This document shows positions 1-59,422 of a stretch of DNA of 59,422 nucleotides, piece after piece. The notes beneath the pieces are model-generated. The model saw only the letters and a list, made by a program, of their open reading frames with translations. It was not told the DNA's origin and made no database searches. Source of the DNA: Candidatus Thorarchaeota archaeon. Lineage in GTDB: Archaea; Asgardarchaeota; Thorarchaeia; Thorarchaeales; Thorarchaeaceae. Location of the stretch: positions 1 through 59,422 of the forward strand of contig JAEOUG010000068.1 in NCBI GenBank assembly GCA_016839445.1, in the 5' to 3' direction. Positions within the stretch are counted from its first letter, which is position 1, and the number at the start of each line of letters is the position of its first letter. The position numbers and the translations under genes are program-made.

Positions 1-69
1 GGTATGAGCATGATGGGCGAGCTGAAGGCCCTTCTTGCCGCACGGAGAAGGAAGGCCGAAACTGGCTGA
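1..69 (+). CDS. C-terminal fragment of a gene truncated by the window edge; ends GMSMMGELKALLAARRRKAETG*, an Ena/VASP-FAB/WH2-like amphipathic basic helix
   Basis: Manual translation of frame 1 is open from base 1 to TGA at 67-69; it converges on the next gene's stop at 78. Not in the ORF track (too short). Confidence 0.6.
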   Translation, partial: GMSMMGELKALLAARRRKAETG

Positions 70-77
70 AGCAGCCC

Positions 78-746
78 TCATATGAGGGTCTCAACGCTAT
101 TCTTCCTATAGAAAGGACCGGCATGCTCCAGAGGCGCTACCATAAAGGCCTCCGCGCGGTCGGTCATGGCCTGGACACCCCGAAGTCTCGTTCTTGCATC
201 GTAGAGCTTCGCATAGAACGAACCAGCCTTTCCTGTTTGCGACCGGTGCTCGCTCAGGGCAGCCAAGGCGGAGTCATAGGTACCACTGATGTCGACCATG
301 ACATTGGGGTGCGGTAGTAACGAGTTGATCTCCATCTGATAGATGTTGTCAACGCGATGTGCGTCCTCGAACACAGTAACATGGGAAGCCCACTCAGCTG
401 CCTCCCGCACAATATCTGCACAGATTCTGTGGTTGCGATTGTAGTCAACTGGCGAATGCGTGATGATTGCTCGGGGCCGAGACTTGAGGATTGCACCGAC
501 GACTTCCTTGTTGAGGTCCATACTGACTGCGAAGTCATCTCGTTCGCTTAGGTAGAGACTACGTACCCCAAGGACGCCGCAGGCCGCCTTAAGCTCCTCA
601 TTTCGTGTTTCATTGCCTGTCATGCAGTGGACATCAACAGGGATACCCGCCTCGACATGCTTCCTGATTGTGCCTCCGGCTCCCAATGTCTCATCATCAG
701 GGTGGGCTACGACAACAAGGATCGTTCCCCTGTCACTGGTGGTCAT
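78..746 (-). CDS. bshB: PIG-L/LmbE-family deacetylase, probable GlcNAc-malate deacetylase BshB
   Basis: ILVVVAHPDDETLGAGGT motif; C-terminal VDIS..ALSEHRSQ and AEAF motifs; divergent from bshA-bshC. Start trimmed to ATG 746 (752 also possible). Confidence 0.8.
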   Translation of the reverse strand: MTTSDRGTILVVVAHPDDETLGAGGTIRKHVEAGIPVDVHCMTGNETRNEELKAACGVLGVRSLYLSERDDFAVSMDLNKEVVGAILKSRPRAIITHSPVDYNRNHRICADIVREAAEWASHVTVFEDAHRVDNIYQMEINSLLPHPNVMVDISGTYDSALAALSEHRSQTGKAGSFYAKLYDARTRLRGVQAMTDRAEAFMVAPLEHAGPFYRKNSVETLI

Positions 747-810
747 ATGCATATCAACGAGCACCGTGCTAATCAAAGTTTGGAACAGCGGCAAGCCCAG
801 ACCAAGTGGC

Positions 811-816
811 TTAAAG
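811..816 (+). promoter_or_regulatory. Candidate archaeal TATA box (TTAAAG) in the bshB/bshA divergent spacer
   Basis: TTAAAG about 35 nt upstream of the bshA GTG at 852. Confidence 0.35.
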
Positions 817-851
817 GGGATGAAGCAAGAAGCTCTGAAGAGGTCCCTTAC

Positions 852-2015
852 GTGAGGATTGGAGTCAATCTCTACCCTTCAGTCGGCGGCTCCGGGTACC
901 TAGCTACAAGACTGGGTCAACACCTTGCCGAGTTCGGACACATTGTCCACTTCATCACATACCAGCGACCCTTCTCGCTTATGTGGCAGCAGACCAAGGG
1001 AGTCTACGTTGATCTCGTCGACCGGTTCGACTACCCCCTATTCGCGGCAGTGGGGCCACCCTACACCATGGCGCTCACCTCCAAGATGGTGAAGGTCATA
1101 AACGACTCAGAGCTAGACCTCATCCACTCGCATTACGCAATCCCGCATGCGATGGCTGCCTACATGACGCGAGAGATAACTGGAACACCCTACGTTGTAA
1201 CCTTGCACGGCTCGGATGTTCACACCTTAGGTCAGGACCCAGCGTACAGACCAGTTGTAAAGCATACCGTGGAGAGGGCCAACTCTGTCACCGCAGTCTC
1301 TGAATTCTTGAAGAGGGCGGCGCAGGAAGACCTCGGTATAGAGAGAGACATACATGTCATTCCCAACTTCATTGATGTTGACAGTTTCAGGCGAATTCCA
1401 GGAGTGCGCCTGACCGTGGAAAGCGGTTGCGTGGCTCTGCGGGATGAAGAAGAGGCCCTTGAGATTAGCCCGGACGAGAAGATCCTGCTGCATGCCTCGA
1501 ACTTCAGGGGCGTGAAACGGGTTGTCCAGCTGGTTGAGGTCATGAGAGAGGTGATCAACCAACATCCACACACGCGTCTTGTGATTGCAGGTGATGGCCC
1601 GACACGAATTGAAGTAGAGAGGAAGATAGAGGAACTGGACCTCTGTAAGAACATCCATCTTCTAGGCGTGAAGAGCAACATGCAGGAAATCATGTGCTCG
1701 GCTGACGCCTTCGTCCTCAATTCGACACTTGAAGGAATGCCGCTGGTTCTGCTTGAGGCGATGTCATGTGGACTACCTGTGATTACCACTCCGGCAGGAG
1801 GGATTCCGGAGCTGGTACGAAAGGGCAAAGACGGTGCGGTCACAGAGGGATTTGAGAAGGAAGAGATGATCCGGACCATCATTGAGGTTGTGGAAGACGA
1901 GAAGTTGCGGAGGCAATATGCTACGTCCGCAAGGAAGAGGGTAGAGGAGTCTTTCTCAGTTGAGAAGATCGTTCCCATGTACGAGAAGGCGTTTGACGAG
2001 GCTCTTGGCAAGTAG
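852..2015 (+). CDS. bshA: N-acetyl-alpha-D-glucosaminyl L-malate synthase BshA (GT4)
   Basis: RIGVNLYPSVGGSG N-terminus, DLIHSHYAIPHA, VTLHGSD, HASNFRGVKRV and EGMPLVLLEAMSCG are hallmark BshA motifs. Start at GTG 852. Confidence 0.92.
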   Translation: MRIGVNLYPSVGGSGYLATRLGQHLAEFGHIVHFITYQRPFSLMWQQTKGVYVDLVDRFDYPLFAAVGPPYTMALTSKMVKVINDSELDLIHSHYAIPHAMAAYMTREITGTPYVVTLHGSDVHTLGQDPAYRPVVKHTVERANSVTAVSEFLKRAAQEDLGIERDIHVIPNFIDVDSFRRIPGVRLTVESGCVALRDEEEALEISPDEKILLHASNFRGVKRVVQLVEVMREVINQHPHTRLVIAGDGPTRIEVERKIEELDLCKNIHLLGVKSNMQEIMCSADAFVLNSTLEGMPLVLLEAMSCGLPVITTPAGGIPELVRKGKDGAVTEGFEKEEMIRTIIEVVEDEKLRRQYATSARKRVEESFSVEKIVPMYEKAFDEALGK

Positions 2016-2021
2016 AGGTTA

Positions 2022-3740
2022 TTGTCGATGACAAGCATCCACCAGGTATATCATGATTTCATCTGGAAGGCAACAGAGAGGGATCTTGCTGAGAGGCTCT
2101 ATGACACACCAATCACGACTCTGAACGGTCTCTATGAACGAGCCCCTCCGATAATTGAGGCGTACCGTGACTCCCTTTGGCACATACCCGATCGTATGAA
2201 GCTCGTGAAGCAAGAGATTACCAAGGCAAACAGCACCTTGGACTGTCTAACCTCGAAGGTAGCAGCCTCCATCGATATGCTCGAGTTCGGAGCTGTCGAA
2301 TCTGCCCATCAGGCAGTGGCGCTTGGGGGACCCGGGTACCTACTCAACAAGGCTGCAACTGCTACGAGGGTGTCGGCACTGACCTCGGAGAGGGGGGTGA
2401 GCCTGGCCGCCTTCTTCTGCGTGGCAGACTATGATGAAGTCCAGCCAGAACTCACGAACGTTCGCACACCCCTGATGGGGAGTGACGGCAATCTTGTCAG
2501 CATTCCTGTGCCTGAAGGCTATGAAAACTCACCAGTGAGCGTTCTCCCACTTCCCGAGAGAGACTGGTATCGGCAGGTCGAGGAAGACATACGTAACAAC
2601 TACCATCCCATGTTCAAGGTAGCAGATGGCCCAGCTAGGATTGTGTATGAGGAGCGTCTTGAACAGGCCCTCTCAATTGCGAGATGGGCGTTCATCAACT
2701 CTCAGACACTTGGTGAGTGGGCTCAAAGAATCCTCGCCCGCCTGTTCAATGTCGAAGGAAACCTCGGGATTCCGATAGTGCCTGCTTCGCAGCCTGGAAT
2801 AAGAGACCTCCTTGTGGAAGGTATGGAAATGCTGCTGGCCCGCCCGAACAGAGAGAGGCTTCTCCAGAGCTACGAAGAGGCCACTGCACTGATTGAGGGA
2901 AGCGGCTTTGAGCCGGGCATTGGGAATAGGAGACCTGACTATGTTCCCTTCTTCTACGAGTGTCCTGAGAAGGACTGCTTCAGAAGCAGGGTGGAACTTC
3001 ATTATGAAGAGAGAGGTACGGAGGTTTCACTTACGGGAAGATGCCCAATGTGTGGGCAGACAGTGGAAATCGAGACCTCTGCCGACAGCCCCTACTTAGC
3101 CGAGTTTGCCAGGGACATATCTCCTAGAGTAGATTCAAGGCAGCTCGTGGTGGACACGATAATTCCTGTTGTTGCTCATGTCGGTGGACCTGGAGAGACT
3201 GCCTATTATGCGCAGGTAATCCCAGGGGCAAAGGCAATTGGTGTTCCATTCCCCATGTTCATCAAATACCCAAGAGTCTACTTCAACACAGCATGGAACG
3301 AGAATCTGGGGAAGCACCTCGAGGAGAATCAGATAGAGGTCTTGCATGGCAAGGGTCTATTCAGTCTTCTGGGCAAGATTGCCAAGTTCCGAAAGAAAGA
3401 TCGGTTTGATGATATGAACAGCGCACTGGCAAGTCTGCATGATATGATTATGGAAACCCATGCCAGACTTAACGCTGAGCTCGAGGAGCGGGCGAAGACT
3501 ATTGGGGCGGCCCCCGACGATAAGGCCGAGAGCCTGAGAGGACTCAAACTCGACCTCGAGAGATATCTCAGCTGGGTATTCGGGCAGTATGCACCTGGAA
3601 AGATGGGACAGGAATCATCCTGGTCTTGGGTAGAGTATGCCATCAACTCAGGGTTTCCAGACCTCTTCGGGCCCTATCAGAGAGCCTACGTCGGTGAGAT
3701 GAAGAATGGTGCAACCTTGTTCGTCAACTTCTTCGTCTAG
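2022..3740 (+). CDS. bshC: Bacillithiol biosynthesis cysteine-adding enzyme BshC
   Basis: AVESAHQAVALGGPGYLLNKAAT (cf. VTGQQ..L.GP.Y...K), FFCVADYDEV, and VAHVGGPGETAYYAQ (cf. YVGGPGE.AY.AQ); about 570 aa with a C-terminal coiled coil; directly after bshA. Confidence 0.85.
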   Translation: MSMTSIHQVYHDFIWKATERDLAERLYDTPITTLNGLYERAPPIIEAYRDSLWHIPDRMKLVKQEITKANSTLDCLTSKVAASIDMLEFGAVESAHQAVALGGPGYLLNKAATATRVSALTSERGVSLAAFFCVADYDEVQPELTNVRTPLMGSDGNLVSIPVPEGYENSPVSVLPLPERDWYRQVEEDIRNNYHPMFKVADGPARIVYEERLEQALSIARWAFINSQTLGEWAQRILARLFNVEGNLGIPIVPASQPGIRDLLVEGMEMLLARPNRERLLQSYEEATALIEGSGFEPGIGNRRPDYVPFFYECPEKDCFRSRVELHYEERGTEVSLTGRCPMCGQTVEIETSADSPYLAEFARDISPRVDSRQLVVDTIIPVVAHVGGPGETAYYAQVIPGAKAIGVPFPMFIKYPRVYFNTAWNENLGKHLEENQIEVLHGKGLFSLLGKIAKFRKKDRFDDMNSALASLHDMIMETHARLNAELEERAKTIGAAPDDKAESLRGLKLDLERYLSWVFGQYAPGKMGQESSWSWVEYAINSGFPDLFGPYQRAYVGEMKNGATLFVNFFV

Positions 3741-5005
3741 AGTTCCTTTGACAGCAGATTCCCAAGCCTCTCGATCCCCTCAGAGATGATATCAGGTGGT
3801 GCATAGGAGAATCCGAGTCTCATTGTATTGTGCTCAGGAACACTGGGCACTACGTCGTCCTCCTCTACTGCGAGGGTATATCCCGTGATTGGATAGAAGG
3901 GTGCTCCAGGAACATACAGCAGGTCGTTCGGAATAGCCACCCGCTCCATGAACTCACCAGAGTCGAAAGACGGATCTTCGCTCTGCCACCAGATGAAGAA
4001 GCCACCAGTGGGGTCTGTTCTCTCTCCGGCGGGGAAGGAGGAGTCGATGGCCTTTGCCATAGCCTCATACCTCTTCTTGTACAGTGGTATGCCCTTCTTC
4101 ATGGCTGCGTCAATGTGCTCACGGTAATAGATATCGAGGATCCTCTGGACCAGTGTGGTCGTACAGAGGTCCAAGTAGCCCTTGTCCTTCAGCACCTGTT
4201 CACGTACCATGTCGGGCATCACAGAGTATCCTACTCGGAGTACTGCAGCCTCCTTGCTGCTGGTGCCAAGATAGGCGACACGTGTGTTCTCCTTGTCCAG
4301 AGTCTTGATGGGCTTGGGATTCTCCTTGAATTGAATCTCAGCATAAGCCGAGTCCTCAAGAAGGAGGATGTTATGATTCTCACAGATGTCGAAAAGGGCA
4401 CGCCTTCTGCTCATTGGGAGGGTGGTCCCCTTCGGATTGTCGGAATCGGGTACTACGTAGAGAAGGTCGGGGTTCTTGCCGAACTTTCTCTTAGAAATGT
4501 GAATCGCCCGTTCGACGTATTCAGGTACAATACCGTCTAGGTCTGTTGGTACAGTGAGAACGCGAGCTCCGAGCTTCACGGCTGGCACCAGGAATCCGAG
4601 ATAGGCAGGCGACGGAGTGATGATTACATCACCGGGATCAATCAACGTGTCGAGCAAGGCGTAGAGAGCTTGCTGCGAACCGTTAGTGATGGACACGCAC
4701 TCCCACTGCGACTCACAGTCGATGGGAATTCCTCGCACTTTGTGAAGTCTCTTTGCTAGGGTCTTGAGGAACCATGACTGACCTCCTGTGGGGCCGTAGT
4801 TGAGATCATCGAGAGCCATCGCTGGATCTGCAGCATACATCTCTCCAAGTTCACTCAGTATCTTAGCAAAAACATCAGTAGGCATGATACCGGGTTTGCC
4901 ACCAGCGAAGTAATACTTCACCTTGTACTTCAGGAGGGCGCGAATCTGGGACTCCTCTATGAAGGAGGTCCAAGTCGCAAAAGCATAGCCTCGTTCGTTT
5001 GCCAT
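3737..5005 (-). CDS. PLP-dependent class I/II aminotransferase (LysN/Aro8-like)
   Basis: FAGGKP, LNYGPTGG, ITNGSQQAL, DNPKGTT, LEDSAY, GTSSK (PLP lysine), MRLGFS. Confidence 0.9.
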   Translation of the reverse strand: MANERGYAFATWTSFIEESQIRALLKYKVKYYFAGGKPGIMPTDVFAKILSELGEMYAADPAMALDDLNYGPTGGQSWFLKTLAKRLHKVRGIPIDCESQWECVSITNGSQQALYALLDTLIDPGDVIITPSPAYLGFLVPAVKLGARVLTVPTDLDGIVPEYVERAIHISKRKFGKNPDLLYVVPDSDNPKGTTLPMSRRRALFDICENHNILLLEDSAYAEIQFKENPKPIKTLDKENTRVAYLGTSSKEAAVLRVGYSVMPDMVREQVLKDKGYLDLCTTTLVQRILDIYYREHIDAAMKKGIPLYKKRYEAMAKAIDSSFPAGERTDPTGGFFIWWQSEDPSFDSGEFMERVAIPNDLLYVPGAPFYPITGYTLAVEEDDVVPSVPEHNTMRLGFSYAPPDIISEGIERLGNLLSKEL

Positions 5006-5177
5006 CTTGTATCCGCAGCTCCAGGACGAGATATGGACACTTCTGTACATGACCTTGGTTGATTGTCCTTTATCTGTTTCTCAAGTTGGGTGGCTCTGGA
5101 CGCACTTCTTCTAGCTATGATGTACACAAGTGGACGTCTTGAATGCGCAAAAGGCACGGCTCTGAAAGGAGCCCAGA

Positions 5178-5972
5178 TTAGCGTGTTTCTGCGGCGATTG
5201 CCGCTGCCGCGGCTCTAGGGTCTGCAGCCTCCACGACGGATCTTGCAGCGATGACGAAGTCTGCTCCTGCATCCAGCGCTTCCCGGGCACTCCCGCCCTG
5301 AGCCCCCACACCGGGACAGAGGATTGGCACTTCTCCAGCGAGAACTTCCTTGATTTCCTGAATCTTCTCGGGTTGTGTAGCGCCAACAATGACTCCATCC
5401 ACACCCCACATCCTCGCCTTCTGAGCGAATTGCAGGTAGAGTGGCGTCGGCTTCTTCGTCTTGGGATCGGGAGTCGCGTAGAGGCCGTATCCCTCCCGAG
5501 CTCCCGGGTGAGACATGTAGCATAGGGTGATTATCCCGCGCTTCCGGTTCCTGCTCAGTTCAAGCGTGCTGTCGAGTCCTCCCTCGACGCCTACAAAGGG
5601 ATTCACGATTATTGCATCGAATCCAGCGTCGAAGTAGTATCTGGCGATTGTCTGGTTCGTGTTACCAATGTCGTTAATCTTGCAGTCCATTATGACTGTA
5701 GCTCCCTCGTCGTGAATCTTGTCGACTATGCGAGGAATGCCATCGAAAAGCCCCAGAGGGAGGACAAGGTGTCTGTTGATCTTGAACGCGACCGCGTGCT
5801 CTGCAGTCTGCGAGATGATTCGGAGTGAATCCTTCTCAAGTCGCTCCTTCTCAGCTCTCAGCACACCCGAGTCCTTGCTTGACATGTCTGCTCTCAGGTC
5901 CAATCCAACAATCAGCTTGCTCCTTCGCACGAAGCTTGCCGCAATCAGCTTTCGCTTGTACACGCAACTCAC
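5178..5972 (-). CDS. pyrF: Orotidine-5'-phosphate decarboxylase
   Basis: IVGLD, AFKIN, DCKINDIGNT (DxKxxDIxxT), VGAT, LCPGVGAQGG. Confidence 0.95.
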   Translation of the reverse strand: MSCVYKRKLIAASFVRRSKLIVGLDLRADMSSKDSGVLRAEKERLEKDSLRIISQTAEHAVAFKINRHLVLPLGLFDGIPRIVDKIHDEGATVIMDCKINDIGNTNQTIARYYFDAGFDAIIVNPFVGVEGGLDSTLELSRNRKRGIITLCYMSHPGAREGYGLYATPDPKTKKPTPLYLQFAQKARMWGVDGVIVGATQPEKIQEIKEVLAGEVPILCPGVGAQGGSAREALDAGADFVIAARSVVEAADPRAAAAAIAAETR

Positions 5973-6062
5973 TCCTCGAAACTGAACCCCGTGTTCCCGT
6001 TTCGTGCCACCTTCACACTACCAGCCAAATAAACTCTCGTTACGCCTCAATTCAGTGTAAAC

Positions 6063-6068
6063 TTATAT
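6063..6068 (+). promoter_or_regulatory. Candidate TATA box (TTATAT)
   Basis: AAACTTATAT about 35 nt upstream of TTG 6104 in the divergent spacer with pyrF. Confidence 0.4.
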
Positions 6069-6103
6069 CCGGCTTGACTCTGAGTCTGCGTGGAGAGGAA
6101 GAA

Positions 6104-7147
6104 TTGAGCCCCGATTGGATCATGACCAGACTGGCGGTAGTCCTCTTAGCTATCGTAGGGCCAATCTACTTCTTCCTCCTCATGCTTTTCGTGCCATTCT
6201 ATCTCCAACCCTTCGCAGACCCTCTTCTGAACACGTTCTTCCACTTCGTTGCCACACCAGTTGTGTTCTCAGCACCATGGATCGGATGGATATACTACAA
6301 GCGCTACAGGTTGGCGAACATGGTGCACATAATGGACGAGACCATAACGGCTGTGCCCCTTCGGTGGCGCGTGTTCTATGGAGCCAATGCCGCTTTCATC
6401 ATTGCGCTGTTCATTCTCCCAATGATCACTCCAATCTTGGCAATCATCGGGGGATTGGTTGTCGCAGGGCATGTCTTCTACAGAATCGGGATTGGGAAGC
6501 TTGGAGGTGGGAAGGCGGCTGCGTTCCTAGGTTTCTTCGTGGCTCTTGGTCTCTGCATTCTCCCTGCGCTCGTAATGATCGAGTTCATTCCTGGATATCT
6601 TCCTCTCTGGGAGAGAGTGCTTGCATCTTGGAACGACTTCTGGCTTGATGTTGTGTACGGCTTCGCGCAGTGCCTTGTGAACGCGCTGTCCTTTGGGGCT
6701 CCTGTCTACTTTATCTACTATGGAGCCCAGCAGTACGACAGAGGTCTCTATGGGGAAGTCTACACTAAGACGCCAACTCGCTGGATACGAGTTGCAGAAC
6801 TGCTGATCTTCGTCATCTTTCTAGTGATGTACCTACCCCCAATACCTACCACTCTTGGAGTAATTCCATTCTTGGACTTGTCGTTCCTGTTTACAGACTA
6901 CATCAACTGGATCTCCTTAGGCATTGTCGCCATCATGACTCTCATCAAGATGCGCCTAGGGGTAAAGGAGGATACGACGATGGGAGGATTCTCCAACATC
7001 CTCGTGATAGGTCTGTTTCTCGTTGTCGAGCTCTTCTTCAAGACCAATCTGCTTCTAATCACGGTAATCATCTGGCTCGCCTTCCTGATATACGGAGGCC
7101 TGGCTGCTGTCAGCTACTTCCGAGCATCGCCGGGTGAGATGTACTGA
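6104..7147 (+). CDS. Uncharacterised multi-pass membrane protein (~10 TM)
   Basis: Hydrophobic ORF; start at TTG 6104 or ATG 6122 (the upstream part of the track ORF overlaps pyrF). Confidence 0.75.
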   Translation: MSPDWIMTRLAVVLLAIVGPIYFFLLMLFVPFYLQPFADPLLNTFFHFVATPVVFSAPWIGWIYYKRYRLANMVHIMDETITAVPLRWRVFYGANAAFIIALFILPMITPILAIIGGLVVAGHVFYRIGIGKLGGGKAAAFLGFFVALGLCILPALVMIEFIPGYLPLWERVLASWNDFWLDVVYGFAQCLVNALSFGAPVYFIYYGAQQYDRGLYGEVYTKTPTRWIRVAELLIFVIFLVMYLPPIPTTLGVIPFLDLSFLFTDYINWISLGIVAIMTLIKMRLGVKEDTTMGGFSNILVIGLFLVVELFFKTNLLLITVIIWLAFLIYGGLAAVSYFRASPGEMY

Positions 7148-7270
7148 GGAAGCAGACTCAGCTGTCTTGCGGTAGTCAGTTCTACAGGTTTTTCGACCGG
7201 ATGCTGGAGTTTATGAGAGAAGCAGTGCGATATCTCCCAGCCGGAAGCACTCAAAGAGAAGTGAGATCCT

Positions 7271-9028
7271 ATGCGCAAGAGGTACATCGTCCTCATCGTT
7301 CTACTGGTGACTCTCTCGACCACTCTCTCTGTAGGGTGGTATGCTCGACGAGCGTATGGGGAGATTACCATAGAGAAGTATGACATCGTTCGCGGCAACG
7401 GGAGGGTAGTAAGCTTCAGGGTATACGCTCCGTCAGTCAACACCTATGGACAACCAAGACCAACAGTCTTGACGATTCACGGTATATCTGGGTCAGGAGC
7501 CATGATGGACCCCTTCAACATAGAACTAGCTAGGAGAAACTTCACAGTTGTTTCAGTGGATCTCACGGGGCATGGACGATCATCAGAAACCTTCGGATTC
7601 GATGCGTTCTTTGAAGCAGTCAACGACGCCTTTGAGGCAGTCAGGTATGTGCAGTTGAATGACCCCGAAACTCATGATACCATTTACGGAGTACTTGGTC
7701 ACTCTCTTGGAGCCGGGATTTCACTCTTCTTCGAAAACGTCAGCATACTACCTCAGAGCACTGTCATAATTGGAGGAGGTATGGGGGACCAGTTCGGAGG
7801 ACTAGAGCCTCCTATCAACGAGACCAGACCAAGAAACCTCCTTCTGGCGAGCGGAATCTTTGATGAGCTTGTTAGCCCTCAGACCGCCCTTAATACACTT
7901 CAGCAAGCCACCGGAGTCGCCTCGCCGAGTGCCGGCGTGACTTATGGCAACTTCACCGATGGAACGGCCCGTAGACTAGTCTTCAGTTTCACCAACCATC
8001 TCTTCGAAACATCAGACGCAAGAATCGTCACACAGTCAATAGATTGGCTAGTGCGAGCTCTTCAAGGAGAGGCTCAGAGAGAGGATGCAACTCTGAATCC
8101 TCAGCTTCATGTTTACCAGACGGTGGCTGTTCTTGATCTCATAGGAGCAGTGTCTTATGTGCTTAGTATGCTCCCCATTGTTCTAATCTCATACTCCCTC
8201 ATACCCAGGCATTTGCTACCACAGAGAATAGAGAAGTTCACAGAAGAACTTGACAAGAAACGAGGTATGAGATACAGCCTCTTTGTAGGCCTCTCAACGG
8301 CTCTACTCTTCCTTGTCGTTCTACTGATGGGATTCGGCTTCGAGTTCGGAGGCCTCATAGTCATTCCTATTTCGTTCGGTACTGGTTTGGTGGTCTACTC
8401 AATCGCATCGACGCTGTTTGTCTTCAGACTGTCTCGACGATACATTGACAATGAGAGCATCAGGTTGCTCACACCTGAGCTTCGGGATAAGAACACACGT
8501 GGCAGGCTGGACGAGCTGATCCGTGTAGGCATTGCGCTTGTACCTGCCTTCTCATGGATTCTTCTATGGTCTGCCATATCAAGATTGGGCCTTGATGTGG
8601 CTCCACCCTTCACATTCGCAATGGACAGTGGAGCAGCCATCCTCAGATTCGGATACTTCGTAGCATTGGTCTTTCTTCTTGTCCCTCTCTTCTACTCAGA
8701 TGCTCTCTGGCTGAACGCAACTACTGGCATTGTGAAGCCTTGGAGGGAAATCGGAGAGATGCTTGGGAGACTCGGGAGAGCGATGCTTAGCAGGTTGCTC
8801 GGGCTCGTCATCTTGATTGCAGCACTATACATCCCGTTTCTGATAGGAGCCCAGCTAGGCTTCATTATGTTCATTGCCCTTCTGATGCTGCCCTTCACAG
8901 TGATATTCGCCCTCACCACTCTCGTGACTGTGTGGGTAGGTGCAATAACAAGGAGCAACCTGACGGCGGCTTTCCTCAACTCAATCCTACTAGCTCTCGT
9001 GTTGGCAAGCACATTCCAGATCCTATGA
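7271..9028 (+). CDS. Membrane-anchored alpha/beta hydrolase with C-terminal multi-TM domain
   Basis: N-terminal signal/anchor, TIHGISG, DLTGHGRS, GHSLG nucleophile elbow, GIFDELV (Asp), TNHLFE (His), then ~8 TM helices. Confidence 0.85.
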   Translation: MRKRYIVLIVLLVTLSTTLSVGWYARRAYGEITIEKYDIVRGNGRVVSFRVYAPSVNTYGQPRPTVLTIHGISGSGAMMDPFNIELARRNFTVVSVDLTGHGRSSETFGFDAFFEAVNDAFEAVRYVQLNDPETHDTIYGVLGHSLGAGISLFFENVSILPQSTVIIGGGMGDQFGGLEPPINETRPRNLLLASGIFDELVSPQTALNTLQQATGVASPSAGVTYGNFTDGTARRLVFSFTNHLFETSDARIVTQSIDWLVRALQGEAQREDATLNPQLHVYQTVAVLDLIGAVSYVLSMLPIVLISYSLIPRHLLPQRIEKFTEELDKKRGMRYSLFVGLSTALLFLVVLLMGFGFEFGGLIVIPISFGTGLVVYSIASTLFVFRLSRRYIDNESIRLLTPELRDKNTRGRLDELIRVGIALVPAFSWILLWSAISRLGLDVAPPFTFAMDSGAAILRFGYFVALVFLLVPLFYSDALWLNATTGIVKPWREIGEMLGRLGRAMLSRLLGLVILIAALYIPFLIGAQLGFIMFIALLMLPFTVIFALTTLVTVWVGAITRSNLTAAFLNSILLALVLASTFQIL

Positions 9029-9063
9029 TTTCGAGGACTGCTGCAACTCAGAGTACGTGTAGG

Positions 9064-9426
9064 TTACTTGAGGTTCAAGACCTCCAAAGGTTCAGCCAGC
9101 CTGATGATGGGAAGATATGCGGTCATGGGCTCGGAGTCTGCCAGAGAGCTAACGAACTCAACGCTTTCCTTTGGCCTAGACCTGTAGGCGAGGTAGTTGC
9201 CCTTCGGAGGACCATCACCAACTATGTGAACCCAGAGGGGAAGTCCATACTTGTCGTAGTAGCCATGGTTTGAGATTAGCGTCCCGTAGTAGTGCTTGCC
9301 GCCATGCTCGAAGTAGAGCATGCTGGCGGGTCGGTCTCTCTGAGACCACGAAACAAGCATTCTGGCCATATCGAGCATAGACTCAAGTCTGAGATTCACG
9401 GGAGGAGGGATGTCAATCTTGCTCAT
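9064..9426 (-). CDS. Small hypothetical archaeal protein
   Basis: Clean ~120-aa ORF with a TATA-like CTTATAAG at 9463-9470 upstream; resembles small conserved archaeal proteins of unknown function. Confidence 0.7.
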   Translation of the reverse strand: MSKIDIPPPVNLRLESMLDMARMLVSWSQRDRPASMLYFEHGGKHYYGTLISNHGYYDKYGLPLWVHIVGDGPPKGNYLAYRSRPKESVEFVSSLADSEPMTAYLPIIRLAEPLEVLNLK

Positions 9427-9462
9427 TCCTTCTTGCACCGGTTCGGTGACTTGCTCTGACTC

Positions 9463-9470
9463 CTTATAAG
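9463..9470 (-). promoter_or_regulatory. Candidate TATA box CTTATAAG
   Basis: Palindromic TTATAA core 25-37 nt upstream of the two possible starts of the 9064 gene. Confidence 0.4.
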
Positions 9471-9499
9471 ACCATATACTGACCCCAGGTGCCTTTTAC

Positions 9500-11680
9500 C
9501 TACTTGCCCTGGAGGGCGGCTCGTATCTTGTCGACAGCACGTTCTACGAGTCGTCGATCTGAGCTTATCACCACGACAGGGGCGCAGAAGGCCTCCCCAG
9601 TGACACCAACAGCGAAGGCTGCCCTAAGTCCGTTCTTCCTGAAACACACAAAGGTGAAGCCATCTTCGTGGATGAGTCGGTCTAGCTCAAGCCCCGCTGA
9701 CTGGATTCCGCGGGCAACTGCACTCACGAAGTCATCAGCCTGGACTCCGCTTCGCTCCACTGCTAGCTGGTCTCTGAAATCATCCTCGGAAGTGAAGAGA
9801 AACTCATGCGACGTCCTGCTGTAGAGGACTTTTCGCATCGAGGCCTTAGACAAGAGCGTCTTGGGGATATTCTCGAATCTCCGAATCTGAACGTCTGTCG
9901 GGTCAAGATCCGTAATCGGCACGTGCTCTAGTTTGGGAACGACGCTTTCTGGTTCTTCGGGGATAGCATCGCGGGGAGCAGGCTCATCCGTCAGGTCTAG
10001 CTCCTGAGAACGATGTTGGAAAAGCTCCTCGATGTACTGCTTCATCCATCCGTCTAGTGTCTTCCAGTCGTCCTTGCTTAGCTTCAGCGGTGGTCTGGGG
10101 ACCTCAGGCAAGTCCTCTGAGGCCTGTTCCTCAGGTCCAACCTCAGGCTCTTCCAAGTCTTCTTCGTAGTCTTCAGGTTCCATGTCAACCTCGTCAGCAG
10201 GCTCTTCTGGAGTCAGCAACTTGACTGCCTCGAACAGGCCCGATAGCCGATCTGTGCCTCCATGCTGAGAGAGGCGTGGCCGGACCTGCATGATGAATCC
10301 ACGCTTATTCTCCGTGGACTGGTCAAACGCCAGAGCTACGCCCCGAGGCAGGCTACTGATGAACACCTTATCCTTGAACTGGTCCGGCATGACAGCCGGC
10401 GCTCGCTGCTGAAGCGCGCGAATGTCGTTGTCATGCGAGAGGGAGTGAGACACTATCAGATCTGCCTGCGAGATTGCATCATCACTCACGGCAGATGGCT
10501 GCTGTGTACAGAGGACAAGACTGCACCCAAAACGTCGCCCGAGCTTGGCATAACCAATCACCGCATCCTTTGCTGGGGTGTCTCCAGCCCTTGGCACTAG
10601 GGTGTGGGCTTCATCGATGATGAGCCACGTGGGTGGTAGCTCCTCTCGCGCACTGGTTCCTTCGTCTGTCCAGGCCATTCTGTAGGTCAGAACCTGTCTG
10701 CAGAGCATGTTTGTGAGAATGGCCAAGACCGCCTCGGCATCGGATCCAAGGGGGGCAACATCTATCACAGTAATCTGACCTGCCACAGCAAGATCCTGGG
10801 CGCTTGTGCCTCCCGGATGGAACACACCAAGTCGGTCAGCACGCTTGAGCCTCTGGATCATTGCCATCTTCGTGGCGGGCTTGTAGAGTTCATCAATCGA
10901 CGGATTCTGTTCTATGCATGCGATCATGTCCTTGATGCTGAAGTCTCGCTTGAGACGAACCCTTTCACCGGACTCCTGGGCATACCCTCTGCGGACGCTC
11001 TCAAGGACCTCCGAGATGAGGTTCTCCATCGCGGTGCTCAGGGACCCTCCCTTCTCTAGGACATAGCCCCAGTCAGAAACTGTAAGCTCGCGCGGCCCGA
11101 TGGAGAGCGGGAATAGCCTTGCCTTCTTCTTGACCTCGTCTGGAAGACTGATGTAGGTTCTTCGAGGAATGTATACGTTCACGGGGAACCCGCGTTCGGT
11201 TAGACTCCATTTCTGCAGCAACTCAGACTGATCCGAGTTGGGCTCAACCATCTGACGAAAGACATCTACAGTATCTATGACAACCGCGGCGACCTCAATC
11301 TCCTTTCGCTCCATAGCAAGGGCCAGCTCCTCAGCAATGATTCCTAGCGTATAGCTCTTCCCGGAGCCGCGCTTGCCTGCAACAAACATGACGTGAGGAC
11401 TCATGAGGTCGAGATTGACTGGCATACCCATGAGAGAGAGCAGAAGGTCATCTGCGGTCTCAGAGACTCCACCGATGCAGCCTAGGCCTGCAGAGCGGTA
11501 CTTCCTGTGAAATGACTCTGACCGCCCAAGCACGATACCGACATTCAGGTCAACTAGGAGGTCGAGTGGCGCTCCGACCCTTGGCCTGTACGGTAGTGCT
11601 GATTTTGGGATCAGGTCTACTGGTTTGTCGAGGCGGGCAGCATCTTCCGGTTCCAATGGCGTGTCGTTTCCTTCGTTCAC
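9500..11680 (-). CDS. HerA/FtsK-superfamily P-loop ATPase (DUF87-like) with acidic linker and extra C-terminal domain
   Basis: Walker A AGKRGSGKS, VVIDT, Walker B WLIIDEAH, GRRFGCSLVLCTQQPS. Confidence 0.88.
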   Translation of the reverse strand: MNEGNDTPLEPEDAARLDKPVDLIPKSALPYRPRVGAPLDLLVDLNVGIVLGRSESFHRKYRSAGLGCIGGVSETADDLLLSLMGMPVNLDLMSPHVMFVAGKRGSGKSYTLGIIAEELALAMERKEIEVAAVVIDTVDVFRQMVEPNSDQSELLQKWSLTERGFPVNVYIPRRTYISLPDEVKKKARLFPLSIGPRELTVSDWGYVLEKGGSLSTAMENLISEVLESVRRGYAQESGERVRLKRDFSIKDMIACIEQNPSIDELYKPATKMAMIQRLKRADRLGVFHPGGTSAQDLAVAGQITVIDVAPLGSDAEAVLAILTNMLCRQVLTYRMAWTDEGTSAREELPPTWLIIDEAHTLVPRAGDTPAKDAVIGYAKLGRRFGCSLVLCTQQPSAVSDDAISQADLIVSHSLSHDNDIRALQQRAPAVMPDQFKDKVFISSLPRGVALAFDQSTENKRGFIMQVRPRLSQHGGTDRLSGLFEAVKLLTPEEPADEVDMEPEDYEEDLEEPEVGPEEQASEDLPEVPRPPLKLSKDDWKTLDGWMKQYIEELFQHRSQELDLTDEPAPRDAIPEEPESVVPKLEHVPITDLDPTDVQIRRFENIPKTLLSKASMRKVLYSRTSHEFLFTSEDDFRDQLAVERSGVQADDFVSAVARGIQSAGLELDRLIHEDGFTFVCFRKNGLRAAFAVGVTGEAFCAPVVVISSDRRLVERAVDKIRAALQGK

Positions 11681-11808
11681 ATGCGTAACCCTTGAGGACT
11701 CGAGTCTGACTTCGAATAAAGCTTTGTTTGACCGTTCTCCTTAGCGCCCTTCCTGAATAGGTGGCTGGTCAGCAAGACTCAAAACCCTATGGTTTCAGCT
11801 GCCCTGTT

Positions 11809-12591
11809 ATGCCAGAGCTCATCCAAGATGGTAGCATCGTGTTCATCTTCATGGACGCGAAGCGTAACTGGATACGACGAGTCAAGCAGGGAGAGAGCTT
11901 CCACTCGAACAAAGGGATAATCGAGTTCGATCACCTCATTGGCAAGCCGTTTGGCATTAGGGTGGAGAGTCATTCAGGGACCGTGTTCCAGATTCATAGG
12001 CCAAGCCAGACTGATATTCAGATCGCGATGGGGCGGAACACTCAGATAGTATACCCGAAAGACGCAGGGACTATTCTTGTCGAAGCCGAGATTGTGGCGG
12101 GTAGCAGAGTTGTGGAGTCAGGCACTGGCTCAGGGGCATTGACAAGCATCCTTGCGAGAGCAGTAGGATCCAGTGGTCATGTCTATACGTACGAGGTCCG
12201 TGAGGACATGCACGCAGGCGCCGAGAAGAATCTGAGAAGATACGGCCTCCTTGACAATGTCACGATGCACCGAAGAAACATCCTGGACGGGATACAGGAA
12301 GAGGATCTTGATGCAGTTGTTCTTGATTTGGCAACCCCTTGGGAACTAGTGGACGAAGTCCATCGAGTGTTGAAGCCGAGCCACTTCGTGGCGTCCTATA
12401 GCCCAACGATAGAACAAGTGATGAAGACATGCGCTGCTCTTGGCAGGGATGGAAAGTGGGGCATGATAAAGACACTCGAAGTATTGCAGCGGGAGATAAT
12501 GGTTCGAGAAAACAAGACACGCCCCACGACATGGATGGTGGCACACACAGGATACATGACCTTCGCACGATCCATGGCAATTGAAGCCTAA
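11809..12591 (+). CDS. trmI: tRNA (adenine-N1)-methyltransferase TrmI/Gcd14
   Basis: RNTQIVYPKD, VVESGTGSGALT, YEVRED, LDLATPW, YSPTIEQV, RP...MVAHTGY. Confidence 0.95.
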   Translation: MPELIQDGSIVFIFMDAKRNWIRRVKQGESFHSNKGIIEFDHLIGKPFGIRVESHSGTVFQIHRPSQTDIQIAMGRNTQIVYPKDAGTILVEAEIVAGSRVVESGTGSGALTSILARAVGSSGHVYTYEVREDMHAGAEKNLRRYGLLDNVTMHRRNILDGIQEEDLDAVVLDLATPWELVDEVHRVLKPSHFVASYSPTIEQVMKTCAALGRDGKWGMIKTLEVLQREIMVRENKTRPTTWMVAHTGYMTFARSMAIEA

Positions 12592-12599
12592 ACAAAGGC

Positions 12600-12605
12600 T
12601 TATAT
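12600..12605 (+). promoter_or_regulatory. Candidate BRE/TATA (AAAGGC-TTATAT)
   Basis: Purine-rich run followed by TTATAT about 40 nt upstream of ORF 12647. Confidence 0.4.
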
Positions 12606-12646
12606 GCTGTCGATAGTAGTCGTTTGTTGTCGACTGTTGTTGACGG

Positions 12647-13024
12647 GTGCTGACCAAGTTGACATATCACCACAAGCGGGACTCCTGTAGCAAGGAGACC
12701 AGAGAGATTCTTGACAACATCTTCCACCACGAGCTAAGCGGCTACGAACTCCCTGAGCAGCGAGTCAAGGCCAGTTCTTCAAAAGCGGATTCGCACGACG
12801 AAGGCAGAGAAAACGTCTTGCCTGAGGAGGCCGCCGGTCTGCTGGCAGAGTTCGGTGTTCATGCCACAGATAGTGAAACAGACATGGCGCTCCCTGCAGC
12901 CAGGGACAGATACTTACCACCTCATCAACTGGACTTCGAAGCGGCGGAGGCAAAAGAGTCGTACGAGAAGAAGAAGAAGCATCGCAACTATGTGGAATTC
13001 AGACCTGACTACGAGAAGACATAG
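12647..13024 (+). CDS. Hypothetical protein, charged/partly disordered
   Basis: 125-aa ORF filling the gap, with a TATA-like element upstream and GGAGG before the next gene. Confidence 0.6.
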   Translation: MLTKLTYHHKRDSCSKETREILDNIFHHELSGYELPEQRVKASSSKADSHDEGRENVLPEEAAGLLAEFGVHATDSETDMALPAARDRYLPPHQLDFEAAEAKESYEKKKKHRNYVEFRPDYEKT

Positions 13025-13035
13025 GAGGCGTCATA

Positions 13036-13413
13036 TTGAGTCGTGAAGAGGACATCAAGGGCCTGAAGCGGGAAGTAGTAGACCTTAGAAAGACCGTAGG
13101 CTATCTGAAGAACGAGATAGAGCGGCTAACTGAGGAGATAAGGAACGCTACCGTCGTAGAGGGATCTGCACTGGGTCAGTACAATGTCTTCCCGAATCGT
13201 GAGAACTGCCTTGAAGGAGATGTCAGCTGGGAACGCCTCGTCAATCTGCTACAGAAGACAGATTCAGGCCTCACGGCATCCGAACTCGCAGAACGTTGGG
13301 GGAAGTCCAGATCCAGAACAAGCGAGGTCTTGAATAAGCTCGCAGAAGATGGCAGGCTGGTCAAGTACAGAGACGGCCGGAAGATTAAGTTCATGGCCTC
13401 TGAAGAAGACTAG
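13036..13413 (+). CDS. Coiled-coil + winged-helix DNA-binding protein
   Basis: Heptad N-terminus (LKREVVDLRKTVGYLKNEIERL); GLTASELAERWGKSRSRTSEVLNKLAEDGRLVKYRDGRK wHTH; GGAGG SD upstream of TTG. Confidence 0.85.
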   Translation: MSREEDIKGLKREVVDLRKTVGYLKNEIERLTEEIRNATVVEGSALGQYNVFPNRENCLEGDVSWERLVNLLQKTDSGLTASELAERWGKSRSRTSEVLNKLAEDGRLVKYRDGRKIKFMASEED

Positions 13414-13511
13414 AGCCAGACTGCTTATCTCTCATTCATTTGGCAGACCAAGTACGCTTAAGTAATTGTAAGAACTAGTGGCAGTGAGCTACTGCTCGCG
13501 AGGTTGCGTAC

Positions 13512-15821
13512 TTGAGCAAGACACAGAAAAAGGCTCCAGAAGAGGACTCAGGGGTTGACGTTTACACAAGTAGTCTCTTCGAGCTCAACCTGAAAGTGCA
13601 GGACGCGGTAAGTGAGTTCGCGCTGCATGACATTGATGACGAAGAGGGCATCGAGCAGAAACGGCTCAATATGCACGACAGGTTCACAGAGCTATACTCG
13701 GAGATAGCCGAATTCAGCGAGCAGATTATGGTGTCAGACTTCGAGATCTCATACCTTAGGAGCAGATTGGCCCAAGCCGAGGGGGAGACCAAGACACAGC
13801 TTGAAGCAGCCCTCGAAGACCTTATGGCTCGCTCCCAGGCTAACTACGCAGACATATGGATGGCAAAGGTGATGGCGTGGCTCCATCAAGCAGCAGGCGC
13901 CAGTGGGCCATTCAATGAAGAGGAACACGAGGACAAGAAGAAGAGCGCATCAAAATACTTGGCCGCCGTCTACACCATGCTCGAGAGACCCTTCTCTGCC
14001 GTACCTCAAAAAGTGGATGGTACCCAGAAGCTACGCAGAGTGGCCCTAGGACTCCAATCGTATCGACTCATGGAGGAGTCAGCGGAGGGCGACGAGGACG
14101 ACCTGGCAATCATCTTGGGAAAGAACAAGAGTGCGGAGGCAGAGTTCTACGACGAGTTTCTCAATGAGCTGATTGGTCAGGAGAGCACATTCAGGCAGGC
14201 GTTCAATCCATTTGATGAGTTGGTCTGGAGGGACATTCTTAGCTCGTTCATCTTTGAGCAGGCAACAGATCTGTACAACGAGGCGATTCCACATTTCAAG
14301 AAGAAACGCGAGTTCAAGGACCGCCTTGATGCCATCAAGTCCTGGAAGAACAACACGGCAGGTCTGAGTGAGGTCTACTCTGCAATGACCTACAACGACA
14401 TTGCAGACACACAGATGCGAGCGGGAAATCTGGAGGATGCGTCCAAGCTCTATAGCGTCGCATCGGATGCCTTCGGCCGGGCAGAGAAGTGCTTCAGAGA
14501 GGTTCTGGCCCTCCAGTCAAACGCAGACCAGTCCAGTATTGACAAGGAACAGAAAAAGGCACAGTCACTCTTCTGTCATGCTGAGGCAAGTGTTCAGACC
14601 CTCATTGACCTCATCACTGTCAACAATCGAACTGAGGCCATCAAGGCGCTAAAGGAGATATTCAAGGATCTGAAGAAAGCAGAGAGTCTTGCGAAGACTC
14701 GAGAACTCACCAGCGCCATAAAGGAGGACTTGAAGACATACACGTTTGTAGAGGACCTCCTGAAGAAGACTAAGGATGACATCAGCGGAATCATAGACCA
14801 GATTGCCTTCGCTAAGGATCTGAGGAAGACTGGGCTAATACAGGATGTGAGCAAGTCGCTGGACACGGCCACTTCACAGCTCAGCAGGAACCCAGCGGAC
14901 TCTCTGGATTCTCTCAGGGAAGGCCTTGACAGCCTCGGGATTCTTCTGAGCTTGGAAGCGGAAGATAGCGAAGTGGGAGAGCTCAGGAACCGGACTCTTG
15001 CTCTACTCAATCATGTCAAATACATGATTCAGTTCCAGCTGAGTTCTCAACTGCAACATGGTGGCAAGTTCATTCTCTCAAGGATTCTCGAGAATCTGTC
15101 CGCTGCTGAGGCGGCATCCTACTACAAAGTGATTGGGCAGGACGAGACAGCCATGGAACTCACAGACCTTGGGAAGCTCGCCTTGGCCACAGCCTTCGCA
15201 TCAGAAGCTCAAGTATACTCACGCCAGTCCGATCAATGGGCTTTCCGTGCACAGGTTGAGAGGCTGAACGCCTTTAGAAACATGGAAGATGAGCTAAGCC
15301 TCTTAGACGAGGACGGCCCTATTGACGAGGCCCTCAAAACACATGACAATGCGATTTCCAGGATCAACCAAGCCATGGTTTCCTTTGAGGCTGCAGCTAA
15401 CGAGTTAGACAGCGTGAAGGGAGAAGAGATCAGGCAAAAGAACAGCGTCGACTTGCAGGTCAAGCAGCTTCAGGGAGTGGTCATGAAGTTCAGAGGCGAC
15501 CTATCGAGGATGAAGGGAGCCAAGAGCGATTTCATTGCAGAGTTCATGTTCAGAACAGGCGACAACACGAAGGCGAAGCGACATTACTCTGACGCCAATG
15601 ATAGCCTTAGAGAAGCTGTGGGAAACTACAATGTAGCTGCGCAGGTCTTCCAGCAGGTGGGTGATGCACAGTCTGCACAGAATGTAGACGGGAGAGCAAA
15701 GGCTGCAGATCTCTTGGCCAGAGGAGTATGGGATAGCCGACAGAGGCTGGAGAGGGATCAGGCGCCCAGCATGAAGGGAGAACCCGAGTTGGCTGCGCTC
15801 TATCTGGGCCTAACCGGCTAG
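13512..15821 (+). CDS. Large all-alpha (TPR/SNAP-like solenoid) hypothetical protein
   Basis: 769 aa, A/E/L/K rich, TPR-like segments (AGNLEDASKLYSVASDAFGRAEKCF; AKRHYSDANDSLREAVGNYNVAAQVF). Confidence 0.75.
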   Translation: MSKTQKKAPEEDSGVDVYTSSLFELNLKVQDAVSEFALHDIDDEEGIEQKRLNMHDRFTELYSEIAEFSEQIMVSDFEISYLRSRLAQAEGETKTQLEAALEDLMARSQANYADIWMAKVMAWLHQAAGASGPFNEEEHEDKKKSASKYLAAVYTMLERPFSAVPQKVDGTQKLRRVALGLQSYRLMEESAEGDEDDLAIILGKNKSAEAEFYDEFLNELIGQESTFRQAFNPFDELVWRDILSSFIFEQATDLYNEAIPHFKKKREFKDRLDAIKSWKNNTAGLSEVYSAMTYNDIADTQMRAGNLEDASKLYSVASDAFGRAEKCFREVLALQSNADQSSIDKEQKKAQSLFCHAEASVQTLIDLITVNNRTEAIKALKEIFKDLKKAESLAKTRELTSAIKEDLKTYTFVEDLLKKTKDDISGIIDQIAFAKDLRKTGLIQDVSKSLDTATSQLSRNPADSLDSLREGLDSLGILLSLEAEDSEVGELRNRTLALLNHVKYMIQFQLSSQLQHGGKFILSRILENLSAAEAASYYKVIGQDETAMELTDLGKLALATAFASEAQVYSRQSDQWAFRAQVERLNAFRNMEDELSLLDEDGPIDEALKTHDNAISRINQAMVSFEAAANELDSVKGEEIRQKNSVDLQVKQLQGVVMKFRGDLSRMKGAKSDFIAEFMFRTGDNTKAKRHYSDANDSLREAVGNYNVAAQVFQQVGDAQSAQNVDGRAKAADLLARGVWDSRQRLERDQAPSMKGEPELAALYLGLTG

Positions 15822-15830
15822 TGGGTCATA

Positions 15831-18011
15831 TCACCCAGCCGTGGGTACATTCGATGCAAGTGCCTCTACTAGGGCCGGTTTCGTATGAATCCGCTTCAAA
15901 GCGTACGGCCGGAATTCAACTCCTCCAGCGTGATAGAATTTCGAGAACCACTCCACGAAGTGAAGACGCAACGTATGCATGAATGCGAGCAGGCCTTCGA
16001 GAATGCCCACAATCAGCGACCCAATGATGGCACCAAGTAAGGGAAGGTAGGGTGCCACAAGGTGGCCATCATGCCATATCTGATGAGGGATTATCTCCAC
16101 CCCAAAGAGCTCCAGTGGAGGAATAGGAATCTCCACAATGGCGGGAAGCAGGCTGATGAAGACTCCGCTAAGAATGATGTGAACGGTGTTCAGTGCGAAG
16201 ATACGCGCATAGCTTACAGTGTGGCTAATCATGCCAATAGAGTACTCAAGAAACTCGACAACTCCATCCATTCCGGATAGGAAGGAGGATATGGCCATCA
16301 GAACCATGGGCAGGATGAACACCATAGTCGAGAAGACTAGAGGGGCGATGGGAAGCGTAGGATAGACTCCATTGTCGCCTATTCCGTAGCCGATTCCTGC
16401 GATCGGGACCCACAGATTCACGCTCCCTGTTGCATTGAACCAGCTGTTGACATTGCTGTAGCTGACGCCAAAGATGAGATTGATGAAACCGTAGTATAGC
16501 CAGAGATAGCTGCCGGCCACGACGGCCTCTTTGTAGTCCCTATGCTTCAGCTTGTTGTACAGATTCAGGATGATACCCAACATGATGTGGAGTGCACCCA
16601 CTTCAACAGAGAGCTTCAGCATGTGTGCAGAGCGGAAAACGTTCTCATGCCCAAACTCGTCAGTGTGAGAGAACACAGGCCAGAGTGGCTCTATGACGGT
16701 CTCTGCTCCAAAGAAGCTGCCAAACAAGAATCCCCCGAGGATGGCAAAGACGCCCATCAGAATCAGGCCCTCTGCGCCGGCCTGAAGGTAGCCCATAATG
16801 GCACCCCACTCCTGCCCCTTGTTCCGCGCCCTCCGGGCGGCGAGCCCGATTAGGAGGATTAGGAAGCCCTGCCCTACATCTGCGAAGACGAGCCCGAATA
16901 TCAGAGGGAATGAAAGCCACATCAGCTTGGTAGGATCCAGGTCATGTTTGGAGGGAATCCCGAAGGCCTTCACCACATTCTCTGTGGGCTTCATCACAGA
17001 GGGATTCGATATGTAAGTGGGAGCCTCATGCTCAGCGAAGTCAGGCCGGTCAAATGTGACTTCAAGAGCTCTTCCCACCCTTTGCTGAAGAATGGTCTCA
17101 AGCCGTTCTTCCTTTCCCTCAGGAATCCAGCCCCACATCTTGATTGCCTGGTCGGTGTAGACTATGTAGCTCTTGACCTCGATTCTCTTCTCTTCGATCT
17201 CTATCGCTTCGAGAGCGGCAAGTATCTGTGTTCCCCATTCGTTCGAGATGTGAGACTTCTCCGACTGAATGCGACCAATCTCGTTCTGGAGTTCCTGCAT
17301 CCGTTCCTCAGTCTCTGCGGCAATCTTCTCGGGTGGGCCTTGAGAGTCGGGAGGAATTGAGAAGGCCTCGAATTCCAGTGCTGAAAGGATGCGCTCGATT
17401 GCATCCTTCAACTCCACAGGCACTGTCAGGACTGCTGCGCTGACGCCCCTCTTGAGTCGGAGAAGGCTGAGAGTGAACGAGCCATCTGTCACTTCTCTAA
17501 GGCTCCACTCGAGCTCATCATCTCTTCCAGAGGGAACTATTCCCGCGGTTGTATACGTGTATTCTGTGCTGCGAATGAGTGCCGGGTCGACACCAAGAGG
17601 CTTGAGGGAGACAGCCACATCGCGGATTCCTCTCTGGCGCTCCAGCTCAGCTCTTGCGCTTATGAGCTTGGACTCAAGGTCAAGAACCTGGGATTCTACA
17701 GCCTTAACAACAGAAGACACGAATTTCAGAGGATCTTCGATGGTGGTATCGTCAACCTCAACAGCAAGGCCTCTCCTCTTAGTCGGGTCGATCTCAAGAA
17801 TGTCCAGGATCTTCACAATCCGGTCCTTAACGACAAGAACGGTCTCCTCTTCTCGAGAGCGCCTGACATCAGGTATGCCAGCCTGTCTTCGAACATCGAT
17901 GAACTCGAAGTAGCCGAATTCCTCAAGGGCCTGCTTGACTTGGCGCTCAAGGTCCCGATGAGATACGACCTTGGCTACAATCATCCTCTGAGGACTCATC
18001 TGAAGACCCAT
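15831..18011 (-). CDS. atpI: A/V-type ATP synthase subunit I (a)
   Basis: Soluble N-terminal half; WGWIP, APTY, DPT, FGLVFADVGQG, SHTVSYARIFAL (essential Arg), HTLRLHFVEWFSKFY. Confidence 0.95.
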   Translation of the reverse strand: MGLQMSPQRMIVAKVVSHRDLERQVKQALEEFGYFEFIDVRRQAGIPDVRRSREEETVLVVKDRIVKILDILEIDPTKRRGLAVEVDDTTIEDPLKFVSSVVKAVESQVLDLESKLISARAELERQRGIRDVAVSLKPLGVDPALIRSTEYTYTTAGIVPSGRDDELEWSLREVTDGSFTLSLLRLKRGVSAAVLTVPVELKDAIERILSALEFEAFSIPPDSQGPPEKIAAETEERMQELQNEIGRIQSEKSHISNEWGTQILAALEAIEIEEKRIEVKSYIVYTDQAIKMWGWIPEGKEERLETILQQRVGRALEVTFDRPDFAEHEAPTYISNPSVMKPTENVVKAFGIPSKHDLDPTKLMWLSFPLIFGLVFADVGQGFLILLIGLAARRARNKGQEWGAIMGYLQAGAEGLILMGVFAILGGFLFGSFFGAETVIEPLWPVFSHTDEFGHENVFRSAHMLKLSVEVGALHIMLGIILNLYNKLKHRDYKEAVVAGSYLWLYYGFINLIFGVSYSNVNSWFNATGSVNLWVPIAGIGYGIGDNGVYPTLPIAPLVFSTMVFILPMVLMAISSFLSGMDGVVEFLEYSIGMISHTVSYARIFALNTVHIILSGVFISLLPAIVEIPIPPLELFGVEIIPHQIWHDGHLVAPYLPLLGAIIGSLIVGILEGLLAFMHTLRLHFVEWFSKFYHAGGVEFRPYALKRIHTKPALVEALASNVPTAG

Positions 18012-18176
18012 ACTGGTATCACCCATCCGGTCCTGACAGCAAGCAGCCTCACAGCACAGCAGAACCGTGTCGATGCCGCCTCGCATCTGACAGGACAAAT
18101 AACTCTTGCGACAGGTGAACGTTTATCAGGAACATGATTAGGAATCCTGCTCACTCTTCACCCCGAGGTGGTTCAC

Positions 18177-18500
18177 GTGTGCGCAGCGCAGGAAGAGATG
18201 GATCAAATCAGCGAGGCTGAAAAGGCGGCTCGAAACAGAATAGAAGAGGCCCAAAGGAGAGCGAAGACCATTCGTGAGGAGGCAGACAAGGAAGCCAGAG
18301 CGCTGATTGCTAAGGCTGAGAGTGATGCCAAGAAGGACGCCTCGAAGATGACATCAGAGATAGAGAAAGAGAGAGCCCGCGTCGAGTCGGAGATTCTAGA
18401 GGACACAGATGAGAAGATCAAGTCCCTGAAGAACTTGTCCTCCAAGAGGAAGAAGGCGGCCTTCATGGTCGCTTACAAGATGATAGTAAGGGAGGCATGA
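18177..18500 (+). CDS. atpH: A/V-type ATP synthase peripheral stalk subunit H/G
   Basis: ISEAEKAARNRIEEAQRRAKTIREEA right-handed coiled-coil pattern; adjacent to subunit E; GAGGTG SD before GTG 18177. Confidence 0.8.
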   Translation: MCAAQEEMDQISEAEKAARNRIEEAQRRAKTIREEADKEARALIAKAESDAKKDASKMTSEIEKERARVESEILEDTDEKIKSLKNLSSKRKKAAFMVAYKMIVREA

Positions 18501-19132
18501 ACGGGATGAGTGGAATCTCCAACATCATCGAGATGATCAACAAGAAGACCGATGAGAAGGAAGACGAGATTATTGCCGAGGCGGAACGTCACAAGCGAAT
18601 CAAGGTCGAGGAAGCAGAGAAGAGAGCGAAAGAGGCCGCCAGTAACATAATCAAGAAGGCTGAGCGAGACACGCACGCAGAGATGGCGAGGTACAAGGCC
18701 ACTGCTATGTTGAAGGCGAAGTACAAGCTGCTCGATGCCAAGGAGGAGATGATCAACTTGGTCCTTGGCGAAGTGAGAAAGGAACTGGAGAGCCTATCGG
18801 AGAAGAGCGAGTACAGCCAGGTACTCAATCGACTGGTTGTTGATGCGGGGGTCACACTGAGCGAGGAAGACCTCGAGATTGTCCTGCCAAAGGGGCACAA
18901 GAAGCATCTTGATCTAGAAGACATTCAGAAGCAAATCGCCAAGCAGACCAAGAAGAAGGTGAAGCTCAGCATATCAAAGGACAACGTGCGCTCCATTGGG
19001 GGTGCCCTCGTGAGAAACTCAGATGGATCGAAGTGGGTTGACAACACCTTTGAGGCGCAGATTGAGCGGTTGACCAGTGAACTGAGAGACAGTGTGGCGT
19101 CTGTGCTATTTGCAGAAGAGAAAGACAAGTAG
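18497..19132 (+). CDS. atpE: A/V-type ATP synthase subunit E
   Basis: N-terminal coiled coil; C-terminal SIGGALVRNSDG..VDNTFEAQIERL motif. Start could be 18506. Confidence 0.92.
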   Translation: MNGMSGISNIIEMINKKTDEKEDEIIAEAERHKRIKVEEAEKRAKEAASNIIKKAERDTHAEMARYKATAMLKAKYKLLDAKEEMINLVLGEVRKELESLSEKSEYSQVLNRLVVDAGVTLSEEDLEIVLPKGHKKHLDLEDIQKQIAKQTKKKVKLSISKDNVRSIGGALVRNSDGSKWVDNTFEAQIERLTSELRDSVASVLFAEEKDK

Positions 19133-19161
19133 AGGATTGTGACCTCTACTCTCCGTTCTTA

Positions 19162-19566
19162 CTAACCCCCGATTACAGCGGGGATGTAACCAATAAGAAG
19201 GAAAGCAATGACGAAGCCGTATATGGCCACGGCCTCAATGAACACAACGTAGAGAATGCTCTTTCCGAAGGTTTCAGGCTTCTCTGTTATTGCTCCCAAG
19301 GCAGCAGCTGAGGCTGTACCCATTCCCAAGCTTGCACCAAGTCCAGCCAAGCCAAGTGCCAGGCCGGCTCCCAAGGCCAAACCCAAGACACCGATTCCAG
19401 CACCTTCAATTGCCTGCATTGCGACAAAGACGCGGCCACCACTCAGGGCCACGGCATCCAAGGTGGCAGAGTATGCTCCTGATATGGTTAGAAATAGGGT
19501 AAGTGAGGCAATGAATGCACTCAGTGTAGAGAGCGCAAGACCTAGGTTTCGAACATCCATTTTCAT
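19162..19566 (-). CDS. atpK: A/V-type ATP synthase proteolipid subunit K (c), single hairpin plus extra N-terminal hydrophobic helix
   Basis: GAGLALGLAGLGASLGMG, GAITEKPETFGK, FIEAVAIYG (ion-carrying Glu). Confidence 0.95.
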   Translation of the reverse strand: MKMDVRNLGLALSTLSAFIASLTLFLTISGAYSATLDAVALSGGRVFVAMQAIEGAGIGVLGLALGAGLALGLAGLGASLGMGTASAAALGAITEKPETFGKSILYVVFIEAVAIYGFVIAFLLIGYIPAVIGG

Positions 19567-19651
19567 CAAGAGTTGTCCTCCGGCTGCCGGATTCCGACAT
19601 CTCTCCACTAATAACATTGTCCCTTAGGACGTGAGAGGACCGAGGATCATA

Positions 19652-20713
19652 TCACCAGAGCACAATCATTCTCCTAATGACCTCAGCAGGCTCCCCTCGT
19701 TCAACGCCCACGGCAATCGAGCGGAGGTTCCTTACCTCGTACTGCTTAAGGCTGAAGAAACCGATTATGGTACCTAGATGAAAGGGGAAAGCTGTGAGCT
19801 GCCTCTTCACCTTCTGTGCAATGTAGTCTTCGATGGCAAGCTCGACGCTCGTGAGATCCTCCGTTTCCTCAAACATGCGGGATAGCCGACCTGCAAGGGT
19901 CCCGTATTTCGTGCCCTCTAAGGCAGTGAACACATCTCTCCAAGTCGTTGCCGAGGAGATCTTAGAGGTAATGCTCTCAGTGTGTGGAAATCGGATAAGT
20001 GAGAGCTCAAGAGCCCGGGGTTCGACATGGAGTAGTGCCGCCCTAAGTCCAGTGAGCGTGTTTCGTAGAACCACGCGAGGCTCTACAATGCTTACCACCC
20101 GGTCAACTTCGGATGTTGAGAAACCCTCTAGGCTAGCCATCAGCTTCTTGAGATGCCACTCTTCGACGGCAACTTCCAGGGGTGCAGTCGAATCGTACTG
20201 CTCGTACGTAGGAAAACGAGTAAGAAGAGAGACCTTCAGGTCCCATTGCGGAAGTCTGTCAACCATCTTGCTCACAGACCCGGTCGCTACAAGCTCTGAG
20301 AACAGAGCTTCGTCCGCAGGCGAGGTTGGCATTGAAAATCTGAGTATCTCAGCATCATCTAGACCCACATGTAGTCCACGTATGATTGTCTTGATGCTCT
20401 CAGAGTAGAAGAACTCAAGATAGGTCTGAGCGAAGTTCTGAACCCTTCCAGTCAGCGTCCTGGAGAGGTTCGAGCTTATGTCCGCGAAGTCATTGGACAG
20501 GATAAGTGCGAGCTCGTCGGGGCTGGGTATTGCGCCAGGCGCCGATCTTGACATTACAGAACCGTAATAGGTACCAGAGAGCGTTTTGATGAACTCGTCG
20601 TAGTTGGAGGATTGCAGAAGGCTTTCGTAGACTCCCACTGTCAGGAATCGAGACTTCATTCCTCGAATCCTTGCATTGACAAAGCCGTACTCATTCGCAG
20701 CCCGCAGATCCAT
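19652..20713 (-). CDS. atpC: A/V-type ATP synthase subunit C (d)
   Basis: YGFVNARIRGMKSRFL N-terminus; GFFSLKQYEVRNLRSIAVG C-terminus. Confidence 0.93.
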   Translation of the reverse strand: MDLRAANEYGFVNARIRGMKSRFLTVGVYESLLQSSNYDEFIKTLSGTYYGSVMSRSAPGAIPSPDELALILSNDFADISSNLSRTLTGRVQNFAQTYLEFFYSESIKTIIRGLHVGLDDAEILRFSMPTSPADEALFSELVATGSVSKMVDRLPQWDLKVSLLTRFPTYEQYDSTAPLEVAVEEWHLKKLMASLEGFSTSEVDRVVSIVEPRVVLRNTLTGLRAALLHVEPRALELSLIRFPHTESITSKISSATTWRDVFTALEGTKYGTLAGRLSRMFEETEDLTSVELAIEDYIAQKVKRQLTAFPFHLGTIIGFFSLKQYEVRNLRSIAVGVERGEPAEVIRRMIVLW

Positions 20714-20843
20714 AAAGACACTCGCCTCAATCGGGTCAGAATGTATCAGCAGACCCAGCAGACTCGATATAAGCGTGACGAAGAAGCAGCGGGGATGATT
20801 TCCGTAGAAGCATTCAAATAACGAGGGAATATCACAGGGTCAG

Positions 20844-21440
20844 TTGGTTACTATGTCAGACGAGAGTGGGGTAGCCTATCATCGACCTGAGGAATACATG
20901 AACCTCGGAAGCCTGTTCAGAAGCTCCGCCACAATAACGTTCGTCATCCAGATTGTGGCTGTGATTGCCATGATGGCCTCGCTGGCGGCATACGCCGTGG
21001 GGGACATCTTCTTCGTGCTCGCTGAGAACCTCAAGATCCTTGTTCTTCTCATGACCGGTATCATCGGTGTCGTGATCTGCCTGGCCGCAATCAGCGTCTT
21101 CGTGAGATTCTCACGCAAGATAGGAGATGCCGTCACCGGAGCTGGAATAGAGGAGGTCAAGATGGATACACCCAGGGTCAAGCTTGTCGTGGGACTCTAT
21201 GGTGTTCTTGTGGCTCTGATGGGTATCACGGGGCTGTATGTCTGGTATCTAGTCGATACGATGTTCCTTGCCCCCTGGGCTGCGTCACTGGGCTCTTTCT
21301 CGCTGCGTATCTTTGGTATCGCACTAGGAGCGTTCTTCATAGCGCTACTGATTCAGATGATAATCGCAGGGGTTGGAAGGAGCGCCACAAAGGTCATCAT
21401 AGAAGTCCTAGATGCGGATGACTCCGAGTTCTTGGAGTGA
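20844..21440 (+). CDS. Four-TM membrane protein of unknown function
   Basis: Two hydrophobic hairpins and an acidic C-terminus; divergent from atpC. Confidence 0.75.
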   Translation: MVTMSDESGVAYHRPEEYMNLGSLFRSSATITFVIQIVAVIAMMASLAAYAVGDIFFVLAENLKILVLLMTGIIGVVICLAAISVFVRFSRKIGDAVTGAGIEEVKMDTPRVKLVVGLYGVLVALMGITGLYVWYLVDTMFLAPWAASLGSFSLRIFGIALGAFFIALLIQMIIAGVGRSATKVIIEVLDADDSEFLE

Positions 21441-21447
21441 CCAGCTC

Positions 21448-21762
21448 CTACTCCCCATCCAGATCAAAGTGGACGTCCTCGTTGATCTCTTCCAAGGATG
21501 GCATATACCTACTCCGCTCCTTGGACTTCTGTTCTAGATGCTCGAAGTAACCGATGGTGACGTAGACGCCGTAGACGCCAAGTGCAAAACCAAGTAGAGC
21601 GCCTATGAGAGCGCCTCCCGTGCGCCAAGCGACACCACCAAGTGACTCGCCGACAACCTGCCCTACGAGGAGCAGGGCGATGACAGAGCAGGGCAGCTCT
21701 GATGCCACTGCAAGCCACCTACCCATCTGACCATAGCCTTCATCTGGGCTGCTCTCGTTCAT
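21448..21762 (-). CDS. AtpZ/AtpI(gene 1)-like two-TM protein
   Basis: LAVASELPCSVIALLLVGQVVGESLG...LIGALLGFALGVYGVY resembles the ATPase_gene1/AtpZ pattern; lies near the ATPase genes. Confidence 0.6.
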   Translation of the reverse strand: MNESSPDEGYGQMGRWLAVASELPCSVIALLLVGQVVGESLGGVAWRTGGALIGALLGFALGVYGVYVTIGYFEHLEQKSKERSRYMPSLEEINEDVHFDLDGE

Positions 21763-21867
21763 GAGTCTTCTTGCGTTCGGTACTGAATATCCGTTTTGGT
21801 GCGACAGGAATGCACCTTGGTCAATGTTTTTGTTGCGGTTGGACACACAGGAAACGAGGCACAGTGT

Positions 21868-23151
21868 TTGGTAGAGATTACCTACGGAGATGGAACCATC
21901 TCTCTGAACATACCTTCCAGGAATCTAGGCCGCGAGATACGTCCAAGCAAGATGCAGTCTGCGGGTACGGTTGAAGAGAGTCTACGAAACGCACTCACGA
22001 ATCCGCATGGGCCCACCCTGCAGGAGCTATCCAAGAGCAAGAGCGTCTGCGTATTGGTGGAGGACCACACACGCGACACAATACACTGGGAGATGGTCTC
22101 TGCAGTTGTGCCCCATCTTGTTCATGCAAACAGAGTGCAGTTCATCATCACCACAGGTTCTCACGAAGTCAATCATCCTGCGAACATACGAATTGTTGAG
22201 ATGATAAAGCGAGTTGCCTCTGACGCTAGGCTGTCGGATTTCGATGTGCTGATACATGACTGCATGAGCAAGGACTTTGTAGATCTAGGAAGGACCAGCA
22301 AGGGCACGCCTGTGATTGTCAACCAAGCCGCAGTCAACCATGATCTCTATGTTTCTCTCTCTGACATGAAGGCACACTACTTCGCAGGTTACTCCAATGT
22401 TGTCAAGAACTTCCTCCCTGGTGTGTGTGCCTTTGAAACCATTGAGGCCAATCACTCCATGGCCCTCGATCCTGACTCTACATTTGGAAGGCACCCGTAT
22501 CATCCGGACCAGAGTAGGAGAAGCAATCCCCTCGCCGACGACATGAGAGAGGCTATGACGATGATTGCAGCTGACGCCGAGGTGTTTGTATTGGCGGTCA
22601 TCACAGATGCGGGCAGACTTGTCTGGGCAGACGCAGGACGCCCTGAGCCAGTCACTGCACGCGGCATAGAGCTGTTGGATAGAGAAGCAAGCTTCAGCGT
22701 AGAACCTGCAACCCGCATCATCGTTTCACCAGGAGGATACCCTCAGGACAAGAGCCTGTACCATGCACAGAGAGCGATTGAGCTCACAAAGAATGCCGTT
22801 GCCAAGGGCGGAGAGATTCTGTTCCTTGCGGAATGCCGAGATGGAGTCGCCCCCGAGTCTGCCATTGAGAACTTCTATAACAAACTCAAGGCTCCTCTAG
22901 ATGATGTCCTCTCGTCGATCAAGAGCAGGTATCATCTCTACGAGCACAAGGCGTACAAGTTTGCAGAACTCCTCAAGCAGGTCTCAGGCGTGAAGATGTA
23001 CACCAGCCTAGACAATGAGACTGTGGAGGCCGCGCATCTACAGAAGGTAGATGACCCTCAGAAAGTGATAGATCAGTGGATCGAAGAGGACCCTGAGGTT
23101 CGAATCACCGTCTTGGACAAGGGAAACAAGATCTCTGTCTATGCAGCCTAG
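21868..23151 (+). CDS. larA: LarA-family nickel-pincer racemase/epimerase (lactate racemase-like)
   Basis: VEDHTR, TTGSH, IHDC, LGRTSKGTPV, HYFAGYSNVVKNFLPG, NH, SPGGYPQDKSLYHAQRA. Confidence 0.88.
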   Translation: MVEITYGDGTISLNIPSRNLGREIRPSKMQSAGTVEESLRNALTNPHGPTLQELSKSKSVCVLVEDHTRDTIHWEMVSAVVPHLVHANRVQFIITTGSHEVNHPANIRIVEMIKRVASDARLSDFDVLIHDCMSKDFVDLGRTSKGTPVIVNQAAVNHDLYVSLSDMKAHYFAGYSNVVKNFLPGVCAFETIEANHSMALDPDSTFGRHPYHPDQSRRSNPLADDMREAMTMIAADAEVFVLAVITDAGRLVWADAGRPEPVTARGIELLDREASFSVEPATRIIVSPGGYPQDKSLYHAQRAIELTKNAVAKGGEILFLAECRDGVAPESAIENFYNKLKAPLDDVLSSIKSRYHLYEHKAYKFAELLKQVSGVKMYTSLDNETVEAAHLQKVDDPQKVIDQWIEEDPEVRITVLDKGNKISVYAA

Positions 23152-24668
23152 ACCTCATCCCATTGGATATCCTCAACTGCTGAGTATAGCTGTCGGAAGT
23201 GCTTGTAACCTACCTTGTATACCTCAAGTGTTTCTGCTGAAGGCCTAAGTGGTTCTCGAGTCCTGACCATCTCCTCTGCCGCCTGCGCGACCGACTTGAA
23301 CACTCCAATCCCCCGGAAGGCAAGGATTGCAGCGCCTAGAGCAGTGGCCTCCTCCATCTCCACACGGACAACTGGGGTTCGAAGAATATCTGCCTGAATC
23401 TGCATCCAGGTTTCGCTTCTGGCGGCCCCCCCAGTCACCCGCACCTCTCGGGAGGGCAAGCCTAGCTCGCGCATGACCTCTAGATTGGTCCGTATCTCGT
23501 AGCAGACTCCCTCTAGGATTGCGCGGATGATGTGCGACCGCGAGTGTCCGATAGCTAGACCTGCGAAGATACCACGAGAGTGAGGATTCCAGTTAGGGGC
23601 CCCGGCACCCACAAAATGAGGAATGTGAATGACGCCCTCTGAGCCTGCAGGCACCTCGCTTGCAGCTTGAGTGATGATCTCATAGGCATCGACTCCCTCC
23701 TGCTCAGCTATGCTGACTTCTTCACCTCCAAGGTTGTCCCGGAACCAGCGAAGAGCAGAACCAGTAGTGAACATACTGGCTTCCACAACGAATGAGTTCG
23801 GCACGACGTGCCGACTGCACAGGACGCGACGACCGGGATCAGTTCTGACCGTCCTAGAGTGTGCAAGGATGAAGGTCCCAGTTCCAGTCGTACATTTGAC
23901 CATGCCTTCCTTGACTACGCCAACCCCGAGGGCAGCGCATTGCTGGTCCCCGCCCCCTGCAATGACAGGCGTACCAGGCTTGAGTCCGGTTTCAGCTGCG
24001 GCTTGCTCACCCACCTCACCGATATGTGCTCCCGGCTCAACTGCATGAGGAAGCTTCTCAGCGTCGATACCGAGGCTTTCAAGCATGGGAGGAGACCAGT
24101 CCGCCTTCCTCAAGTCGAATAGAAGCGTTCTGCTCGCATTTGAGTAGTCGGTGACAAACTCGTTGGATAGCCGATAGATAAGATAGTCATGCACCAAGAG
24201 GAATTTCTCAGTATTCTCAAACACAGCCGGCTCGTTCTCTTTCACCCAGAGTATCTTAGGGGCTGTGAAGTAGGGGTCGATAGTGAGGCCTGTGATGGAG
24301 TAGACTTGGTCAGGAGAGATCTGTTCTCGAATCCAATTGCACTGAGGGACTGTACGACGGTCTTGCCATACGATTCCATTTCGAAGGGGCTTGCCAGTCG
24401 AGTCCACTGGAACGACGGTTTCGCGCTGATTCGTGACACTCACCGCCGAAACAGCTGAGGGGTCTATGCTCCCGTCGTTCATTGCTGACCTGATAGTCTG
24501 ACAGGCGGCAGTCCACCAAGCTTCTGCGTCTTGCTCGACCCAAGAGGGGTGGGGAAAGAGAGAGGTGAACTCAAGATAGTCACGAGCAACCACCTTTCCG
24601 GCCCTGTCGAAGAACATTGACCGAACGCCCGTAGTTCCAGCGTCAATTGCCAGGGCAAGCTCGTTCAC
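23148..24668 (-). CDS. FGGY-family carbohydrate kinase (xylulose/glycerol kinase-like)
   Basis: AIDAGTTG, TNQRET, WQDRRT, DYSNASRT, GGGDQQCA, TTGTG, TGGAARS. Confidence 0.93.
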   Translation of the reverse strand: MNELALAIDAGTTGVRSMFFDRAGKVVARDYLEFTSLFPHPSWVEQDAEAWWTAACQTIRSAMNDGSIDPSAVSAVSVTNQRETVVPVDSTGKPLRNGIVWQDRRTVPQCNWIREQISPDQVYSITGLTIDPYFTAPKILWVKENEPAVFENTEKFLLVHDYLIYRLSNEFVTDYSNASRTLLFDLRKADWSPPMLESLGIDAEKLPHAVEPGAHIGEVGEQAAAETGLKPGTPVIAGGGDQQCAALGVGVVKEGMVKCTTGTGTFILAHSRTVRTDPGRRVLCSRHVVPNSFVVEASMFTTGSALRWFRDNLGGEEVSIAEQEGVDAYEIITQAASEVPAGSEGVIHIPHFVGAGAPNWNPHSRGIFAGLAIGHSRSHIIRAILEGVCYEIRTNLEVMRELGLPSREVRVTGGAARSETWMQIQADILRTPVVRVEMEEATALGAAILAFRGIGVFKSVAQAAEEMVRTREPLRPSAETLEVYKVGYKHFRQLYSAVEDIQWDEV

Positions 24669-24724
24669 CTGTGTGCACCTGTCGAATGACTGGCAAGGGT
24701 GCGATAAGTAGTCTTCGAGAGGGG

Positions 24725-25012
24725 CTATTGGTAGCTGAGTTCGGTCTCGATGACCTCCAGAATGTCGCGTCTGGGGCCAATGCGCTCTTGCTTGAGACGC
24801 TGATCTCTCTTCAGACTCCGCTCGAACCTGAGTGCATCTCCGCGGTTCTCAAACTCTCTGAGGAAGACTACATAGAGAGGCCTATTGGCTCGCAGATACT
24901 TGGCTGCCCGGGGTCCACCAGTCACATGCTCCTGCAATCTTCGAACCAAGTCGTTTGTGACCCCAGTATAGTAAGTCCCGCTCTCGGTCTCTATGATGTA
25001 GACGTAGTGCAT
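24725..25012 (-). CDS. Small GIY-YIG nuclease (YhbQ/UPF0213-like)
   Basis: YVYII...YYTGVTNDLVRRLQEH, KYLR..RP, ALRFERSLK. Confidence 0.9.
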   Translation of the reverse strand: MHYVYIIETESGTYYTGVTNDLVRRLQEHVTGGPRAAKYLRANRPLYVVFLREFENRGDALRFERSLKRDQRLKQERIGPRRDILEVIETELSYQ

Positions 25013-25066
25013 ATGCAGCCCACATGTGGTCCAATTGTGCCAGTGTTAAGTGCTCTGGGCGGCAAC

Positions 25067-26632
25067 CTATGGTGTACCGGTGGCGTTCAGAATGGCTGTC
25101 ACCAGTTCGGAGATATTGGATAGTGCAGACCCGGCTGCCCGCGCAATAGCGAACACAGGTTCTGGATAGACTCCTAGCACTATAATTCCCAGGGCAAGGA
25201 TTGCCATCCCTGCAATCATAGTCGGCGTCGAGCGATGCCCAGATGCAGCCACTGCGGAAGCAGGCTTGAACCAGACCGTGATGAGCATCCGCAGGTAGTA
25301 GCCAAGTCCGAGAAGGGCATTGAACACCGCGACAACTGTGAATAATAGGTATGGACCCCCAGCGCCAGCTCCTGCAGACAGTACGAGGAACTTGGCGAAG
25401 AATCCAGAGAAGGGAGGCATGCCCATGAGGGATAGAACTCCGATTGCGAAGAACCCTCCTGCAATTGGCATTGTTTTGCCGATTCCTGCGAGGTCATCGA
25501 GGTCTCTGGAACCGACTGCGTGAAGGAAAGCCCCGGCGCAAAGGAACAAGAGCCCCTTCGTCAGCGCGTGGCTCACGATATAGAAGACTCCGCTCTGATA
25601 GCCAAAGGTTGTCGCAGTGCCAAAAGCAAACAGAATGAATCCAATCTGTGTAATCGAGCTGTAGGCCAACATCCGTTTCAAGTCCTTCTGTGTGAGTGCC
25701 CAGAAGTTACCTGCCGTCATTGTCACCAGTGCGAAGATGGCAATGAGTACAGGCCAGTCGAGGAATGTCACAGTGGTCGGGAAGATGATGGCATTCATCC
25801 GGATTATTCCGTAGATACCGACTTTTATCACAACACCAGAAAGCATCGCACTGATTCCACTAGGTGCCGCAGGATGGGCATCAGCCAACCATGCTGCGAA
25901 GGGAACTATGGCCCCCTTCACGCCGAAACCAGCAGTCAAGAGAGCCACGATGATCGGAATCATCGGATGGCCCGAGCCTGCAATTGCGCTCGACATTGCT
26001 CCAAGGTTGAGGGTTCCAGTCAGACCGTAGAGATAACTGGCCGAGAACAGAATCAGTGTGGAACCGATGGCGGACATCATCAGATACTTGATTGCAGCCT
26101 CGAGACCCTCCCAGGTCCGCCTGAAGGCCACTAGCACAAAACTACAGAGACCCATTGTTTCATAGAACAGGAACAACGTGAACAGGTCGCCGGAAACGAC
26201 TACACCGTTCATGGCAGCAACCATGATGAGAAGCAGCACGTAGTACTGAGTAAGTCCGGAGTCCTCACTCATGTAACCTATAGAGTAGATGCTTACTACT
26301 AGACCCATGAGTGTGAATAGACCCATCAGGAGAACGGATAGCTCATCTGCAGCCAAGACCACACCCAAGGGAGCCCCATAGCTGTCCGTACCCCAAGACC
26401 AGATGTACGTAGCGACTCCATCAGCCCAGACTTGCTGTGCAAGTGTGTAGACGTAGACCAGTGCAAGGGCGAAGCCAATAGCCGAAATGACAGCAGGAAG
26501 TCGACGTGCTTCATGTTTTCGAGCAATCATGACCACTTCAGAGATCACTGCTGCCAGGAGCGCGAAGGCCACCAGTACCAGGATAGGCATCACAGCGCCG
26601 AGTTCGGGAATGATTAGGAAATCCAGTTGCAT
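25067..26632 (-). CDS. Proton-conducting antiporter-like subunit (MnhD/NuoN-like)
   Basis: GDLFTLFLFYETM, EAAIKYL, GFGVKGAIVPFAAWLADAHPAAP, KRMLAYSSITQIG, HALTKGLLF, GMPPFSGFFAK. Confidence 0.9.
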   Translation of the reverse strand: MQLDFLIIPELGAVMPILVLVAFALLAAVISEVVMIARKHEARRLPAVISAIGFALALVYVYTLAQQVWADGVATYIWSWGTDSYGAPLGVVLAADELSVLLMGLFTLMGLVVSIYSIGYMSEDSGLTQYYVLLLIMVAAMNGVVVSGDLFTLFLFYETMGLCSFVLVAFRRTWEGLEAAIKYLMMSAIGSTLILFSASYLYGLTGTLNLGAMSSAIAGSGHPMIPIIVALLTAGFGVKGAIVPFAAWLADAHPAAPSGISAMLSGVVIKVGIYGIIRMNAIIFPTTVTFLDWPVLIAIFALVTMTAGNFWALTQKDLKRMLAYSSITQIGFILFAFGTATTFGYQSGVFYIVSHALTKGLLFLCAGAFLHAVGSRDLDDLAGIGKTMPIAGGFFAIGVLSLMGMPPFSGFFAKFLVLSAGAGAGGPYLLFTVVAVFNALLGLGYYLRMLITVWFKPASAVAASGHRSTPTMIAGMAILALGIIVLGVYPEPVFAIARAAGSALSNISELVTAILNATGTP

Positions 26633-26637
26633 ACCAT

Positions 26638-28191
26638 TCAGCCTCCTAGAGTGAAAACACTCAGCACAGGACTCACCCATCTCCAGAGTAGCCAAGGATA
26701 CACGCCCAGTATCACAACAAACAGTGCCAGGAATGCTCCAATGGCCACAATCGTCCAAGGCGCGTCTCTCACATTCTCAAGTTCGGTCGGCAGCTGCCCG
26801 TAGAATATCCGTCGTACAGCCCAGAGGTAGTATCCTGCGGTGAGACCTGTAGCAACTACGCCAATCACTGTCAGGGCAAGATATGCGGCCCCGTCAAAGA
26901 CTCCTCTCAAAGCCGAGCCAGAGAAGATCATCCACTCACCGGCGAAAGCTGAGAGGGGAGGAGTGCCGGCCAAGGCAAGAGCAGCGATGATGAAGATTGT
27001 AGCGAGATAGGGCATTCTTGGCCCGAGACCACCCAACTTGTCAAAGCGCATCGTGCCGGTCCTCATCTTGAGGGCTCCCGCGCAGAAGAACGTAAGGCTG
27101 GCCAGTATTCCATGGTTTATCAGCTGGAAGGCCGCACCGTTCAGGCCTACTGCTGTCATAGAGGAATAGCCAAACATCAGGTAACCCAGCTGGCTGATAC
27201 TCGAGTATGCCAAGGTCATCTTGAGATCATCCTGTGCTATGGCAAGAATGGCACCATAGAACATGGTCACCACCGAGATGACCATGAGCCCCAGTGAGTA
27301 GCCTCCCAGTACATCTCCAAAGAGAGGCATGACAATACGGATGACTCCGTAGGCAGCAGTCTTGGTCATGGCACCGCTGAGAAGCACCAGCACCGGTATG
27401 GGAGCCTCACCGTAGACAGGAGGTGCCCATACGTGAAGGGGAACAAGACCTAGTTTGATCCCGAATCCGAGCAGGAAGATGAGACCAATGATTCGAGCAA
27501 TGTCGACAGGAATGACGGATGTGTCAAGGTAGTTGATGTTCATGAGTACGTCCTGAGTGAGAATCTCCAACGTACCTGTAAGGCCATAGATCATGAACAC
27601 TGCAACCAAGGAGATCAGCCCACCTAGTGCTGTCCAGACCCAGAACTGCAGGGCGTTCCTGCTCCTGGTCTGCGAATCCTCTGACACACCATAGAGGTAG
27701 ACCAGAATGAACGCAGGTATCAGCATCAGCTCATAGAACACGAAGAACTGCACCAGATTGGTAGCGTACACAACCCCAACCATGGCGGCTATGAACCACA
27801 CCATCAGTCCGTAGAACAGTCCGGGGTTGCGAAGCTCCTTCATATAGACGTAGGAGAATGTGACGGAAAACAGCCCCAGACCAACAATCAGTATGGCCAC
27901 GGGAACACTGAGCCCATCTGCCAGAAACCCGAGAGTCATGATTGGCCCCGTGTCGCCTGAGAGCCAGACGAAGCTCTCAAAGATGTGCGATGATGGTTCA
28001 AGCTGGAGCAGTAGCAGGACATTGAGGACAAGAGCTCCCAGCAGAGAGAGTCCAGCGAGGATCTGTCCTGCACGCTCAGACCTCTGTCCGGCAATCAGAG
28101 TCAGCAGACCACCGAAGATCAGGATAATGAGGGTCAGGATCATCTCGGAGGAGAAGAGGGTCATGATATCGAATACTTGCATCACTCTCAT
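26638..28191 (-). CDS. nuoM: Complex I-like subunit M
   Basis: FFVFYELMLIP, FGIKLGLVPLHVW, LAYSSISQLG, QLINHG, GTPPLSAFAGEW. Confidence 0.9.
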   Translation of the reverse strand: MRVMQVFDIMTLFSSEMILTLIILIFGGLLTLIAGQRSERAGQILAGLSLLGALVLNVLLLLQLEPSSHIFESFVWLSGDTGPIMTLGFLADGLSVPVAILIVGLGLFSVTFSYVYMKELRNPGLFYGLMVWFIAAMVGVVYATNLVQFFVFYELMLIPAFILVYLYGVSEDSQTRSRNALQFWVWTALGGLISLVAVFMIYGLTGTLEILTQDVLMNINYLDTSVIPVDIARIIGLIFLLGFGIKLGLVPLHVWAPPVYGEAPIPVLVLLSGAMTKTAAYGVIRIVMPLFGDVLGGYSLGLMVISVVTMFYGAILAIAQDDLKMTLAYSSISQLGYLMFGYSSMTAVGLNGAAFQLINHGILASLTFFCAGALKMRTGTMRFDKLGGLGPRMPYLATIFIIAALALAGTPPLSAFAGEWMIFSGSALRGVFDGAAYLALTVIGVVATGLTAGYYLWAVRRIFYGQLPTELENVRDAPWTIVAIGAFLALFVVILGVYPWLLWRWVSPVLSVFTLGG

Positions 28192-28195
28192 CCTC

Positions 28196-30211
28196 CTATA
28201 GCAGAATCAGTATCGCAAGAAACGCGATGATGCCTATCATCATGCCCAACACATTTGCATTGAGCACACCAGTCATGGTGCGTCTCCAACCCTTTGAAAG
28301 GGAGTCCATCCCGCGGCTCACGGATGCACTGAATGACAGAAGTGCAGATTCGACGCGGGACTTCGTTCCTCGACTCATCCATAGGTAGCCGTCCACAAAC
28401 ACCCTGTAGAAAGTCCTGTTGATGTACCAGCGGTTCCAGAGGAACCTGTACAGGAATCCGTCCTTCAGGCCACTGAAGTCATGTCCTCTTCTCCAGTAGA
28501 TCCAGAAGGCAGAGCCTATGCCCACACCCCACACAACCACTGTGAGGAGTGTTGTGAGTCCGAAGCCCCAAGGTACAACATGACTCCACTCGAAGATTCC
28601 CTCACCAATCAGACCAAAGGTCTGGAAGAAGACCGGTTCAAACAGCCCACCGATGATGGCAAGGGCAGCGAGAACTATGAGGGGGACCAGCATGGACTTT
28701 GGTGCCTCGTGTATGTGGTGTCCGTGTGACTCCAGTTCTTTGATGTGCTTCGACTTCTCTCCGTAGAAGGTAGAGTAGATCATTCTGAAGGTATAGAACG
28801 CTGTCAGAATGGCTGTGAGGAATGCCATGCCAAAGAGAAGGTACTCTCCGCCATGCCAGAGTGCCTCGAATATTAGCTCCTTTGACCAGAAGCCAACAAA
28901 GGGAGCGACACCTGCAAGAGAGAGCGCGCCGAATACGAAGGTCCAGCGAGTTATCTTCATGTCGTCTTTGATGCCGCCCATCTCACTCATCTTCTTAGTC
29001 TGAGTGGCATGGAGAACGGACCCGGCAGCAAGAAAGAGGAGGGCCTTGAAGATGGCATGGGCAAGGAGATGAAAGGTTCCAGCAGCGTATGCTGCAACAC
29101 CCTCTGCGACGAAACCAGATGCGCCGAGGACCATGAACATGTAGCCGAGTTGTGATACAGTGGAGTACGCAAGGACCTTTTTGATCTCATCCTGTACGAG
29201 CGCCATGGTCGCAGCCATGAAGGCAGTGAAGGCTCCAATCCATGCCACCGTCTGGAAGAATACCGCAATCCCGCCGACATAGCTCACGACCCATATCAGA
29301 ATAGGAATGATTCGGGCAACGAGGTAGACACCAGCCTTCACCATCGCCGCAGCATGAATGAGGGCGCTGACTGTTGTGGGACCTGCCATGGCCTCCGGGA
29401 GCCATATGTGGAGGGGGAACTGAGCGCTCTTGCCTATTGGCCCCGCGAAGATGAGAATCGCGACCAGAGGCAAGAGGCTGGTCAGGAGACCTGGATCGAC
29501 AGGCCACGCATTGGTTTCTGCGATGTGACCCAGCTCCCTGTAGTTGAACGTTCCAGATAGGAAGTAGAGGAGAAGAATTCCAGCAAGCAGACCGATGTCG
29601 CCGACACGTGTCACCATGAAGGCCTTCATTCCGCAGGCTGCGTTGTACTCACCCTCAGTCTTGTACTCTGGAACTGGACTGGGAGTCTTCATGTTGTGCC
29701 AGAAGCCAATGAGCGCGTAGCTGCACATGCCGACAATCTCCCAGCCGACGAAGGTCATGAGGAGGTTGTCTGCTACTACGAGGAGAATCATCCCTGACAC
29801 GAAGAGCTGCATGAAGAAGTAGTACCGAGTGAGGCTCGGGTCCTTGACAACATTTCCTTCGTCGTCGTGTCCGGTCATGTATCCTACGCTGAAGAGAATG
29901 ATGAGAGAGCCGATGCCACCTGCAATCACGGCAAGGAGTACGCTTAGTGGATCAATCATGACTCCGAACTCGATACTGGTTGTGCCCCAGACAATCCATT
30001 GGAATGGTTCCGGTGTGAGAGGGTATACCTCAGGTGCAGTGATCATGGTGGCGAGCATATCCAGGGCAAGAAAGGCGGTCACAAACCCGATGAAGACTGC
30101 CATGGCATCCCGCAGGTTTCCGTGTATTCTCGCGAAGACAGGAGTGAGTAATGCTCCAATGGCTGGCACAAGGAAGACCAGCCAGCCTGCGAGGCCGATT
30201 GGTACAATCAT
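28196..30211 (-). CDS. nuoL: Complex I-like subunit L
   Basis: GWEIVGMCSYALIGFW, KAFMVTRVGD, GKSAQFPLHIWLPEAMAGPTTVSALIHAA, HAIFKALLFL, and a C-terminal lateral-helix region. Confidence 0.93.
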   Translation of the reverse strand: MIVPIGLAGWLVFLVPAIGALLTPVFARIHGNLRDAMAVFIGFVTAFLALDMLATMITAPEVYPLTPEPFQWIVWGTTSIEFGVMIDPLSVLLAVIAGGIGSLIILFSVGYMTGHDDEGNVVKDPSLTRYYFFMQLFVSGMILLVVADNLLMTFVGWEIVGMCSYALIGFWHNMKTPSPVPEYKTEGEYNAACGMKAFMVTRVGDIGLLAGILLLYFLSGTFNYRELGHIAETNAWPVDPGLLTSLLPLVAILIFAGPIGKSAQFPLHIWLPEAMAGPTTVSALIHAAAMVKAGVYLVARIIPILIWVVSYVGGIAVFFQTVAWIGAFTAFMAATMALVQDEIKKVLAYSTVSQLGYMFMVLGASGFVAEGVAAYAAGTFHLLAHAIFKALLFLAAGSVLHATQTKKMSEMGGIKDDMKITRWTFVFGALSLAGVAPFVGFWSKELIFEALWHGGEYLLFGMAFLTAILTAFYTFRMIYSTFYGEKSKHIKELESHGHHIHEAPKSMLVPLIVLAALAIIGGLFEPVFFQTFGLIGEGIFEWSHVVPWGFGLTTLLTVVVWGVGIGSAFWIYWRRGHDFSGLKDGFLYRFLWNRWYINRTFYRVFVDGYLWMSRGTKSRVESALLSFSASVSRGMDSLSKGWRRTMTGVLNANVLGMMIGIIAFLAILILL

Positions 30212-30537
30212 TCTCGCAACCTCCTGTACTCACGGACATCAAGAGTGCCGTAGTGACGATATGCTCGCACTATCAGGCTCATCGCTACAGCAGCAATGGC
30301 ACCCCCAACACAGATAGAGAGGATTACGAAGACCTGTACCATCGGGTCAACTGGTCCAATCACGGAAGGGCCGGTAGTGAAGGAGGACAAGGCGAGAAAG
30401 TTGAGATTTACGGCCGCAACGAGAATCTCTATGCCAATCACCATCTTGATGAGATTCCTATTGCTGGCGAGCGTGTAGATCCCGAGAAGATAGAGAATCA
30501 GGGCGAATATGAGATAGAAGTGGAGCATGTCGAGCAT
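30208..30537 (-). CDS. nuoK: Complex I-like subunit K (4L)
   Basis: RNLIKMVIGIEIL, YRHYGTLDV; three TM helices. Confidence 0.88.
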   Translation of the reverse strand: MLDMLHFYLIFALILYLLGIYTLASNRNLIKMVIGIEILVAAVNLNFLALSSFTTGPSVIGPVDPMVQVFVILSICVGGAIAAVAMSLIVRAYRHYGTLDVREYRRLRE

Positions 30538-30538
30538 C

Positions 30539-30787
30539 TTACACATCCTCCTCGGTATGCCTCATTCTGAACATGGCAGACGCACCCATCACAGCGGCCA
30601 AGAGAAGCACTCCCTGAATCAGAACGTCGATAGTACGATAGGACCAGAGCCAATCGGCGACCGAAGCTATGGGGTCCGGTGATGAAGCAGGGGCCCCAAG
30701 TGGAAACACCGAGAAATCAAGGAGATGTGCCGCAATCATGGCCATAGCAATAATCGAGAGGAAGAGGGCAGCTGCTTTGTATCTCAT
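30539..30787 (-). CDS. NuoJ C-terminal half-like small membrane subunit
   Basis: LWSYRTIDVLIQGVLLLAAVMGA matches the NuoJ C-terminal/MnhB-type motif. Confidence 0.75.
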   Translation of the reverse strand: MRYKAAALFLSIIAMAMIAAHLLDFSVFPLGAPASSPDPIASVADWLWSYRTIDVLIQGVLLLAAVMGASAMFRMRHTEEDV

Positions 30788-31083
30788 TGGTCCTGTACCT
30801 CCTCGACGGATGACTCCTCCATCCCCTTTTCCTGAACCTCGGGAGATTCTAGGTTCATGGCGGAGAGGAAGAGAATCGCAATGGCACCTGAGAAGACGGT
30901 GGCATTGAACACAGCCACGAGCGGGGCACCCAGCACGGCGAAAGACATGCTGAGGAAGAGGTTGCCGACTGCAAAGGCAATGATTGCGAATGACAGCCGA
31001 CGATACTCTACCGCCACCACCAGGAAGAGTACAGTGAGTATGAGGACTACGATTTGAAGAACCTCATAGAGAGTTGATATCAT
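30784..31083 (-). CDS. NuoJ N-terminal half-like subunit (DUF4040-like)
   Basis: LGAPLVAVFNATVFSGAIAILFL matches NuoJ TM3 (A.Q..VY.GAI..LF). Confidence 0.75.
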   Translation of the reverse strand: MISTLYEVLQIVVLILTVLFLVVAVEYRRLSFAIIAFAVGNLFLSMSFAVLGAPLVAVFNATVFSGAIAILFLSAMNLESPEVQEKGMEESSVEEVQDQ

Positions 31084-31231
31084 CGTTAGACCTGCCCTAG
31101 CCAAGACCATGCTTGCTGGCTGCGTTGCCGCTGACTCCAATTCATAAATCTAACGTAGTGTACATGGATACGACCAATGGGGAGACCCAGAGGGAAACAG
31201 TATTGAGGGTCGTACTGCAATCATTCCAGCG

Positions 31232-32176
31232 ATGACGGGTAGAGTACTTGTGACAGGCGCGGCAGGCTTCATAGCAAGCCATCTTGTAGATGCACTGCTC
31301 AAAGGAGGCTACGAGGTCATTGGCGTCGATAGCCTTCGAACTGGAATGAAGTCCAACCTCTCCTCAGCCATGAATGATGACAGGTTCCAGTTTCTTGAGG
31401 AGGACATCTGTCATCCAGAACTGCCCCTGAGAGTCAGAGGAGAGATCGACCTCTTCTTCCATCTTGCCGCCATTTCCTCTGTCAGAATGTCTGTTGAGAA
31501 CCCGCAGGAGGTCAACCGCGTCAATGTCGGAGGGACTGTGAATGCACTTGATGTGGCTAGCCGACTTGGTGCAAGGCGATTCGTCCTAGCCTCGAGCGCC
31601 GCAGTCTATGGAGATCCTGAAGTACTTCCGGTCGATGAGACGGCTCCTCTTGAACCGCTGAGCCCCTATGCCGCCTCCAAAGCGGCTGCTGAGATGTACT
31701 GCCAAGCATTCTCCGCCACACACGGACTGGAATACACAATACTCCGTTACTTCAACGTCTACGGACCGAGACAGGCTTTCTCAGAGTACAGCGGGGTGGT
31801 GTCAATCTTCATCAGCAACGCGCTGCACGGGCAGCCATTGAGCATTGAGGGAGATGGCAAGCAGACAAGGAGCTTCATTCATGTGAAAGATGTTGTTCGC
31901 AGCACAATCTTAGCTGCGGAAGTTGATCAGGCAGCAGGCCAGATAATCAACATATCAGGAACCGAGTCCATCAGTATCAATGATCTCGCCTCTGCTGTTC
32001 GAGGGCTTGCCAAGGAGCATAGCCCCCAGATAGCACACGTCGATCCTAGGCAGGGAGATGTTCGAGATAGTATCGGGAAGATGGAGAGAGCCAAGGCCTT
32101 GCTTGGCTTCGCTCCAGAGGTCCCCTTCAGTGAGGGGATCAATGACACCGTTCAGTGGTTCAGATCCCTGCTGTAG
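31232..32176 (+). CDS. NAD-dependent nucleotide-sugar epimerase/dehydratase (extended SDR)
   Basis: VTGAAGFIAS, ASSAAVYG, YAASK, RYFNVYGPRQ. Confidence 0.93.
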   Translation: MTGRVLVTGAAGFIASHLVDALLKGGYEVIGVDSLRTGMKSNLSSAMNDDRFQFLEEDICHPELPLRVRGEIDLFFHLAAISSVRMSVENPQEVNRVNVGGTVNALDVASRLGARRFVLASSAAVYGDPEVLPVDETAPLEPLSPYAASKAAAEMYCQAFSATHGLEYTILRYFNVYGPRQAFSEYSGVVSIFISNALHGQPLSIEGDGKQTRSFIHVKDVVRSTILAAEVDQAAGQIINISGTESISINDLASAVRGLAKEHSPQIAHVDPRQGDVRDSIGKMERAKALLGFAPEVPFSEGINDTVQWFRSLL

Positions 32177-35100
32177 TCACCTTACTGTGAGCACTAGGTT
32201 GAGTGTGTCAACGATTCCGTCTTCAGTCCGCAGCACAACTTGCACGAGATACTGTACCAGAATCTGGCCTTCTGAGAGGTATGCGGTCAGCATTGGTGCA
32301 GTCCCATACACGTCTCCGGGGCCGACAACACCAATATCCATAGTGAAGTTGCCAGCCACATCTATGACTTCTAGACCGTGCCAAAACAGCGAGAAGTTGG
32401 CTGAACCGGGCGTTATTACGTCAAGGTACAGGTGATGACTGACATTGTCATTGTTACGCATCAGCGCCACGAGGCTCGCGAACTCACCTTCTTCCACCGC
32501 AAAGGGGCTCAGTGTCACGCTTTCAAGTCCAACCTCACCAGCTTCCACAATAGTCTGGTTCAGCAGACCAAACATGGCATAGTATGCTTCGACCACATTT
32601 CCTCCCAGTTTGACACGCTCTCCTGTGCGAGCGTCAACGAGACCCACACCGCCGAGTTTCTCGATAACGCGGTTCGTCGAGGTCTCGACTTCGAGGAACA
32701 CAGGCACAACGAAGAAGAGATCGCCGCCCAGATGATACAAGAGACGATTCCCGTATCGGTGCGCGCCCCACAACTGGAGCTGTGTCCTGACTACGTCATT
32801 CGTTTCAAATGCCTGCACAACGGCGGTCGGACCTAGCCATGTTGAATAGCCTTCCTCTCCAGCCTTGTAGAAGACGAGCTCCCCGAAGTTCTTGTTTCCG
32901 CATCCCATGATGTAGATACCAGCTAGGTTGTGCGCAGGGGAGTCCTTGAACTCAGCATTGTGGTAGGCAATGAACCGTTCTTCACCCTCGATAGTCATAA
33001 TCACGTACCTTGTGTCAGAGTCCTCGGGGCTCTCATGGAAGTCTACACCGTTGCTCCAGATCTCAGCGCGATTGACATGGTATATGTAGGCGATGTGAAG
33101 CTGTCTCTCGTACAGGTCCTCTGGCCACTTCAGCTGTGCCTCGAGCCAGGAAGGAGTCTCTTGCCAGTTGTAGTACCCCCGATAGGTGGCATCAAGGAAG
33201 AATCCATCACCAAAGGCCGGTGACTCGTAGAACCCGATTTCGCCAGTCTCGATATCAACGAGTGCGACGCCCATGAACCGCATGTAGTTCTCATGCGCGT
33301 ATCCAGTGGACAGGTGGTAGTCGATGAATATGGACACAGCGTAGTAGATTCTCCCTGAGGGATCCACGACAATGTAGGGGTCGCTGTCGACTGTGAGGCC
33401 CTGCAACATGACAGACCCAACCCTCGACACGACATCTCTCTCGACGAGCATATCCATGTCTCTTCCGAGATATGACCACGCGCTCGGGCCCATGGAGAAG
33501 ATGTAGAAGAACGACTCAAAGCCACGGAGAGTGTAGTCTGGAGCACCTGCGAAAGTGCCGTTCCCGACCTCTTCGAAGTTCTCTACATTGACGAAGACTA
33601 CATCGTTGAAGCCGAGACCTTCACCGTAGTAGAAGTTGATATCATCAGTCCGGTTGAAGAGTGCGACTAGACTGTCGTGCTCAATCAGTTCGCCGCTGTA
33701 CGCATCTAGCACAACTATGCCCTCTGTGTGTGTGAAGAGAATGTAGCGGTTGATGAACGAATTCCACGTTTCACTGGTATCGAATGTTAGCGGCGCAATC
33801 CAATACTCGTGTCCCTTCAAGAACACGATGTCAGAGTCCGCTAACTGCATCCAGTTCGCTCCAATCTGGTTTCTCATGCGTAGATAGCTGGCCTGTTGGT
33901 CCCACTGTCGTACATTGGTCAGAGACTCCACCTGACTCTCTGGCGTTGCGTTCACAGTCAGATCATCAAGATCCTTGATGACCATCTCATCAACACCTGC
34001 CGCCCAGTTGGTGACCTCGATTTCCTTGGCGGTCTCAGGATTGAATTTCCAGTCGATGTACCTGTCACCCTGCATTTGTATCCCGTAGTAGAAAGCCTGC
34101 GTTATTGGCAGCATCACTACAATGATGATGAGAAAGGCCGAAAGCAGAGCGAAGTTCCGGGGAGAACCTCCGATTGGGAGCATTCGCTCTATCTTCAACC
34201 TGCGCAGCTCATTTGAGATGTTTGCGCGGTCCTCCATAAGCATCGATACGCGCTTCCTGTAGTCTTCTGCGTCTATCGCTCCAGCCTCGTATTCCTGACG
34301 AATCGACAGCAGCTCGCCCTGGAGGCGAACTAGGTCACCTTCAAGAGATGAGATCTTGCTACCAAGACGCTGACGGGCATCACCGGATCGAACACGCATG
34401 ACCATGAACATGAAGGAGCCGAAGAGACTGGCACCCAAGCCAATGAGCAGAGCGAGATAGCTCATCCATGTCCCGGCGTTCACAGTCCAGAAGGGCACTC
34501 CCAGAATCTCAATGCCAAGAACCAGAGATATCACGAATAGTCCTTTGGAAACGACTGTGAAGACATCACGACGCTGCATCATGAGGTCAGTGATAAGGCT
34601 CAATGCAAAGCGAGCAGCCGTGGCTATCAGGAGCGTCGAGATGAGACCAGCATAGAGCTGATAGGCCTCCATCGCGGGGACTAGCGTCTGTATTGACGCG
34701 GCTGATACTCCCGGGCTGAATGGTAGAGAGAAGAGGAGTGCCAGGTCACTGGGTGACATGGATATCGAGCCGTCGCCGGAGAGCATCATGAGGAATGCAA
34801 CGTTCTGTCCTGTTACAGCATAGCCTCCTGTGGATACATAGTAGAGGAAGAAGACACCCACAAGCAGAAGCCGCCAAGCTACTGCGGTCTTGATGTCAAG
34901 ACGCTTCGCAACAGGACCAGTCTGGGAGAGCGCGGACATGAAGGTGAGGAACGTCGATCTGGTCCAGAGTGTCACGACGCTGCTCAGGAGTGCAAGTAAT
35001 GCAGAGGCATAGAAGATGTTGTTCTGTAGGGTCCATGTTTCCCAGAAGTTGACATTGGCCTTGTCCTGGAACGTGTGAACATAGATGCTCTGTCCAAGGA

Positions 35101-35182
35101 ACCAACCGTATGCTGCAGATAGGCCGACGGTAACGATCGCGGCCATAATGAGAATGACGATAATGTATCGGAGGTATTTCAT
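32177..35182 (-). CDS. UPF0182-family membrane protein (archaeal variant)
   Basis: ~8 N-terminal TM; NVRQWD, DSDI, FTHTEG, INFYYGEG, DSDPYIVV, NYMR, WPEDL motifs typical of UPF0182. Confidence 0.8.
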   Translation of the reverse strand: MKYLRYIIVILIMAAIVTVGLSAAYGWFLGQSIYVHTFQDKANVNFWETWTLQNNIFYASALLALLSSVVTLWTRSTFLTFMSALSQTGPVAKRLDIKTAVAWRLLLVGVFFLYYVSTGGYAVTGQNVAFLMMLSGDGSISMSPSDLALLFSLPFSPGVSAASIQTLVPAMEAYQLYAGLISTLLIATAARFALSLITDLMMQRRDVFTVVSKGLFVISLVLGIEILGVPFWTVNAGTWMSYLALLIGLGASLFGSFMFMVMRVRSGDARQRLGSKISSLEGDLVRLQGELLSIRQEYEAGAIDAEDYRKRVSMLMEDRANISNELRRLKIERMLPIGGSPRNFALLSAFLIIIVVMLPITQAFYYGIQMQGDRYIDWKFNPETAKEIEVTNWAAGVDEMVIKDLDDLTVNATPESQVESLTNVRQWDQQASYLRMRNQIGANWMQLADSDIVFLKGHEYWIAPLTFDTSETWNSFINRYILFTHTEGIVVLDAYSGELIEHDSLVALFNRTDDINFYYGEGLGFNDVVFVNVENFEEVGNGTFAGAPDYTLRGFESFFYIFSMGPSAWSYLGRDMDMLVERDVVSRVGSVMLQGLTVDSDPYIVVDPSGRIYYAVSIFIDYHLSTGYAHENYMRFMGVALVDIETGEIGFYESPAFGDGFFLDATYRGYYNWQETPSWLEAQLKWPEDLYERQLHIAYIYHVNRAEIWSNGVDFHESPEDSDTRYVIMTIEGEERFIAYHNAEFKDSPAHNLAGIYIMGCGNKNFGELVFYKAGEEGYSTWLGPTAVVQAFETNDVVRTQLQLWGAHRYGNRLLYHLGGDLFFVVPVFLEVETSTNRVIEKLGGVGLVDARTGERVKLGGNVVEAYYAMFGLLNQTIVEAGEVGLESVTLSPFAVEEGEFASLVALMRNNDNVSHHLYLDVITPGSANFSLFWHGLEVIDVAGNFTMDIGVVGPGDVYGTAPMLTAYLSEGQILVQYLVQVVLRTEDGIVDTLNLVLTVR

Positions 35183-35253
35183 CGACGCATTCCTCTCTCG
35201 AACTGACGGACGTTTGTGTTAGGACCATATAGGAATAGCGCTTGATGTCGAAA

Positions 35254-35757
35254 TCAAGATTCTAGGAGTGCTCTCTGACTCACATGGGCAAAAGACCGGC
35301 CATCAATGGCCCGCGAAACCGCAAGGATTCCATCAAGATGGTCACATTCATGCTGCAGCAGTTCTGACAGGTCGTCCTCTAGGCGCAGCGACTGCACTCT
35401 CCACTCCATGTCCCGGTACTCGACAGTGACGGACTTGTGCCGGAAGACCCTGACCAAGATCTCGGGGAAGCTCATGCAGTCGTCCCAAATCTCAATCATG
35501 CTTTCACTCAGATCTGTGAGATGGGGATTGATGAACACCTTGGGCGTGTCGATGTGCATGTAGACCACCCGCTTCATCAAGCCAATCTGAGGTGCCGCTA
35601 TGGCCCGACCTACACCATGCTTCTCCCTGAAGGCCATGAGCGTGTCATGGAGGTCACACACTGTGTCTCGTAGGAGAGGGGCTTCTTCTTTGGTCACGTC
35701 CGCACACCTCTGGTAGAGGAGCGGATTACCGAGGAGCAAGATCTCGCGGACTGGCAT
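35254..35757 (-). CDS. def: Peptide deformylase homologue
   Basis: ILLLGNPLL, GVGRAIAAPQIG (motif 1), FINP, WDDCMSFP (motif 2 variant), LQHECDHLDGIL (motif 3). Confidence 0.9.
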   Translation of the reverse strand: MPVREILLLGNPLLYQRCADVTKEEAPLLRDTVCDLHDTLMAFREKHGVGRAIAAPQIGLMKRVVYMHIDTPKVFINPHLTDLSESMIEIWDDCMSFPEILVRVFRHKSVTVEYRDMEWRVQSLRLEDDLSELLQHECDHLDGILAVSRAIDGRSFAHVSQRALLES

Positions 35758-35843
35758 TGCCTGAGGAATAGACAAGTACGGATTTGAGTCTGACCATTCC
35801 GCCTTTCGATAGTAATATGAGGCGCAGTGCAGCGTGTCGTTGC

Positions 35844-36671
35844 ATGGCACGGCCTCTCTGGTTTGTCGAGCTCCTCAAGAAGACATTCCCAAATGTCAGC
35901 ATTATCGCCAAGCTGACAAGGGTCCCTGTTGTCGGCCGGGTGATCGACAAGATGCTGTTTGAGGGAGACGACATTATCTACCTCCCGAAAGACAGTGTTG
36001 TTCAGAAGACCATCCAGATCAATCAGAGCCTAGACCAGCCAATTGACACAGCGCTTCCCTCAGCCGTTGTTCATCACTTCATCGAGAAGGCGAATTACCA
36101 TTGGATAATGAACTTCTGCATCTGCAGAGACGCATCGAAGTGCGAAGACTACCCAATCGACCACGGATGCCTGTTTCTTGGTGAGGCGGTCCTCGATATC
36201 AACCCACAACTTGGAAGGCGCGTGACAAAAGAGGAGGCCCACGAGTACGCTCGCGATTGCCGAGAAAAGGGGCTTGTGCACCTCATCGGACGCAACAAAC
36301 TCGACTCCACTTGGTTGAACGTGGCGCCTGGAGACAAGCTCCTCACCATATGCAACTGCTGCCCGTGCTGCTGTCTCTGGAGGATGCTCCCAGACCTTAA
36401 CCCAGCCATCAGCCGGAAGGTGACCAAAATGCCCGGCGTGGACGTACGTGTTACTGAAGACTGCATTGGGTGTGGCACCTGTACTGAAGGCATCTGTTTT
36501 GTGGATGCCATTTCACTTGTGGACGGAAAGGCCAAGATAAGCGGCGAATGCAGGGCGTGCGGAAGGTGTGTTGAGGTCTGCCCTAACGATGCCATCGAGA
36601 TGATCATCGAGCACCTTGAGTTTGTGGAAGACTCGATCCATCGAGTGGACTCCGTTGTCGATGTGGAGTAG
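35844..36671 (+). CDS. Polyferredoxin-type 4Fe-4S protein
   Basis: FCICR..C, ICNCCPCCC, CIGCGTC..C, CRACGRCVEVCP. Confidence 0.9.
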   Translation: MARPLWFVELLKKTFPNVSIIAKLTRVPVVGRVIDKMLFEGDDIIYLPKDSVVQKTIQINQSLDQPIDTALPSAVVHHFIEKANYHWIMNFCICRDASKCEDYPIDHGCLFLGEAVLDINPQLGRRVTKEEAHEYARDCREKGLVHLIGRNKLDSTWLNVAPGDKLLTICNCCPCCCLWRMLPDLNPAISRKVTKMPGVDVRVTEDCIGCGTCTEGICFVDAISLVDGKAKISGECRACGRCVEVCPNDAIEMIIEHLEFVEDSIHRVDSVVDVE

Positions 36672-36672
36672 T

Positions 36673-37035
36673 CTACAATAGAACCATCAGAATCGAGAGG
36701 GCAAAGACAAGGAGTACTGGAGCCATCAGGCATCGAAAACAGGACTTATCCCCAAACTCTGACCACTGGAACCCGCTGTAGCCTCCGAGGAACCCTCCAG
36801 TGATTGTACCTATCAGTGGAAGCCATGTGGGACTCCCAAACCCAAAGGCGCCCGTGCCACCCCAGTCGTCGATGGGCTCATAGATGACTAGCACCTGACC
36901 CAGTGAGTAGAATAGAATCCAAGGAATCACTATCATGATTAGAATGGCAGTAGGGATTATGTACTTCGAGAAGTTGCGTCCTCCTAGGTTCCCTACCAAG
37001 ATTCCAGAGACCAGACCGATTATGCCAAAGAGCAC
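36673..37035 (-). CDS. Small membrane protein (~4 TM)
   Basis: Hydrophobic Gly-rich ORF; the start is uncertain because the frame stays open to 37062. Confidence 0.65.
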   Translation of the reverse strand: MLFGIIGLVSGILVGNLGGRNFSKYIIPTAILIMIVIPWILFYSLGQVLVIYEPIDDWGGTGAFGFGSPTWLPLIGTITGGFLGGYSGFQWSEFGDKSCFRCLMAPVLLVFALSILMVLL

Positions 37036-37211
37036 ACAGACAGTTGTGAGTGTCAGCGCCGTCTACTCCACCTCACTGTCCTCCGGCACCCGAAGTCGAT
37101 TAAACCTTGTCACCGACAGGAGTACATCGGTCCACATATCATAACGCTTTTCTTGAGTCTCTTGTTGGCCCAGCTCGCCCGATTCATTAGAATCGCTGGA
37201 CGTGTGTATCC

Positions 37212-38555
37212 ATGGCCACAAAGATCACAGTCATCGGCATGGGCTACGTAGGCATTCCTGCTGCAGCCCTCCTAGCTGATGTTGACGGATTCGATGTAAC
37301 CGGACTCCAGAGACGGTCGAGGAGATCCGGGTGGAAGATTGACCACCTCAACGCGGGCAAATCACCTTTTGAGGGAGACGAACCCGGTCTTGACGAACTC
37401 ATAGCGAGAGTTGTGAAGAAAGGATCATTCAGAGCAACAGATGATGTCGAGGTTCTTCGAGATTCAGACGTGATCCTCATTGACGTGCAGACTCCAACTG
37501 ACCCCCAACACATACCCCAGTATCAATCACTCAAGGAGGTCAGCGAACAGATCGGCAAGAGGATCAAGAAAGGCACGCTCGTCGTGGTAGAGTCGACCGT
37601 GGCTCCGGGGACAACACAGAACATCGTTCAGAAGATCATTGAAGAGCACTCAGGTATGAGGGGAGGAGAGGACTTCCATCTCGCCTTTGCTTACGAGAGA
37701 GTGATGCCTGGGAAGTTGATCAACAACATTGTGAATCTGCCAAGGATTGTCGGAGGGATCACGTCAACATGCGCGGAGAAGGCTCTGGCAATCTACAGCA
37801 AGGTTGTGAAGGCCAAGATACACACAACGGACGTCCTGACAGCGGAGCTCTGCAAGACAATTGAGAACGCCTACCGGGATGTCAACATTGCATTCGCCAA
37901 TGAGATGGCTCTAGTATGTGAGAGCTTGGGTGTGAATGTCTATGAGATTATCAACCTCGTCAACGAGTTGCCCAGCAGGATGATGCACATCCCAGGAGCT
38001 GGCGTCGGTGGTCACTGCCTCCCTAAGGACACATGGCTCCTTCGCTACGGCCTCAATGAGTACGGGTCCCAGAAGATGGAACCTCGGTTCATCACACTTG
38101 CGCGAGAGATTAACAACCACATGCCTATCCACATGAGCTTCCTCATTGAAGACGCCCTGAATACGAGAGGAGTGGACATGCACAAGGCCAAGGTGACAGT
38201 CCTCGGCATTGCCTACCTTGAGAACGCGGATGACACGAGGAATACTCCGGCGCAGGCACTCATAGCCTCCCTTGAGGGCAAGGGAGCAAAGGTCGTGCTA
38301 CATGACCCCTACGTGCGAGAGTGGGACCTCGGACCACATGAGGTTATGCGCGACCTCATGGAGGCTGCCAAAGGATCGGATTGTCTCGCCCTGGTAACAC
38401 GGCATCGAGACTATCTAGAACTTGATCTGCCCAAACTCAAGTCAGTGATGCGAACTCCTGTGATTGTGGACGGAAGAAACGTCTACGACGAACAGAGTGT
38501 CGAGGCTGAAGGTTTCGAGTATAGAGCCATTGGCAAGTCTGGAATCAAGCCATAG
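37212..38555 (+). CDS. wecC: UDP-N-acetylhexosamine 6-dehydrogenase (WecC/WbpA family)
   Basis: IGMGYVG, VQTP, ESTVAPGTT, ERVMPG, KTIENAYRDVNIAFANE, PGAGVGGHCLPKD. Confidence 0.9.
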   Translation: MATKITVIGMGYVGIPAAALLADVDGFDVTGLQRRSRRSGWKIDHLNAGKSPFEGDEPGLDELIARVVKKGSFRATDDVEVLRDSDVILIDVQTPTDPQHIPQYQSLKEVSEQIGKRIKKGTLVVVESTVAPGTTQNIVQKIIEEHSGMRGGEDFHLAFAYERVMPGKLINNIVNLPRIVGGITSTCAEKALAIYSKVVKAKIHTTDVLTAELCKTIENAYRDVNIAFANEMALVCESLGVNVYEIINLVNELPSRMMHIPGAGVGGHCLPKDTWLLRYGLNEYGSQKMEPRFITLAREINNHMPIHMSFLIEDALNTRGVDMHKAKVTVLGIAYLENADDTRNTPAQALIASLEGKGAKVVLHDPYVREWDLGPHEVMRDLMEAAKGSDCLALVTRHRDYLELDLPKLKSVMRTPVIVDGRNVYDEQSVEAEGFEYRAIGKSGIKP

Positions 38556-38562
38556 ACGTGTC

Positions 38563-39804
38563 CTAGGCTCCGAACTTCTCGACATGACCTGCGTAACCGA
38601 GCAGGATAGGGAGTATGTCACGGCCTCGCAAGGTGTGTAGAGCCCCACGGGCCGCCTCCGACTCTGAGAAGTGCTTGGATTCGTCAGCCCTGAGAAAGTC
38701 AGCCCAAAGCAGTACTGGTACAGGGTCGCACGAGTGCTCACCGAGGCTGACAGGCGAGGAGTGGTCTCCTGTGACTGCAAGCACTACTTCGGTACTGGTC
38801 GCCTCGATGATCTTCCCAACCATCTCATCCGTCCTCTCAATTGCCAAGACCTTCTGCGCAGTATTGTGGTCATGGCTGGCGTTGTCTGTGGCTTTGATAT
38901 GCACGAAGACATAGTCATAGTCGCCCTTGATGCACTCGATTGTCTTCATGGCGATATTGTGAAAGCTCGTGTCAATGGTGCCCGTTTGGCCCTCCACCGG
39001 GACATGTTTCATTCCAACAAACTTGGCGGTCCCGATGTAGAGTGCCCCACCTGCTATGACTGCCGACTTTATGCCATATCGTTCACCCAGTGTGGGGGTC
39101 TCGCCGTGTCTTCCCGGACCTCGAATGAGAATGGCGTTCGCAAGTGGCCGCCCGGCCTTCTTCCTCTCTTTATTGAGTGGCAGGTCCCGTATTCTCTCGT
39201 GGACCTCCTTCATCATCTTGTTCACGACATCAGCAGTCTTCTTGGCCTCGGGCTTCAACGGCTCGCAGGTCAATACCTTCTTTCCCACCTCGTGCGGGTC
39301 GACATCGCTTATGTCGGCATAGAGACCCGGACCAGACAGTATCATTGCACCTCGATGTTCCACGGTGGCGATGAACTTCACCTTCACGTCACCGATTTCC
39401 ATGCCATCAATCGCTTTCTGTAGGGCTTCTTGTTCATCTGGGCTGAATGTCCGTCCAGCTCGACGGTCTGTCACCACCATGTTCGCATCGACACTGGCGA
39501 AGTTGGTGCGGAAGGCAACATCTCCAGGTCTCGTTTCCAGACCTGCACCTGCGGCCTCAAGAGGACCTCTCCCAGGGTATGTAGTGAAGGGATCGTAGCC
39601 GAAGAGGGCTAGATGAGCAGCATCGCTCCCAGGTGTGATGCCGGGTCCAATAACATCCATGAGTCCTGTCTGACCTTCTCTTGCCAGTCGATCCATCACG
39701 GGGGTCTTGGCGGCCTCTAGCGGCGTCTTCCCATCCAGTTCAGGAACAGGCCGGTCTCCAAGGCCGTCCATCACGATGAAAACTGCTGTTCTCTTCTCTG
39801 TCAT
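38563..39804 (-). CDS. apgM: 2,3-bisphosphoglycerate-independent phosphoglycerate mutase, archaeal type
   Basis: MDGLGDRP, TPLEAA, PGSDAAHL, YPGRGPLEA, HIKATDNASHD, TGDHSSP. Confidence 0.95.
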   Translation of the reverse strand: MTEKRTAVFIVMDGLGDRPVPELDGKTPLEAAKTPVMDRLAREGQTGLMDVIGPGITPGSDAAHLALFGYDPFTTYPGRGPLEAAGAGLETRPGDVAFRTNFASVDANMVVTDRRAGRTFSPDEQEALQKAIDGMEIGDVKVKFIATVEHRGAMILSGPGLYADISDVDPHEVGKKVLTCEPLKPEAKKTADVVNKMMKEVHERIRDLPLNKERKKAGRPLANAILIRGPGRHGETPTLGERYGIKSAVIAGGALYIGTAKFVGMKHVPVEGQTGTIDTSFHNIAMKTIECIKGDYDYVFVHIKATDNASHDHNTAQKVLAIERTDEMVGKIIEATSTEVVLAVTGDHSSPVSLGEHSCDPVPVLLWADFLRADESKHFSESEAARGALHTLRGRDILPILLGYAGHVEKFGA

Positions 39805-39807
39805 AGA

Positions 39808-41106
39808 TCAGTAGTTCCTCCATGCCGACCGGAAATCAGCTCGCGGGTAGTCACACTTGCCGTCCAGGACATCGAATATCTCAAGGAGGCGGTTGTACTT
39901 CTCGACTCGATCACTTCTTGCCGGAGCCCCGGTCTTGATCTGGCCATTGGACAGAGCCGCAGCGAGGTCCGAGATGAAGGTGTCGCCGGTCTCACCACTT
40001 CTGTGGCTGACCACCACGCCCCACCCAGCACTGTTCGCCAGTTTAGCAGCCTCAATAGCCTCTGTAACAGACCCAATTTGGTTGACCTTGAGTAGCAGAG
40101 CATTGCCAGCCTTTTCCTTGATGGCCCTTGCGACAATCTCAGGATTTGACACAGTCAGGTCATCAGTCACAACTTGAGCCTTCGTCTTCGCGAGGTACGC
40201 TGCGAAGTCATCAAAGGCCTCTTCCTCGAAGGGGTCCTCCACTGTCAGAAGAGGATAGCTCTTCTCAAGGTCTATGTAGAAGTCCAAGAGCTCTGAGGGG
40301 TCTAGCTTCTTGCCATCAACCTCATACTTGCCGTCCTTGTAGAAGCCGCTTGCGGCTGCATCGATGCCAAGGACTACTTCATCACCCGGCTTGTATCCGG
40401 CCTCTTCTACGGCCCAGATGATCTCATCAAAGGCATCTCTGGTGGACTTGAGACCAAAGCCGCAGAAGCCACCCTCATCACCAATGTGCTTCGACATCCG
40501 GCCATGCTTCTTGATCATGCGCTTGCCCAAGGCATGATAGACCTCACTTATGCATCTCAGACCCTCCGGAAACGTCTTGGCCCCGATAGGCAGCGCCATG
40601 AACTCCTGAATGGCAAGACTGTTGCCAGCGTGAGCTCCGCCGTTGATGACATTTGACATAGGCACTGGGAGAAGGTACTTCGCAGGCCGGCCTAAGACCT
40701 TGGTCTTGAGATACTCAAAGAGCTCCATGTTCAGGTGTTCTGCAGCCGCCACTGCAGTTGCCATGGAAACCGAGAGAATCGCGTTTGCGCCGAGCTTGCC
40801 CTTGCCCTTTGTGGTGTCAGAAGCGAGGAGAGCCCGGTCGACATCATCTTGTGAGAGCGGATTGACAGATTTCATTGCCTGTCGCAAGACCTTGTTGACG
40901 TTGCTCACAGCCTGCGTGACCCCCTTTCCTCCGAATCTCGCCCCACCGTCCCGGAGCTCGACTGCCTCATGTATCCCTGTGGAGGCGCCGCTGGGGACCT
41001 TTGCTACACCCTTCGTTCCATCAGAGAGAATCACCTTTGTCATGAGGGTCGGGTTCCCCCGAGAGTCCAGAATCTCAATTGCTCGTATGTCGGATATGTC
41101 TACCAT
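39808..41106 (-). CDS. eno: Enolase
   Basis: LDSRGNPT, PSGASTG, GDEGGF, LLKVNQIG, SHRSGET, IKTGAP. Confidence 0.97.
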   Translation of the reverse strand: MVDISDIRAIEILDSRGNPTLMTKVILSDGTKGVAKVPSGASTGIHEAVELRDGGARFGGKGVTQAVSNVNKVLRQAMKSVNPLSQDDVDRALLASDTTKGKGKLGANAILSVSMATAVAAAEHLNMELFEYLKTKVLGRPAKYLLPVPMSNVINGGAHAGNSLAIQEFMALPIGAKTFPEGLRCISEVYHALGKRMIKKHGRMSKHIGDEGGFCGFGLKSTRDAFDEIIWAVEEAGYKPGDEVVLGIDAAASGFYKDGKYEVDGKKLDPSELLDFYIDLEKSYPLLTVEDPFEEEAFDDFAAYLAKTKAQVVTDDLTVSNPEIVARAIKEKAGNALLLKVNQIGSVTEAIEAAKLANSAGWGVVVSHRSGETGDTFISDLAAALSNGQIKTGAPARSDRVEKYNRLLEIFDVLDGKCDYPRADFRSAWRNY

Positions 41107-41256
41107 TCATGGTCACCTGCACGTGTATCGTGATGTCTCCCTTCATTGAGAGAGGGCATCCGATTTATGTCCATCCATGTGAACCTCGCAGTTGCTTCGC
41201 ATGGACAAGTTCTATTATGTGCTGTGTGCAGGCAAGACCAATCGGTGGAAAAGACA

Positions 41257-42684
41257 ATGGTGTATGATGGCGTCAAGTCAAAGATCGTCTGCACGATAGG
41301 GCCGGCATCGCGGTCAAAGGACACCCTGACCAAGATGGTGGATGCAGGCATGGATGTTGCCAGGCTCAACCTCTCCCATGAGGATCATAAGACAGCAAAG
41401 GCGACCTTCGAGGCCATTCGATCAATAGACGATACGCTGGCGGTCCTCTTCGACCTTCAGGGACCCAAGATACGCATTGGAGAGATGGAGGCACCTGTCA
41501 ATCTGGAAACAGGACAGGAGTTCACCCTCTCCACTGATGAATTCGTGGGCAATAAGGACCGAGTGTCAATCTCACATGAACAGCTCCCCTTGGATGTGAA
41601 GAAGGGAGACATCATCGCCCTGAATGACGGGATTGTCCGATTGACTGTCAAGACAGTGAAGGGCAAGGAGGTAATCACTGAAGTCCTTCACGGAGGACCC
41701 ATCTCCAGCAGGAAAGGAGCCAATATCCCAGGCATCAAGCTCTCATGTGAGGTTCCTACGCCGGAGGATATCGCGGACCTAGACTTGGCCGCAGAGCTCG
41801 AGCCTGACTACGTGGCCCTATCCTTCGTGACCTGCGCGGATGACGTGAGGCGACTTAGAGAGAGCATGGACTCAAAGGGCCTCGAACGAACTCTGATAAT
41901 CAGCAAGATTGAGCACACACTTGCCATCCAGAACTTCGACGAAATCCTGAGAGACTCGGATGGTGTGATGATTGCGAGAGGGGACCTTGGCATTGAAGTG
42001 CCACTCGAGGAAGTGCCCGTTCTACAACGTGACTTGATTCGAAGAGCAAACGTCTGGGCCAAGCCAGCGATTGTAGCTACTCACATGTTGGAGTCGATGA
42101 CGGGCGAGGTCGTGCCAACTCGAGCCGAGGTGAGCGATGTAGCGCACGCCGTCCTAGATCGTGCCGATGCTGTGATGCTCAGTGGCGAAACAGCCGTCGG
42201 CGAGTTCCCTGTGGAATCTGTGACCATGATGAACAAGATCATCAGAAGGGCGGAGCAGATACTTCCCAAGCAGGACCCGCTGGATGTCACATCACCCAAG
42301 AGGATGATAGTAGAGATCATCGGAAACCTCACCTATGAGGCCGTGAACCTGATTCCAGACAAAGTAGAGGCCATAGTGACGTCAACGCGGAGTGGTTACA
42401 CTGCCAGGTGGGTCTCGAAGTTCAGGCCGCCAGTCCCCATCTTTGGTGTCACCGGGGATGTGAAGGTGGCGAGGAAACTCAGGCTTCTGTGGGGTGTCCA
42501 TCCAATACCTCAGGACCAGGACATGGAGAATGTCGACGCGCTGGTCCAAGCGACAACCAGGGCCGTCTATGAGAGAGGCTACATAAGCAAGGACAAGGAC
42601 ATCGTGTTCACCTCAGGTGTGAAGATGATTCCAGGACGGACAAATGTAGTAGGGGTGTTCCATGTCCATGACTTGGTTGATTGA
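41257..42684 (+). CDS. pyk: Pyruvate kinase
   Basis: KIVCTIGPAS, ARLNLSH, DLQGPKIR, MIARGDLGIE, PTRAEVSD, MLSGETA. Confidence 0.97.
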   Translation: MVYDGVKSKIVCTIGPASRSKDTLTKMVDAGMDVARLNLSHEDHKTAKATFEAIRSIDDTLAVLFDLQGPKIRIGEMEAPVNLETGQEFTLSTDEFVGNKDRVSISHEQLPLDVKKGDIIALNDGIVRLTVKTVKGKEVITEVLHGGPISSRKGANIPGIKLSCEVPTPEDIADLDLAAELEPDYVALSFVTCADDVRRLRESMDSKGLERTLIISKIEHTLAIQNFDEILRDSDGVMIARGDLGIEVPLEEVPVLQRDLIRRANVWAKPAIVATHMLESMTGEVVPTRAEVSDVAHAVLDRADAVMLSGETAVGEFPVESVTMMNKIIRRAEQILPKQDPLDVTSPKRMIVEIIGNLTYEAVNLIPDKVEAIVTSTRSGYTARWVSKFRPPVPIFGVTGDVKVARKLRLLWGVHPIPQDQDMENVDALVQATTRAVYERGYISKDKDIVFTSGVKMIPGRTNVVGVFHVHDLVD

Positions 42685-42752
42685 TGGCCTGGCCGCTTGA
42701 CTATGGACCCGTACCCTTTTCTTGGCGAGAATGCAAGCAGAGTCGACACACA

Positions 42753-44048
42753 ATGAAGGCAGCAGTTGTCGTAGGAACTAGGCCAGAGATAATAAAGACA
42801 CTCTCGGTCGTAAAGGAGCTTGACAGAACCGACTCTGTGGACACTCTGTTGATACACACTGGTCAGCACTACGATTACTCCATGTCAAGGCTGTTCTTTG
42901 ATGAGCTCACGCTCCGCGAACCGGACTACTTCCTTGAAGCTCAACCGAGAGAGGGCGCGGCACAAGTGAGTAGCATCATGGAGGCAGTCGCTTCCGTACT
43001 CATGGAAGCAGAGCCAGATGTGGTCCTTGTTGAAGGCGATACGGCCTCTGCAATGGCCGCGGCGCTTTCTGCAAGCCAAATGCAGATACCTGTTGGGCAC
43101 ATCGAGGCAGGCTGCAGATCATACGACCGTGGCATGGTTGAAGAAACCAATAGGAGGGTAATTGATGCTGTATCGGACATTCTGTTTGCTCCCACCGAAA
43201 CCGCCTACTATAACCTGATTCGCGAGGGGCACAACCCGAGTAGGGTGTTCCTTGTTGGAAGCACGGTAGCAGATGCTCTGCAGGAGGCAGTGGCGCATCC
43301 CTCAGACAAGAGCCTTGAAGACGACTTCGTGCTAGCGACCATTCACAGACCAAGCAACACAGACGATAAGGTGAGTCTCTCAGAGATTCTGCATGGGCTA
43401 GCAGCTCTTAACATCAAGTGCGTCTTCCCAATACACCCTCGCACTCGCAAGATGGTCGACTTATTTGGGCTGGAATCCTTGCTGGAGACCCCCCAGATTG
43501 AGGTAATCGAGCCCCTTGGCTATGTTGAATTTGTGAATCTCCTAAGGAACTCAAAGGGGGTCATAACCGACAGTGGTGGAGTTCAAGAGGAAGCATTCCT
43601 GCTTGGCAAGCCAACTATCACTCTCCGATCCTCAACTGAATGGCCAGAGACAATATGGGCAGGCAAGAACCGACTCACAGATGTTAGAAGAGACCTAATC
43701 GAAGAGGCCGTCACCGCCGCAGTGGCAGATGAGTCAGGACTACCGTTGAAGACACTTGGCAGTCCCAATGAAGTAGGAAGAGCGATTGTCAGGGTCGTCC
43801 TTGATTTAGCGGAGCGCCAACATCTCAGACCGCCAGGATTCGATATGATAAGGTCTGGATATCCGTTCCTAAGATTATGTTCGAAAGATCTGATGCAGCC
43901 GCTGATCAGATTCGATCAGAATAGCATGATTACAATTGGAGATGACTTCGTTTCGGCAATCTGTGAGGACTACTGGACATTGGAGAAGGTGGACAGGCAG
44001 ACATTTCACGAAAGAGATAGGAAACGACTGATGCAGGAACCGAAGTAA
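42753..44048 (+). CDS. wecB: UDP-N-acetylglucosamine 2-epimerase (non-hydrolysing)
   Basis: VVGTRPEIIK, HTGQHYD, GHIEAGCRS, TIHRPSN, TDSGGVQEEA. Confidence 0.95.
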   Translation: MKAAVVVGTRPEIIKTLSVVKELDRTDSVDTLLIHTGQHYDYSMSRLFFDELTLREPDYFLEAQPREGAAQVSSIMEAVASVLMEAEPDVVLVEGDTASAMAAALSASQMQIPVGHIEAGCRSYDRGMVEETNRRVIDAVSDILFAPTETAYYNLIREGHNPSRVFLVGSTVADALQEAVAHPSDKSLEDDFVLATIHRPSNTDDKVSLSEILHGLAALNIKCVFPIHPRTRKMVDLFGLESLLETPQIEVIEPLGYVEFVNLLRNSKGVITDSGGVQEEAFLLGKPTITLRSSTEWPETIWAGKNRLTDVRRDLIEEAVTAAVADESGLPLKTLGSPNEVGRAIVRVVLDLAERQHLRPPGFDMIRSGYPFLRLCSKDLMQPLIRFDQNSMITIGDDFVSAICEDYWTLEKVDRQTFHERDRKRLMQEPK

Positions 44049-44077
44049 CTGAAGATGGAACCCATTGGTGACAGGCC

Positions 44078-45235
44078 ATGCGAAGAATCCTCATGCTGGT
44101 AACGAACGATCTCAATCCGGACCCACGCGTCGCACGAGAGGCGAAGACACTGCAAGAGAGGGGCTATGACATCCGAGTGGTTGGCCTCGGCGAGAATGGA
44201 ACACGGAACTTCAAAGCAAACGCTTCTGGACTTACCACGCTATTGATTCGAGCCACGCCACTAGCTCATAGCGCAAGAGGGATCGGTTGGATCCGCGCAA
44301 TGTGGAGGATACTCATGTTCTATGCTGGATGTATTAGGAAGCTAGGGGTTCTTCTTGAAGATGTGGCGATAATCCATGCTCACGACTTCGACACACTACC
44401 AATTGCGCTCTTTATGTCCAGACTGTCCGGTGCGAGAGTCGTTTAAGACGCTCACGAATCATATGCTGAGATGTTCTCTGCGGGGGTGCCATCAGCAATC
44501 AAGATCTCGGTCAATTCTCTTGAGTCAAGGTTGGCCAAGAGAGCAGATGTAATCATAACCTCAGGCCACCTGCTCAAGAAGAGAATGGATTCTCTATGTG
44601 GGAGGGATGCGATAGTTGTCCAAAACACGGTCTCGGCAGACTTCCAGTCTGAGGAGAAGGTGTCCCATTCAGGCGATTTTACCATTGGGTATATCGGAGG
44701 GCTTATCGAGGGAAGGAACCTCACGCAACTTGTCAACGCTTTCAAGATGTTCGCTGAATCGCACGATGATGTCAGATTGCTGATTGCCGGATGGGGACCT
44801 CTCAAGGAATACGTGAGTGAAGAAGCAGATAGAAACTCAAGAACCATCAGATATCTGGGAAAGGTTGACTACTCTCAGGTTCCAGCCATCTTGTCGAGTC
44901 TTTCTCTTAGCATCTCTTTCGTGAGCAGACTCGTTCCGAACAACATGTACGCAACCCCGAATAAGGTCTTCGAGGCGGCTTCACACGGAGTCCCTCTCTT
45001 GGTGTCTGATTTTGGAGAGCTGGCGAGCATTGTGAGGAAATGGAATCTGGGATACACGACAGATTCGGAGCGTCCTGATGCAATACTGTCATCTCTCCAT
45101 GATATCTATCGTAATCGTGAGTCGCTCAAGGAAATGGGAATGAGAGCAAAGGAAACATTCATGCAGCACTTGTCATGGGAGAGGGTCCAAGACGAACTGG
45201 TTCGAGCCTATGACCAGATTCCGGGAACCCGGTAA
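44078..45235 (+). pseudogene. GT4 glycosyltransferase interrupted by one in-frame TAA (44444-44446)
   Basis: ORFs 44078-44446 and 44471-45235 are in one frame: GARVV*DAHESYAEMF, where VYDAHE is expected; DPRV..EA and TPNKVFEA motifs are intact. Confidence 0.8.
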
Positions 45236-45257
45236 TTGAGAAGGAGGGCCTAGGCCA

Positions 45258-46466
45258 TTGAGTGACAAGGAAGAAACCGCAGCAGTTCTCCAAAACATAC
45301 GTTCACTTCATGCGTTCTACTGGCCTAAGATGTGGAAAGGGGTTGACATAGGTCAGTATGCAGAGGCTTTCACCACATTGCTCCCACCCTCGTTTCATTG
45401 GGCACCTATATTCTACATCCTTGATGGTGGCGCAGGATTCTCTCTCACGGACAGAGATTGGCTGCAAAGGATGCTTGGCATCCGCGAAATGGTTTCAGTC
45501 AAGGCACTCGCGATTGCAGGGCGCGCATACGCAGGCCTGACGCAGATCGCACCTGACGAGTTCCCTCAGAGTATAATGACGCAAATCTGCGACGCACTCT
45601 GGAGAGAGAAGCTGCCCACTACCGAATATCCTTCCTGGGGAGCAGGTTATACGTGGAGAACGAGCACAGGTCACATAATGGCTGCAGACGACCCGTCTTC
45701 CCTAATCACGGCACTGGTTGGCCTAGCACACATTGATGCATATGTCGTAACTGGAGAACGCACGTACTTGGAGAGAGTTCGCGGCATGTCCAGACATCTA
45801 GTGGAAGAGAACGGCTACCTGACATACCGTGATGGAAGCATTTGCTTTCCCTATACTCCAAGAATGCGTGTGGCAATAACCAACAGCAACGCGTTTGTAG
45901 CGCTGTTTCTTCGGGCCGCTTCCAGGATACTGTCCGATGATAAGCTTGGAGAGTTGTCGCAACGAGCATATGGTTCAATCCTCAGGAGCCAGAACGGCGA
46001 CGGATCATGGAACTACTTCCTATCTGATAGGAGAGAGCCGTTCATAGACAACTACCACACGGGGTTCGTAATTCAAAGCCTTCTCGAGGCAGTCAGACAA
46101 CAGGAGGATCCCAGACTCCTTGAGTCGGCAAAGAAAGGAATCAGATTCTACGGAGGACTTTTCTCGACAAGTGGTGCTCCTCTATTCAGCACAAGGAGTT
46201 CCTATCCTCATGATATTCACGATGTCGCTCAAGGAATCATCGTATTCTCTCAAGCAAGCTGCTTCATGAACTCGGCCCTTATGATTGCCTCGAGAATCGC
46301 TGACTTCGCCAACAAGAGAATGAAACGAGCAGACGGCCGATACTCTAGCCGAATATACAGGATTGGGAGAAGTAATCTCTCAACTCCACGCTGGGCGGAC
46401 AGCTGGATGCTTCTAGGATTCACGGAGTATCTCAGGGCAATCCAGAAACTGCGAGAGGTGAGTTGA
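45258..46466 (+). CDS. Conserved glycan-locus protein of unknown function, probable (alpha/alpha)6 toroid
   Basis: QNGDGSWNY, IDNYHTGF, YPHDIHDVAQGI and RWADSWM motifs; operonic with the GT and flippase. Confidence 0.7.
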   Translation: MSDKEETAAVLQNIRSLHAFYWPKMWKGVDIGQYAEAFTTLLPPSFHWAPIFYILDGGAGFSLTDRDWLQRMLGIREMVSVKALAIAGRAYAGLTQIAPDEFPQSIMTQICDALWREKLPTTEYPSWGAGYTWRTSTGHIMAADDPSSLITALVGLAHIDAYVVTGERTYLERVRGMSRHLVEENGYLTYRDGSICFPYTPRMRVAITNSNAFVALFLRAASRILSDDKLGELSQRAYGSILRSQNGDGSWNYFLSDRREPFIDNYHTGFVIQSLLEAVRQQEDPRLLESAKKGIRFYGGLFSTSGAPLFSTRSSYPHDIHDVAQGIIVFSQASCFMNSALMIASRIADFANKRMKRADGRYSSRIYRIGRSNLSTPRWADSWMLLGFTEYLRAIQKLREVS

Positions 46467-48094
46467 GCACAATGAAGCCGACAGACAGCGAAATGAAGGA
46501 TGGAGACAGTTTTGGAAGATTCGCCGGTGGATCTCTTCTAGTCACAGGAGGCATCTTCGTTTCAGCTTCTTCGCTCCTGCTACTGAATGTTGTGCTTTCA
46601 AGTGCCTTGGGAGCATACGGCATGGGTCTAGTCGCTCTCTCGACAAGATACGTTACAATAATCAGTGTAATCACTATGGCCGGAATTCCTCCAATCGTGA
46701 CTCAGATGGTTGCAGCATCAGAAACGAGTTCTCATCGAGGGAGAATCTTCTCGACGAGTATTGGCATTATCGCGGCTCTTTCTATCGTTTCGGTAGTTAT
46801 ATTGGTTCTCGCTTCTGAGGCGCTCGCGTATGCCGTGTCAACTCCAGAGATCTCTGCGCTTCTGATCATACAGAGCATAGGGATTCCCTTCACTACTGTG
46901 TCTGTCACGGTGTCCGCTCAGCTGAGAGGACTTGAGGAATTCAAGAGATACTCGATGCTACAGGCATTTGGGCCAGTTCTGAATCTGCTAGTCGTCATCA
47001 TCTTGGTGGCAGGAGGAGCCATAGACCCTGTACTTGCGGTCACTGCAGGGGCAATCGGAGCAATACTGACCGCAGTACTAGCTTTCTCAATAGGAGGTTT
47101 CGTTCAAGTTCCAAGGCCCAGTTCGGACACTGCTAGATCCATGTTGACCCTTGGACTGCCCCTCCTCATGGTTGCTCTCTCATGGTCTGTCATCGATGGG
47201 GTTGACGTCCTGATTCTTAGATACGTGGGAACGAGCGTTGGAGATGTCGGAGCATATTCGAATGCTTATGTTCTTTCCACTTATCTCAGATATCTAGTTG
47301 AGCCCCTTGCTATTGTGATTATGCCCATGGCAAGCGGATTGCTGGCTGCATCAAGAAGGAGAGACACACAGCAACTACTTAACGCGGGCACTAGATACAT
47401 TGCCGTCCTCTTCACACCTCTAGCAGTCGCCTTTGCAGTTGCAGGTCGGAGTGTCCTTCTTCTTCTCTACCCCTCGGAATTCGCTGTCGCCTCAGGCTCC
47501 TTTTCTGTCCTCGTTCTTGGAACCGTCGCACTCACATTCTACTTCCTAGTATCGCGCATTCTGATAGCTCAAGGAGCAACAGCACTTCTTTCGGCGATTG
47601 TGTGTGCTTCATGTGCTCTGGATGTGCTCCTCACATTCATTCTCTCACGTGTCATTGGTCTGTTGGGAGCAGCGATTTCAAGTTCAGTCTCCTTTTCCAT
47701 CATGGGTATTCTGGCTTATGCCGCAATGAAGAGAAGAACTGGATTATGTGTCAAACCAAGACTACAGGATGGAACGCTTTGGATCCTTGTTCTGATTGCG
47801 GACTCCGTCTCATATTGGGCGATTTCACTGCTTCCCTTGGATACATATTGGTGGGGCCCACTGCTTCAACTCGGTGCAGTTCTCGCGACGAACTTCTTGG
47901 TGCTCTTCCTTTACAGACCGTTGACACAAAGCGATTTCCAGATAGTCTGCGATATGCTGGATTCGATAGGGCTTCCATCAATCATCAAACGAGCAGCAGT
48001 CGGCACGGTATCCATGTTGACTAGGAATCAGGAGAAGGTGTATCCTGAAGCTGATATATCCGCCAACGAGACATCTCCATCAGAAACACTGTAG
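46463..48094 (+). CDS. Oligosaccharide flippase (MOP/Wzx family)
   Basis: ~14 TM; LGAYGMG, DVLILRY...VGAYSNAY, GLLGAAISS. Confidence 0.88.
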   Translation: MSTMKPTDSEMKDGDSFGRFAGGSLLVTGGIFVSASSLLLLNVVLSSALGAYGMGLVALSTRYVTIISVITMAGIPPIVTQMVAASETSSHRGRIFSTSIGIIAALSIVSVVILVLASEALAYAVSTPEISALLIIQSIGIPFTTVSVTVSAQLRGLEEFKRYSMLQAFGPVLNLLVVIILVAGGAIDPVLAVTAGAIGAILTAVLAFSIGGFVQVPRPSSDTARSMLTLGLPLLMVALSWSVIDGVDVLILRYVGTSVGDVGAYSNAYVLSTYLRYLVEPLAIVIMPMASGLLAASRRRDTQQLLNAGTRYIAVLFTPLAVAFAVAGRSVLLLLYPSEFAVASGSFSVLVLGTVALTFYFLVSRILIAQGATALLSAIVCASCALDVLLTFILSRVIGLLGAAISSSVSFSIMGILAYAAMKRRTGLCVKPRLQDGTLWILVLIADSVSYWAISLLPLDTYWWGPLLQLGAVLATNFLVLFLYRPLTQSDFQIVCDMLDSIGLPSIIKRAAVGTVSMLTRNQEKVYPEADISANETSPSETL

Positions 48095-50345
48095 CGTTCG
48101 CCGACACCAGTAATTCGGGAAACGAAACATGACTGACAAACACCCAATAGCTTGATGCCAGGTAGCTATCATTCGAGGGTAACACTACGAATCTAACACC
48201 TAGGCTCCACAGTGTCAAATAAATCAAAGTGAGATTCTCAGAAGACGCCAAGCTTGGTACCGCATAGAGCCCAGAATGATACAGATCAAGTACTCTGAAG
48301 CCGCGGTATGCAAGCATGATGTCGCCATATGCGAGAATGACTTCATCCTCATCAACAAGGTCTGCCATGGCATCAGCAAGGAGAATGTCGCCCTTGTTCC
48401 ATGACCCCGAATAGTCATAGTTGAGCATGTTCCCAGATGTAACAGAGAATGCATGCATGGCAGTGGGAATTACTAGTGTAGATGATAGAATTAGCGCGAA
48501 GAACAGAAACACCTGGGGGTTCGTAGCCCGTTTTCCAAAATCATATCTCCTTCCAACAAACAGAGACGACACCAGAAGAAGAGCTACGACCAGAGCAACA
48601 ACTGCTGTTCTTTGCACCAGTTCTGGTGTGGTCAGTAGGCCGAATGAGGTTGTATAGGGAATACCGACCATCGAAACGAATCCAATCGAGGGGAAACCAA
48701 GATCCATCCACGCCAGACTACTCGTGACCATCTGGAAGAGGGAAGTTGTAGCGAATAGCACCACTACCAGAATCGGATTCAGACTTGACCAAAGGCTGCG
48801 ACCGTCAGCCGCGAGCTCGTCAAGCGAGATGCTAAGGAGAGGGCCAAGGAAGACAGCAGTAGGAAGAAGATGGCGCCCAGACGGGTAGTAGCCCATTACG
48901 CTGAGGTAGCCAATGTACCAGATCAGCAGAACCCAGAGGAGGGACTTGACTCTAGTTCTTCTGGCTGCAGATACTAGTATTGCCAGAATGGCCAGAGAGA
49001 AGAAACCGTTCATCAGAGGATGAAAGACGAAGCCAATCAATGACAACGATGTAAAACGTTCGGCTGTCGTCACTGTCTGCGTGAACTGACTGATTACATC
49101 AGCAACTTCGGATGCCTCTGGCGAGACGGGGAACAGCCGCAGGAAGGGGATTCCGAACATCGCCGCTCCTTGAAGGAGTGTTCGTACTCCCCAGACCAAA
49201 GAGGCTGACGCGCCGACTATGAGTGATACGAGGATGCTTGTGAGAGATCTCCAATCCCGTGGAGTTTCATCTGAATCACCTGAGCGGGCCCAAGCTGTTG
49301 CCGCAGCTAGTATTCCAAGAACGATGAGAGCCATCACACTGCTGCCAAAGGACCACATCACATTTCCTGCAGCAATCATGACAAGAGCAAAAGCAAGTGT
49401 CAATGCCCCTCGAACAGCATACCCACCTTTGGGTCGATCCAAGAAGTAGAGAAGCTGAATCACAATTACAAACGCAGCAAGCAGGCCAATATGGTACTTC
49501 GACAAGATGCTCATGGCCACTGAGAGACCCGCCAGAAATGCGTGCTTTGACGATCGGTCCCAGATTGCCTTTCTCATTACTAGGCTTGCTAGGCAAGCAA
49601 ACAAGACCGCCATTGCATCTGCATAGAAAGAGTAGATTGTCACCATATAGTCGAGAATCGGCATGAAACAAGAAATCACCATTGTGATCTGTGCGGCTCT
49701 GTCGCTCCCACTCCACGTCTTGGTTATCTCATAGGACAGCACAGGAAGTGCTAGGAAGAACAGCACGGAAATCCCGCGGAACACCTCAAGATCAGCAGTA
49801 CCGGCGAAGAAGAAGCCCCAAGAATACAGAGAGGAACTCAGAGGTTCTGCGGAGTAGTTCCACAGGTGATACGGATCGAAGACGGGAATGTTGTTGAGGT
49901 TGAAGAACACCTTCCCCATGGATATCCAGAAGTAGAGCGCGTCTCCTGACACAATCGGACCCAAGAGACATGTGAATATCGCCTTGCAGCTATAGAAGAA
50001 GAAGCTGAGTGAGGAGAAGACGGCAAGGAAGCCTCTCCGCGGCCTGACGGCAGTCAACAGGACACCAAAGTGCTTCAGCGAGTCGATGGCCCGTTTCCAG
50101 GACGTCAGCAGAAGAAGCAGAACTGCTATCGCATGAGCCCCAACAAACAGACTCAGTAGACTCGTGGTCACTCCGACCAAGATGTACGGCACCGAGAAAG
50201 CGGCGGTGCCGAGCAGAAGAGAGACCAAGAAACTCAGTCCGTCACCTTCGATTTCGTGAAAGAACTTGTTCTTAAGCCACCAGCCTGAGATCAAGAGGAG
50301 CGCTGGAGGCAGTAACGAAATCACGATCTCTGCGGGTTCTATCAT
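48021..50345 (-). CDS. Multi-pass membrane glycosyltransferase-like protein (GT-C/PMT-like)
   Basis: GDALYFW loop, YADAM, SILSKY, GRHLLP; many TM helices and a C-terminal soluble domain. Confidence 0.65.
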   Translation of the reverse strand: MIEPAEIVISLLPPALLLISGWWLKNKFFHEIEGDGLSFLVSLLLGTAAFSVPYILVGVTTSLLSLFVGAHAIAVLLLLLTSWKRAIDSLKHFGVLLTAVRPRRGFLAVFSSLSFFFYSCKAIFTCLLGPIVSGDALYFWISMGKVFFNLNNIPVFDPYHLWNYSAEPLSSSLYSWGFFFAGTADLEVFRGISVLFFLALPVLSYEITKTWSGSDRAAQITMVISCFMPILDYMVTIYSFYADAMAVLFACLASLVMRKAIWDRSSKHAFLAGLSVAMSILSKYHIGLLAAFVIVIQLLYFLDRPKGGYAVRGALTLAFALVMIAAGNVMWSFGSSVMALIVLGILAAATAWARSGDSDETPRDWRSLTSILVSLIVGASASLVWGVRTLLQGAAMFGIPFLRLFPVSPEASEVADVISQFTQTVTTAERFTSLSLIGFVFHPLMNGFFSLAILAILVSAARRTRVKSLLWVLLIWYIGYLSVMGYYPSGRHLLPTAVFLGPLLSISLDELAADGRSLWSSLNPILVVVLFATTSLFQMVTSSLAWMDLGFPSIGFVSMVGIPYTTSFGLLTTPELVQRTAVVALVVALLLVSSLFVGRRYDFGKRATNPQVFLFFALILSSTLVIPTAMHAFSVTSGNMLNYDYSGSWNKGDILLADAMADLVDEDEVILAYGDIMLAYRGFRVLDLYHSGLYAVPSLASSENLTLIYLTLWSLGVRFVVLPSNDSYLASSYWVFVSHVSFPELLVSANATVFLMEMSRWRIYQLQDTPSPDS

Positions 50346-50432
50346 CGTGGTCTGCTCTTGAGCTTGAGCCTTGGCGCGGCATATATAGTATTCTCACACG
50401 ATGACTATAGCAGTGCGTTGGCGAACTTCCCG

Positions 50433-51632
50433 CTAGAACTGATGCTCGAGGATATGCTTGTAGATGTCCGCCAGATTCTCGCAGATGCGTATCCAGGAGT
50501 AGTCTTGGGCGCGTCTGCGGCATGCCTTCGCCATTGCAAGCGCCTCTTGTGGAGACCCTGAAAGGCGTAGAATGGAGTCAGCAAGGCTCTGAGGATCCAT
50601 TCGCTCTAGGAGGAGTGCCTCCTTTTCGTGTCGAGCAACGTTCGGTATGTCGCCAATCCGTGATGATATGATAGGGACTCCAGCCGTGAGGTAGGAGGGA
50701 ATCTTGACGGGAGAGCTGATCTCGAATCTACTCCTACTCAATGGCAATCTTGGAGCAAGAAGTACATCAGCGATGGACTGGAGGGCAAATGTATCCTCAT
50801 AGTCCACCCATCCCAAGAAGACGACGTTTTCACTAAGACCCAGACGTTTCACCAGAGCTCTTAGAGCGGCTTCTTCGCTACCACGGCCTGCTATCAGAAG
50901 CTTGAATCTTGGATTGCTGGATTTCACCAGATGAGCCGCCCTAATGGCGATGTCAACTCCTTCGTACCATTCCAGTCCACCAACATAGACTGCCAGAAAC
51001 TCATTGCCCTCTCTCAAGTGCTCGTATCGAGGTTTCCTCGACTTGATTGCCATGTCAGCAAGAGCAATGTTGACTCCGTTTGGCACAACATGGATGAATT
51101 CAGGCGACACTCTGAAGTGATGAAGGATATACTGCCTCATAGCCTCTGAAACAACAAGACATGTGCTCTTCCTGCACAGGGACTCCTGCCCCTCTCGGAG
51201 AAGGGAGGTTATCGGTGTTACAAGGAGTCTGGGCAAGTAGGGGGCAAGGTCCATTGCAGCGAGAGAGTGCATATCAAAGACGACCTCTCTCTTTTCGGAG
51301 ATGCGTCGCAACTTGGACAGCGGCAAAGCATATGCGCTCTCGACTTGAACAATATCGAAAGACGATTCCAAAACGGCGGGCGGAATCATGTACTGGCTCA
51401 TCAGCGAGAGAAACACATAGTTGAGAGAGGCGCTTCCAAGATGCGGAGCAGTGTATGATGCATATGGCTCGAGCCGGGCTGTCAGTTCGGGGCCGCCGCC
51501 TCGCGGTATGAATGGAACAACGTCTTGTCCAAGTGAGCGCAAACCCGATGCAATCTCGATGACTCGGACTGTGTCACCTGCCAGTCGATGCACGTTCAAT
51601 GGTGCGTAGAGCCCGACACGTATCCCAGTCAT
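50433..51632 (-). CDS. GT4 glycosyltransferase
   Basis: VVPNGV, YVGGLEWYEGV, SPVKIPSYLTAGVPII. Confidence 0.9.
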   Translation of the reverse strand: MTGIRVGLYAPLNVHRLAGDTVRVIEIASGLRSLGQDVVPFIPRGGGPELTARLEPYASYTAPHLGSASLNYVFLSLMSQYMIPPAVLESSFDIVQVESAYALPLSKLRRISEKREVVFDMHSLAAMDLAPYLPRLLVTPITSLLREGQESLCRKSTCLVVSEAMRQYILHHFRVSPEFIHVVPNGVNIALADMAIKSRKPRYEHLREGNEFLAVYVGGLEWYEGVDIAIRAAHLVKSSNPRFKLLIAGRGSEEAALRALVKRLGLSENVVFLGWVDYEDTFALQSIADVLLAPRLPLSRSRFEISSPVKIPSYLTAGVPIISSRIGDIPNVARHEKEALLLERMDPQSLADSILRLSGSPQEALAMAKACRRRAQDYSWIRICENLADIYKHILEHQF

Positions 51633-51802
51633 ACTGACTCAGCGTCAAAGGGGCATAGAGGAGCTGTATTAAAGGTGTGGCCGAAACCAGGCTAGGGCCA
51701 ACCGAGAGTGATCTTTTCTTGTTACTGAAGGACACGACCTCAGTGACTGCCAACAAAGATTGAAATAGAGTCTGTTGTTGCGCAACACGTTGTGGAATTG
51801 AC

Positions 51803-52738
51803 ATGCGAGTTCTCGTTACTGGCGCAGCCGGATATGTCGGGTCAATCCTAGTCCCCCATCTGCTAGGAAAGGACCATGAAGTAATAGCTCTCGACAACAT
51901 GATGTACGGAACGCCGACGTTGGTCCAGCACTTCATGGACGATAGGTTTGAGTTCGTGAAAGGTGATGTCAGGAACGCGGAGCTTGTTCAGAATTCTGTC
52001 AGGAACGCCGACGCTGTCGTGCACCTTGCATCCCTCGTTGGTTATCCCATCTGTGATCGATATCCGGCGATGGCAGAATCTGTGAACGTTGGTGGAACCA
52101 AGAATGTCATTAGTTCCATGAAGGATGAGCAGATACTGATACATGCATCCACAGGGAGCATGTACGGCAGCCCGGGTTCAGAGTGCACTGAGGAAACACC
52201 ACTGAAGCCTCTTACTCTGTACGGAAGAACAAAGGCTGACGCCGAGGGTATTGCCAGAGAGTACAATCGCAGCATCGTCCTTAGGTTCGCAACAGGCTAT
52301 GGTCTCTCTCCACGCATCCGCCTCGACTTGCTAGTCAACAACCTCGTCTACGAGGCAATCCGCAATGGAGTCCTGCTAATCTATGAGAAGGACTTCACTA
52401 GGACTTTCATTCATGTGAGGGACATGGTGAGATCAATTGAGTTCGCCTTGTCGAATTCAGACGCGATGATTGGCGAAGTCTTCAATGTAGGTTCCTCCGA
52501 GTGCACCCTGACGAAAGAAGAGCTCGCAAAGATGATACAGAAGCAAACGAACTGCCGTTTGGTGTTTGCAGACGTTGGACAGGACCGAGACAAGAGAGAC
52601 TACTCCGTTTCCCACGACAAGATTGAGAGACTGGGGTATAGAGCAAACATACGGATGGAACGAGGTGTTCGAGAACTTGCCGACGGGTTCTCGTCCTTTC
52701 GGATACAGACGGGCTACTCAAATCAGATGGAATACTAG
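51803..52738 (+). CDS. NAD-dependent sugar epimerase/reductase (extended SDR)
   Basis: VTGAAGYVGS, HLASLVGYP.C, YGRTK, RLDLLVN, DKRDY. Confidence 0.9.
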   Translation: MRVLVTGAAGYVGSILVPHLLGKDHEVIALDNMMYGTPTLVQHFMDDRFEFVKGDVRNAELVQNSVRNADAVVHLASLVGYPICDRYPAMAESVNVGGTKNVISSMKDEQILIHASTGSMYGSPGSECTEETPLKPLTLYGRTKADAEGIAREYNRSIVLRFATGYGLSPRIRLDLLVNNLVYEAIRNGVLLIYEKDFTRTFIHVRDMVRSIEFALSNSDAMIGEVFNVGSSECTLTKEELAKMIQKQTNCRLVFADVGQDRDKRDYSVSHDKIERLGYRANIRMERGVRELADGFSSFRIQTGYSNQMEY

Positions 52739-52760
52739 CTGGCCGGGGGCTCGCCAGAAG

Positions 52761-54035
52761 TCAGGCGAAGAATGTGCTGAGACAGGCCGCAAAATGATCA
52801 CGCTCTCTATGAGTGATTGCTTGATGGTTCCCTATGAAGAAACCTGATTGCTGTAGGCGGTCTGCAGTCGTGAGATTCCCAGACACACGGTGTGGAAGAA
52901 ACCTCATGGCAGGCTGGTTGGCCATGTTTCCGGCCAGAATTGGCCTAGTAGCAATCCGCTTCTTTTCAAGTTCTGTGACAAGGTCATCACGTGTCTGGCG
53001 TGTTCCGTTGACGACGATTGGAAACCCGAACCAAACATGTTTCCCATACTCCTGTTCATCCTGGAAGATGATTCTTTCCTTGAGTGGAGCCAATTCTCTC
53101 AGCCAGTATTCCGCGTTTTCTCTGCGAGCTTCCACAAAAGAATCAAGCTTCTTCAGCTGGTGAATGCCGAAAGCTCCCTGAATCTCGGTGGGACGTAGAT
53201 TGAATCCGCGGCTGTAGAAAAGAAATCGACTGTCAAGACCGGGATACTGCTCGGCAATGCTCTTGCGTTTCTCCATGTCGCGTATCCATCCGTGTGCACG
53301 CATACACCTCGCCAATTCTGCGAACTCACCAGAGTTCGTTACTACCATTCCGCCTTCGATTGTCGAGATGTGGTGGGAGAAGAAGAAGCTGAAGGTGCCA
53401 ATATCACCCCAGACTCCTACCTTTCGCCCCTTGTATTCGGCGCCGTGCGCTTCACAGCAGTCTTCGATGAGGTACAAGCCGTGTTCGTCTGCTATCTCAC
53501 GAAGGGCATCCAGCTTGCATGGGTTACCCAAGAGATGGAGTGCCATTATGGCTCGTGTCTTGCCTGTGATGGCACTCTCCAAGCAGGCCAAATCCAGGTT
53601 GAATGTATGTGGGTCCGAGTCAACCAAGACTGGTACAGCACCTATGTCGACTATTGGAAAGACACTCGTAGACCATGATGCGGCAGGAACAATCACCTCA
53701 TCTCCGGGCGCGACACGGTCTTCTGCCAAGTGATTGCCGATGATGTGCATCGCCAGGAGATTGGCGGAAGAGCCAGAATTGACCATGATAGCGTGTTTCG
53801 CCCCGAGATACCCGGCGAACTCGCTCTCGAACCGCTTGACTTTCTTCCCCATGGTAAGGTAGGTACTGAGGAGCGAATCTATCGACTCCAGGACCTCATC
53901 GGGTCCGAAACTAGGTCTTATGAGTGGAAGAGAAACATCAGTTTCCTTGGAGCGAAGAGACTCCTCGAGAACAGCTATCAGATCCGCAATTGTCTCATCA
54001 CGAAGCTTGTCAATCAGATTCGATTCCTTGGTCAT
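52761..54035 (-). CDS. DegT/DnrJ-family PLP enzyme, ColD-like NDP-4-keto-6-deoxyhexose 3-dehydratase
   Basis: VNSGSSANL, HLLGNP, EDCCEAHG, SFFFSHHISTIEGG (His in place of the PLP Lys), RAHGW, GFNLRPTE. Start 54035 or 54092. Confidence 0.85.
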   Translation of the reverse strand: MTKESNLIDKLRDETIADLIAVLEESLRSKETDVSLPLIRPSFGPDEVLESIDSLLSTYLTMGKKVKRFESEFAGYLGAKHAIMVNSGSSANLLAMHIIGNHLAEDRVAPGDEVIVPAASWSTSVFPIVDIGAVPVLVDSDPHTFNLDLACLESAITGKTRAIMALHLLGNPCKLDALREIADEHGLYLIEDCCEAHGAEYKGRKVGVWGDIGTFSFFFSHHISTIEGGMVVTNSGEFAELARCMRAHGWIRDMEKRKSIAEQYPGLDSRFLFYSRGFNLRPTEIQGAFGIHQLKKLDSFVEARRENAEYWLRELAPLKERIIFQDEQEYGKHVWFGFPIVVNGTRQTRDDLVTELEKKRIATRPILAGNMANQPAMRFLPHRVSGNLTTADRLQQSGFFIGNHQAITHRERDHFAACLSTFFA

Positions 54036-54182
54036 TGCTGTGAACCTCTTCCACAACTCGGAGCAGCGCGCTTCGAGCCTGAGGCCACTCATGTCCCAAG
54101 ATAAGTGTTTACGGAATCTGAATCTGCAGGAAACTGAGTGCGAATCTCCGAGGATAGGATGGCCGAGACTGGTGCGCGACGG

Positions 54183-54189
54183 TTATAAG
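54183..54189 (+). promoter_or_regulatory. Candidate TATA box TTATAAG (leaderless transcript)
   Basis: Located ~23 nt upstream of ATG 54212. Confidence 0.45.
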
Positions 54190-54211
54190 ACGCAGCGGGA
54201 GCCCTATTCAC

Positions 54212-55384
54212 ATGGCTCCGGAAACCTTGACGATTGTGTCCTACGTTGAGGTTCCATCCCACCATGGACTCTCCAATAGAGTGCTGGGTATTGCGAGATC
54301 AATGACTGCGAGGGGAATCGCGTGCAGGATAATCTGTCCTGATACGCAAGGGCTGCCATCTAGGGATGATATCGACTCGATAGTTGTCCGGAGAATCAGG
54401 ATCAGAGGCCGGGAGAGAGTCCAGGATAGTAGTCTGCCGATAAGAATCCTCAAGATAGTTGCCTTCATGTTCCAGTCATTCGTGCTTGTAAGACATCTAA
54501 CTCCGAAGAGAAGCGACATGATTATGGTAGAACAGGTCGCAGGGCTGCCGCTCATTTTGATGTTGAAGCTGTTTCACAGAAGGAGAACCATAGTAGATGA
54601 TATGACGCTTCTACATGTCGATTACAGCTTCGCTCCGAAGGCTCTTCTCAGACTCATTGATCTGATGTGCATAGGCCTGTCTGACGTAGTAGTCACTACT
54701 ACTGACAAGACGGTCAACTTCGTAGGTAGGTCGCTGCCCTCCAAGAGATGCGTAAAGGTCGAGAATGGAGTTAATACACCTACTGCTCCAGCACCTAGAA
54801 TCAACACCGAGAAGAGAGGGCAACCATTGAGGATGGTCTTTGTGGGTGGCTTGAGCTTCCACCAGAACCGGCAGGCAATCAGACATATCCTCACAATAGT
54901 AGATATCCTTTCAGAGTGGACATCTGATTTCCAAGTCAGGATTGTGGGAGGACCAATCTCGATGGCAGATGAATACCTAAGCCATCCAGCTGTCAAGGAG
55001 GGATTGGTGGAATTCACTGGTTTCCTATCGGACGAGCGCCTTGAGGAGGAATTCTCTGAGGCCTTGATTGGCCTACTACCTTTCTTTCGGGATTCCCAGC
55101 TAATGGCTGGTCAGCGGACGAAAGCTCTGGAATACTTCGCGAGAAGGCTTCTTGTGTTGTCGGGCCCGGAAGGGATTGGAGAGATCCAAGGACTATCTCC
55201 CGGGGAGGGGTACATAGAGGCACAAGATGCCAGCACATTTGCCGCGCATTTGAGTGAGATTGCCAAGAATCCAACTCAGTATGAACCCATTCGTAACCAC
55301 GGATTCGAAGTCATCCAAGAGAAGTACTCATGGGAGGCTACAACGCGCGTTCTTCACCAAGCCATTAGGAAGACTAGCCACTAG
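54212..55384 (+). CDS. GT4-like glycosyltransferase
   Basis: VENGV, FVGGLSFHQN, RTKALEYFA. Confidence 0.85.
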   Translation: MAPETLTIVSYVEVPSHHGLSNRVLGIARSMTARGIACRIICPDTQGLPSRDDIDSIVVRRIRIRGRERVQDSSLPIRILKIVAFMFQSFVLVRHLTPKRSDMIMVEQVAGLPLILMLKLFHRRRTIVDDMTLLHVDYSFAPKALLRLIDLMCIGLSDVVVTTTDKTVNFVGRSLPSKRCVKVENGVNTPTAPAPRINTEKRGQPLRMVFVGGLSFHQNRQAIRHILTIVDILSEWTSDFQVRIVGGPISMADEYLSHPAVKEGLVEFTGFLSDERLEEEFSEALIGLLPFFRDSQLMAGQRTKALEYFARRLLVLSGPEGIGEIQGLSPGEGYIEAQDASTFAAHLSEIAKNPTQYEPIRNHGFEVIQEKYSWEATTRVLHQAIRKTSH

Positions 55385-56502
55385 AGTTTCAATCCTCTGT
55401 ATACTTCGTCGTACCTCTGAGCGATTCTCTGCCACCCGTACTCCGCCTCTATCTTCTTCCGAGCGTTTGCTCCTAGCTTTCTGCGGAGATCGTCGTCAAG
55501 CAGAAGCTCTGCGGTGCGTCGGGCCAAGGACTCGTAATCCCCAATCTCCACCAGGAATCCGTCGACGCCGTCATCAATAATCTCGGATGCCGCAGGAAAG
55601 GCATATGCGACAGCTGGAGTCCCACAAGACATTGTCTCGAGCAAGGCATAGGGCATACCTTCTCGATAGGAGGGCATCAAGTATACTTGACCTTGGGAGA
55701 GCCAACTCGGGATTGTGGCCCAATCCTGCTTCCCTTTGAATGAGAACCTCGACTCCAAGCCGCTTGAGGAGACCATTTCCACTGCGTGTGATTCCTGTGG
55801 TCCCCAGCCAGAGAGCTCGAATCTGGCAGAGGGAACCAATCTTGAGATGAGCCTGGCCGAGCGTACCAGATCGGGAATTCCCTTCTGAGGAATAAAGCGG
55901 CCGTGCCATACAACGGTCTTTGAGGCGCTTTCTGGTCCAGGCCTGAAGAAGTCCTCGTTGACTCCATTTGGAATGACAGTGAGCTTTTCTCTAGACATAC
56001 CCATTGATACTAGCTCACTTCTGTCGGATTCTGTCAGACATATGATGTGATCAAGTCTTCTGAACAGAGACCTGGTGAGAAACCAAACATAGGTTCGTTG
56101 GGCAAGATTCGTGATGACGTCGTAGTAGCCAATCACACCGTGAACCGTAAGCACAACCCCCTTCCCATGGCTTCGTGCCTGTCGTGCCAGCGAATGGGCC
56201 TGGAGATTCAGATGGCTGTTTAGATGAAGAACATCAAAATCCAGCTTCCCCATGAATCCAGAGGGGTCATGGAGAATGGGATACTTCTGTACTCCGGGGA
56301 TTATCCGTAGATTCATCCCAGGAATCAGAAAGATACGAAGGTTCTTTCGTGGATGATTCGCGTCAATGACTCGAAACTCCGAGGACTCCTCATTCCATCC
56401 GAAGAGAGAAACTTGATCATACAAGTCGGCCTGATAGTGCGTCAGCTCTCGACTCAGTTGCCGGTCAATATAGATGACTGGGAAGTAGTGAAGAAGCTTC
56501 AT
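55381..56502 (-). CDS. GT4 glycosyltransferase
   Basis: LTVHG, IPNGV, GRFIPQKG, EGMPYALLETMSCG. Confidence 0.9.
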   Translation of the reverse strand: MKLLHYFPVIYIDRQLSRELTHYQADLYDQVSLFGWNEESSEFRVIDANHPRKNLRIFLIPGMNLRIIPGVQKYPILHDPSGFMGKLDFDVLHLNSHLNLQAHSLARQARSHGKGVVLTVHGVIGYYDVITNLAQRTYVWFLTRSLFRRLDHIICLTESDRSELVSMGMSREKLTVIPNGVNEDFFRPGPESASKTVVWHGRFIPQKGIPDLVRSARLISRLVPSARFELSGWGPQESHAVEMVSSSGLESRFSFKGKQDWATIPSWLSQGQVYLMPSYREGMPYALLETMSCGTPAVAYAFPAASEIIDDGVDGFLVEIGDYESLARRTAELLLDDDLRRKLGANARKKIEAEYGWQRIAQRYDEVYRGLKL

Positions 56503-56593
56503 GGCAGATCGAATACCTTCAGGAGTATAGCTCTGCGTTCAGCAAATCATGGTGATATCTTCTTAGGTATGCTGTGTTGCCGGCTCAATCTGT

Positions 56594-57727
56594 CTATGAG
56601 ATAACCTCGCTGTAGACCCGGTCCACGACACGAGAAACGTTCAGAGGACTGAACTCCCGCTCGACGAGTTTGCGAGCATTGCGCGTGACGTCCCCAACAA
56701 GCTCCGAGTCTGTGAGGACTGCAGACACTGCTTCCTCGAAACTGCTGATGGACCGGTCTATGAGGAAACCCGTTTCACGATTTCCAACTACACTCGGTAC
56801 ATCACCGACCTTTGTAGAAATGACTGGAATCCCTGAGGCCATAGCCTCAATAACAACTGTCGGCATACCTTCCCAATACGAGGGGAGCACCAAAGCGTTC
56901 GATCTCTGAAGTATGGAGGGAATCTCTGAGTGATTCCTAGGGCCCAGTATCTCCACTGTGAGCGTACTGCCTAATCGGTGGAGACGCTCTCGGAGATTGA
57001 TCAAGTCCTTCATGTAGCTCCCCTGCCCCACAAACCGGAAAGTGAGACTGTCGAGTCGCGTCTTACTCATTGCATGTATCCACTGTATCAGGGAGCCAAC
57101 GCCCTTCCAGGCTTCGAGGTCGCCCACGAATAGAAGCGTTCTGGCCTCAGGGAGTTCTGATATCTGCGGCCTGAATGCGTCCACGTCGACCATATTCGGC
57201 ACATAACGGAACCGTTCCTCCCCGATGTTGTATTGCTTCGATATCTGTTTGAGGTCGGATCTTGACACGGATGCAATCAGACTGCTATTCATGATTGTGA
57301 ACTTGCCCACGGATCTATCGTAGAAGTGCTTTGCACTCAGCTTCAGTAGGCCAACATCATACGGAGGGATGCCAACTCCTCCATGTAGCTGAAGCAGGCT
57401 TCTCTTCTTCTTCAAGACTCTGGCAGCAACAGCTTGATTCGAAGTGAAGTACAAGTGTGAGTGTATGTGAAAGATGTCTGATTCTGACATCATCAGAGGT
57501 TTCATCATCAGAACCAGGGGGTTGATGTTCCAGAGAGTAAGAGGCGAGTAGTGTCTGTGAACAGTGACTCCATCTGAAAGACGAGTTCCCACTCTCTTCG
57601 GATTCTGTGTTGTCGTATAGATATGGACCTCGTGGTTCCTAGCCTGCGTTCGGGAAAGATTCCAGACGTATCTCTCCGACCCGCCCATCCGTTCACCTAC
57701 AAATGGACAGATGTGCGCGATTCTCAC
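56594..57727 (-). CDS. GT4 glycosyltransferase
   Basis: GGSERY, VPNMVD, FVGDLEAWKG, EGMPTVVIEAMASG. Confidence 0.9.
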   Translation of the reverse strand: MRIAHICPFVGERMGGSERYVWNLSRTQARNHEVHIYTTTQNPKRVGTRLSDGVTVHRHYSPLTLWNINPLVLMMKPLMMSESDIFHIHSHLYFTSNQAVAARVLKKKRSLLQLHGGVGIPPYDVGLLKLSAKHFYDRSVGKFTIMNSSLIASVSRSDLKQISKQYNIGEERFRYVPNMVDVDAFRPQISELPEARTLLFVGDLEAWKGVGSLIQWIHAMSKTRLDSLTFRFVGQGSYMKDLINLRERLHRLGSTLTVEILGPRNHSEIPSILQRSNALVLPSYWEGMPTVVIEAMASGIPVISTKVGDVPSVVGNRETGFLIDRSISSFEEAVSAVLTDSELVGDVTRNARKLVEREFSPLNVSRVVDRVYSEVIS

Positions 57728-57890
57728 TTCGTGACGGCCCCCGGCGGTTCCCTAGTGTGTTAGTCCAAGCCCAATCTGGCGCACCGCATTCTTAAGTCTT
57801 CTCGGCCCTCTTCCCCTTCTTTGTCTTTCTCCCGCCTGTTGGTTCCTCAGTAACCCTTATGAGATACGTACCGGTTGCGCATATCTGCGG

Positions 57891-58853
57891 GTGTGTCGTC
57901 GAGTGGGACGCGTTCTTGTCACAGGCGGTGCAGGTTTCATAGGCAGTCATCTTGTTGACGCTCTGATAAAACAGACAGAAGTTGCTGTGCTTGACAATTT
58001 GTCAACAGGGCACAAGGAGAATATTGCACATCACATGGACAACCCTAGTTTTGAGTTCGTTGAGGGCAGCATCTCTTCAGAAAGAGATGTAGAGCGCGCG
58101 ATTCCAGATGTGGACAGTGTCTTCCACATGGCCGCTCAACCAGATGTCAGATTCAGTGTTAGCGACCCGCTCACGGATTTCGAAATGAATGTCGTTGGCA
58201 GTATGAGACTTCTCGAATACCTGCGAAAAGCAGACGTGACGAAGATAGTATTCGCATCATCAGGAGGGACTGTTTACGGCGACTCTGAAGTCTCTCCAAC
58301 ACCGGAAGAGACCCGTCTTTCTCCTATCAGCAACTACGGCGCCGCCAAGAGTGCATTTGAGATGTATCTCTCGTCATATGCGGAGCTCTATGGAATGAGC
58401 GCCGTCAGCATGAGACTCGGAAACATCATAGGTCCAAGGTCAACTGCAGGTGTGGTCTATGACTTCTATCAGAAGCTGAAGCGGGACCCGACGCGATTGG
58501 AGGTCCTCGGTAATGGAGAGCAGACAAAGGCATACATGTATGTCACTGACGCAGTGAGAGCGGCGGTACTCCTTGCAGATAGAATGGAGATAGGACACTT
58601 GCCCGTGAATGTGAGTTCCGGCGAGCGGCTAAGGGTATCAAGGATCGCGGAGATTGTGTGTGACGGTCTTGGCGCAAGAAACGCGAGAATCGAATTCACC
58701 GGATCTGAGCGCGGATGGAAGGGAGACGTAGTTGAAACAGATCTGGATGTGACTCTACTCCGGTCTTTCGGTTGGACCCCCTCGATCTCCATCGAACATG
58801 GAATCGCACTCTATCTTGATTGGCTGGTCGAGTCTTTCGGACCGGTTGATTAG
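57891..58853 (+). CDS. UDP-glucose 4-epimerase-like SDR
   Basis: VTGGAGFIGSH, HMAAQPDVR, YGAAK, LGNGEQTKAY, GWKGDV. Confidence 0.92.
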   Translation: MCRRVGRVLVTGGAGFIGSHLVDALIKQTEVAVLDNLSTGHKENIAHHMDNPSFEFVEGSISSERDVERAIPDVDSVFHMAAQPDVRFSVSDPLTDFEMNVVGSMRLLEYLRKADVTKIVFASSGGTVYGDSEVSPTPEETRLSPISNYGAAKSAFEMYLSSYAELYGMSAVSMRLGNIIGPRSTAGVVYDFYQKLKRDPTRLEVLGNGEQTKAYMYVTDAVRAAVLLADRMEIGHLPVNVSSGERLRVSRIAEIVCDGLGARNARIEFTGSERGWKGDVVETDLDVTLLRSFGWTPSISIEHGIALYLDWLVESFGPVD

Positions 58854-58925
58854 AACCAGGTCACCTCCCATGATTCACTTGGGAGAGCAAGCCTTATGTG
58901 AACCACAGCATGCCGCCTAGTGACA

Positions 58926-59422
58926 ATGACCACAACGCAGCGTCCCCAGGTCTGGATATTTGATATGGATGGCACAATTGCGGAAAGCAAGCTTCCAATC
59001 GATGAAGAGATGGCCACTCTGCTGGGAACGATCATCGATGGTGGCGCGTTGATTGGCATCGTGTCTGGGGCAGGATATGGGCAGTTCGCCAAGCAAGTAG
59101 CAGAGCAGCTGACTACACACTGGAGTGAGACTCACTACCGCCGGTGTCGCAGCATCATTCTGCTTCCTCTCAATGGGTCTGAGACGTATCTGTTTGAGGG
59201 TCTGAATCCGGGGCAGTGGACAAGGGTGAACTCGTCGGACCTAGATGATGAAGAGAAGAAGCGAATCTTCGGTGCATTCGACGAGGCCCTCAGACGGTCC
59301 GAATGGACCCCTCACAACCCGACCTATGGAGAGATCATTGAGGACCGAGGTGGGCAGGTCACGTTCTCAGCACTGGGTCAAAAGGCGCCACTGGATCTCA
59401 AGGCAGCCTATGATCCCGATCA
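58926..59422 (+). CDS. HAD-IIB hydrolase, phosphomannomutase-like (3' truncated by window)
   Basis: Manual translation: MTTTQRPQVWIFDMDGTIAESK...IVSGA...IIEDRGGQVTFSALGQKAPLDLKAAYDPD; open to the window end, so absent from the ORF track. Confidence 0.85.
   Translation, partial: MTTTQRPQVWIFDMDGTIAESKLPIDEEMATLLGTIIDGGALIGIVSGAGYGQFAKQVAEQLTTHWSETHYRRCRSIILLPLNGSETYLFEGLNPGQWTRVNSSDLDDEEKKRIFGAFDEALRRSEWTPHNPTYGEIIEDRGGQVTFSALGQKAPLDLKAAYDPD

Follow-up and report, generated by a model that had tools for sequence, protein, structure and literature searches.

Redox and detoxification chemistry in a cell depends on its low-molecular-weight thiols. One of these is bacillithiol, a protective conjugate of a sugar and cysteine that has so far been measured in bacteria only. 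Among the closest described relatives of the locus analysed here are two bacterial pathways, that of bacillithiol (BshA, BshB and BshC) and that of mycothiol (MshA, MshB and MshC). In the former the deacetylase BshB is a PIG-L/LmbE enzyme with His12, Asp15 and His113 as zinc ligands (PMC5790435). The reaction of BshC has never been reconstituted in vitro, the bacterial enzyme included, and the addition of cysteine by BshC therefore rests on Bacillus genetics (PMC5790435). For archaea, a 2020 review by Rawat and Maupin-Furlow gives 39 InterPro matches each for BshA and BshC, mostly in Asgard archaea, and names no archaeon in which bacillithiol was demonstrated (PMC7278568). The idea of Asgard bshA and bshC genes is thus not new, being published in that review and annotated at NCBI, where these proteins are named 'bacillithiol biosynthesis BshC'. 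A literature search found no paper naming bacillithiol together with Heimdall-, Loki- or Bathyarchaeota, and in other literature naming bacillithiol and Asgard archaea or Thorarchaeota the terms stood in unrelated places. Two of the three enzymes described here, BshB and BshC, belong to divergent archaeal branches.

Layout of the locus and its genomic context

The window, that is, the whole stretch of 59,422 nucleotides that was analysed, is contig C28 of a Thorarchaeota genome which is 89.8% complete with an estimated contamination of 6.45%. Three genes near its beginning are arranged as bshB<>bshA-bshC, with bshB and bshA diverging across a spacer of 99-105 nt depending on the start codon (Table 1), in agreement with the initial annotation of three adjacent genes around a divergent spacer of about 105 nt. 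The likely true starts are ATG 752 or 746 for bshB, GTG 852 for bshA, which is preceded by GAGGT at 840-844, and ATG 2028 for bshC. A tblastn search of the genome gave one copy of each of the three genes. Alignment of the spacer with those of seven same-genus loci revealed two conserved blocks, which are putative promoters. RNA evidence consists of one 266-nt contig from one metatranscriptome run, located at 3499-3764; it overlaps the convergent gene too and could reflect DNA carry-over.

Table 1. Coordinates of the genes and sequence features of the locus, numbered from the first letter of the window.
Feature	Position	Strand	Remarks
ORF 1	78-794	-	frame of the bshB-like PIG-L deacetylase
ORF 2	627-2015	+	frame of bshA
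ORF 3	2022-3740	+	frame of bshC
bshB-like PIG-L/LmbE N-deacetylase	78..752	-	224 aa from ATG 752; alternative starts ATG 746, TTG 794
N105-R-N107-H108 in place of H-x-D-H	429..440	-	from alignment of genus members
BshB motif AHPDDE with the zinc ligands H17 and D20	690..707	-	aligns with His12/Asp15 of 2ixd
Divergent intergenic spacer	753..851	.	two blocks common to 8 genomes
Spacer block 1	769-783		CTAATCAAAGTTTGG; alignment of window and 7 same-genus loci
Spacer block 2	798-817		ends in TATA-like CTTAAAGG at 810-817; alignment as for block 1
bshA, GT4 N-acetylglucosaminyl-L-malate synthase type	852..2015	+	387 aa from GTG 852
bshC, archaeal Cys-hairpin type	2028..3740	+	570 aa; database protein P0001 also 570 aa
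Cys-rich hairpin of BshC (C312, C317 ... C339, C342)	2961..3056	+	encloses family-invariant R321

The surroundings of the three genes are archaeal, as the initial annotation had held. A match to BshC at E <= 0.001 was present in 23 of the 24 other genomes of the genus, in 20 cases near full length and with 58-63% identity, and the nearest named record (L011) is labelled 'MAG: Candidatus Thorarchaeota archaeon'. All seven same-genus loci with wide flanks have the order bshB<>bshA-bshC, and in them bshB (65-70% identity) diverges from bshA and the flanking genes for an aminotransferase, PyrF and a membrane protein recur as well; the same order with its flanks is also present in a 70.5-kb record named Thorarchaeota. 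Linkage of the deacetylase gene to bshA and bshC was further found in an f12 Asgard genome, where the PIG-L gene adjoins bshA divergently, and in the Bathyarchaeota contig L012, where it adjoins bshC, and bshA and bshC are adjacent in every inspected locus. GlmM supplies UDP-GlcNAc synthesis, and in relatives a gene for archaeal GlmM (513.8 bits) lies two genes past bshB. Other genes of the window encode A/V-type ATPase subunits I, E and C and GCD14, HerA-like and Mrp-like proteins. A large glycosylation cluster lies at 42.6-58 kb, about 40 kb from the bsh genes. The GC content is even across the window (0.49-0.55). Neither tRNA genes nor Rfam families were found in the window, and there is therefore no sign of a mobile element.

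Identity of the three gene products

The bshA product is the only one of the three that passes a curated equivalog threshold, with 368.4 bits on TIGR03999 (cut-off 273.7) and 142.9 bits on the next-best family. Its domains PF13439 and PF00534 form the two-domain GT-B/GT4 architecture, and its residues 294-302, EGMPLVLLE, carry the E-x7-E motif which is a hallmark of GT4 enzymes. The nearest solved structures are themselves BshA enzymes, namely 3mbo (247 bits) and 5d00 from B. subtilis (236 bits). The equivalog score places the protein in the malate-specific enzyme family and L-malate is the predicted acceptor.

The bshB product exceeds the cut-off of PF02585 (74.8 versus 28.2 bits) but reaches neither that of TIGR04001 (75.5 versus 182.5 bits) nor that of TIGR04000 (58.3 versus 195.25 bits). 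Its closest solved relatives are 2ixd and 6p2t, the latter a BshB, and S. aureus BshB and archaeal diacetylchitobiose deacetylases give nearly equal scores with it. All three zinc ligands are kept, since H108 aligns with His113 of 2ixd in addition to the two ligands of the AHPDDE motif. Work on MshB has shown that the first His and the Asp of H-x-D-H take part in catalysis. At this site N-x-N-H is found in all eight aligned members of the genus, whereas H-x-D-H is intact in the BshB proteins of f12 Asgard archaea, of Bathyarchaeota and of the canonical Asgard operon of family f20. The protein is a divergent archaeal form of BshB.

The bshC product matches PF10079 (Rossmann-like_BshC) over residues 33-414 with 55.7 bits against a gathering score of 27, and its 55.1 bits on TIGR03998 stay far below the cut-off of 265.8. 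The AlphaFold2 model (pLDDT 95.0, pTM 0.93) superimposes on B. subtilis BshC (4wbd) with a Z score of 34.0 and an rmsd of 2.9 A over 471 of 540 residues at 17% identity; Foldseek gave E = 6.7e-19 for the same pair, and a sequence profile of 36 relatives matched 4wbd at E = 3.3e-23. Eleven residues, Q95, G101, K108, D136, E141, R321, G387, E390, Y393, Q528 and E529, are kept in the window protein and are conserved at 97-100% in 70 classical BshC proteins and at 90-100% in the 29 representatives of the clade to which the window protein belongs. By its modelled fold and residue conservation the protein is a true member of the family despite the low equivalog score.

In an unrooted FastTree tree of 99 representatives aligned with MAFFT, the window BshC falls into a separate clade of 29, and its identity to classical BshC is 17-20%. 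All 13 clusters of this clade that bear an organism name come from Asgard archaea or Bathyarchaeota, and the clade includes a protein of Harpocratesius. A Cys-rich hairpin with at least four Cys occurs in 20 of the 29 clade representatives and in none of the 70 classical proteins; within the clade C312 and C339 do not vary, and C342 reaches 97% conservation. The hairpin is probably a structural zinc site, a putative zinc ribbon holding the invariant Arg321. Among the literature matches listed, judged by titles and the beginnings of abstracts, there was none on a zinc-binding BshC.

The profile checks thus put BshA, PF02585 and PF10079 above their cut-offs and TIGR04001, TIGR04000 and TIGR03998 below. 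The initial claim of a complete bacillithiol pathway stands in so far as three genuine, neighbouring archaeal genes make up its biosynthetic set; it goes too far in that only BshA meets its equivalog threshold while BshB and BshC are divergent. The wording 'bacillithiol or a variant' was appropriately cautious.

Distribution in Asgard archaea and redox partners

BshA was found above cut-off in 146 and PF10079 in 156 of 400 Asgard genomes, the two occurring together in about 150 with a matching pattern across families. Family f1 has BshA in 76 and PF10079 in 75 of 85 genomes; the corresponding figures for BshA and PF10079 are 30 of 31 in f5, 16-17 of 19 in f12 and 11-12 of 12 in f14. In f9, the largest Asgard family sampled, BshA was found in none of 135 genomes.

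The initial annotation had also proposed a redox buffer with a bearing on oxygen tolerance and had suggested a search for ypdA/bdr and brxA/B. In the window genome, at 89.8% completeness, the best score for Bdr/YpdA was 73.5 bits on TIGR04018 (cut-off 339.9), TIGR04191 and TIGR04019 (BrxA/B, BrxC) had no match, and the search for haem-copper oxidase, cytochrome bd and Fe/Mn SOD gave nothing. Since neither Bdr, BrxA/B and BrxC nor terminal oxidases and Fe/Mn SOD were found among the genes recovered, the oxygen-tolerance reading is unsupported. The organism is apparently anaerobic. The wider connection with oxygen tolerance and the origin of eukaryotes is weak, both for the missing oxidases and Fe/Mn SOD and for the lack of BshA in f9. 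Bdr was above cut-off in none of the 85 genomes of the organism's family and in 6 of 12 f14 genomes, one of which (G039) has a four-Cys BshC. Bacillithiol S-transferases belong to the DinB_2 superfamily, of which three proteins were found in the genome. No convincing candidate for a gamma-Glu-Cys ligase was found in the genome.

Proposed pathway and alternative explanations

From gene identity, synteny, fold and residue conservation we infer a chemistry in which BshA would join UDP-GlcNAc to L-malate, the PIG-L enzyme would take off the acetyl group, and the BshC-type enzyme would put cysteine on the free amine, so that Cys-GlcN-malate or a closely similar compound is formed. It is rather likely that the cluster makes a bacillithiol-type low-molecular-weight thiol and that it is native and vertically inherited in Thorarchaeota, with a BshC that represents an old, archaeal lineage within its family. 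Buffering of electrophiles, metals or sulfide, or protection of Fe-S clusters and protein thiols, would be likelier roles than oxygen defence. Points against bacillithiol are the scores of BshB and BshC far below their equivalog cut-offs, the two Asn residues that stand in for the first His and the Asp of H-x-D-H and the missing Bdr, BrxA/B and BrxC, so that recycling of the thiol would need a system other than Bdr/Brx. Candidate reductases are a CoADR-like (C136) and a TrxR-like (C142) flavoprotein.

The same observations could mean that the product is a related but different glucosamine conjugate, built on another acceptor acid or amino acid and serving as a solute, cofactor or metal ligand. 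This is possible but doubtful: the low identity of BshC to the classical proteins, its clade-specific Cys hairpin, the N-x-N-H motif of BshB and the missing Bdr/Brx partners would fit, but BshA lies above the curated threshold for the malate-specific enzyme, the residues invariant in classical BshC are all kept, and Bdr co-occurs with a four-Cys BshC in f14. PIG-L deacetylases and GT4 transferases are also frequent in envelope glycosylation. Here they might transfer GlcNAc and then de-N-acetylate it in glycan or glycolipid synthesis of the GPI type, next to an unrelated BshC-like gene, and both the glycosylation cluster in the window and the similar scores of BshB against diacetylchitobiose deacetylases and S. 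aureus BshB could be taken in this sense. However, that cluster is distant, the GT4 protein prefers the BshA model by 368 to 143 bits, and BshA and BshC share their family-level distribution over the 400 genomes as well as their adjacency, which makes this explanation very improbable.

Bacterial contamination of the bin, or recent transfer from a bacterium, might be considered given the 6.45% contamination estimate and the fact that bacillithiol is known from bacteria only. The chance of either is negligible and the explanation is already effectively refuted by the shared gene order with aminotransferase, pyrF and membrane protein in 7/7 same-genus loci and the 70.5-kb Thorarchaeota record, by the archaeal identity of every named BshC-clade cluster and by the even GC content. 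The contig does not bin with a bacterium but is native to Thorarchaeota, and recent horizontal transfer of BshC is unlikely because its clade is exclusively archaeal and lies at a great distance from bacterial BshC.

Zinc helps CysRS and MshC to recognise or activate cysteine. By extension of the preferred bacillithiol-type reading, Asgard archaea and Bathyarchaeia might make their thiol via their own deep BshC branch, in which the four-Cys hairpin would be a metal site holding Arg321 and helping to recognise or activate the cysteine donor; the pathway would then be old in archaea, with no bacterial import, and would serve anaerobic sulfide, metal or electrophile chemistry. We regard this fuller proposal as unlikely. 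If it is true, the archaeal clade offers a new system for attempting the BshC reaction, and since that reaction was never reconstituted the clade may help with the puzzle in any case. Because the genes occur in about 150 of 400 sampled Asgard genomes, direct measurement of the thiol would fill a real gap.

Comparison with known systems

Beyond 4wbd, the second-best structural match of the BshC model is the class I lysyl-tRNA synthetase 1irx_A (Z 21.3 over 301 residues), followed by GluRS, CysRS and MetRS (Z 10-13). Class I synthetases and BshC have a Rossmann-type catalytic core in common, but the sequence profile that matched 4wbd does not reach 1irx. The mycothiol pathway of Actinobacteria follows the same logic, with GlcNAc transfer by a GT4 enzyme (MshA), LmbE-type deacetylation (MshB) and cysteine ligation by an enzyme resembling a class I aminoacyl-tRNA synthetase (MshC). 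The window proteins differ from it, scoring 63.4 bits on the MshA and 24.4 bits on the MshB model, and MshC (3c8z, 8hfm) appears among weak Foldseek matches only (E about 0.01-0.08).

With the bacterial BshA - BshB1/BshB2 - BshC pathway of Bacillus subtilis, B. anthracis and Staphylococcus aureus (5d00, 3mbo, 2ixd, 6p2t, 4wbd) the window shares all three enzyme families, encoded together at a single locus, a BshA above cut-off, the full-length BshC fold with its invariant residues and the zinc ligands of BshB. It differs in a BshC that is 17% identical to 4wbd, forms part of a separate archaeal clade and carries the Cys-rich hairpin, in N-R-N-H for H-x-D-H in BshB, in the order bshB<>bshA-bshC and in the Bdr, BrxA/B and BrxC not found in the genome. 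The canonical bshC-bshB-bshA operon of Asgard family f20 (L033 = G117:C41, on a 362-kb contig) belongs to the same phylum and has the same set of pathway genes. Its three proteins all score above the equivalog cut-offs of NCBIfam (379.9, 228.1 and 413.3 bits), its BshC, unlike that of the window, has no Cys hairpin, and identities between the two loci are 35% for BshA, 25% for BshB and 20% for BshC. Such divergence suggests that the pathway has had two separate histories among the Asgard archaea.

Gene organization of the locus

The initial annotation had described three open reading frames with a shared divergent spacer of about 105 nt, and this was borne out by the gene models listed in the table. 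The start of the bshB-like gene was placed where it is because homologues begin just ahead of the conserved ILVVVAHPDD, and homologues of BshA begin at the proposed GTG (MRIGVNLYP), which has GAGGT 8 nt upstream. These likely starts give a divergent spacer of 99-105 nt; the gap between bshA and bshC is 12 nt. Two blocks in the spacer alignment, 769-783 and 798-817, were conserved in 8 genomes, the latter ending in the TATA-like CTTAAAGG. Relative to the bshB start, the first block is located 17-31 nt upstream, and the TATA-like element is 35-42 nt upstream of the bshA start; judged by sequence, these positions would fit divergent archaeal promoters whose transcripts have little or no leader. 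DNA runs with the labels marine sediment, estuary and mangrove contain a near-identical locus. A marine-sediment metatranscriptome library yielded one 266-nt contig, which matched 3499-3764 with zero differences; it covers the 3' ends of bshC and of the convergent aminotransferase gene, its strand is not assignable, and it gives a weak hint that the locus is transcribed.

Genes of the bsh locus, its neighbours and the glmM gene of a relative
Feature	Position	Strand	Remarks
bshB-like frame	78-794	-	238-aa ORF; likely start ATG 752 or 746
bshA frame	627-2015	+	ORF; likely start GTG 852
bshC frame	2022-3740	+	matches database protein P0001, start ATG 2028, 570 aa
Class I/II aminotransferase	3737-5050	-	convergent on bshC; stop codons overlap by 4 nt
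pyrF (OMP decarboxylase)	5178-5972	-	after aminotransferase
GlmM of relative locus L021	L021:2827-4221	+	equivalent ORFs in relative loci L022-L025, L029, L030

Archaeal origin and conserved neighbourhood

The assignment of the contig to an archaeon was confirmed, and the locus is native to it. The window corresponds to contig C28 of the genome (2.9 Mb, 89.8% complete, 6.45% contamination). Across the window the GC content is even (0.49-0.55), and outside the locus there are genes for A/V-type ATPase subunits, for GCD14, HerA-like and Mrp-like proteins, and for glycolysis and glycosylation. The closest named record is a 70.5-kb contig entitled 'MAG: Candidatus Thorarchaeota archaeon'. BshC relatives (E <= 0.001) were present in 23 of the 24 other genomes of the genus, 20 being near full length with 58-63% identity and the remainder fragments. 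All seven same-genus loci with wide flanks showed the order bshB<>bshA-bshC with the convergent aminotransferase gene next, then pyrF and a gene for a membrane protein; identities were 65-70% for BshB, 71-76% for BshA and 60-62% for BshC. The aminotransferase reached no NCBIfam cut-off (best 117.6 bits, with a MocR-like PdxR model); the aminotransferase-pyrF arrangement is kept in same-genus genomes, at 75-81% identity, and is not kept in the loci of Asgard families f12, f5 and f14. In relatives, a conserved protein of 128-135 aa without any family match is encoded just past bshB, and an archaeal phosphoglucosamine mutase, GlmM, two genes beyond bshB (TIGR03990, 513.8 bits for the L021 copy scanned); the window contig stops short of the GlmM position.

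The window also contains a large surface-glycan cluster (42681-58853) with a UDP-GlcNAc 2-epimerase, several GT4 glycosyltransferases, a Wzx-like flippase, a DegT-type aminotransferase and NAD-dependent epimerases; upstream of it are genes for a UDP-glucose dehydrogenase (37212-38555) and a further epimerase (31232-32176). Next to the genes for A/V-type ATPase subunits I, E and C (15831-20713) are those for a LarA-like lactate racemase (21796-23151), for an FGGY sugar kinase (23148-24668) and for three Mrp/complex-I-type antiporter subunits (25067-30211). Three long ORFs had no Pfam match at E <= 1e-5: 13512-15821 (+, 769 aa), 48021-50345 (-, 774 aa) and 45258-46466 (+, 402 aa).

Family assignment of BshA and the BshB-like protein

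Signature motifs had led the initial annotation to identify all three biosynthetic enzymes. Profile searches upheld this at the equivalog level for BshA, whereas BshB and BshC remained below their cut-offs; each gene is present in one copy in the genome (tblastn). BshA scored 368.4 bits with TIGR03999 (cut-off 273.7; next-best family 142.9 bits), and its nearest solved structures are the BshA enzymes of B. anthracis, B. subtilis and S. aureus (208-247 bits). The BshB-like protein is a PIG-L domain protein (PF02585, 74.8 bits) whose scores with the BshB1 and BshB2 models were only 75.5 (cut-off 182.5) and 58.3 bits, respectively. Among solved structures, its best matches are 2ixd and S. aureus BshB (6p2t), archaeal diacetylchitobiose deacetylases scoring nearly equally. 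In alignment with 2ixd, H17, D20 and H108 fall on its zinc ligands His12, Asp15 and His113 (ligands according to PMC5790435, where the catalytic residues of BshB are said to 'await identification'). In the alignment, N-R-N-H takes the place of the family motif H-x-D-H; N-x-N-H was found in all eight genus members, and H-x-D-H is retained in one protein each from f12 Asgard archaea, Bathyarchaeota and the canonical f20 type. Studies of MshB give the His and Asp of H-x-D-H a part in acid-base catalysis. The BshB-like protein, a putative deacetylase, is clearly under selection.

A second, unlinked PIG-L gene is located on another contig of the genome (C18:27033-27644; locus L032:1639-2175, minus strand). 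Its BshB1 score is 52-53 bits, H-Q-D-H is retained, the HMM match crosses one TAG, and the gene adjoins one of hexapeptide-repeat (acyltransferase-like) type. It probably functions in sugar modification but could be an alternative deacetylase.

A divergent BshC clade with a cysteine hairpin

BshC passed the Pfam threshold (PF10079, 55.7 against 27 bits) and did not reach that of TIGR03998 (55.1 against 265.8 bits). A single-sequence search reached the B. subtilis BshC structure 4wbd at E 2e-4 only, and a profile of a 36-sequence alignment (A1) reached it at E 3.3e-23. The AlphaFold2 model made from A1 is confident (pLDDT 95.0, pTM 0.93), and its superposition on B. subtilis BshC extends over almost the entire length (Foldseek E 6.7e-19; VIA Z 34.0, rmsd 2.9 A, 471 residues, 17% identity); with class I LysRS the Z value was 21.3 and with other class I synthetases 10-13. 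The clade also keeps residues whose conservation among classical sequences is 97-100% (Q95, G101, K108, D136, E141, R321, G387, E390, Y393, Q528 and E529). BshC is thus a real but divergent member of the family.

Searched exhaustively, 1.84 billion representatives yielded 456 matches at E <= 1e-3 with a sharp gap, 47 at E <= 1e-30 and the next full-length match at about 64 bits. The 99 full-length representatives were divided at the score gap into 29 close and 70 classical sequences, and hairpin residues 304-350 were examined afterwards. Hairpin cysteines occurred in all 29 close representatives (at least four in 20, three in 8 and two in 1), and the motif in none of the 70 classical ones; A1 shows no variation at C312 and C339 and almost none at C342. 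In an unrooted FastTree phylogeny, a branch with support 100 separates the 29 from the rest, the groups having been set by E-value rank. Organism names were available for 13 of the 27 clade clusters checked (clade of 29), and all 13 were archaeal: one Bathyarchaeota and 12 Asgard, the latter including Thor-, Heimdall-, Hod-, Kari-, Odin-, Ran- and Hermodarchaeota, Promethearchaeota and Harpocratesius. Since R321 sits between the two cysteine pairs, the hairpin would be a structural scaffold, probably one that binds zinc, for a putative catalytic or substrate-binding arginine. The BshC reaction itself is described as unknown and never reconstituted in the available text of PMC5790435. We found no published description of the cysteine-hairpin clade or of N-x-N-H BshB, subscription journals and supplements aside.

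Recycling partners and oxygen

The initial annotation had connected the thiol with oxygen tolerance, a reading that found no support here. In this genome (89.8% complete) we did not find BrxA/B, BrxC, haem-copper oxidase, cytochrome bd or Fe/Mn SOD, and no Bdr/YpdA was above cut-off (best 73.5 against 339.9 bits). The genome contains a marginal 22-bit partial GCS2 match only, a CoADR-like flavoprotein below cut-off (339.9 against 578.8 bits) and three DinB_2 proteins. Across 400 genomes of the phylum, Bdr was above cut-off in nine (f14 6/12, f5 2/31, f22 1/3) and in 0 of the 85 f1 genomes; a seventh f14 genome had a match below cut-off. One f14 genome with Bdr carries a four-cysteine BshC, a slight indication that the product of the archaeal pathway is a Bdr-compatible thiol.

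Distribution and relation to known bacillithiol pathways

The cluster itself is confirmed and its initial interpretation partly supported: the pathway is a known one, present here in a variant native to archaea that had been flagged earlier in print and in annotation. The available text of Rawat & Maupin-Furlow 2020 (PMC7278568) gives 39 archaeal InterPro matches each for BshA and BshC, mostly Asgard, and many of these proteins are named 'bacillithiol biosynthesis BshC' by NCBI. A 2025 paper (PMC12719100), in its available text, reports the pathway in no archaea, from a RefSeq search with strict BLAST criteria.

Among the 400 genomes, PF10079 was above cut-off in 156 and BshA in 146, with the same family pattern (BshA/BshC: f1 76/75 of 85, f5 30/30 of 31, f12 16/17 of 19, f14 12/11 of 12, f17 3/3 of 3, f20 11/11 of 12). 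The same profile search found no BshA in f9 (0/135), f18 (0/22) or f26 (0/14). Weak PF10079 matches (E 1e-4 to 1e-10) were seen in genomes without BshA, 5/135, 11/22 and 5/14, respectively.

Family f20 carries a collinear bshC-bshB-bshA operon, found on a 362-kb contig (locus L033, G117:C41:338000-352000; ORFs 5709-9139, minus strand), whose proteins all exceed their equivalog cut-offs (379.9, 228.1 and 413.3 bits). Unlike the window protein, f20 BshC has no cysteine hairpin, and identities between the two sets are only 35% for BshA, 25% for BshB and 20% for BshC. The f20 operon gives the phylum a second version of the pathway, of bacterial type (11 of 12 f20 genomes). Asgard archaea therefore have two kinds of cluster, canonical and archaeal, which argues against a single recent import of the archaeal kind.
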